From the NCBI GenBank assembly GCA_009602725.1, contig WELB01000031.1, positions 913,483 through 953,749 of the forward strand: a DNA stretch of 40,267 bases. The letters are read 5' to 3'. The notes under the pieces were generated by a model that was given only the letters and a program-made list of their open reading frames with translations, had not been told where the DNA came from and did no database searches. The translations under genes were made by a program, and so were the position numbers. Each line of letters starts with the position of its first letter. Within the stretch, counting starts at the first letter, position 1. Origin of the DNA: Spirogloea muscicola. Its lineage: Eukaryota. Positions 1 to 40,267 of the stretch are shown here, one piece after another.

Positions 1-447
1 CTACACAGGCAAAGCACTAGCGCATAGGCGCAGCGGAAGACAGGCCCCGTGGCGCCGCCGTCCGGCGGCGACTCCACCTCCTGGGCGCAGGCCGGCGCAG
101 CAGGCCCCGCAGCAAGGTGCGGCGGCGGCTGCGGCGGCGAGCAGCGGCAAGGCTGCTCCTGGGCTTCACCGGCTCGAACTCCTTCTGAGCCTCAGCCCCC
201 AAGGCTCTTCGTGCTTCCCCGTGCCACCCCCCCTCCAGGGGTGTGAGCGGGTCGCCCCAAGGCCTGTCCTTGCGGGCGGGCCCAGATTCTCCCTTGAACG
301 GGCGGATCCTAGCGAGGGTATTTCTGGACGGGCGGGCCACTTGCCCGGCAAGCCAGCCCGCCACCTGGCGGGCCCACTTGTCCCAAATAGCCGGTTATGT
401 CACGCCAACGGAGCCATGTGGCTCGAACAAACGGCTGGTTCATTACA
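1..447 (-). repeat. 3' LTR of element A (LTR family A), truncated by window edge
   Basis: Begins TGTAATGAACC on the minus strand immediately after the PPT and matches 5935-6393. Confidence 0.9.
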
Positions 448-462
448 TACCTCCCCACTCTG
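448..462 (-). promoter_or_regulatory. Polypurine tract of element A
   Basis: Minus strand AGAGTGGGGAGGTA abutting the LTR TG. The same PPT recurs at 18924-18937 and, on plus, at 19442-19455. Confidence 0.85.
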
Positions 463-505
463 GTGTTCACGTCCTCGGGAACAACGAGAAAACAGCCGAC
501 AGGTA

Positions 506-1050
506 TTAAGATGCCCGACGGCTGCTGCCTCTACCAAGCCTAGGAGAATTACCACCCTTGGCCAGGTATTCCCTGAGAGCATCTGGACAATTTGCCAAAT
601 TGGCCGCAGGCTCCCACGTGTTGTGCTCAGGCCCATACCCGAGCCACTTCACCAGATACTCACGTGTCTTACGCCCTCGAGGCTTGTCCCTGTGAGACAA
701 GATCTCTTCCACCTCAAACTCAAGATCATCCTCGATGACTAGTGGAGGTGGGGGCGGTTGGACACGACCATCCGAAAGGAAGGCCCTCAGCTGAGACACA
801 TGGAAGACGTTATGGACCTTCCAATGCACCGGTGTCTTCGACTCGTAGGACACCTTGCCCACAGGGCGTACTACTGCAAATGGTCCAACCCACTTGGGCA
901 GCAACTTGCACCCACAGCCCGCAAGGATAAGTGCTTCGTGCTCAGCAGCACTTGCGCACCAACATCGAAGGACACGTCCTTCCGATGTTTGAAGATGTCC
1001 AAGCAGCGTACGGAACGCCGACTTCAGAACATCCGCAGGCGTGATTCGAA
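506..1050 (-). pseudogene. Gypsy integrase C-terminus (GPF motif) plus chromodomain
   Basis: PKWVGPFAVV...VHNVFHVSQL, then FEVEEILSHR...EYLVKWLGYGPEHNTWEPAANL. The upstream part is frameshifted. Confidence 0.92.
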
Positions 1051-1079
1051 TTTGGTGATACCCACTTGCCAGGGGATTG

Positions 1080-1830
1080 GCATTTCTCGAAATTCGAGAC
1101 GGCTCAGCCGATACATGGGACGGAAAGGCGGGTTGGCGCCTGGCTTCAATGGAATTGTATGAGCCACACCTCGGTGAGGAGGTAGACCGTCCGGAAGAGA
1201 GTCGGGGAACACATCCGCAAATTCTTCCAGCAGCTTATCAAGATCAAGAACCCCGCCATGTGAATCCGCAGCATTCACACACAAGTCAGGCTTAGACTCG
1301 TCGTTCAACGCCACTATCACAAGAAATGCCATTTGGACAGTGTTCTTGTGAATCAATCGCTTCATCTGCATGGCGGACAGCAGAATGGAAGCCCCTGCCG
1401 CCCGAGGCGGTGCACAGGGAAGCTGCTTGCAAAGGACAAAGCGCCGTGCGCCACGTTGTACCGTGCAAGAATGGCGTTCAAAATCAAGGCATGCTGATGT
1501 GGCTCAAAGTCAGTCATCTCCCAATATCACATCAAAGGCGACAGTCAACGCAATGGCATAACAAGGCACCTCGGCTTTGTATTGGTGGATGCGCCTTGCA
1601 CCTTGCACAGGCCCAATACATCGGTGGGGTGGCCATCGGCCAATGTCACTCTAGGCAGGCCATCTGCTTGCAAATGCAAGCCAGTGGAGCACACCAAATT
1701 CCTTTTGACAAAGGACACCGAGGCCCCTGAGTCTATGAGGCTCCTAGCTGGTGCCGCAGCAACCAGCCCCTCGAAAAGCATAGTGTGTCCCCCATGGACA
1801 CTGCCAAGAAATGGGGTGCAAGCGACATAT
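1080..1830 (-). pseudogene. Gypsy aspartic protease and pre-RT linker (frameshifted)
   Basis: LIDSGASVSFV protease motif, and LLEEFADVFPDSLPDGLPPHRGVAHTIPLKPGANPPFRPMYRLS, the typical segment just before RT. Confidence 0.9.
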
Positions 1831-2011
1831 ACCCTGACCATTGTCGGGTAAGGCCGAAGCCGAGTGGCATCAACACTACGCCTAAGGAGCCTGTGTCCCG
1901 CCTCGTGCGAGCACAACAGCAACATCCCAGCGGAGCTTGATCAACCACGCCACGCTTTTGTGGCACAGAAGAAGAACAGCATTTCTTCAGGCCGACGGCA
2001 CTCAGGCCAGC

Positions 2012-2840
2012 TCAGATGAACATCTGCAGCCTCTTGCAAGTCATTGTGGGCAACTCACACAAATAGAGGCCCTCCGGCCTCCAACCTTGCAATGAAGCAG
2101 AAATGGAGCGCACAACCGGTATGTTGGTTGGCGGGCAAGCAATGCCAGCAAGATCAAACAGCTCAAGTGCGTCTGGCTGAATCAGATGGCTTGCAGAGGC
2201 AGGGGTCAAGCACTCACGCTTGCCCTTGAAATTGCCCTGGTCCCGGCCTATAGGGCTGTGACGTGGCCGTGAGGAATGGGGACCTGCCGCCGGGCAGTCC
2301 CTGAGCTGATGGCTCTTGGCACCGCACTTGAAGCAGCGAGCGCCATCCACCCGCGTCTTGGGGAAGTCGCCTTGAGGTCGAGCGTTCAAGCCGTGCCTTG
2401 GGTCGAACCGCTTCTTGCCTCGCTCTGCATCAAAGCCGCCTGCCTCCCACAGGGGACGCTTGCTGGGACCGGCAATGTCCGGCGTGCTGAGCACCTTGAG
2501 GGCGTGCTCCACCATCTTGGTGAAGTCCGCGACAGGTTGCGCCGTTGCGGAATCCACCGCGACCCAATTGCGGAAGCGAGTAGGCAGTCCAGCCTTGAAT
2601 TGCTGGCATTGGTCAATTGGCTTCATGGGCTCGCTGCGTAGCTTAGACAGCAGCAGACGGAATCGCCGCACGTAGGGCTCAAAGCCCTCGCTTCCCTCGC
2701 CCCTTATGCGGAGAGCATCCAGCTTATCGGGCGCGCAGTTCTGCGTGTAGGTCGCCATACCCCGACGTAAGCAAGCTGCAAATGAAGTCCCAGCCACCGT
2801 ACTCCTCGGGCGTAAAGCCCTTCTTCAAAGTGTTCCAGCA
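2012..2840 (-). pseudogene. Gag C-terminal half with CCHC zinc knuckle (element A)
   Basis: WNTLKKGFTPEEYGGW...YVRRFRLLLSKL...FKAGLP and CFKCGAKSHQLRDC (CX2CX4HX4C). Confidence 0.88.
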
Positions 2841-2902
2841 TCCCCGGAGTTGCGCGCTGCCTTACTTGCTCGCTCGCTGGTGCACACCAGTCTTGCGATG
2901 TC

Positions 2903-3282
2903 CTCGCCGTCGCCGTACACGGCGCCTTTGGCGCCAAATGGCTGACCTACTTCACCGCCTTGCGCGGCGAGCAGCGGCCTGCCGCCACGGGCAGCAGGGC
3001 GAGCAGCCTGGCTTCCATGTCGCCGGGTCCCTCGCCCAAGTTTTCCGGACGCGCCTGGGCTTTTGCGGTCCACTTGCGCGCAGGCCGCGCTCTGGCGGCG
3101 GCTCCAGCTTCCGTCAGGGCGACGTCTTTCCGCCTGCTAGCTACTCAGATTTGCATCTACTGACGAGAGGTTACTGAGAGTTCGCTTACTGCTGTCTCAG
3201 TCCTTAGCACTCCGACTCCTTCAGACCATGTCCATTCTTTTGGGCTGGCCTCTCCCAGCCACCAGTCAATCTGGCCGCGCTT
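2903..3282 (+). mobile_element. 3' stub of RLE (CRE-like) non-LTR retrotransposon
   Basis: Ends ...QGDVFPPASYSDLHLLTRGY*, followed by the shared 3' UTR motif TGTCCATTCTTTTGGGCTGGC..CCAGCC. The same C-terminus follows the RLE domain at 22610-23071 and 38838-39745. Confidence 0.7.
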
Positions 3283-3870
3283 GCTAGTGCACGGCCGAGC
3301 CCTCCTCGGGAGGCAGAGCGGTCGGCTGCTGTGGCAGCGGCTGCTGCAGGGCCAGCTGCTGCGGCAGTGGCTGCTGCGGAGCACGCCCAAGAGGGGCACG
3401 CCCACGAGGGGCACGCCCACGAGGGGCTCGCCCAAGCGGGGCTCGCCCACGAGGGGCACGCCCACTAGGGGCACGCCCAAGCGGGGCACGCCCAAGAGGG
3501 GGCACGTCGAGGTGGGAGCCGGAGGCCAGGAGGGCTTGTCGGCCGGGGTCTTGCAACGCGTTGCACTCCTCACTCGGGATCTGGCAGCAGCCCAGTCTAC
3601 GACGGATCCAGCTCAACACCGGCTTCTTGCGAAGATCTGCGCAGAGCAGCGCGCCCTCGTCCGGCAGGCGCTGAAGAGCGGCACATGCAAGAGGTGGATG
3701 CCTCGTTGCATCTGATGCGCAAGAGCAGCGGCAACCCTGAGCATGGACTTGCCAGGGCCCATGAACCCAGACAATTCTCAGGTCACGATGATCGGGGAGG
3801 GTTGCAGCCATGGCTGGATGAAATGGACGAATGGTCCGTGTGCTCCAACACGGACGCGGGGGCGCGCGTG
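3283..3870 (+). repeat. Inverted, diverged copy of the gag N-terminal region
   Basis: Reverse complement of 3955-4484 plus 5298-5340, and lacks the solo-LTR insertion. Confidence 0.9.
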
Positions 3871-3874
3871 CGCC

Positions 3875-5354
3875 TCCAGCCACCGCACTCCTCGGGCTCA
3901 GAGCGCTTCTTCAAAGTGTTCCACCACTCCCGGGGCTCCCCTGAGAGGTAGGTGGCGCGCGCCCCCGCGTCCGTGTTGGAGCACACGAACCATTCGTCCA
4001 TTGCATCCAGCCATGGCTGCAAACCTCCCCGATCATCGTGACCGGAGAATTGTCTGGGTGCATGGGCCCTGGCAAGTCCATGCTCAGGGTTGCCGCTGCT
4101 CTTGCGCATCAAAAGCAACGAGGCATCCACCTCTTGCATGTGCCGCTCTTCGGCGCGCTGCCAGACGAGGAGGGCGCGCTGCTCCGCGCAGATCTTCGCA
4201 AGAAGCCGGTGTTGAGCTGGGTCCGTCGTAGACTGGGCTGCTGCCAGATCCCGAATGAGGAGTGCAACGCGTTGCAAGTCCCCAGCCGACAAGCCCTCCT
4301 GGCCTCCGGCTCCCAGCTCGACGTGCCCCTCTTGGGCGTGCCCCGCTTGGGCGTGCCCCTCGTGGGCGTGCCCCTCGTGGACGAGCCCCGCTTGGGCGTG
4401 CCTCTCGTGGGCGTGCCCCTCGTGGGGGTGCTCCGCAGCCACTGCCGCAGCAGCTGGCCCTACAGCAGCCGCTGCCACAGCAGCTGTAACGTTCCCGCCG
4501 TTACGGGACGCTTAACTTCGAGTTAAGCGCCGCGCGAGGTGTCGCGCGGTGTGACGCGCCTGCTGACGATGTGACGTGCAGGCGCGCCGCCTCCAGCCGA
4601 GGCGGCGAACCTGGTCTCCCAGAGCGGAGCTTCTCGGCATATTCCTGATTCTGCCGTCGTGTCCACAATGACGTGTATGGGACACGTGTCGCGCGCCTGT
4701 GACGCCGCGCGACACCCGTGACTCACTGGTGGCGCCGCAAGCTGGCGCCGCAAGGCGCCGCCGCGAGGCGGCGCCGCAGGGCGCCGCTCGGCGGCGCCGC
4801 AGGGGCGGCCGCCGCCACCAGAAGGGAGCCGCGTGGTCCGCCCTCGCACTAGATTCCCCGTATCGGGCCCGCCTTCCGAAGGTGGGCCCTGAGACGAACC
4901 CCCCAGAAACCCCTGGGGAGGGTGGCACATGAAGCACTATAAGTAGGGCTGAGAGCGGACTCAGAGGGAACTCGGTCAGTCTCAGTGAAGCCCGCGAGAG
5001 AGAGGCGCGGCCCTGCTGCCGCCTGCTGCTGCAGCCCGTCGCCGCATCCCGTCGTCGCGGACTTTCGACGGCTCTCTCTGAGTAAGACACTGGCTGCTCC
5101 CTTGGGGACAGTCGCTGGCCCGTACCTGAGAGGTGAGTCGCTGCCTGTCGGCAGCGCTCCAGGGCGAGACTTCCGCTGCGTATCACACGTGGTGCTTCAC
5201 TGTGCTGGGGGTTTGTCTCTAAACCCCAGCGACCGAAACCAAAAAGGACGTACTGACCCCTGACTGTGCTGTTAAGGGTCAGGGCCGTTACAGCAGCCGA
5301 CCGCTCTGCCTCCCGAGGAGGGCTCGGCCGCGCACTGGAGGTGTGCGATACCAT
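3875..5354 (-). pseudogene. Gag N-terminal half of element A, interrupted by a solo LTR; contains a His-rich 15-bp repeat
   Basis: MVSHTSSARPSPPREAERSA [LTR] ...(EGHAH/EGHAQ)n...PRQFSGHDDRGGLQPWLDAMDEWF...ATYLSGEPREWW, a Gypsy gag capsid-like pattern. Confidence 0.8.
4485..5292 (+). mobile_element. Solo LTR (family B), 808 bp, with 5-bp target-site duplication
   Basis: Termini TGTAACG...CGTTACA, with GCAGC on both flanks (4480-4484 and 5293-5297). Removing it rejoins the gag frame. Confidence 0.92.
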
Positions 5355-5837
5355 GCTGGCTGAAGGACACTGAGTGATCAATTCAGGCTCCGACAGTGAG
5401 CAAATCACACACTCCATACTGCAATACAGGACATCGCAAGACTGGTGCACCAGCGAGCGAGCAAGCAAGGCAGCGCGCAACTCCGCACCTCAATCAGCAG
5501 GCAGGCAGACAGCCGCAGATATGACCAGGACCGATGCACACGGTCACAGCTGGCCACACGACTGACCTTACCACACAAAGGCTGCAGGCTCAAGCCACAC
5601 CTCAAAAGAAGCGAACGCAGCAAGTGGTCCTCAAGGATCAGTCGGTCAATCTGGGGTCGGTAGTTGCTACCTCACTGCGCGAAGATAGCTCCGCACCCAG
5701 CGCTTCCGCTGAGCCACCTCACGGACCGACGTCTGGCAAGCACTTTATCTTTGACAGAAAAAAGTCAGGCCATCAGGGTGATCCTTGTATCATCAGCGGC
5801 GAGCACATAAGTCACAAGTGCGATGGATGCAAGACCG

Positions 5838-5849
5838 CCTCTGATACCA
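5838..5849 (-). promoter_or_regulatory. Primer-binding site (initiator tRNA-Met)
   Basis: Minus strand TGGTATCAGAGG, 2 nt after the LTR end CA. Confidence 0.9.
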
Positions 5850-5851
5850 AA

Positions 5852-6393
5852 TGTAAGGAACCTCGCCCTACACACGCAGTCAGGGTGAGCAGTCCTTCTC
5901 GAGTTCGGCTGTAGGGGGGTTAGGGAGCAACCCACTACACAGGCAAAGCACTAGCGCATAGGCGCAGCGGAGACAGGCCCCGTGGCGCCGCCGTCCGGCG
6001 GCGACTCTACCTCCTGGGCGCAGGCCGGCGCAGCAGGCCCCGCAGCAAGGTGCGGCGGCGGCTGCGGCGGCGAGCAGCGGCAAGGCTGCTCCTGGGCTTC
6101 ACCGGTTCGAACTCCTTCGAGCCTCAGCCCCAAGGCTCTTCGTGCTTCCCCGTGCCACCCCCCTTCCAGCGGTGTGAGCGGGTCGCCCCATGGCCTGCCA
6201 GGCGGCGGGCCGAAGATCCTCCCTTGAACGGGCGGATCCTAGCGAGGTTATTTCTGGACGGGCGAGGCCCGCCTCTGGGCGGGCCACTTGCCCGGCAAGC
6301 CAGCCCGCCACCTGGCGGGCCCACTTGTCCCAAATAGCCGGTCATGTAATGCCAACAGAGCCATGTGGCTTACCAAATGGCTGGTTCATTACA
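5852..6393 (-). repeat. 5' LTR of element A (542 bp)
   Basis: TGTAA...TTACA termini, followed on minus by the PBS. Confidence 0.92.
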
Positions 6394-7697
6394 CGTACAG
6401 TGCCAGCAGCTGGTCGTACGAGCTGCTGGTGAAGATCAACATCCTGGAGGCATCCAACATTCACCTCATTGCTCTCCTGCAAGGTACTGGCGTTTACGAC
6501 TTGTACCCCATCCTCCACCTTCTCAAGAAGAACGGCAAAATCTTCATCCTTGCCAACACCAAGGCAAGGCGGGCCTGAAAGCGCCAGAGGCATTGTCGTG
6601 CGTCCTGCTGTCTTCACTAAGAGCCCGGATGGCCATATTCTCCCTGCTCCTCCCCTTGGGGCTACCCTCGTCACGGCCTCCGGGGAGGGGTGGCAGGTGG
6701 AACGCTATAAGTAGAAGGCCGAAGCCAGACTTTGCAGTCGGACCAGTGACGACCAGAGTGAGGTATAGCCCTGCTTGCCAGCTGCTTGCCGCCGCCCATA
6801 GCTCTGCTGCTGCCGTCTGCTGCCCAGCCCGTCGCTGCAGCCTGTCGCTGCGGACATCGCCGACTCTCCGTAAGTGCCACGGTGGGCCCATGTGGGGCCA
6901 GCTACTAAACCCAGACCCTCCGTAGAGTCGCCGCCTTCTGGCGGCGCCTCAGGGTAAGACTTCCGCTGTGCTATGTGATGCACTTGAGTGCACCGTGTGC
7001 GTTGGCGCTCCACTATGTAGGGGGGTAGTTCCGAAACCCCCTAGGTCCGAACTCAATAAGGACGTACTGACCCCTAACTGCGAGTATAGGGATCAGGACG
7101 TCACATTTGCTTTCAGAGGAGTCCTTGCATCTGGCTAGCCTAGTATATGTTGTGATGATACGACTGACCATGCAAGGTTTCTTCTGATGCTCTGACACTG
7201 ACTAGTCTCTTGTGGTTGAGACCCCTTGCCAGACCGTTCTTGTGGATCTGCATCGGCGGGCTGATTGATACTGTTGTCCACTCGCCCGCTGCATCCACAC
7301 GCCCGGGGTCGGACAATGTCGAGTTTTCCTCCACCCCGGCAGCCATCGCAACTGCCAGGTCAGTACTCGCCTGCGTAAACCACCTGCGGTCGGCGGATTG
7401 CCTGTCTTCTGACAAGGAGGTGAAACTGACCGCCGATGGGCGGCGAGTCTGGCCATGTGCCAGAGGCTGGTCCGTACTCCAGTTCTGGCCCCTCTCTCAG
7501 CTGCGCGTACTGCTTTGCGTTTTGGGGTTATGACTTGTGCGCTGCCATGTTTGCATTGCTTTTCTGCTGGGGCACCAGCTTGCTTAGTATATAAGTACCC
7601 GCGCCAGTCGTATTCTCATTGTGCGGGTCCGCCCCTCTTCGTTGTGTCTTTCTTATGCCCTCCACTGCCTTGGCCCTCAGTGTGTTGGTGTAAAGGC

Positions 7698-8400
7698 ATG
7701 GAGTCCGAGGACTCAAGTGTGCAACCTAGCGCCCCTACGCCGGCAGTACCAGCGGCCGAGGTCGAGGAAATGTCTATTGAGATGGCGGAGCTCCAAGCGC
7801 CTGGACCAAACGGCCTTACAAAGGCTGATGCGCAGCCCCTAAGGCGCCTGAGGGAGCTCGTCGAGGCCGCGATCCCTGGTGGGAATCCGCTCGTAACCCC
7901 CGTATTGAAGGCGCTGAGCGAGGGTGTACGGGCCCTGATCAGCCGCATGTGCGCGGATGAGCAGCGTACTCGTCGCCTTCGAGCCAAAGTAAGCCATGGT
8001 GCGCGGTTGGGCCGCGCCCAGCCGTGCCAGCCCTCGAAGTCCGATGGGACGGGGAGCCTCGCAGCATGGATCCGGAAAGTGAACGCATGGTTTGTACTGT
8101 GCGAGGCGCCGGTGAAATCCCGCGTGGGTATTGCCGCCACCTACCTCACTGGAGATCCAGCCGCCATATGGGAAAGTACGAAATCGTCCTCAACACCCAC
8201 AGTGTACAACACTTAGGACTTTTTCACCCGATCGTTGACCTCTTTGTATGGTGAGGTACATGCAGAGCTCAACGCTCGGAATCAGCTCGACGCCATCCAA
8301 ATGGTCGACGACGACTTCGAGGACTATGTACGGCGTTATCATCTCATCTCGATGAAGTGTGGTGACATGAATCCCATTGACCAGGGATTTCGACTGTGAA
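7698..8400 (+). pseudogene. Gypsy gag (element B)
   Basis: SLAAWIRKVNAWF...RVGIAATYLTGDPAAIW...LYGEVHAELNARNQLDAI...YVRRY, homologous to the element A gag. In-frame stop at 8214-8216. Confidence 0.8.
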
Positions 8401-9079
8401 ACGTCTCAAGCCTAGGAACGGCCACGGTTGTAGACTTCGGCCGCCACCCTGGTTGCAGGTAGTGCCCAAGGGAAGCCGAAGTTCGTCCCTGAGGAAGATC
8501 GTGCATGCTACCGTTGTGACTTGAAGGGGCACCGCATACGGGACTGCCCACAGCCGCCAAAGCCGTCGACGTCGTCTACGCCATCCTCCACCTGCCCGAA
8601 GGGCCAGTACAAGGACAAGGGAAAAGGGAAAGTGACCCTTCCTTGTCTCCCTTATGTGTGATCCAGCAGCGTGGTGTGAAAGTGCTGTTTGAATTGATAT
8701 GACGAGTATGTCCAGAGTCTGTGTGTCGGTAGTACGCTCTGTGCATGTGCTTATTATGCAAGCGCTGTGGAACGAAGGCCCCCTTGTTGTATCGGCTATC
8801 TTCTAAATCAGATGCAGGAAGCGGCAGGCATGTACTTGAGCTGGATCAGTCTACACGGTACTAAACCGGTCTTCTTTATCGTGCCGTGCAGTGGCGGAGT
8901 GAAACCTCTACCTCCATAGGGGCTGGCCTTCTTGTGTTGCCGGAAGGCGGGCCAACTCCACGTGAAGTACAAGGGGGAGGATGTTTCTCCGAGACCTCCT
9001 GAACTGCTCGTATCTCTAGCTCGTAGTTATATTCTGACGGTAGTAAGTGCCCCGGCACTCAGCGCTGACGCGCCAACTA

Positions 9080-9759
9080 TGTCGTTCTCAGGACTGGTGG
9101 CTAGTCAGCCAGCCCAGATCCTTATGGATACGGGAGCCACAGATCCTTATGGATACGGGAGCCACAGTCTCCGGTGTTAGTAACGATCTTGTGAGCGACA
9201 ATGGTTTGATTATAAACCCCACTGGTATCTCGCAAGTACATTGGCAAATGGACAAAGTGCCAAAGTCATGGGCCTGTGTCAAGTCCCTCTACACATTCAG
9301 AATGATACGGTTGTGCCTTGCCATGTCATTCAGTTGGCACTGGGCTTTGATGTGATATTGGAAGGATGACTGGTAATGTGCTACTGCGGCCATCCTCGAT
9401 TTTGACGAGCAAACTTGCTCGTGCCGACAGAGTGCTTGTCGCTTTGTACTGCTCAAAGACGCTCCCCTTATATCATCGCCTGTGACAGACTCCTCTATTC
9501 AGCTGTCGGCTGTGCAGTTTAAGAGGGTTCTTCACGCAGAACCCACCTCGGCTGTGTATCTGCTAATGATGATGAAAGATGAGTCCCCCCTGACTCAGTA
9601 GTAGCGAGTAATGTGGCCTCACATGGTGCGGCTCTTGACAGTTTCTTGGCGGAATTGTTGGATGTGTTTCCCAATGCTCTTCCAGACGGTTTGCCTCCTG
9701 ACCGAGGCGTGGCTCATACAATTTTATTGGAGCCCGGCGCTTTGCTGCCGTACCGTCCG
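9080..9759 (+). pseudogene. Gypsy protease and pre-RT linker (element B)
   Basis: ILMDTGAT (duplicated), GFDVILG, DVFPNALPDGLPPDRGVAHTILLEPG. Confidence 0.85.
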
Positions 9760-9804
9760 CTGGCCGTTCCCAGCCCCTATACTCTACGGGCGAGCACGTC
9801 TTCT

Positions 9805-11218
9805 TTGCGGTTGAACGGCAGCAATGCCGGTCAAGAGGCGTCACACATCAGCTCATACGTTGCGCGTCTCAAGGTAAGTCAAAGACCGGGCGGAGACGTC
9901 AGAGCCCCTTGATTAGCCTCGACTGCCACTTGGCATCAGATGTCACTTTCAGGGAGAAAATTAACGAGTGAGCTTCGTGAAAATCAGTGCCATATACGCG
10001 TAGTCCTGTAAAAATTTGCGGCAATACCTCGTGAAAGTTGCGCAAAAGTAGCGCAACTGCGGCACATTTCGCGGCACAGGCCAGTCCAATACGAATAGAG
10101 ATCACTATCGGTCAACGCAAACCCACTTCTGCCTACTTCCCTTAAGTATGCCCACTTTGATCTATTAGACACACACTTGGTTCGTTTCGCGTACAACCGA
10201 TTTTCACGAGAAACTGCAGCACTCCTCGCAGATGCACCACGCATTCTTCATGTGTGTGAGACTGACCACCAGAATAGTTTCCAAGTATGCGAGCACGATA
10301 TCATACAAGATACCGATGCCGATCAAAGAGGCGTCATATACTACTTCAAAAGGCACGCCTTCTCGAGGCAAGACCAAAACGGGTGGATGCACCAGGACCC
10401 GTTTGATATTCTCGAATGCCTTCTGGCATTCGGACGTCCACACCCAGCTGACGTCCTTACGAGTGAGCTTCATAAGAGGGGATGCCATACTTCCGTATCC
10501 TTGTAGAAAATTGCGGAAGTCATTTGCGAATCCCAAGAAGGAACGCAACTGTGGCACATTCCGTGGCACTGGCCAGTCCTTTACTATTGCAGTCTTTCTG
10601 GGGTCGACGCGTACCCCGTCTTTGCCCACAACACGCCCTAAGTATGTCAGCTTAGGCTGATTAAAGACACGTTTCGATCTTGGCATACAACTGCTTTGCA
10701 CGCAGTAATTGCAGCACTTGCCGCAGGTGTCGTAAGTGCTCCTCAGGCGTCTTACTGAATACCAGTATGTCATCCAAATAGACCAGCACAAAGTCATAGA
10801 GTAGGGGGCCAAAGACTTCGTTATCACAGCCTGAAATTCGACAGGTGCATTGGTTAGACCATAGCTGAGCACCTCGAACTGGGAGTGACCGAGCGGCGTC
10901 GGAACGCCGACTTCGGGACGTCCTCAGGGGTGACACGAATTTGATGATGACCGCTTTGCAAGTCGAGGGAGCTGAACACACTAGCTCCTGCTAGACGTTC
11001 GAACAGGTCATCAACTCGAGGCAAAGGATACCGATTCTTGGCAGTGAGCTTGTTCAGGGCTTGATAATCAAGGCACATTCGAAGACTACCATCCTTTTTT
11101 TTCGCGAAGAGGATTGGTGCACCGTATGGCGACTGGGAAAGCTCTATGTGCCCTTTCCGTAGCAGTTCCTCCACTTGGGACTGCATCTCCCGAAACTCGG
11201 GAGGACTCAGTCGATACT
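9805..11218 (-). pseudogene. Gypsy reverse transcriptase and start of RNase H (one near-complete copy plus a more decayed partial copy)
   Basis: [74 protein letters not shown] (11218-10295). A second YLDD-to-DAS stretch lies at 10295-9805. Several frameshifts. Confidence 0.93.
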
Positions 11219-11220
11219 CA

Positions 11221-11505
11221 AAAAGAATGAACGAGGTTCGAGGGGGCTTGGGGAAGCGCTCAACTAAAACAAGCACAAAATGAAATAAGCAGCTACGAAA
11301 TCTCAGTAACTTCTGCTAAGCAGCCGCGCAGGTCAGAGAACTGGCCTCCTGGTAGCGGGTCCCCTGGCTAGGGCCAGAGGCGGCAGCAAGGGCTCCACCG
11401 GCACGGAGATGCAACGCGCGAGTCCAAAAAGCTGCAGCGAGACGGCCAAGCACCTGCGATGCACCTGCGCAAGACACTCGGCTGCATGAAAGTCCACCGG
11501 TCCCC
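11221..11505 (-). mobile_element. 3' stub of RLE non-LTR element
   Basis: RALHLRAGGALAAASG...SDL..LSR.Y*-type end plus part of the 3' UTR. Closely matches 16625-16830. Confidence 0.65.
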
Positions 11506-11506
11506 A

Positions 11507-11959
11507 TGGAAAGGCAAAGCACTAGCGCATCCGCGCAGCGGAAGACAGGCCCTGTGGCGCCGCTGTCCGGCGTCAACTCCACCTCCTTGAGGCGCAGGCC
11601 GGCGCAGCAGGCCCCGCAGCAGAGTGCGTCGGAGACTGCGGCGGTGAGCAGCCGCAAGGCTGCTCCTGGGCTTCACCGGTTCGAACTCCTCCTGTCGAGC
11701 CTCCGCCCCAAGGCTCCTCGTGCTTACCCATGCCACCCCCCCTCCAGGGGTGTGAGCGGGTCGCCCCATGGCCCGCCTTGCGGCGGGCCAAAGATCCTCC
11801 CTTGAACGGGTGGATCCTGGCGAGGGGTATTTCTGGAGGGACGGGGCCCGCCTCTGGGCGGCAAGCCAGCCCGCCACCTGGCGGGGCACTTGTCCCAAAT
11901 GGCCGGTCATGTAATGTCAACAGAGCCGTGTGGCTAAGCCAAACGGCTGGTTCATTACA
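11507..11959 (-). repeat. LTR family A copy (partial)
   Basis: Aligns by eye to 5940-6393 and ends GGTTCATTACA. Confidence 0.88.
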
Positions 11960-12189
11960 GGGTCAGCCCGTAGCTTTTGCGAGTTGCCTGCTTCATCCAG
12001 CAGAGTGCAAATTATACTTCAGGAGAGCAAGAGCTCTTGGCTGTTGTGCACGCCTACATGTGTGGCGCTGCTATCTCGAGGACTTGAATCCGCGGTCGTC
12101 ATGGATCATTGCACGTTTACCTGTTCTCATATGAACAGCATCATCTGAGCCGGCGTCAAGCTCGATTAACAGACAGTATGGCATCATTC
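11960..12189 (+). pseudogene. Gypsy RNase H fragment
   Basis: GQPVAFAS..LHPAE..Y...EQELLAVVHA LHVWRCYLE ... HLSRRQAR, read across frameshifts. Confidence 0.85.
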
Positions 12190-13261
12190 TGTAACCTCCC
12201 CGTCATTATGTGACTCTTAGCTGGGGTAAACGCAAACGTGTAGTAGCAGTGGCGCAGCACAGTATCGATATACTCCCGCGCCCTCCCTGACGCGCGAATG
12301 AGGCTCGCGCGAATGACGCGTGCGCCGCGCGCCACACTGACGCGCGGGTGACGCGCGCGCGACTGACGCGTGCGACGCGCGAGTAATGCGCCGCCTCGGC
12401 GCTGCTGCTGCGCGACCGCCGCGCCGCTCCCAGAAGAGGAGCTGCTCGGCGGCGCCGCCGTACTTGTAGTGGCACGCATGTGACACGTGTGGCTCGCCTG
12501 CGACTCCGCGATGCGCCTGTGACGTAGGGCGGCGCCACTTCCAGAAGGAAGCCGCGTGGCGTGGTTCTCGCGAAGTGCCTGTCCTCATAATCGCTTCCCC
12601 CTTGTCGGGCCCGCCTTTTCGAAGGTGGGCCGTGAGGCGAGCCTCCCAGAGACCTCTGGAAAGGGTGAAACATGAACCACTAGAAGTAGGGCTGAGACCA
12701 GACTCGGGGCACCCGGTCAGGTTCAGGGAAGCCCCGCGAGAGAGAGAGAGGCGCGGCCCTACTGCTGCCTGCTGCCGCAGCTCGTCGACGAGCTTGTTGA
12801 GTTCGGCTGTAGGGTGTTCAGGCACCAACCCACTACACAGGTAAAGCACTAGCGCATCGGCGCAGCGGAAGAGAGGCCCCGTGGCGCGGCCGTCCGGCGG
12901 CGAATCCACCTCCTGGGCGCAGGCCGGCGCAGCAGGCCCCGCAGCAGAGTGCGGCGGCGGCTGCGGCGGCGAGCAAAGGCAAGGCTGCTCCTGGGCTTCA
13001 CCAGTTCGAACTCCTCCAGTCGAGCCTCCGCCCCAAGGCTCCTCGTGCTTCCCCGTGCCACCCCCCCTCCAGGGGTGTGAGCAGGTCGCCCCATGGCCCG
13101 CCTTGCGGCGGGCCAAAGATCCTCCCTTGAACGGGTGGATCCTGGCGAGGGGTATTTCTGGACGGGCGGGGCCCGCACCTGGGCGGGCCACTTGCCCCAA
13201 ATGGCCGGTCATGTCATAACAACAGACCAGTGTGGCGTGACCAAACGGCTGGATCATTACA
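12190..13261. repeat. Chimera of a family-B-like LTR start (plus, from TGTAAC) and a family-A LTR (minus, ~12800-13261)
   Basis: 12190-12790 resembles 4485-5040. 12800-13261 resembles 5900-6393 and ends GATCATTACA. Confidence 0.75.
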
Positions 13262-13584
13262 GGTGGATCCTGGCGAGGGCGACGTCTATCGGCCTGCTAC
13301 CTACTCTGACTTGCACTTACTGACTCGAGGTTACTGAGAGCCCCCTTGCTGCCGTCTTATCAATTGATATCTGCTCATCGCGCCATCCGGCCCCTTCAGC
13401 CCGTGTCATTCTTTTGGGCTAGCCTCTTACAGCCACCGATTATCTGGAAGCGCTGTTTCTGTTACAGGACGGGCGGGGCGCGCACCTGGGGCGGGCCACT
13501 TGCCTGGCAAGCCAGCCCGCCATCTGGTGGGCCACTTGTCTGTTATACGGCTAGCGGTCATGTAACGCTAACAGCACCGTGTGG

Positions 13585-14110
13585 GTTAAGCAGACGGCAG
13601 GCTCGTTTCAATACGGGTCAGGATCTAACACATTCCGTTTCCAGTTGTTGTACCGCCCTGGAAGATTGAGTGTCGCGGACTCGGTGAGCAGCCACATTGC
13701 AGGGGCTGCTCAGGTGGCTGCCTTGTGCACTTTAGAAATCCACGCGGACGTGCGTAATACTCGTGGCGTCTCTTGGCAACCTATCTCCAACCTCTCTGAG
13801 GTGTACGTGCGAACACATAACGGGTATGGCACAGACCCCGCTTTGCTGTTGCATCCCATGTACGCATGGTCAATGATGACGATGATTTTCACTTGGCAAT
13901 GTGACACCATCTTAGTTCGGAACTGCAATGCTCCACACTAGGCTCATGCAGGAGTTGCATTCGATGGCCTGCAGTGGTCATCTGGGTGTTGGAAAGACCA
14001 AAGAAGGCAGTAAAGCCGTATGTTTTGGTGGCCAGCTTGTTCGGCCCAAGTACACACCTTTGTACAGAGTTGTGACACGTGCCAGCGTATGTCTGCCTGA
14101 ACCAGATTAC
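13585..14110 (+). pseudogene. RNase H end and integrase HHCC zinc-binding domain
   Basis: FQLLYRPGRLSVADSVS; LMQELHSMACSGHLGVGKT...FWWP...VQSCDTCQR. Confidence 0.82.
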
Positions 14111-15759
14111 TGCTGAAGGAGATCACAATGCATCGAACGAGGCATGCCTCCCAACAAGTATGTCATTTTCGTAACGTCGTGTGTCTGCTGTTTGCAGCAA
14201 GCTTATGCTCATGCTTTGCACCGGAAAGAGAAGCTCGACTGAAGAGTCGCTCTCCCAAAGGGGCCAAGGGCTATGACCAGGAAAGTGATAAAGCTTCAGC
14301 TGGGGGCCAGAAGGGCTTGTCATTTGCCGTCCAGTTTATTGGCATCAGCTAGCAACCTCTACGTGCTGACTCGTGGAGACCGAGGGGGTCAGCTTAGCAG
14401 CAGCGCATGCACATCTGTCGATGTGCTTGCTTTTCTGCTTGACCACTCAAGCCCTCCACCACTCTACAAACGCTCCAGCGCCTCCAGGGTTTCTAAAGTC
14501 ACCGAGGTAAGAAGGAACAGCTCTTCCAGGATAAGGTGATGAATGTGCAAGGCCAAGCGACAGGGATGGACAAGGTCTGAGAAGGCTCGCCCCGTGAGGA
14601 GCGTGCATGACGAGGGAGCACGTCGGATACTTGCAGCTGGAAACGAGTCACTTCGACGACACTCAGAAGCAGCAGCCAAAGTGCCTGCCCCCGGATGCAG
14701 TCCATGAGCCTGGCGCTGCACGCGGAAAACCTGGGCAATCGACCCGGCAGCATCGAAGCCGTGCCAGTTCACCTTGCTGTGTGACACGATTGATTGCCCG
14801 CTGTGCAAGCCGCTGCAGGAGTAAGCAGCAGGGTCCTGTCACCGACTGCCCCCCGGCCTGTCCGCCACCACCGAGGTCAGCAGCAAAGTAACGAGGACCA
14901 CCGACCACCGTAACATCCTTAGATGTGTAGGCCAGTAAGCAGAACGCACGCCCGGCACATCAGTCCCGGTGACTTCATTAACCTTCTTTTGCTCGGCCAG
15001 CTTTGCACAGCCGGTCTCGAAAGTGAAGGCCGTTCTTTCGGAAGTCATTGGTGAATAAAACGTCCACGGGAGCCGTTCACCACCTCCAGACGCCGCCCAC
15101 CAGGTCAAACGCCTCGTGTAATGGACAGGATGCAGAATTTGACGACCAGCCCCGGTGCTCTTCCAAGCCTCAAAGCCAATGGAAGAATGTTCATTCAAAG
15201 GGGCTGTGAAAAAGTCGATCATGTCAGAGGGGAAAGGGTAGAATATGACGAAGCACATTAGGCTTCTAGACGTCGTACTAGATGCTGTAGTGACAAAAGC
15301 CAGCCCGAAAAAATGTACAAGATCCAGAGGACCGAGATGCACTGAAACACAACTGAAGAAACCTATTTCAATCCAATCCCTGCATGACGTCATGCATAGC
15401 ATCACGCAGGAGGATGTGGTAGCGCGTGCGCTGACTGTAATGTTCCCACCAGTTGTGAGCGCTAACAGCGCTGTTCACAGTTACACGAGTGGAGACGCAC
15501 GGTACTAGCCGTTTCGGCACCATTCCGTTCTATCGCGATCTGGTTCTGCCATGTGGCTACAGGTGGGTCCCACCCAAGAGCGTAGGTGGCTCCAGGTGGG
15601 TCAGTTTCGCCCGTGCTAGACGCCGCTTCATGTCGCAGTAGTTGTGCAACCAAAGCGCCGCTGCGTGCCTCCAGCGATTGAAAGCGGATGCGCCACTTGG
15701 TGTAGCGCACCGGCACAAATCCCCATTCGTCCGGTACTACCCTCGGGTAGGCCAAGGGG

Positions 15760-16138
15760 CGACCTCCACACACCCAAGGAGAGGGAGGCACGGAGGAGCA
15801 CTACAAGGGTCTGGCCTCGACCCGGCTGAGGGAGTTCGGACTTCGAAGCCAGACAGAGGCGCAGCCCTGCTGCTGCTTGCTGTCGCAGCAGCGCCGGCAG
15901 ACTGCTATCGGGGTGCTGCGAGGCGACCTTGGCTGGTCCTTGGTGGACTAGCTGCAGGCTGGTACCCAGGATGTGAAAACGCTGCCTGACGACAGCGCCA
16001 CAGGGCGAAGACTTTCGCTGCGCTGACGCACGAGTGCTTCTTCCTGTAGGAGGTTTGCTCCGAAACCCCCCATGTCCCAAATTAACAGGGCATTAACCTG
16101 ACACCCTAATTGCCTGTGTACAGGGTCGGGTCGTTACA
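15760..16138 (+). repeat. 3' part of a family-B-like LTR
   Basis: Shares GAAGACTTTCGCTG and GAAACCCCC blocks with 4900-5292 and ends GTCGTTACA. Confidence 0.65.
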
Positions 16139-16624
16139 CTGACTGCCTTTGAAACGTCTGAGCAGGCGGCCGCCAGATTTCACTGTTTTTTCCTCAATGT
16201 TGGCACATGTCCTCCAATGAATGCTGCAGACTGACAAACCCGGGCTGTCAGTGAAGCATAAAGAGAGCGGAAGGCAATGAAATGGCTGCAACGCCTAAAT
16301 TGGCAACCCATACTGCGGAGGGAAAGGTCCATGACTCCGAGTAGTGAGTCCCTTATCTCGGGAATGCTGGTGAATTCCTAGCTCGCCAGAGAGCTGGGTC
16401 TTACTGTCAGGATCAATTAATAATAAAGCTCGACGGACTCCGGGTCTCCCCGCCAGTGGCCCTACTGGCCCGCATGGGACCGGACTAGGCAGGCTCGAAG
16501 GTGTTGGGAAGTGCAAGATCTGCCTGCGCTCTAGTGTGAAGACCTGGGCCCAGACCGCGTGGGAAGCTCGTGGGTCTATGCGGAGATCGCGTGGGGGGGA
16601 TGAGCTGGGTCGGCCTGGCCGGCA

Positions 16625-16975
16625 GATAAAGTGAAGTGCTCGCCCATAGAGGATAGGGGCTGGGAACGGCCAGCCCAAAAGGAATGAACAAGATTCGAAG
16701 GGACAGGGGGATGCGCAAAAACCAAGCACAATCACAATTAAGCAGCTACGAATTACTCAGTAAACCCTGCTAAGCAGCCGCAGGTCAGAGAAACTGGGCT
16801 CCTGGTAGCGGGTCCCCTGGCTAGGGCCAATAAGCAGGCCTGGCCGACCCAGCTCTGATCTGGTAGCCAGCGTAGGGGACCCATGCTATCCATGCACGCT
16901 GACACTAACCAAACTTTCCGAATCCAAAGCGCTAGACGTCGTCTAAAACTGTCAGCGCTACAGCGCAGCTCCACA
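16625..16975 (-). mobile_element. 3' stub of RLE non-LTR element with complete 3' UTR
   Basis: FRRRLALW... then SDLRLLSRVY*-type end and UTR TTCATTCCTTTTGGGCTGGCCGTTCCCAGCCCCTATCCTCTATGGGCGAGCACTTCACTTT. Confidence 0.65.
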
Positions 16976-17117
16976 AGGACAATCAGATCCGACCGTATGG
17001 AGATAACAGTCGAGAATTGACATAGTACACTCTGTCCGACTCTCCCACACTAGCAAGCATGGGTCTGGAGCATCTACTTGCTACCCTCAAACTGATTACC
17101 ACTGGCCACAAGCTGAC

Positions 17118-17463
17118 TTTGTACACCCACTTGTAACCCAGCGCCTTCCTGCGCTTCGGCAGATCCATCAGCTCCCACTGCTCCGCAGGGTACATAACTC
17201 TGGACATTGACTTGAAGCCAATCGCCTTCTTGCGCTACTGCTAAATTTTCAGCTCTCACGGCTCCGCAGGGTACCTGACCTTGTACAGACCCACTTGCAG
17301 CCAATTGCCTTCTTGCGCTTCGGCTGGTCCACCAGCTCCCACTGTTTTGCAGGGTACCTGATTCTGGACACCCATTGGAGCCAACTGCCTTCTTGCGCTT
17401 TGGCTGATCCATCAGCTTCCATTGCTCAGCAGGATACCTGACTCTATACACCCACTTGCAGCC
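17118..17463 (-). repeat. About 4.3 tandem copies of an ~81-bp unit derived from the start of Ty1/Copia RT
   Basis: Units encode variants of QWELMDLPKRRKALGYKWVYKV (Copia consensus WELVDLPxGRKAIGCKWVYKxK). Confidence 0.8.
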
Positions 17464-18569
17464 TGTGGCCTTCTCCCGCTAGTGCACTCCTCAACACCTG
17501 TGGCCTTCTCCCGCTAGTGCACTCCTCAACACCGAGCCCGCCTAGTCCGGTCGCTCCCAAGTCGCCGCAGCCTCAATGGCCACCGATGCCGCCGCCGCTG
17601 TGCCGCCATGGCATGGGGCATTTGCAATATGATATCAGAGGATTGGTAGGCGGCACGATAACTTCAAGGCGTAGGACTGGCGGACGTGGCGGTGCAAGGT
17701 GGAGGGGACAATGCAGGCGTATCGACTGTGTGGCGTCATCTCGGAGGTGATGACGCCCCACAGACGGTACGCCTGCAATGCCCAAGTCGGAGGCAGCAGA
17801 TTCAACTCAAGCATGCGTTCCTCGCTGCGCCATGTCGTGCCTGCGCGTATGGCGCTCACTACGCGTCGAGGAGCCACACCTGGAGAAGTCCACCTACAGG
17901 CCAGGACTCTGCCTGACTAACGGCTAGAGATAGCGTCGGATAGAGGCAGTCGAGCGGGCCGCAGAGCCCCGAGGCGCAGGGCGCCAAGTCCTTGTATGTA
18001 CTGCCTTGACCACCCCTCGCGGGGTGGACTCTTCAGAGATTGGACGGCGGAGAGAGGCTATCTCTCTGCAAGCCCCCCGTTGGAGAAAGTCCGAGCGCCG
18101 CCGCCACCGCAGCCAACGCTCCAGGCCAGGGTGGCCAGGGGGCGGCGAGAGATCCACCGGCGGGGGGAGCACGCAGGTGGCGCGAGATTGGAGGCGGTGG
18201 TCGCAGCGACGAGGAGAGCCCAGGCCGGGCAGACCCTCCGGGAGAGGCCATCTGACTCGCGGAGAGGCCGCGCGCACATCGGGTGAGCAGGGCTTGGATC
18301 TTATCTGGATGCCCAAACGGAGCCGCGCACGCTACTCGCTCTCGCCGGCGGACTGGCGGCGCAACGAGGCGGATCCGCAGCCGGACAGGCCGGAGGCCGG
18401 TTCGGTGAGCAGCGACAGCGACTGCGAGGACAGTGTGCCCTTCTTGAGCGCGGAGAGCGGTCCCGGCATGGACCAGGAAAGAGGCTGCGGCGGCAGCAGG
18501 GAAGCGCTACACAGGGAGGTCGGATGGGACCTCCCTGGTGGAGCTCCAGATGAGGGTGGAGGCGTCCCC

Positions 18570-20101
18570 GCAGAAGAGTGCGGCGTCGGCTGCGGCGGCG
18601 AGCAGCGGCAAGGCTGCTCCTGGGCTTCCCGGGCTCGAATTCCTGTCGAGCCTCAGCCCCCAAGGCTCCTCGTGCTTCCCTGTGCCACCCCACCTCCAGG
18701 GGTGTGAGCGGGTCGCCCCATGGCCCGCCTTGCGGCAGGCCAAAGGTCCTCCCTTGAACGGGTAGATCCTGGCGAGAGTAATTTGGGACGGGCGGGGCCC
18801 GCCTCTGGGCGGGCCCTTTGCCCGGCCAGCCAGCCCGCCACCTGGCGGGCCACTTAGCCCAAATAGTCGATTATGTAATGACAACGGAGCCGTGTGGCTA
18901 AATCAAACGGCCGGTTCAGTACATACCTCCCCACTCTGGTGTTCACGTTCTCGGGAACAACGAGAGAACAGCCGACAGGTATTAAGATGCCCGACGGCTG
19001 CTGCCTCTACCAAGCCTAGGAGAATTACCACCTTTGGCCAGGTATTCCCTGAGAACATCTGGACAATTTGCCAAATTAGCCGCAGGCTCCCACGTGTTGT
19101 GCTCAGGCCAATACCCGAGCCACTTTACCAGATACTCACGGGTCTTACGTCCTCGGAGCTTGTCCCTGTGAGAGGCTTGGAGAAGCCAGCTGAGGATGGG
19201 ATGGTTGCTTTCGCCTCGGCGATAAGAACCACCTCATCTAAGTCTTATGAGTCTGGTGAAGTGGCTCGGGTATGGGCCTGAGCACATCACGTGGAGCCTG
19301 CGGCCAATCTGGCACATTGTCCGCCTGCTCTTTTGGAACACTTGGCTAAGGGTGGTGACTCCCTAGGCTTGGTCGAGGCCGCATTCGTCGGCCGTAAAAC
19401 CTGTCGGCTGTTCTCTCATTGTGCCCGAGGACGTGAACAATAGAGTGGGGATGTATGTAACGAGCCGTTTGGTTATGCCACACGGTGCTGTTAGCGTTAC
19501 ATGACCGCTAGCCATTTCAGCGGGCCCGCCCAGGTGCGGGCAACTCCCGCCAATCCTGGACTGACCCTTGCCAGGTTCCACCCTGCCAAGGTGGGGACCT
19601 TGGGCCCGCCGCAAGGGCAGGCCTTTGGGCGACCCGCTCACACCCCTGGAGGGGGGGGGTGGCACGGGGGAAGCACTACGAGCCTTGAGCCGAGACCTGA
19701 CCTGACATCAGTTTGGACCGGCAAAGCCCAGGAGCAGCCTTGCCGCTGCTCGCCGCCACAGCCGCCGCCGCAGCCTGCTGCGGGGCTCGCTGCGGGGAGT
19801 CCGTGGCTGCGCCCGTTGAGGGCCAATTGCTGGCTCGCGCCCAGGAGGTGGGGTCGCCGCCGGACGGCGGCGCCTCAGGGCCTGTCTTCCGCTGCACTAG
19901 GCGCTAGTGCTTTGCCGTGTAGTGGGTGGATCCCTAAATCCTCTACAGCCGAACTTAACAAGGACGACTCACCCTAATTGCGTGTGTTGGGGCAAGTTCA
20001 CTACAGGCGGGGCCCGCACCTGGCGGGACACTTGTCCCAAATGGCCGGTCATGTAATGCCAACAGAGCCGTGTGGCTTAATCAAATAGCTGGTTCATCAC
20101 A
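18570..20101. mobile_element. Two chromovirus 3' ends joined back to back (LTR-PPT-chromodomain, then chromodomain-PPT-LTR), plus a further LTR-A tip
   Basis: 18570-19171 matches ~110-697 (minus). 19172-19455 is a diverged plus-strand chromodomain end plus PPT. LTR 19456-20005 runs TGTAACG...CTACA. 20006-20101 is an LTR-A terminus. Confidence 0.85.
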
Positions 20102-20249
20102 ATGCGCCTCGCAGCAAAAGAGAAGCCTGTCGCGTATCGGCGGCTGAGGAGGGTTCCTGAGGATAGGGACGCCGGCCAAGCAGGAGCGCCTGCTGGTTGA
20201 CCCCATCGGTCATTTCTGTCAGCTGCTGGCAAGGCCGTTTAAGAGTGAC

Positions 20250-21350
20250 ACGGCCGCCAAGGTGGCGGAGCTCGTCAACTTCCGGCGGCTGCCCAGGAGG
20301 ACGTGATGGTCATGGCCCAACGCATGAAGCAGCTGCGGCGGGACACTGGGAGGATGACGGAGGTCGACGGAGCGCAGAAGTCCTGGAGGCGCTGGGTGGA
20401 TGCAAGAAGGGCGCCTGGCTGGAGCAGCAGGTCTTCACCGCCTACGGCAGCAACTTCACCATTGACCAGGGGGCCGAGCTCGCGGGCGAGGTGAAGCGCC
20501 ACTTCGTGAGGAAGGCGGTGGAGGTGGCGGTGTAGGCGAAGGGCGAAGTGAGGCGGGCTGCCCAGCCTCGACAGTGGTCGGTGTCCCTGCCCTGGCAGTG
20601 GCGGGAGCCTACCAAGCCGTCCGCAGCTTGGCGGCAGCGGTCGTGCCAGCGGGGCCGGCTCGGGCCATTCAATGTTACACCTGCGGCCAGCCGGGGCATG
20701 TCCGGCGGGACTGACTGCCCAAGGGGGGCCGGCATGCGGCGCCCGCACTGCGGCAAGGCGGGCCACGGCGCGGACGCATGTTGGACCCTCCACCCCGAGC
20801 AGCGGCCGGCGCACCTGCAGGCGCATGCGGCGCTCCAGGCGGCCAGGCCGCGGCGGCTGCACAAGGGAGGGATGGGCAGGCGCCAGCTGCCGCCCAGGCC
20901 AGCTCATCAAGCACCGAGGTGGAGCTGGTGAAGAGAGAGCTGAGGGAGTTGCAGGCCACGATAGTGGCCAAAGCTGCGGTGGCGCAGTGGATCGGAGGCG
21001 GAGAGATGACGAGGCGGCGGACCACCACCTTCGCAACGGCTTGGGGGTAGAGGTGGTGGACGCTGGGATGGCGGGACGGCATGGGCACGGCAGCCGCCAG
21101 CCGACAGGGAGCGCGGATCGCCTGGCGGGCGAGGAACACGGCCGGAGGAGCAGGGCACTTGCTACCCGTTGTCCTTGGCACGGGTGGTGGAGGGGGCGGC
21201 GGACGGCCCAGCGGCGGTCTACTCGCAGCCCGCGGTGGCCCGGGCAGGCGCAGGGTGCGTCACCGCACATCGTTCGACGGCCGCGCTCATGAGCACGCCG
21301 CTGCCGTCATTGGCGGAGGTGGGCTGCTCGGAGGCGATGCTTCGGAAGGC
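20250..21350 (+). pseudogene. Gag-like region with zinc knuckle (DNMT-Gypsy)
   Basis: (C>R)PHCGKAGHGADACWTLHPE at ~20740-20800. The downstream part is repeated at ~23110-23520. Confidence 0.65.
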
Positions 21351-21659
21351 GCTGCAGCAGCACCCTCTGGGCATGCTGGAGGGCGACGTGACGGGTTCGA
21401 GTGAGCCACCTCAGGCCGCGCGGGGGGCGGACACCCCGACCACCTCCACCATCAGTGGGTCTTCCTAAGGGGGCCCCTGCAGGTCGCTTCAACCTGAGCC
21501 TGGGGTGGAGGAAGCAAATGTACTGCCTGACCAGTTGCTGCGGCGTTCCCTGGCACAGAGCCAGCGGCAGTGGCGCAGTTGCATGCACCCAGCACTCGCG
21601 TTTTGGGGGCTGCCCATGCAGGGGGAAGCCCGTCAATTTCCAAGCGGCGGGTGGCGGAG

Positions 21660-21790
21660 CGCGTGAGGGTCATCCCCAATGTGGCGCTGTTGGCGAATGA
21701 AGGTGGCTGTATCACCTTCGACGGGAAGGCGCCACAGCGCGTAAAATTGGATACCGGCGCGCAGCCGGTGCTGCTGGGCCGCAGCATGTC
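21660..21790 (+). pseudogene. Aspartic protease, N-terminal half
   Basis: PQRVKLDTGAQPVLLG (DTG at 21750-21758). The C-terminal half (AQDLQPS...YDVLLG) is at 24165-24365. Confidence 0.8.
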
Positions 21791-22420
21791 GCGACTGCAG
21801 GTCCTGCGCGTGCAGCCTCATTTTACGCGCTGTGGCGCTTTCCCGTTGAAGGTTATACAGCCACCTTCATTCGCCACCAGCGCCACGTTGGGGATGACCC
21901 CACGCGCTCCGCCACCCGCCGCTTGGGAAGCGACGGGCTCCCCCCTGCATGGACAGTTCCCGAGACGCGAGTGCTCGGTGCATGCAACTGCGTCACAGCC
22001 GCCGGCTCCGCAGCAGGGGTTGCCGCAGCAACTGGTGCAGGCAGTACATCCACTTCCTCCACCCCAGGGCATTCAATGCGTGCAGGCTCAGCTTGAGGCG
22101 ACCTGCAGGGGCCCCTTTCGGAAGCCCCATAACTATTAGAGGTGGTCGGATGGTCCGCCCCCTGGGTGGGCTTAGGTGGGTCCACTCGGACCCGCCACGT
22201 CGCCCTCCAGCATGCCCGGAAGGTGCTGCTGCAGCACCTTCCGAGGCATCGCCTCCGCGCAGGCCAACGTTCCAGGTCAGGTTGGCCAGAGGGCCAGAGC
22301 GGCGAGACATCCCCCGGCGGGGTGACCACGCGGGAGTGAGTGGGAGGCGCAGGAGGCGCACGCCAGGCCAGGGCAGGTCAGGCCAGGATAGAACCTTGAC
22401 TTGCGAAGAGATAGGTGCGG

Positions 22421-22600
22421 TGTGGTGATGCTTCTTGCCACTTCTTGCCACTGGTGATGCTTCTTTGCATGTTTGCTCAGTTGGTAGTGAGGCCATGCAG
22501 GGCAGGCTGCTGCTACCCAAGCAGAGTCCTGGCCTGTAGGCGGAGTGCCAGGTGTGGCACCTCGACGCATTGTGAGCGCTATACGGTCAAGCACGGCACC
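22421..22600 (+). repeat. LTR family C fragment (LTR of the DNMT-Gypsy element)
   Basis: Starts TGTGGTGA and matches 26685-26850. A further inverted piece lies at ~17830-17912. Confidence 0.7.
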
Positions 22601-22609
22601 GTCCGCTCC

Positions 22610-23075
22610 CCTCCCCGTAGGTGTACAACCTGGCAGAGGCTCACAACCCTTGGTTGATGAGGTTGTGACGGAGGCGTACAAGAGTTCCGCATCGACTCAC
22701 ATCGCTGGCTACGCAGTAAAAGGTGCAGAGCAGAGAAAGCTCCTACACTGCCCTGACTACCCCTGCAGTGATGACCTCCTACCAGCTGCAATCGAGACTT
22801 TCAGCTGCATGGTTCTCGCTTCCATACCCTACTTGAGAATATTGCAAGTCTGGAACATGCTCAACGTGAGGATCTGCTTCCAGCTCAGATGGGCATGCCG
22901 GCAGCCTACTTGTCATTCTTGCGACGTCGAGTGTCAGCTGGTCTGCAGCGGGCTCATGCGTTGCATCATAAAGCTGGTCGAGCTTTAGCTGGTAGCTCAA
23001 GAGCTTGTCGATTGCCGTCCGGTAGTCGGGCATCACTTAGCGACCTTCCTGTGCTGACTCGTAATTACTGAGCGG
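22610..23075 (+). mobile_element. RLE endonuclease C-terminal region of a CRE-like non-LTR element (decayed)
   Basis: LVDEVVTE...GYAVKGAEQRKLLH...PAAIETF...FLRRRVSAGLQRAHA...SDLPVLTRNY*, which fits the D-V...AExxK...ETFG...SVxLQR pattern. Confidence 0.75.
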
Positions 23076-23944
23076 GTCAGCTTGATAGCAGGTGATGTAC
23101 ATTTGATGATAGCCGCCGCCACGGCGGCGCAGGCGGATCAGAGGCGGAGAGAGGAGGAAGAGGCGGACCATCGCCTTCGCTACGGAATTGGTGTGGAGGT
23201 GGTTGATGCAGCGATGGCGGTGCGGCATGGGCGCGGCAGCCGCAAGCCTCCAGGGGGTGCGGATCCCTTGGCGGGTAGAGAGCACGGCCGCCGTGAGCAG
23301 CAGGGCGCGCGATATCCGTTGTCGTTTGCACGGTTGACGGAGGTGGCTGCAGACGGTCCAGCGGCAGTGAATGCGCAACCAGTGGTGGTCGGAGAGGCCG
23401 TGGGGCAAGTCTCCGCGCGGCAGCTAGCGGCCGCACTTATGAGAACGCCCTTGCTGTCATTGGCAAACGTGTTTGCTCAGAGTTGGCGCTGAGGAAGGCG
23501 CTGCAGCAGCACCTTCCGGGCGCGCTGGAGGGCGACGTGGCAAGGTCGAGCGACACGCCCAAGGCCGCGCGGGGGGTGAAAATTCCCCAACCGCCTTCAA
23601 CAATCAATTAGGGGCTTTCGAAAGGGGCCCCTGCAGGTCGTCTCTATCTGAGCCTGCACCCAATGATCGGGATGGAGTTGAAGAAGTGGAAGAATTTCTG
23701 CAGCAGTCCTGCATTTGGTGCCGGCGGCAGAGGCACAGTCGCATTCACCGAGCACTGGGGCCCTGGGGGCTCTGCCCATACAGGGGAGAGCCGGGCGCGT
23801 GGGGGCGGACATCCGACCGCCTACAGCGACTCAGGGGCTTCCGATGGGCTCCTGCAGGTCGATTCTACCCCTTCTGCCTGCGCTGGCATCTTTGGGTGAG
23901 AAATTGGTGGCAGTGGAGCAGCCACCAAGCAATCGTGCCGTTGG

Positions 23945-24165
23945 GCAACGCTACATTCTCATCAAGGCGGAGCATGCAAGCAAGTGGGTGGAAGTTGTGG
24001 CAATCCCAGACAAGTCCAGCTCGCTGATGGCAGCTTGCTTCTTGGATCGGGTGTTGTGCCGCTTTGGGGCCTGCGCGGAGGTGCTGACCGACGGACGCAG
24101 CGAGTTCCGTGGCGACTTCGACGAGCTCGTGGAGGTGGCTCTAATCGACCACCGGACAACTTCGC
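23945..24165 (+). pseudogene. Integrase catalytic core, N-terminal half
   Basis: YILIKAEHASKWVEVVAIPDKSS...RFGACAEVLTDGRSEF...IDHRTTS. Confidence 0.88.
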
Positions 24166-24759
24166 GCAGGACTTGCAGCCGTCCCCTATCGCCATAAAGA
24201 CGGCAACGGGAGGCGTCTCGGTGGGCCTGCGCCAGACCAAGGAGCCTATCTGTATCACCGTCAACAAGGGTGGTCCGGATGAAGTCAGCCAGGACCTTCC
24301 CTGCTTGCTCACGGAGGCTACTTCCTACGACGTGCTCCTTGGGACGGAGTTTTTTAAACCAACGGGGCGAGTATCGACGTATGGGAAGAGGTGGGGAGAT
24401 ATCGCCCCGGGGCTGCATGCGGAGAGGGGCGTCAGGTGGAGTTCGCACTGCAGCTGATAGCTGCAGCGGAGGATGGGGCCGCATTCGCTTGCTACGGAGA
24501 AGCCGTGGGTGGGTAGCGACTTGTGTGACATGCCGCAGGACGAGGCAGCCACCACGTCACTGGCACCCGTGCGGCTGGGAGCAGCTGGCGTTGGCCATAG
24601 GCCCGTGGTGCAAGCGAGGCAGGTGGAAGAGCTGGTGGACCGTGCGTGGAAGCAGCTGCCCCTGGTGGCGCAGGAGTTGCCAACGTGTCCGCCGCCGGTT
24701 GTGCAGCTGCACGGAGAGCCGCTGGTGGATAGCACGGTTATTGAGTGGCCGATCCCAGA

Positions 24760-25695
24760 CGGTGGGGTCGTCCTAGTGGAATTCTTTGCCGGCATCGCCA
24801 CCGGGTTGGCGGCGGTGCTGGCTAACGGCGTGCGCGGCAAGCGGTACGTGTACGTTGAACCAAATCTGGTGGCGCAGGCGGCAGCAGCGCACCACACCCG
24901 GCGGCTTATAGACCAGTACCCGGAGCTGCTGACCTCGGAGGCCATCGAGGGGTACCTCACCACCCTGCCGGCTGACATCCAGCTATTGGGCCATAACACC
25001 TGGGGGGATTGGGACAGGTGGACCCGGTGGTTGCAGATTGGGAGTGCCAAGGGCATTCCAGCGCTGGTGCAGGCCGAGGGTTGGCTGACCACCGCTCGCG
25101 GCTCTTCTGGGAGTTGGAGCGTATTTTGGCGCTGCTGTAGGGGGGGCAGGAGGCCCCCCTGGCATACGTGTTGGAGAACTTGCCGGCAGGCGACGACCGC
25201 CGCACAAAAAAGCGGCGTAACTTCCAGGTTGTAGAGAGCCGCATTGGGCGCGGCGTGCCTCTGAACGCAGCTGCTCTGGGCAGCCGCGCGCACCGGCTGC
25301 GAGTGAAGTGGACCAATATGGCGCAGCCAGAGGTGGTGGCAGCTGCGGCTGCGCTAGTCAAGCGCCCAGCCGGGCTGTTAGTGGCGGACATATTGGACCC
25401 AGGAAGGATGCCTCAGCCAGTGGAGGGGGACGACATCCTCCGTTCGCGCTGTGCAACAAGGTGGGGCAGCCGCGGGCGGCGCTGCCCACGCTGGTAAGCT
25501 ACAGGGCGTCTTATGCATTCAGGAGTGGAGGGCCCGGCATGGTCTGGGACAACACCACGCAGCAACTCGAGGAGCCCCTTGCCGACGAGCGGAAGCGGGC
25601 GTTGGGCTTCCGGACCCGCACAACCGCAGCCCCTGGCTCACCGAGAGGCAGAGCCGGAAGATGTTGGGGCAGGCGATGGATCTGAGGGCTCTCAG
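24760..25695 (+). pseudogene. C5 cytosine DNA methyltransferase domain (DNMT3-like motifs), frameshifted
   Basis: Motif I LVEFFAGIATG; motif IV VD.VVA.WECQGHSSAG (Cys codon 25045-25047); GLADHRSRLFWE; motif VI YVLENL (25174); motif VIII GSRAHRLR..WTN; motif IX ERKRALGF; motif X RKMLGQAMD. About three frameshifts and a TAG at 25138. Confidence 0.9.
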
Positions 25696-25999
25696 TGGGG
25701 CGCAGGGGCTCTACATACAGTGGGCAGCCCGAGCAGGCGCTGGCGGCTTTTCACTGAGGGGTGGGAGTAGAGTCGCAGCACGAACAGTTGGCGCACAAGG
25801 CCGCGTGGGGGGCGGACACCCCGACTGCCTGCAGCAACGATTTGAGGGCTTCCGAAAGGGGCCCCTGCAGGTCGATTCAATTCCTTTTGCCTGCTTCGGC
25901 ATCCTTGGGTGAGGAATCGGTGGCAGTGAAGCAGCCACCAAGCACTCGTGCCGGTGGGGCGGTCCTTGCAAGGGGGAGCCCGTCGCTGCATGGGGCCCA

Positions 26000-26480
26000 G
26001 CAGCAGGCGGATGGGCTGGCGGAGCTGATGGTCCAGACAGTCGAGAAAGGATTGCGGAAGTTTTGCCTGGAGAGGGACACCAGGGATTGGAATCTTTTCC
26101 TTCCTTGGTTGCTGATGCGGTACCGAATGAGTAAGCAGGCGGCGTTGGCGAGCTACTCGCCATACTTCTTGCTCTTTGGCAGGCATCCTCTGCTGCCAGC
26201 TGCCATCCGACCGCAGGTGGAGCCAGTGGTGGACATGAACAGCCCAGGGCGCTGGGTGGCGATCTGCGAGGAGCGCGGGAGGCTCTTCCGCAGGGTCATG
26301 CCGATGGCGATGGACAACCTGGCGGTGGCGCAGCATCGCGACAAGCTGCGTTACGCGCAGGTGCGATCGGCCAAGCACCAGCCACGGGTGATGAAGTTCG
26401 AGAAGGGCGACTACGTGTACGTGCAGCGCCAGCAGCGCAGCACCTTGGACGCGGGTGTCCGGCGGGTCGTCTTGCAAGTG
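26000..26480 (+). pseudogene. Integrase catalytic core, C-terminal half, and downstream region
   Basis: QADGLAELMVQTVEKGL...WNLFLPW...YRMSKQ...SPYFLLFGRHP...FEKGDYVYV. Confidence 0.88.
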
Positions 26481-26612
26481 AAGTGTGTGGTGGCTTGAAC
26501 ACCAACTATGCTGCTATGCGATCGTTGTAATGAGGGGTGGCACACTGGCTGCCTGCAACCACCTCTTGCTGAGGTGCCGGCGGGGCAGTGGTTGTGCCCG
26601 CGCTGCGCATAG
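26480..26612 (+). pseudogene. PHD finger at the pol C-terminus
   Basis: EVCGG (shifted frame), then MLLCDRCNEGWHTGCLQPPLAEVPAGQWLCPRCA* from ATG 26508. This is a C4HC3 PHD pattern not shown in the ORF track. Confidence 0.92.
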
Positions 26613-26673
26613 CGCTGTCATACTTAGGATGCTTAAACCTCAAAGGATGCAGCTGCCTCAGGTCCAGGCAGCT

Positions 26674-26850
26674 GGGGGGGGGGGTGTGGTGACTCTTCTG
26701 CCACAATCTTTGCAGGTCTGCTCATGTGGCAGTGAGGCCATGCAGGGCAGGCTACTGCTAGCTAACAAAGCCGAGTCCTGGCCTTGAGGCAGAGCTTCAG
26801 GTGTTGGCACTTCGACGCATAGTGAGCTCTACACGAGCAGGCACGACAGG
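26674..26850 (+). repeat. G-run PPT and start of 3' LTR (family C)
   Basis: G11 tract at 26674-26684, then TGTGGTGA at 26685, preceded by the hairpin CAGCTGCCT-N7-AGGCAGCTG. The right end could not be determined. Confidence 0.7.
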
Positions 26851-27934
26851 GATCATTGAGCGCCCGGTCATAGCAGCTAAGTGATCTGTGTGTTCAGGGC
26901 CCTCTCAAAAGGCTTTCTCCTTGGAACCTTGTCCCGCAATCATACGGGACTGGGTTTGGATAAGCCACCGCCCCTTTTGAAAGAGACTCAGCATTGCTCA
27001 AACAACCCTGGTTGACAGTCGCGTCGTCGTGCCTAGTACCCCCTGGTCAACCGACGCAAGTCATATAAACATCACCGGAAGATGCGGCGCAATGCGTATG
27101 CAGCGAAGATTGTTGGCACGATGAAATTAAACAGTAGCAGCTGAAGCTCGGCCTGCCCGCAGATGCACGGCGAATGCAAGGAAGAGCTGTGAGCGAGACT
27201 GAGAGGGGACTAGGAGACCTTGCTGGGGCCAGACAAGGCACTACTCCAGATCACTTCCAACAGATCACTGCGGTGACGGCGCCCAGCTGCTGCTGAGGGG
27301 GGTGTCAGCAACCCCAACGCCGTCCAGGCTACCAGCAAGTGTATTTTGGTCGGCTAAGGTCGTCTAATATGTGGATGTCAGGATGCACAGCGGCAGCAGC
27401 CTGGCGATCAGAATGGGCAACCGCGATCCCATGGTCTGTGCACGGCAGCCTGGGTACTACGCACAGCAATGGACTAGGCGGCCTGGCCACACTTACAGGG
27501 GTAACCACCAACAAGCGCCACAGCCCCAGGCCTCTCAGCTATCACTTCCTTGTCAAGTGCTTCGTCCTCGCATGCCAACGACTCCTGACTTGCGGACAGT
27601 GCATCCCGGCCTTGCGGGTCAAACGCTCCAACATGAGCTAGACGACGGGTCGTTCATATGACGGCTCTCCGAATCACGTGACATCTGCGTATCATGTAAC
27701 TTTTGCACTTGTCCACTGGGGCTAGAGTCAACAAGATCAAATGATACTCTGCTTCCACGTTAGCTGCAATAATGTCTGTAAGTAGGTAGTCATGTACGGG
27801 GCCTTCACTCTCTGGATCACGTCGAGAACGTCGCTCTAATGAATTGGTCATTAAATTCTTGAATGCAGGAACGGTCAACCCTGAAAGCCGGTGTGCACTT
27901 TGGGGCGTCAGAATCCCATGATGTCTTCTCACTG

Positions 27935-36298
<8,364 letters not shown>

Positions 36299-36429
36299 GC
36301 CGGCCCGCCTGCGCGCCGCGCCTGGCCCGGCCCAGCTCGCGCGAGCCGCCGTCGGCTCCTCCCGCTCTGCTGACCAGGGGCTGCCGGGCTCCCCCGCCGC
36401 CGGTGGCCACTTGGTTCGTGGTGTGCGTG

Positions 36430-37530
36430 CTTCAGCTGACTCGGGGCTCCCAAGCTTCTCGGACCCGAGGCTGCTTAGGGGGCGATGCCCGGCTTCAACG
36501 CCGCCGCTTCGCTCGCACAAGTCCTCCGCATGTTGATGTTGCTCACTCGTGGGTACTGAGCTTTCCTCTGCATCGTTTGTGTGTTCTGCAGTATGTTGTA
36601 GTGTAGTCCTTTCTCCGGCTCCTCTTGCTTTGGCTTTGGACATTGTCCATTCTTTTTTGGGCTGGCTTTGCCAGCCCCTCTTTTCTATGGGCGCGCTCTT
36701 CTCTTTCCGCATCCGCCTGGCCGTATCGCTTCAACGCTCCCTTGCCCACGCTGTCCACACGCAAGCAGGCCGTGCCATGGCCGCCGCCTCTGGGTCTCGG
36801 CGGAGTGCCTCTTTCCCTGCAGCGAGCAACTCAGACCTGATGTTGCTCACTCGTGGATACTGAGCTTCCCTCTGCAGCGTCTATGTGTATTGCAGTGTTT
36901 TGTAGTGTAGTCTTTTTCCGGCTCCTCTTTCTTTGGCTTCGGACATTGTCCATTCGTTTTTGGGCTGGCTTTGCCAGCCCCTCTTCTCTATGGGCGAGAA
37001 CTTCCATTTGCTTAGCAGGGGTTACTGAGTGCTTCGTGGCTGCTTCGGTTCTTCTTGTGCTTGTTCTTCTTAGTGCTTCCCCTGGCCCCTTCTCGTACTT
37101 TGTTCGTTCTTTCTTGGCTGGCCTTCTCCAGCCCCTATCCTCAATGGGCGAGCCCTTCTCTCCTAAGCTCCCATCCCCTGCTAGGCTATGCAAGAGCCTG
37201 GGGCCTTTCGCCCTCTCCTGGAAGCGTCGTTCCTATTTCGGCCCGCTCTCTCTTCTGACATTGTACGTCCTTCCGGGCTGGCCTTGCCAGATCTTGCTGG
37301 GCTGGCTTGCTGGGAAGAGCTATTGCCCTTTCCAGGCTCACGCCGCACGTTTGACGGGCAGGCCGCTCGCTTTGTCTGCTGCTTCTGGGTCTCGACGTTG
37401 TGCCATTTCTCCGGCTGCAAGCTGCTACTCTCACTTGCAGCAGCCTCTGGCTTGCGCAGCGGGGTTGCTCTTCCTCCCCTCAGCTCATCTGACTTCCTAC
37501 TGCTGACCCGGGGGTACTAAGAGCGCCCTG
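36430..37530 (+). mobile_element. Head-to-tail array of RLE-element 3' stubs
   Basis: LLTRGY*/LLSRGY* ends at ~36559, 36863, 37028 and 37520, each (except the last) followed by the GGCTGGC..CCAGCCC UTR motif. Confidence 0.75.
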
Positions 37531-37829
37531 TCTGCCTAGCCTGTGGCTCCGTCAAGAAAACCTGTATGCATCTGGCTGGCTTTCACAGCTCTATTGATGT
37601 CAGCAGCCGCATTCTCCGGCTGTATGCTTACAGCACACTCCCTCTAAAGCTTGTGCCTTCCCATCGGCCCGTTTGGAAGTGCTTCTTCTCCATCGGAAGA
37701 GCCTCTTGTTGGAAGTAAGCACTTCCCAAGGGCAAATCTTCCTGGCAAAGGGCTGTGAAAACCTGAAGCTCTTGCGAAGAGCGCGAGGGCTGGAAACCGG
37801 AAGCAGATCCAAGGGCTGTCCAGAAAGTG

Positions 37830-39745
37830 AAGTGGCTCTCCAATGGGGGCAAGGCTGAGCAAGGTTCGAAGAGAAGTGCGCGGCGATAGAGAAGAGGGGC
37901 TGGCAAAGCCAGACCAAAAAAGAATGGACAATGTCCAAAGCCAAAGAAAGAGGAGCCGGAAAAACGACTACAGTACAAAACACTGCAGAACACATAGACG
38001 ATGCAGAGGGAAGCTCAGTACCCACGAGTGAGCAACATCAGGTCTGAATAGCTCGCTGCAGCAGGGAAAGAGGCACTCCGCCGAGACCCAGAGGCGGCGG
38101 CCATAGCACGGCCTGCCCGCGTGTGGACGGCGTGGGCAAGGGAGCGTTGAAGCGATACGGCCGTGCTCGAAGGAGCCTGCCTTCGTCTTGCTGGTGGGCG
38201 AGCTGCGGCGTCGTGCAACGAGCGAGGGAGACCAGCCCCGCCAGGTCCCGCAGCTGCGGACGACTGCAGGGGAGGTGGTGACATCATGAGGCCTCCCCAT
38301 TGGCCAGCAGCCCCCGCCCTGCGCCCCCGTGGCGCGCAGGCCGGGCGCCTTGCCGCCTTGCCGTCCGCCTCCCATTCATACAGCATCTTCCAACCATACA
38401 TTGTTTTGAGATCAGGAGGACATAACGTGCCATCACCTGCTTTAATCATACCAGTGTGCATTTGATCCAAGATGGAAGGCAGTGGTGTGCAAGGCCAGCC
38501 CAGAAAGAATGGACAACGTCCAAAGGGCCGAAAGGCGCCAAAATCACACAAACTATGCAAGAGACTACAGCTAATGGGAGGTTAGTAGCAAGCGCGGCCA
38601 GATTAAGTGGTGGCTGGGAGAGGCCAGCCCAAAAGAATGGACAGTAACGCCGAGTCAGCAGCCGCTAGTCAGAGTAACTTGCGGCTGAACAGAGAGGAAG
38701 TGGCTCTCCCAATGAGGGCAAGGGCTGTGAGAAGCCAGCCCGAAAAGAATTGACAAGGTTCGAAGGGGCCAAATTACGAGCTAAGCAGCGACTGCGGGGC
38801 CTGAAGAGGCTATGGCAGAACTGGGGAGGATGGACACTCAGTAGTTACGAGTGAGGAGCCTCACATCCGACAGACTAGCTGCCGGAAAACTATCCCCCTG
38901 AAAAGAGAGGAGGCGAGCGGTGACCATGTGAATGAAAAGGAGGCCAATCCGGGCCTTACAAACGTCCTGGTAACGGGGCTTTGAGCTGGCTAAGGGGGAC
39001 AGACATATCCTCGAGTCAGCACATACATATTGACAAGCTAAGCTGAGGGGCCAGACCACCGCCATGCAAGCCGTTAACCTGGCCTAAAGCACGCCCTGCA
39101 CGCTGGTGTATCGCGAGTGCCTGGGAGCGCTGCAGACATAATGATAGCCGCATTCTATGGCAAGCAACAATGGCTTGCGGGATGCAAGAGAAACAGCGCT
39201 GCCGAATCGACTGGCGGCTATGAATGCCCTAAGCTACCCGCCCGACTTCGTCGGTGGGCATCGATGTATTGGGCCAGGCGATGGAGGAGGGAAGACCACT
39301 TCATTCCGTAGCCGCCGCATATGTCCTTGGCGCATGGGAAGAAGTGGTCGCCCCGGGGGTGGTCCATACAATGCCTCTCCTTCTTCTCCGCATGATGTGT
39401 CGCCCAACCTGGCACATGCGTCCCCCTGGTTGGGATGCATCAACACGAACGACGTCGAGGAGGATACGAGGCCCACCGCTCCGGGGGGTAACAACCACAT
39501 CCAGACGCCTGATGTAAGGTCTGCCGCGCTTCTGGAGTACCGGCATGATGCCCGGCACCTCCGTGGCCGCATGAAAACCTGCCTCGCAGACAAATCCATA
39601 CATAGCATCTCCCAGGAGATTGTGGGAGGCATTACGTTCACCTCCCTCAATACATCGAAGCATGTGAGTTGCCAGCGAGATCTCGTCCTCTGAACGATGG
39701 CCACTTTCACACTGTCGAATGCCAGGGGGGAGGCCGAGGCGGTTG
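37830..39745 (-). mobile_element. Oppositely oriented RLE-element array ending in the longest copy (zinc-knuckle-like region plus PD-(D/E)xK endonuclease), 5'-truncated
   Basis: RLGLP...QCESGH...HMLRCIEGGERNASHNLL...TEVP...RRLDVVV...ILLDVVRVD, then (shifted) AEKKERH..HPRGDHFFP...LHRLA, and SDVRLLTRNY* at 38838. 37875-38162 is an inverted copy of ~36715-37000. Confidence 0.8.
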
Positions 39746-39862
39746 GCATCGACCCAGCTGAGGGCCGCAGCGGCAATGGCCGCATCTTGGGGTCCACCGG
39801 CCTCACGGGTATGGGGCGTGCGGCCTAAGAGCACCACGTCGCGCGCCGTAAGGGCCATGTCG
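39742..39862 (-). pseudogene. Fragment of a bacterial iron/heme/cobalamin ABC transporter ATPase (HmuV/FecE-like)
   Basis: ALTARDVVLLGRTPH......QDAAIAAAALSWVDA..L matches the family segment (F/L)TVxDVVxLGRxPH...DxxxxxxALxxVD that lies between the Q-loop and the signature motif. Confidence 0.72.
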
Positions 39863-39885
39863 TGGGCATGGAAGGCGAGAAGAAA

Positions 39886-40058
39886 AAGATTGTTGGCGGG
39901 GCGGAGGCCCAAACCGCATCAAGGAGTATGCTGTCATGACCACCCCCAGCGCCTAGGGTAAAATTACCCAAATTATTGGCCCCGCCGTGGACGTGCAGTT
40001 CCCCGCGGGGCACATGCCAGCCCTCAATGCTGCCTTAACCCTGACCAACCCGATCATC
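39886..40058 (+). pseudogene. atpD: Bacterial F1 ATP synthase atpG 3' end, Shine-Dalgarno site and atpD 5' end
   Basis: IVGGAEAQTA (gamma C-terminal motif EIVGGAEA); AAGGAG at 39921-39926; ATG 39936 gives [38 protein letters not shown] (beta N-terminus), with an in-frame TAG at 39954. Confidence 0.85.
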
Positions 40059-40222
40059 GCGCGCCACCACGCAGCTTGGTGGGGCATTGAAGGTCAGCCC
40101 CTTAGCGGCAAAGGTGTTAACGTTGACATTGATGGTAGCGCTGGCCAAAGCCCCGTTGTCATTGCGGGCGGTCACGCGCAAGGGCACCGCGGTAATCTTT
40201 TTCCGCGGCGCGTCGCGGCTTG
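40059..40222 (-). pseudogene. Possible fragment of a bacterial Ig-like/surface protein
   Basis: Open minus frame ...[27 protein letters not shown]..., resembling the terminal strands of PKD/cadherin/Big-type Ig folds. Confidence 0.4.
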
Positions 40223-40224
40223 AG

Positions 40225-40267
40225 TGTAGGGTTCAGGGTTCAGGGTTCAGGGTTGAGGGTTCAGGGT
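40225..40267 (+). repeat. Telomere-like heptamer array (TTCAGGG)n at the window end
   Basis: TGTAGGG (TTCAGGG)3 TTGAGGG TTCAGGG T, with the G-rich strand pointing outward. Confidence 0.75.

What the first reader, a model, noticed from the sequence alone, without database searches (positions are those of the whole stretch)
24165..26850. Gypsy retrotransposon carrying its own cytosine methyltransferase plus a PHD chromatin reader
Seen: a complete set of C5-MTase motifs (I, IV, VI, VIII, IX, X) hidden across frameshifts directly after the protease, and a PHD finger ending pol after the integrase, where neighbouring elements have a chromodomain. Established: DNMT-encoding Gypsy elements have been reported in charophyte algae (de Mendoza et al. 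2018, recalled), so the class is not new. PHD fingers read the H3 tail, and DNMT3 pairs its catalytic domain with a PHD-like ADD domain. Inference: the element may pre-methylate its cDNA and target integration by histone state, a writer-plus-reader epigenetic toolkit inside a transposon. This copy is dead, and its catalytic motif reads EC instead of PC.
Basis: partly seen in the sequence, partly recalled or inferred. Interest (0 to 1): 0.75.

Follow-up and report, generated by a model that had tools for sequence, protein, structure and literature searches.

The report
Green-algal Gypsy element with DNMT3 and PHD
This is a broken, internally scrambled copy of a green-algal jumping gene whose intact relatives carry both a DNMT3-type DNA methyltransferase and a PHD finger, so the element likely methylates its own DNA and is predicted to read unmethylated histone H3 tails; the methyltransferase-carrying class is already known, but this version looks more widespread than reported.

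Summary
The DNMT and the PHD finger are real, and they belong to one retrotransposon family. Intact relatives encode gag-PR-DNMT-RT-RH-IN-PHD in one ORF (P0030, P0045). A larger sister lineage puts the same DNMT between RNase H and integrase (Haematococcus, Hariotina). Of 64 relatives with DNMT and a full integrase tail, 59 end in a PHD.

(1) This copy is scrambled. The protease-half plus DNMT block (1834 nt) sits inside the integrase core; gag and the other protease half lie 2.4 kb upstream; RT and RNase H are missing; the PHD lacks its first CxxC. (2) EC instead of PC is not decay. It occurs in 79 of 100 near-complete relatives, all of which keep the catalytic Cys and the motif VI Glu.

The DNMT is DNMT3-type by profile and fold. 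The PHD resembles readers of unmethylated H3K4. Activity and targeting are untested.

Gypsy-DNMT3 (Klebsormidium), PHD-bearing algal Gypsy elements and methyltransferase-plus-chromodomain elements are published. The DNMT3+PHD pairing, EC motif, second architecture and chlorophyte range were not found in my searches. Verdict: new variant of a known kind.

The parts
20166..20808 (+). gag remnant with zinc knuckles (CYTCGQPGH at 20673; second knuckle ~20746-20808), frameshifted; no 5' LTR, abuts a fragment of a neighbouring element's repeat at 20012-20101
   Evidence: family GAG profile iE 5e-6; tblastn with P0002/P0004/P0006/P0030; self-blast
21320..22266 (.). 947-bp foldback (arms ~80% identical) whose centre truncates the protease
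   Evidence: centre bridged by a 178-nt contig without differences in runs X2 and X3
21407..21639 (+). internal ~200-230-nt repeat 'S' (G-run plus a GC-rich hairpin) in the gag-protease linker; further copies at 21927-22178 (-), 23555-23792, 23795-23945, 25792-25988
   Evidence: nhmmer with a profile of the five copies finds only these five in the window
21726..21794 (+). N-terminal half of the aspartic protease with the catalytic motif (LDTGA 21747-21761)
22421..22598 (+). second, ~80% identical copy of the element's LTR-like repeat
   Evidence: blastn 22462-22598 vs 26707-26848, 80%; starts TGTGG by direct reading
23122..23792 (+). diverged (72%) second copy of the gag C-terminal linker and repeat S
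23937..24167 (+). N-terminal part of the integrase core with the second catalytic Asp (LTDG 24084); H2C2 finger and first Asp absent
   Evidence: Pfam rve E 1.2e-4, below cutoff; family IN profile 81.7 bits
24164..24435 (+). C-terminal half of the protease, frameshifted near 24355-24376; begins the 1834-nt block that interrupts the integrase
   Evidence: PR profile iE 5e-14; tblastn continuity with P0004/P0006; junction bridged by contigs without differences
24719..25735 (+). DNMT3-type C5 cytosine methyltransferase, motifs I-X, motif IV WECQ; three frameshifts and one in-frame stop
26003..26483 (+). rest of the integrase core (catalytic Glu in ADGLAE, 26007) and C-terminal region, cut by a deletion at ~26483
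   Evidence: other copies continue past 26483 with integrase-like sequence (loose end) and join 24168 to 26003 directly
26502..26609 (+). PHD finger ending pol, first CxxC deleted
   Evidence: Pfam PHD E 5.9e-11; PDB hits; alignment
26674..26848 (+). polypurine tract (G11, 26674-26684) followed by a 164-nt TG...CA LTR-like repeat (26685-26848)
   Evidence: direct reading; repeat copies at 22421-22598 and, in part, 17830-17912 (-)

Best explanation
The locus is a dead, rearranged copy of a green-algal Ty3/Gypsy LTR retrotransposon whose intact relatives encode gag-protease-DNMT3-RT-RNase H-integrase-PHD; in living elements the DNMT is likely an active de novo cytosine methyltransferase despite its EC motif, and the PHD is predicted to bind unmethylated H3K4. 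Shown: domain content, linkage in single ORFs, DNMT3-type fold, conservation of the catalytic residues, and the scrambling of this copy. Inferred: as part of Pol the enzyme is packaged with RT and integrase and methylates the new cDNA or the fresh insertion; the integrase-fused PHD steers integration away from H3K4me3 promoters into H3K4-unmethylated chromatin, the same mark that animal DNMT3 reads through its ADD domain (recalled). A new copy would then arrive methylated in chromatin where that does little harm to the host.
For: Linkage: P0030 carries Pfam protease 635-730, DNA_methylase 954-1085, RVT_1, RT_RNaseH, Integrase_H2C2, rve and PHD in one 2300-aa ORF; P0045 has the same order. Of 64 DNMT+integrase proteins that extend at least 150 aa beyond the integrase core, 59 have a PHD: 56 of 56 in architecture B, 3 of 8 in architecture A. 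The window's DNMT groups with architecture A (26 of 103 rows, SH 99) and so do both integrase pieces (11 of 69 rows, SH 99); the RT/RH tree also separates B (46 rows, SH 99). Selection at protein level: among 79 EC-type domains at 42% mean identity, Cys IV 79/79, Glu VI 79/79, Asn VI 79/79, Arg VIII 78/79 and 77/79, Gly I 77/79; in 42 polyproteins DNMT identity (0.41) is near RT (0.44), RH (0.51), IN (0.49). Family profile best PDB hits are DNMT3A (E 3e-23), then DNMT3B/C, DRM (6e-14) and M.HhaI (3e-7). The model of EC-type P0112 (pLDDT above 89 over the domain) matches DNMT3A-DNA 6f57, TM 0.82 by target. Precedent for a non-proline motif IV in an active enzyme: DNMT5 has Ser there (10.1101/2021.10.01.462825, passage). 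PHD: the 60 best of 75 PDB hits shown are CHD4, Lid/KDM5, KMT2C/D, WSTF, PHF21A, ATXR5, KAT6, BAZ2, AIRE, UHRF1 and similar, with no ING, BPTF or TAF3; the aromatic-cage position two residues before the Zn-binding His is Gly in 50 of 57 and Trp in 1. Two intact-type loci are CpG-poor (o/e 0.32-0.47 in pol).
Against: No activity or binding was measured. KnitGypsy-Dnmt3 gave no methylation in yeast (inconclusive; PMC5890265). Glu for Pro in the catalytic loop has no tested precedent in my searches; the analogous Ser change in S. pombe DNMT2 was once read as inactivating. The window's element is not more CpG-depleted than its surroundings (0.80-0.84 against 0.79 for the window, 0.72 for the ABC gene region), and the depletion in L001/L002 can be host-made. 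Five of 8 architecture-A proteins with a long tail lack the PHD, so the pairing is not obligatory. PHD fingers are a common accessory in algal transposons without a DNMT (PMC9940879, PMC8557442, passages). No single intact element from this organism could be shown: no genome is held, contigs are short, and none listed links DNMT to RT. Trees are FastTree, midpoint-rooted, without host DNMT3 outgroups. The assignment of the PDB hits to H3K4me0 readers and of the cage residue is recalled knowledge.
Confidence: 0.62

Rival explanations
1. The EC-type DNMT is conserved as a SAM- and DNA-binding module with little or no methyl transfer, for example a covalent trap or shield on the cDNA, or a decoy for host methylation machinery.
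For: The near-invariant Pro is replaced in 79 of 100 domains. The Klebsormidium domain was inactive in yeast. No extra CpG loss in this copy. None of the 78 weakly matching non-family loci retrieved has EC.
Against: Cys IV, Glu VI, both Arg VIII and the SAM-binding motifs are kept as strictly in EC as in PC members. PC members are scattered at about eight places among EC members in the tree, read, which suggests the two states are interchangeable. DNMT5 works with Ser at this position.
Confidence: 0.2
2. DNMT and PHD are independent accessories. The PHD is the generic algal-transposon integration aid and predates the DNMT, and there is no writer-reader coupling. The DNMT may serve self-silencing or host benefit.
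For: PHD occurs in Chlamydomonas Gypsy-7a and other algal transposons with no DNMT reported. An architecture-A subclade keeps DNMT without PHD. The two domains lie about 1000 aa apart in architecture A and would likely be separated by the protease. de Mendoza et al. list self-limiting or host-benefit roles.
Against: 59 of 64 relatives keep both, and in architecture B the DNMT sits directly before integrase-PHD. These are related sequences, so the count is not a set of independent events.
Confidence: 0.45
3. The adjacency is an accident of scrambling or of assembly: an unrelated DNMT gene landed inside a PHD-type Gypsy element.
For: The PR-DNMT block does interrupt the integrase in this copy, and the region is full of foldbacks and nested fragments.
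Against: Intact single-ORF relatives exist. DNMT and integrase pieces map to the same lineage. The 24165 junction is bridged by contigs without differences, although these runs are one sample and may be the source of the assembly.
Confidence: 0.04

Closest known systems
KnitGypsy-Dnmt3 of Klebsormidium nitens (de Mendoza et al. 2018, PMC5890265; parts 1-5 of 7 of the main text and passages of the peer-review file read; Fig. 4c and Supplementary Information not visible)
   Same: DNMT3-type domain inside the Pol of a Gypsy element in a green alga; self-methylation of cDNA already proposed there for DNMT-bearing retrotransposons. Architecture-A relatives include Mesostigma and Closterium proteins, so this may be the same lineage.
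   Different: The text read names no PHD, no EC motif, no domain order and no chlorophyte members. It describes a DIRS-like repeat layout, which could not be tested here. Its figure may show a PHD; I could not see it.
EpiLTRs of Cymbomonas and Euglena (bioRxiv 10.64898/2026.05.21.726589; passages and Discussion read)
   Same: A methyltransferase and a histone reader combined in one LTR retrotransposon; the 'epigenetic toolkit' idea is stated there.
   Different: They carry a DAM adenine methylase, a DNMT sister to DNMT4 and a chromodomain. Here it is a DNMT3-type domain and a PHD, with no DAM or chromodomain seen. That paper lists Gypsy-DNMT3 as streptophyte.
PHD-bearing Chlamydomonas Gypsy elements: Gypsy-7a_cRei (PMC9940879, passages) and REM1 (Perez-Alegre 2005, not held; seen only as cited)
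   Same: PHD finger in the polyprotein of a green-algal Gypsy element, proposed to reduce harmful insertions; Gypsy-7a inserts intergenically 2.6 times more than expected.
   Different: No DNMT reported. The Gypsy-7a legend lists PHD before integrase, whereas here it ends pol.
Animal DNMT3A (catalytic domain plus ADD)
   Same: Closest solved sequence and fold, including the AHR-R-FW-N motif VIII.
Chromoviruses
   Same: Gypsy element with a chromatin reader at the integrase C-terminus; such an element lies in the same window.
   Different: PHD instead of chromodomain, plus the DNMT.

Membership tests
Ty3/Gypsy LTR retrotransposon | pol order PR-RT-RH-IN with Ty3-like RT and integrase (family level) | tested here: met
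   P0030 domain order; best PDB hit Ty3 Gag-Pol E 3.7e-101
Ty3/Gypsy LTR retrotransposon | RT and RNase H present in this copy | tested here: not met
   no RT or RH hit in 20100-26850 by tblastn or profile; read as deletion because relatives have them
Ty3/Gypsy LTR retrotransposon | polypurine tract followed by a TG...CA 3' LTR | tested here: met
   G11 at 26674-26684, repeat 26685-26848
Ty3/Gypsy LTR retrotransposon | 5' LTR with primer-binding site, and target-site duplication | tested here: inconclusive
   no LTR copy upstream of gag; the copy at 22421-22598 is not followed by TGG
DNMT3-family C5 methyltransferase | motifs I-X in canonical order with catalytic Cys, motif VI Glu, motif VIII arginines | tested here: met
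   (spread over broken frames in this copy, intact in relatives)
DNMT3-family C5 methyltransferase | closest in sequence and fold to DNMT3/DRM among solved C5 methyltransferases | tested here: met
DNMT3-family C5 methyltransferase | Pro-Cys dipeptide in motif IV | tested here: not met
   EC in this copy and in 79 of 100 relatives, PC in 20, DC in 1
DNMT3-family C5 methyltransferase | de novo cytosine methylation activity | not testable with these tools
   needs an assay
KnitGypsy-Dnmt3 / streptophyte Gypsy-DNMT3 | DNMT3-type domain in the polyprotein of a Gypsy element | tested here: met
KnitGypsy-Dnmt3 / streptophyte Gypsy-DNMT3 | streptophyte algal host | tested here: inconclusive
   neighbouring host gene is far closer to plant-type ABCC2 (E 1.5e-89) than to yeast YCF1 (3e-45); DNMT groups with a Mesostigma protein on a long branch; Atlas nearest cluster mostly Streptophyta; organism name is coded
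KnitGypsy-Dnmt3 / streptophyte Gypsy-DNMT3 | one clade with the K. nitens sequences | not tested
   no K. nitens sequence was returned under that name; the representative search could not be run
KnitGypsy-Dnmt3 / streptophyte Gypsy-DNMT3 | DIRS-like arrangement of terminal repeats | tested here: inconclusive
   copy scrambled; L001 and L002 show only short repeats 3' of pol and are cut by contig ends
Chromovirus | chromodomain at the integrase C-terminus | tested here: not met
   PHD instead
EpiLTR | DAM plus DNMT4-related DNMT plus chromodomain | tested here: not met
   no DAM or Chromo family in the 18 relatives scanned; DNMT is DNMT3-type
H3K4me0-reading PHD finger | no aromatic cage, acidic residues before Cys1 and after Cys3 | tested here: met
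   Gly at the cage position in 50 of 57, Asp/Glu after Cys3 in 51 of 57; alignment; the criterion itself is recalled
H3K4me0-reading PHD finger | measured binding to the unmodified H3 tail | not testable with these tools
   needs a peptide binding assay

The most novel reading that the evidence does not exclude
A single, old green-plant lineage of Gypsy elements carries a non-canonical (Glu-Cys) DNMT3 that has moved between two positions in Pol and works with an integrase-fused H3K4me0-reading PHD. This would rebuild the DNMT3-ADD logic inside a transposon. In chlorophytes, where reviews report no host DNMT3/DRM, these elements could be an unrecognised source of de novo cytosine methylation.
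Probability: 0.3. Interest if true: 0.78.

Novelty: new variant of a known kind. Interest (0 to 1): 0.52.

Why it matters
DNMT-carrying Gypsy elements were described from one charophyte, and their enzyme was never shown to work. The data here widen the family to both streptophyte algae (Mesostigma, Closterium) and chlorophytes (Haematococcus, Hariotina, Chromochloris), with two Pol architectures and many intact ORFs. That supplies natural, testable enzymes for two questions: whether a Glu-Cys motif IV can catalyse C5 methylation, and whether retrotransposons pre-methylate their cDNA. If the PHD reads H3K4me0, writer and reader follow the same rule as animal DNMT3, reached independently. A review passage (PMC9861306) reports DNMT3/DRM homologues only in Cyanidioschyzon and Klebsormidium among 12 algal genomes, so element-borne DNMT3 may matter for chlorophyte methylomes. 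The window copy itself is only a fossil.

Tried and rejected
Pfam on 12 single ORFs did not detect the DNMT or protease pieces; homolog profiles were needed. No whole genome is held, so genome-wide copies could not be counted and dN/dS was not computed. The search of 1.84 billion representatives could not be run, so there are no host DNMT3 outgroups and single versus double capture of the DNMT is open. A metagenome scan with the window peptide found nothing among 286 pattern matches. No RNA holder listed. Contig depths are not used as copy numbers. The maximum-likelihood tree did not finish in time, so FastTree was used. CpG depletion as a sign of self-methylation: absent in this copy. A peptide repeat corresponding to repeat S was not found in self-comparisons of the 28 architecture-A proteins. 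The S hairpin folds only weakly better than mononucleotide shuffles (z from +0.1 to -2.4). Earlier scan findings: none by words, place or sequence. The Atlas search with the host ABC gene did not resolve the lineage. Rejected: EC as a decay mutation; assembly artefact at the 24165 junction; membership in chromoviruses or EpiLTRs.
Full report
Observation. Three-frame translation shows C5-methyltransferase motifs in order between 24779 and 25681, broken by three frameshifts and one TAG. Pfam saw only rve (below cutoff) and PHD among 12 ORFs. A search with the catalytic segment returned 10 proteins at E down to 2.7e-36, six annotated DNA_methylase. Profiles built from relatives alone place protease, DNMT, integrase and PHD pieces in the stretch, and the DNMT profile hits nowhere else in the window.

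Anatomy. The element is larger and more disordered than reported. Gag lies at 20166-20808 and the protease half with DTG at 21726-21794, where a 947-bp foldback cuts it. After an LTR-like copy (22421-22598), another repeat and a 72% duplicate of the gag linker come the integrase N-part (23937-24167), the protease C-half, the DNMT, repeat S, the rest of the integrase (26003-26483), a truncated PHD, a G11 tract and a 164-nt TG...CA repeat. RT and RNase H are missing. Four runs of one sample hold the stretch and may be its source. Their contigs bridge the integrase/protease junction and the foldback centre without differences. At 80% likeness, contigs in all four runs join 24168 directly to 26003, so other copies have an uninterrupted integrase. 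One loose end shows protease N-half sequence before 24163, and another shows integrase sequence continuing past 26483. Other copies also lack the first DNMT frameshift (table 4). No listed contig bridges the junctions at ~26000 or ~26490, but the tables were cut. A CGCGC overlap at the first junction suggests a template switch or microhomology repair (inference).

Family. Searches with the DNMT region of P0030 returned 63 long and 66 shorter proteins. Two architectures emerge: A, gag-PR-DNMT-RT-RH-IN(-PHD), 28 proteins; B, (PR-)RT-RH-DNMT-IN-PHD, 69 proteins; 38 are too short to assign. Named sources are Mesostigma viride and Closterium for A, Haematococcus lacustris and Hariotina reticulata for B, and a Chromochloris model (label Chrzof1) whose DNMT groups with B. 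Most others are unnamed metagenome proteins. DNMT, integrase and RT/RH trees all separate A from B with SH 99. The window's DNMT and both integrase pieces are in A. These are FastTree trees with long branches and no host outgroup; P0005 and P0013 (cluster mates of other rows) and domains under 280 profile columns were left out, except P0001 and P0143, which were added by hand. Of 64 proteins with DNMT and a long integrase tail, 59 have a PHD; one of the five without may be truncated.

The EC motif. Of 100 near-complete domains 79 have EC, 20 PC and 1 DC. EC members keep Cys IV, Glu VI and Asn VI in 79 of 79 and the motif VIII arginines in 78 and 77 of 79, at 42% mean identity; DNMT is about as conserved as RT in 42 polyproteins. 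PC members are scattered through the tree. Among the 80 loci, only L002 has EC; L001 and the 78 distant loci have PC. In one search other copies differ from the window at two sites just before the Cys, and no change at the Glu codon is among the 40 rows shown (308 hidden). So EC is inherited. The window's Asp before WECQ, where all 79 EC relatives have Gly, is private damage. DNMT5 is active with Ser at the Pro position (10.1101/2021.10.01.462825, passage). One targeted paper search (7 hits, 3 checked by passage) gave no Glu precedent.

Enzyme class and reader. The family profile matches DNMT3A best, then DRM, then bacterial enzymes. The predicted fold of EC-type P0112 matches DNMT3A/B. The PHD's best solved relatives are CHD4, KDM5 PHD1, PHF21A, ATXR5, BAZ2, AIRE and UHRF1 types, recalled as readers of unmethylated H3K4, and it lacks the cage tryptophan.

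Mechanism. Most likely the DNMT travels in the particle as part of Pol and methylates cDNA or the new insertion, while integrase-PHD favours H3K4-unmethylated chromatin. Both steps are inferred. Against: no added CpG loss in this copy, the negative yeast result for KnitGypsy-Dnmt3, and PHD-less A members. For: CpG o/e 0.32-0.47 in the pol ORFs of L001 and L002, without a proper host baseline. Functional coupling of the two domains is the weakest link; the rival of independent accessories is compatible with an active DNMT and is not exclusive of the best reading.

Known work. PMC5890265 (main text parts 1-5 of 7; passages of the peer-review file; Supplementary Information too large, figures not held) describes KnitGypsy-Dnmt3. 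bioRxiv 10.64898/2026.05.21.726589 (passages, Discussion; supplements closed) describes EpiLTRs and calls Gypsy-DNMT3 streptophyte. PMC12344493 (passages) also limits retrotransposon DNMT3 to streptophytes and dinoflagellates. PMC9940879, PMC8557442 and PMC6673714 (passages) document PHD fingers in algal transposons. PMC6338049, PMC2774666, PMC9861306, PMC7022712 and PMC6709928 were seen as passages. REM1 (PMC1291216) was not held. Nine searches showed no paper describing DNMT3 plus PHD in one Gypsy element, the EC motif, or the RH-DNMT-IN order; most hits were judged from listings, and a thesis, Repbase entries or the unseen Fig. 4c could contain them.

Verdict. Real feature, dead copy, new variant of a known kind. 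Interest 0.52. The value lies in the intact relatives, not in this locus.

Noticed in passing
window 509-2824 (-), repeats at 1-697, 5852-6393, 11512-11961, 12793-13261, 18566-19922: Chromovirus-type neighbour with zinc knuckle, protease, SH3 and chromodomain that appears to lack most of RT, RNase H and integrase; its repeat recurs many times in the window.
   Followed up: partly
window ~3328-4484, 18566-19785, 21320-22266, 36534-38162: Four large foldback structures made of retrotransposon sequence within 40 kb, arms about 70-96% identical; the one at 21320-22266 is bridged by contigs, so at least that one is in the DNA.
   Followed up: partly
window 21407-21639, 21927-22178, 23555-23792, 23795-23945, 25792-25988: Internal repeat S with a G-run and a GC-rich hairpin, in two subtypes (before the protease; after the DNMT). 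It lies at several rearrangement junctions. Could be an internal polypurine tract or packaging signal (speculative). A similar hairpin motif is in the repeat at 4865-4962 / 12608-12705.
   Followed up: partly
window ~28100-33400 (-): Intron-containing host ABC transporter gene, closest to plant-type ABCC2 (E 1.5e-89); points to a green-lineage host.
   Followed up: partly
window 17830-17912 (-) and 17113-17485: Partial third copy of the LTR-like repeat followed by TGG, a possible primer-binding site; nearby an ~81-nt tandem repeat with four copies.
   Followed up: no
window 22620-23105: A different repeat with many loose contig ends is nested between the LTR-like copy and the gag duplicate; part matches 14292-14417.
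   Followed up: no
proteins P0002-P0004, P0006, P0047, P0107: Several architecture-A ORFs stop 70-165 aa after the DNMT, with same-length cluster mates for four of them, hinting at a programmed break between gag-PR-DNMT and RT.
   Followed up: no
proteins P0131, P0139, P0150, P0153, P0156: A divergent subclade with motif IV 'SPCQGLS'; four PC-type rows have Met in place of the motif VI Asn.
   Followed up: no
proteins P0097, P0116, P0121: Extra precomputed Pfam domains in family polyproteins: PF00293 in P0097, PF01585 in P0116 and P0121 (recalled as NUDIX and G-patch).
   Followed up: no
L001 7272-8738; L001 and L002 pol ORFs: L001 has an unannotated 489-aa ORF downstream of pol and a frame change between RNase H and DNMT; both loci are strongly CpG-depleted with TpG/CpA excess.
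   Followed up: partly

What the first reader, a model, noticed from the sequence alone, without database searches (positions are those of the whole stretch)
38838..40267. Chromosome end apparently built from an RLE retrotransposon, three spliced-together bacterial fragments and a telomere cap
Seen: along the plus strand, the antisense of a 5'-truncated RLE element passes with no spacer into three 120-170 bp pieces of unrelated bacterial-type genes in alternating orientation (HmuV/FecE-like minus, atpG-atpD plus, Ig-like minus), then directly into TTCAGGG repeats. The RLE/HmuV joint overlaps at CCGCCTCGG (..VDANRL / RLGLP..), like a microhomology. Established: non-LTR RTs such as R2 can jump end-to-end between templates, and CRE-clade elements (Cnl1, MoTeR) accumulate at telomeres. 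Inference: the plus strand is both the first-strand cDNA of this element and the telomerase-extended strand. A single 3' end could therefore have been extended by the RT, switched onto bacterial nucleic-acid scraps and then been capped by telomerase. That would be a retroelement-mediated route for capturing foreign sequence at chromosome ends. NHEJ filler capture is the alternative.
Basis: partly seen in the sequence, partly recalled or inferred. Interest (0 to 1): 0.9.

Follow-up and report, generated by a model that had tools for sequence, protein, structure and literature searches.

The report
Bacterial DNA scraps under a telomere
A dead retrotransposon is fused to three short gene scraps (two clearly bacterial, one probably) and then to telomere repeats, likely the fossil of a broken algal chromosome end that was patched with stray bacterial DNA and re-capped.

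Summary
The mosaic is real. In each of 4 runs (one sample) one contig spans all joints with no differences, at single-copy depth, and nothing else at least 80% alike covers the scraps. Order on +: decayed 5'-truncated RLE-type LINE (-), FecE/HmuV-like ABC ATPase scrap (-, ~144 bp), atpG end + atpD start (+, ~173 bp), weakly Ig-like scrap (-, ~138 bp), 31 unassigned bases, 5.7 TTCAGGG. The atp scrap carries a nonsense codon, a lost stop and a change at an invariant residue, so it is an old insertion, not a contaminant chimera. The donors were most likely DNA, since all three scraps are protein-coding and one is in the wrong sense for mRNA copying. The LINE family is dispersed in both orientations and not telomere-targeted, so the shared-strand argument is a coin toss. 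Best reading: end-joining patchwork at a broken end, then telomerase healing (0.55). RT template-jumping stays possible (0.2). Donor, terminal position and frequency at other ends are unresolved. It is a new variant of known complex break insertions.

The parts
38561..38901 (-). 3'-end relic of a second, very abundant RLE-LINE family (not part of the long copy)
   Evidence: Other copies diverge behind 38901 (table 7); tblastn to P0006. The proximal limit is approximate.
38990..39738 (-). 5'-truncated, decayed RLE-type non-LTR retrotransposon: zinc knuckle + endonuclease + ORF end; frameshifts and a 12-nt deletion beside the joint; possible 3' UTR down to 38902
   Evidence: 27 of 183 residues differ from the family majority.
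39739..39882 (-). Internal scrap of a bacterial FecE/HmuV/F420-0-type ABC ATPase gene, in frame with the LINE ORF
   Evidence: TIGR03873 E 3.2e-5; homologue alignments; single-copy depth.
39887..39935 (+). 3' end of bacterial atpG (IVGGAEA; expected stop lost) and intergenic stretch with Shine-Dalgarno-like AAGGAG at 39921-39926
   Evidence: 0 of 5000 shuffles; sequence.
39936..40059 (+). 5' end of bacterial atpD, deltaproteobacterial/myxococcal-like TNP motif; nonsense codon at codon 7 (39954-39956); Ala at a column that is Val in 81 of 82 homologues
40062..40199 (-). Coding-like scrap weakly similar to bacterial Ig-like (He_PIG/PKD) repeats; origin probably bacterial; similarity spans about 40080-40196
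   Evidence: no match in 301 Myxococcota genomes or viral contigs.
39882..40203 (.). 10-nt inverted repeat with one arm at each of two joints (39882-39891, 40194-40203); 9-nt direct repeat 39839-39847 / 40057-40065 with one arm at the atpD/Ig joint
   Evidence: 37 of 2000 shuffles; 15-17 of 1000 shuffles, 4-6 of 527 rotations at k 9-10; not significant by shuffle at k 7-8.
40200..40227 (.). Unassigned GC-rich spacer; not significantly telomere-like
   Evidence: 63 of 449 control 14-mers score as well.
40228..40267 (+). 5.7 copies of TTCAGGG (one TTGAGGG variant), G-rich strand towards the end of the window; likely the telomere
   Evidence: about 18-20 other contigs per run enter the same repeat from different sequence, and 4-5 continue behind it (table 7, cut).

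Best explanation
A decayed host LINE fragment is joined, in single-copy nuclear DNA, to three short decayed gene scraps and a TTCAGGG tract, most likely because a broken chromosome end was patched by end-joining with stray bacterial DNA and then likely healed by telomerase. Steps: (1) shown: the joints exist in the genome and the sequence has decayed. (2) Inferred: 140-170 bp pieces of bacterial chromosomal DNA reached the nucleus. (3) Inferred: NHEJ or polymerase-theta-type joining linked them in mixed orientation to a free end lying in the LINE. That end was either an old relic that broke or the unfinished 5' end of a fresh cDNA; the two cannot be told apart. (4) Inferred: telomerase added repeats to the last piece. 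The product has no function: the scraps are partial and disabled.
For: One contig per run, 39621-40254/40257, 0 differences, in 4 of 4 runs; depth 99.8/36.4/55.7/47.4 against 109.7-115.9/40.8-45.3/51.9-67.2/50.3-53.3 for neighbouring exact unique contigs. No other contig at least 80% alike on 39752-40207 in the 3 host runs laid. Decay: nonsense codon, lost atpG stop, Val-to-Ala at an 81/82 column. Three of three scraps are coding: chance about 0.6-0.7 for DNA and 1e-5 to 1e-3 for total RNA, with assumed shares. In yeast, nearly 4000 of about 33,000 break insertions are 2-4 joined fragments, some mixing in retrotransposon DNA, and 60-150 bp inserts best (PMC11372161, passages). E. coli genomic DNA made up 21% of long insertions at Cas9 breaks (PMC6368560, passages). 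Register-matched Leu-Gly overlap at the LINE joint. 9-10 nt repeats are enriched at joints. The telomere starts abruptly.
Against: No donor was found, so no microhomology is proven. The joint-repeat signal rests on two repeats, was noticed post hoc, and is not significant by shuffle at 7-8 nt. All four runs are one sample and may be the assembly's source. The window end is not shown to be a chromosome end: 4-5 contigs per run show sequence behind TTCAGGG tracts. Compatible decay of LINE and scraps and their direct adjacency fit the RT route equally well. Scrap 3 may not be bacterial.
Confidence: 0.55

Rival explanations
1. RT template-jumping: the LINE's RT extended a chromosome 3' end, ran off a broken template and jumped end-to-end onto three bacterial single strands before telomerase capped it.
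For: The scraps start exactly at the LINE's 5' truncation, on the telomere side. Decay of LINE and atp scrap is compatible. R2 RT starts on RNA or DNA templates and makes concatemers by back-to-back jumps (PMC11581009, passages). 5'-truncated MoTeRs insert at telomeres (10.1101/845669, passages).
Against: The family is dispersed in both orientations, with no telomere array at this copy's 3' end. RNA templates are improbable. Jumps use 0-2 nt overhangs, whereas the LINE joint looks like a 4-6 nt overlap with a 12-nt deletion beside it. The in-vivo extra template reported for R2 was almost always U6 (PMC11371274).
Confidence: 0.2
2. Two separate events: the mosaic formed as an internal break insertion within a LINE relic, and the telomere came later from an unrelated terminal break (or the tract is interstitial).
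For: The scraps are decayed while 39 of 40 tract bases are perfect. Tracts with sequence behind them exist in this genome. The other half of the LINE is not seen.
Against: It needs a second break landing within about 30 bases of a 460-bp mosaic. The assembly and the read contigs end in the repeat.
Confidence: 0.17
3. Remnant of one larger bacterial insertion that was later deleted and inverted down to three scraps.
For: All three scraps share GC3 0.72-0.76 with C-rich third positions. One Myxococcota genome gave a weak DNA match to scrap 1 and another to scrap 2 (2 of 61), so one donor is possible.
Against: No further bacterial piece among 293 frames of 75 aa or more in the window. The three genes are not known neighbours (recalled). 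Several deletions and an inversion would be needed.
Confidence: 0.05
4. Library or assembly chimera with a contaminant bacterium.
For: All spanning data come from one sample; the library type is not on record.
Against: Identical joints in 4 runs at single-copy depth; no donor contigs; disabling changes in an essential operon.
Confidence: 0.03

Closest known systems
Complex insertions at double-strand breaks in yeast (PMC11372161; passages read)
   Same: 2-4 short fragments joined, mixtures with retrotransposon DNA, preferred size about 60-150 bp, NHEJ-dependent.
   Different: Sources there are mitochondrial, Ty and nuclear DNA at an induced internal break; here bacterial genes, natural, decayed and ending in telomere repeats.
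Capture of E. coli genomic DNA and RT products at Cas9 breaks (PMC6368560; passages read)
   Same: Bacterial chromosomal scraps captured with short or no microhomology; retroelement pieces captured by the same route.
   Different: Laboratory, transfected cells, not inherited; no telomere.
Mosaic organelle insertions (numins) in plants (PMC6215612; abstract read)
   Same: Multi-source fragments joined by NHEJ in plant nuclei; signatures erode with age.
   Different: Donors are the cell's own organelles. The atpG-atpD adjacency and high GC3 here are those of a free bacterium.
MoTeR telomeric retrotransposons of Pyricularia (10.1101/845669 and PMC8381367; passages and one section read)
   Same: 5'-truncated LINE with its 5' side distal, sequence captured at its 5' flank, de novo telomere addition.
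   Different: MoTeRs insert in telomere repeats and keep repeat units at the 3' end; the captured DNA is the host's own. Here the family is dispersed and the captured DNA is foreign.
R2 RT template jumping and 'extra template' 5' junctions (PMC11581009, PMC11371274; passages read)
   Same: Can concatenate separate templates directly behind a cDNA end.
   Different: 0-2 nt overhangs; the in-cell extra template was almost always U6 RNA. I found no report of bacterial DNA mosaics.

Membership tests
RLE-type non-LTR retrotransposon | CCHC knuckle followed by PD-(D/E)..K endonuclease with alpha-1 RH and K..KY-type motifs (layout per PMC4838377, passages) | tested here: met
   Motifs read by eye in order in the window copy and its family; the Arg of RH is Ser. 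No Pfam or PDB profile confirms it.
RLE-type non-LTR retrotransposon | RT domain upstream of the knuckle | tested here: inconclusive
   Absent from this truncated copy; relatives P0023/P0026 carry YADD and RVT_1 only at E 0.1-0.2.
CRE clade | Placement by RT phylogeny | not tested
   No named CRE sequences were returned; the resemblance of RT motifs is recalled.
Telomere-targeted LINE (MoTeR type) | Inserts into telomere repeats, with repeat units at the 3' end; confined to ends | tested here: not met
   No repeat array at the 3' end. At least 9 relics across 40 kb on both strands. Family gene models lie up to 1.3 Mb into scaffolds.
Complex end-joining insertion | 2-4 short unlinked fragments, mixed orientation | tested here: met
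   Three pieces of about 144, 173 and 138 bp, oriented -, +, -.
Complex end-joining insertion | Blunt, microhomology or templated joints | tested here: inconclusive
   No donor; 4-6 nt overlap plausible; joint repeats p about 0.01-0.02.
Complex end-joining insertion | Dependence on NHEJ / Pol theta | not testable with these tools
   Needs genetics.
R2-type template-jump product | Templates abundant as RNA, copied antisense | tested here: not met
   Three of three are protein-coding, the atp scrap is sense on the cDNA strand, and there is no Rfam match in the scraps. DNA templates remain possible.
R2-type template-jump product | Joints with 0-2 nt overlap | tested here: inconclusive
   Donor unknown.
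De novo healed telomere | G-rich strand towards the end, abrupt start without degenerate repeats | tested here: met
   Consensus loose ends of other contigs look like degenerate repeats, at low agreement.
De novo healed telomere | Truly terminal, long array | tested here: inconclusive
   Only 40 bp are assembled; contigs stop on entering the repeat; interstitial tracts exist; no whole genome held.

The most novel reading that the evidence does not exclude
A LINE reverse transcriptase stitched environmental bacterial DNA onto a chromosome end by serial template jumps, and telomerase fixed it: a retroelement-driven entry route for horizontal transfer that should recur at other LINE 5' ends in this genome.
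Probability: 0.18. Interest if true: 0.85.

Novelty: new variant of a known kind. Interest (0 to 1): 0.5.

Why it matters
How bacterial DNA first gets into plant-lineage chromosomes is usually inferred from old, whole genes. This locus preserves the raw step: unselected gene scraps, joined at nucleotide resolution to host DNA at a likely chromosome end. If such scraps are common, they allow the route (repair vs reverse transcriptase), the fragment size and the donor community to be measured in one genome. As a single functionless relic it is a curiosity that fits known repair chemistry.

Tried and rejected
Donor search: no close donor in plasmids or phages; GTDB pattern scan, 80 loci, best 60-67% aa; Myxococcota 9 of 401 genomes, best 85% over 52 nt; phylum of G003 0 of 151; relatives of G116 2 of 61. 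Scrap 1: 1 of 151 Myxococcota, 7 of 301 in the phylum of G004, 14 metagenome loci, and none at E<=10 in the 5.8-billion set. Scrap 3: 0 of 301 Myxococcota, none in viral contigs. No Actinomycetota genome sample could be searched, so one donor vs several is open. The ESM Atlas gave no answer. Run X5 (other sample, RNA guessed) holds the LINE family and TTCAGGG but no cover on the scraps; no RNA holder was listed; neither is evidence. Degenerate telomere repeats at 40214-40227: rejected. The lone CCCTGAA at 38896 as a telomere relic: rejected, since family copies are coding there. Tiling of joints by 7-8 nt repeats: not significant. One row of alignment A1 (window 39237-39416) was in the wrong frame and was ignored. 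One of the 82 atpD rows is misaligned and was kept in the counts. Five look-ups of earlier findings gave nothing that bears on this. One paper on the Chlorella Zepp element was not held.

Full report
Setting. The window is eukaryotic nuclear DNA: chromodomain Ty3/gypsy fragments and an intron-bearing ABCC gene on the minus strand. The best solved relative of that gene is 'ABC transporter C family member 2', a plant-style name, at 384 bits against 278 for the next group. The LINE's only database relatives are EukProt models with an SM prefix (8 of 85 candidates; 9 of 7998 scored); I recall that prefix as a zygnematophyte alga. The host is therefore likely a streptophyte alga. No whole genome is held.

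Observation. Family copies of the LINE match the window up to 39738 and carry 12 bases that the window lacks at 39724. Scrap 1 (39739-39882, minus) matches TIGR03873 at E 3.2e-5 and aligns with FecE/HmuV-type homologues from the Q-loop region to just before the signature motif. Scrap 2 (39887-40059, plus) is the end of atpG and the start of atpD: PF02874 E 6.6e-5, with the atpG motif at the usual distance and 0 of 5000 shuffles as good. Its TNP motif resembles Myxococcota loci, but the best DNA match is only 85% over 52 nt. Scrap 3 (40062-40199, minus) is coding-like (14 of 2000 shuffles) and weakly similar to He_PIG/PKD repeats; its bacterial origin is probable, not shown. After 31 unassigned bases come 5.7 TTCAGGG units.

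Is it an artefact? In 4 of 4 runs one contig of 634-637 bases spans 39621 to 40254/40257 with no differences. Its depth is about 0.85-0.93 of the mean of neighbouring exact unique contigs, while the LINE part is covered hundreds of times deeper or more. At 80% likeness no second contig touches 39752-40207 in the three host runs laid. The runs are one sample and depth from contigs is crude, so this is not independent biological replication. The stronger argument is decay. The atpD scrap has a stop at codon 7 and Ala where 81 of 82 homologues have Val, and the atpG stop expected 1-4 residues after the motif is missing. A living contaminant could not carry these in its ATP synthase operon. The LINE copy differs from its family majority at 27 of 183 residues and is frameshifted; the atpD scrap breaks 2 of 15 conserved columns (those columns are partly biased by the search patterns). 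The ages are compatible, with low power.

Mechanism. But RLE relics lie at about 2.9, 14.7, 16.5, 22.8, 36.7, 37.4, 38.1, 38.8 and 39.4 kb, four on plus and five on minus. This copy has no telomere array at its 3' end, unlike MoTeR relics (PMC8381367 passages). The orientation is thus a coin toss, and the last 3 kb are so rich in relics that a break landing in one is unremarkable. All three scraps are protein-coding and the atp scrap is sense on plus, which makes DNA the likely donor (with assumed RNA and coding shares). R2 RT accepts DNA templates and concatenates them, using overhangs of at most 2 nt (PMC11581009 passages), so this does not exclude jumps. In cells the reported extra template was almost always U6 (PMC11371274 passages). 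End-joining produces this anatomy routinely: 2-4 fragments, about 60-150 bp preferred, sometimes mixed with retrotransposon DNA (PMC11372161 passages); E. coli genomic scraps at Cas9 breaks (PMC6368560 passages); mosaic organelle insertions in plants (PMC6215612 abstract).

The joints lean the same way, weakly. At the LINE joint both sides read Leu-Gly/Ala in register, consistent with a 4-6 nt overlap, and the 12-nt deletion sits beside it. A 10-nt inverted repeat has one arm at each of two joints (37 of 2000 shuffles). Repeats of 9 nt or more cover 20 of 68 joint-zone bases against 18 of 460 elsewhere (15 of 1000 shuffles), but this rests on two repeats and is not significant by shuffle at 7-8 nt.

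The end. The G-rich strand points outward and starts abruptly. About 18-20 other contigs per run enter TTCAGGG from different sequence, so it is the likely telomere motif of this genome. However, 4-5 contigs per run continue behind such tracts (table cut), so a terminal position is likely, not shown. De novo telomere addition and capture of internal DNA at ends are documented around MoTeRs (10.1101/845669 abstract, passages, section 19).

Novelty. Four paper searches in an open-access library returned no natural LINE-bacterial-mosaic-telomere end; subscription papers are not covered. Each step has a precedent, and the combination in an inherited algal chromosome is what I did not find. No other bacterial scrap appeared among the window's 293 frames of 75 aa or more (shorter frames not scanned), so there is no sign yet that this is frequent.

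Verdict. Real, old, functionless, and most likely an end-joining patch capped by telomerase (0.55). RT jumps 0.2, separate later capping 0.17, remnant of a larger insertion 0.05, artefact 0.03. Interest 0.5.

Noticed in passing
window 40228-40267: TTCAGGG appears to be this genome's telomere motif. Three zygnematophyte strains tested in PMC3622300 made the Arabidopsis-type repeat; TTCAGGG is reported for Genlisea and Capsicum chinense. A motif switch in this alga would be worth checking against its telomerase RNA.
   Followed up: partly
window 36534-38901: Nest of short RLE-LINE 3'-end relics in both orientations (92% inverted pair 36534-37004 / 37869-38162), with summed contig depth about 10,000 times single copy: a SINE-like, extremely abundant 3'-end family.
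   Followed up: partly
window 3328-4484 and 21320-22266: Two long fold-back inverted repeats (up to 96% complementary, loops of 87 and 72 nt), possibly snap-back repair products or foldback elements.
   Followed up: no
window 28862-36116: Intron-bearing plant-type ABCC transporter gene on the minus strand; its 5' part runs into a 167-base assembly gap at 36117-36283, about 4 kb from the telomere repeats.
   Followed up: partly
window 1-19281: At least five related LTR-like repeats with chromodomain, protease and RT/RNase H fragments of Ty3/gypsy chromoviral type.
   Followed up: no
P0002-P0009, P0023-P0027: Many of this host's annotated gene models are partly or wholly RLE-LINE relics, one fused to an aquaporin model; Pfam does not recognise them.
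   Followed up: partly

Follow-up and report, generated by a model that had tools for sequence, protein, structure and literature searches.

Three bacterial gene shards lie end to end between a host repeat and a telomere-type array in eukaryotic nuclear DNA

Close to one end of a 40,267-nucleotide stretch of eukaryotic nuclear DNA (hereafter the window), a patchwork of about 480 bp (~39737 to ~40208) is composed of three bacterial gene shards, each ~130–180 bp long, which lie end to end: a piece of an ABC ATPase gene (−), an atpG-atpD junction (+) and a piece of an Ig/PKD-like repeat (−). The patchwork connects a truncated host repeat on the left to a degenerate-then-regular TTCAGGG array on the right. 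The presence at a single locus of several donor fragments whose orientations differ is the mark of a complex nuclear insertion. The shards are functionless gene scraps, and no function is predicted for them. We think it probable, with considerable room for doubt, that end joining captured this patchwork at the site of a chromosome break, which telomerase subsequently capped. The shards, their lesions, the truncated repeat and the array are read directly from the sequence, and each mechanistic step is a reconstruction built upon them. The features discussed below are as follows (coordinates are those of the window).

28860..36000 (limits approximate), minus strand: intron-bearing host gene for an ABCC (MRP) transporter, given for context (Pfam ABC_tran and ABC_membrane)
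38900..39737, no strand: host multi-copy repeat DNA, truncated at the left patchwork junction (contigs of four runs, summed depths in the thousands and more)
39737..39864, minus strand: shard 1, internal part of a bacterial gene for an ABC transporter ATPase of iron/heme/cobalamin type (TIGR03873, NF010067)
39889..39921, plus strand: shard 2a, C-terminus of atpG (F1 gamma), IVGGAEAQTA followed by TCA (atpG ends of relatives)
39921..39926, plus strand: Shine-Dalgarno-like AAGGAG, 9 nt before the atpD ATG at 39936 (sequence)
39936..40060, plus strand: shard 2b, N-terminus of atpD (F1 beta), ~41 codons, truncated and with a premature TAG (Pfam, TIGR01039, PDB)
40065..40208 (edges approximate), minus strand: shard 3, end portion of an Ig/PKD-like repeat with its linker, of the kind seen in large surface proteins of bacteria (protein search)
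40220..40267, plus strand: telomere-type array of two degenerate units and then TTCAGGG with one variant, to the window end (TRF period 7, 5.7 copies)

Anatomy of the patchwork and its flanks

A first-pass annotation, made from the sequence alone, had placed a decayed bacterial atpG-atpD junction at 39886..40058. The junction is there, but it is only the middle one of the three shards, and the bacterial DNA extends beyond it on both sides. The landmarks named in that annotation were all recovered. The gamma C-terminal motif IVGGAEA occupies 39889–39909 and is followed by QTA, which takes the motif to 39918, and by TCA at 39919–39921; AAGGAG stands 9 nt before the ATG; and the beta N-terminus carries its premature TAG. 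A six-frame translation of the window contains IVGGAEA a single time. The gamma piece has no Pfam or NCBIfam match and, as it is too short for profile libraries, it was compared with the atpG ends of relatives in a panel of 134 atpD loci (drawn from 151 loci, the remainder having no anchor or being cut). A gamma end is located at most 400 nt upstream of atpD in 95 of the 134 loci, in agreement with the junction proposed earlier, and 42 of these 95 atpG ends contain IVGGAEA exactly. A gamma motif shortly upstream of a Shine-Dalgarno element and a beta start is the arrangement of a bacterial atpG-atpD junction, and the combination of the atpG motif, AAGGAG and the AtpD N-terminus is far beyond chance.

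The proposal that TCA replaces the gamma stop codon stood in substance: all 95 relatives stop 1–4 codons past the motif, which favours TCA as the position at which the gamma stop was probably lost. TCA is, however, the fourth codon after GAEA and not the next one, as had been stated. TCA and the conserved Gly are 35 nt apart, within the range of the relatives (23–220). An intact gamma frame that runs to a TGA overlapping the atpD ATG was considered and found less likely, its 10-residue tail being present in none of the 95 relatives.

The AtpD piece begins with MTTPSA, is interrupted by the TAG at 39954–39956 (codon 7), and retains similarity on to ~40060, near codon 41; it is not a full-length intact frame but a gene scrap. 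The piece passes Pfam PF02874 (21.4 bits versus a cut-off of 20.9) and matches TIGR01039 with E 1.9e-4, where its residues 7–39 align with profile positions 2–34 only. In the PDB, there are 55 matches at E≤1; every one is an F1-ATPase chain, and almost all carry the name beta.

These PDB matches include plastid and mitochondrial beta chains (E 8e-5 to 1e-2), as they would if the shard were a nupt or numt. The organellar chains, however, score no higher than 25.5 bits. Full-length AtpD proteins of the delta type (e.g. L001, L002 and L008) reach 40–45 bits against a PDB maximum of 26.5, and all 134 panel AtpD score above the top PDB domain scores shown, a comparison qualified by the selection of the panel with window-derived patterns. 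Furthermore, neither flanking shard belongs to a gene type of organelles, and atpG is not organelle-encoded in green plants. The earlier assignment to bacterial and not organellar DNA is thus borne out, and we regard an organellar origin or a chance similarity as exceedingly improbable.

Shard 1, whose left edge is approximate and whose extent may reach ~39885, matches TIGR03873 (E 9e-5) and NF010067 (E 2e-4), both far below the family cut-offs. It is 48–59% identical to bacterial ABC ATPase frames in the loci L010 and L151, and its frame has no stop. A protein homologue search with shard 1 and the AtpD shard, both too short as queries, gave no matches. Shard 3, likewise free of stops in its frame, has nine matches at E≤1e-3 among 1.84 billion proteins (E-values that are inflated by repeats), with 35–44% identity over 27–46 residues. 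Seven of the nine carry PKD, He_PIG, bacterial Ig or cadherin-like repeats; the remaining two are a protein without a clear family and an insect receptor that is likely spurious. The ESM Atlas contained no usable match for shard 3. None of the three shards contains a frameshift, and their GC3 is 73–76% throughout (34/46 in shard 1, 32/42 in shard 2b and 33/45 in shard 3).

On the left flank, copies of the host repeat family match the window up to 39725 and then diverge, with part of their continuation resembling window positions 39726–39737. On the right flank, the array has its G-rich strand towards the sequence end and its degenerate edge on the inner side, as a telomere repeat does. Degenerate inner units are common at old chromosome ends. 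The terminal repeat is TTCAGGG and not TTTAGGG. In the accessible parts of the respective sources, TTCAGGG is reported as a telomere motif in Capsicum (10.1101/2024.10.29.617943) and in Genlisea (PMC12133305) and serves only as a probe in PMC3318450; these parts make no mention of it for a streptophyte alga.

Affinity of the bacterial donor

Taxonomic signal comes from shard 2 only. The pattern VDV[QE]F..G..P..N.AL..TNP, derived from the window AtpD without regard to phylum, has nine matches in a collection of 185,579 genomes, seven of which are titled Myxococcota or Bdellovibrionota. In a tree built from 34 AtpD columns without an outgroup, the shard sits on an end branch of 0.95 and no supported set includes it. 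The earlier suggestion of a delta-proteobacterial or myxobacterial AtpD thus draws support from a signature and not from a clade: the motif matches point to an AtpD of Myxococcota/Bdellovibrionota type.

The other two of the nine matches, metagenome-assembled genome records titled Klebsiella pneumoniae and Fredinandcohnia (L002 and L006, respectively), carry a Myxococcota-type atpG-atpD. As L006 groups with Myxococcota rows in the tree (support 98/96) and the class of the L002 genome overlaps strongly with a Myxococcota-centred genome draw, both titles are likely wrong.

In common with the atp operons of Myxococcota, Bdellovibrionota and Desulfobacterota (L001–L175), the window has IVGGAEA, a short Shine-Dalgarno spacer, VDVxFPxG and TNP; unlike them, it consists of a junction of only ~175 bp, has a premature stop and lacks a gamma stop where one is usual. 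The closest AtpD relatives share 24 of 34 residues (71%), and in sets of 107, 301 and 38 genomes the identity was at most 66%. A DNA search of 401 genomes returned 45 weak matches, the best of which (85% over 52 nt) is in atpD. Among 60 plasmid and chromid records from other phyla, the 40 listed are 38–58% identical and mostly end before TNP, and eight of the 60, outside the 40 listed, are 60–80% identical at their best place. A plasmid blastn search produced chance-level pieces only; a strict AtpD pattern had no matches in metagenomes and a looser one at least 120; and the eight viral-contig pattern matches include no AtpD. The genome, plasmid, metagenome and viral-contig searches thus yielded no close donor, and for this reason the changes have no polarity and the junction microhomologies are unreadable; end-joining insertions of the complex kind are characterised by blunt junctions or by microhomology of 1–7 bp. 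Six loci of a Bdellovibrionota-centred draw (L165, L166, L170–L172 and L175) have a native GPAVDV in AtpD, like the window; the class of this group (38 genomes) contains no closer match to the window AtpD.

From the likeness of GC3 across the shards, which is a matter of base composition only, and from the AtpD signature, which gives the type, we infer that one donor of Myxococcota/Bdellovibrionota type may have supplied all three. A real chromosome end could instead have been assembled stepwise or from several donors, by repeated captures, by a mobile element, or by a move from another locus. The confinement of taxonomic signal to shard 2 would suit such a history, as would a match of the ABC shard in just one of the 301 genomes of the Myxococcota-centred draw (E≤1e-3), the scatter of the shard 3 matches, and the abundance of mobile-element remains in the window, among which Pfam identifies a Ty3/Gypsy chromovirus. 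The similar GC3 of the shards argues against it, as do the lack of a second copy of the shards within the window and, in the accessible text of PMC6215612, the formation of organellar mosaics without recurrent insertion. We therefore consider a stepwise or multi-donor history unlikely.

Decay, sequencing error and the route of entry

One premature stop, one stop that was probably lost and a CpG-to-TpG tilt give modest support to decay of the shards in the nucleus. The probability of finding one stop in 414 shard bases is 0.03–0.06 at 0.5–1% random error (short-read rates) and 0.26–0.45 at 5–10% divergence, while a raw noisy long read is disfavoured by the lack of frameshifts in any shard. At synonymous third positions of the shards, T is found at 16 of 39 positions before G and at 10 of 57 before other bases (Fisher P 0.011). 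This difference of 0.23 falls between that of bacterial open reading frames (−0.04 ± 0.15) and that of host exons (0.30). Against 5000 matched draws from 226 bacterial open reading frames, most of them atp genes, the tilt has a P of 0.04 on the sense strand and 0.05 on both strands, these being the two test variants tried; there is no excess on the other strand. The tilt fits partial CpG deamination at a borderline level, and the decay may have been driven by methylation.

The AtpD profile score is matched or undercut in only one of 148 distinct relatives. Four window residues seemed unique at first, a count reached by 0–2 of 129 relatives, and were taken as proof of decay. As the panel grew, A17 was found to be native in 6 of 24 further loci and M27 in 1 of 24, leaving A32 and I40 unseen among 148 relatives, and 23 of the 148 reach that count; the argument was consequently rejected. 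The earlier view that this is DNA decaying in the host and not fresh contamination has moderate support, from the stop and from the TpG tilt with its borderline P; the residue argument has mostly failed.

The principal alternative is an assembly chimera. Gap filling, contig extension or library ligation would then have attached contaminant bacterial reads and a telomere read to the end of a scaffold, and the TAG would stem from a read error. That three genes form a patchwork abutting a telomere repeat raises the chance of such an artefact. Bacteria are frequent in xenic algal cultures, the window was scaffolded, as shown by a gap of 167 N inside it, the left junction lies within a high-copy repeat, and the shards are near short-read length, a point that also counts directly against capture. 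The assembled contigs of four runs (one sample of one study) do not cover 39747–40235 in either alignment, and among the contigs listed, a filtered set, none bridges any of the four junctions; the nuclear linkage of the shards thus stands on a single assembly. Exact single-copy pieces in these contigs (37560–37915, 38133–38512 and 39153–39300) indicate that the runs carry the window genotype or a very close one. As the contigs were filtered and host stretches also show dips (e.g. 38236–38327 in three runs), we weigh the coverage hole itself neither for nor against either reading. A chimera, however, requires four false joins in 480 bp, a stop codon that is improbable at short-read error rates in addition to the lost gamma stop, and a host-ward TpG tilt that is unexpected in fresh bacterial reads. 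We take it to be a serious contender, although a distinctly less probable one than capture.

Capture at a chromosome break draws on the presence of three unlinked gene types within 480 bp in the orientations −, +, −, on the end of the repeat-family match at 39725 adjoining shard 1, and on the degenerate array units directly after shard 3. In this sequence-based model, a break within the host repeat would have created a free chromosome end; bacterial DNA fragments, which likely came from a single cell, would have been joined to this end and to one another. By analogy with complex numts and nupts, concatenation may have occurred before or during repair. Telomerase would then have added repeats to form a new telomere, and the scraps would have drifted without function afterwards.

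Relation to known insertions and the host setting

Nuclear inserts of Wolbachia and other endosymbionts are decaying and functionless and mostly consist of long, collinear stretches from a symbiont that lives inside the cell. The patchwork shares with them the presence of decaying, functionless bacterial DNA in a eukaryotic chromosome, but its pieces are tiny, rearranged and of Myxococcota/Bdellovibrionota type. Members of these phyla are mainly known as free-living predators. In bdelloid rotifers, horizontally acquired DNA is concentrated near chromosome ends. Acquired DNA is also located near chromosome ends in Wickerhamiella/Starmerella yeasts, in which the ends have been proposed as entry points of foreign genes, according to the accessible text of PMC13376923. 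The patchwork resembles both cases in having foreign bacterial DNA at a chromosome end; however, the yeast and rotifer cases are whole, often expressed genes, whereas the patchwork comprises scraps of 40–50 codons with no possible product.

Complex numts and nupts, including mosaic ‘numins’, are described in the accessible text of Portugez et al. 2018 (PMC6215612) as fragments concatenated before or during their end-joining capture into a double-strand break. The patchwork parallels them in having several donor fragments from differing places and in differing orientations at one nuclear locus, and differs from them in that its donor is a non-organelle bacterium and that it ends at a telomere-type array. 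The patchwork works like a complex numt or nupt but, its AtpD donor being bacterial and neither plastid nor mitochondrial, is not one.

As a rule, gene transfers from bacteria to streptophyte algae are deduced from genes that are already old and finished, and the entry step is seldom seen. The accessible literature that was covered contained no report of a telomere-capped bacterial patchwork in a green alga. If real, this one small instance in one assembly would be a rare base-level snapshot of non-organelle bacterial DNA entering a green-lineage nucleus by fragmentation, concatenation, joining to a broken end and telomere capping. If a chimera, it instead cautions about the ends of scaffolds in genomes of xenic algae. 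It is a long shot that this alga regularly mends its broken chromosome ends with DNA scraps from predatory or attached bacteria, that telomerase then caps them, and that many ends are alike; were it true, a bacterium-to-streptophyte route of gene transfer would be visible at its earliest, pre-functional stage.

The window has a GC content of ~60% and many internal repeats. Among the best 120 of 1076 matches, its ABCC gene is 72–75% identical to Zygnematophyceae and 67–71% to land plants, from which the host is likely a streptophyte alga. The ABCC exons (28860–36000, −) show a strong synonymous TpG-over-CpG tilt of 0.30, which suggests CG methylation in gene bodies. Five window open reading frames were absent from the protein collection by exact look-up, one being queried without its first Met. 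Within the Gypsy-like region, an open reading frame at 24473–25234 (+) has no Pfam match at E≤0.01; its segment EFFAGI..GL recalls the N-terminus of a DNA cytosine methyltransferase. On the chromosome-end side of the ABCC gene, 36534–38162 holds two copies of a very high-copy repeat in inverted orientation, 92–95% alike, with a summed contig depth of up to millions. Two long inverted duplications, at 3328–4484 and 21320–22266, are made of mobile-element sequence; their arms are 79–96% complementary, with inner-arm spacings of 87 and 72 nt, respectively.
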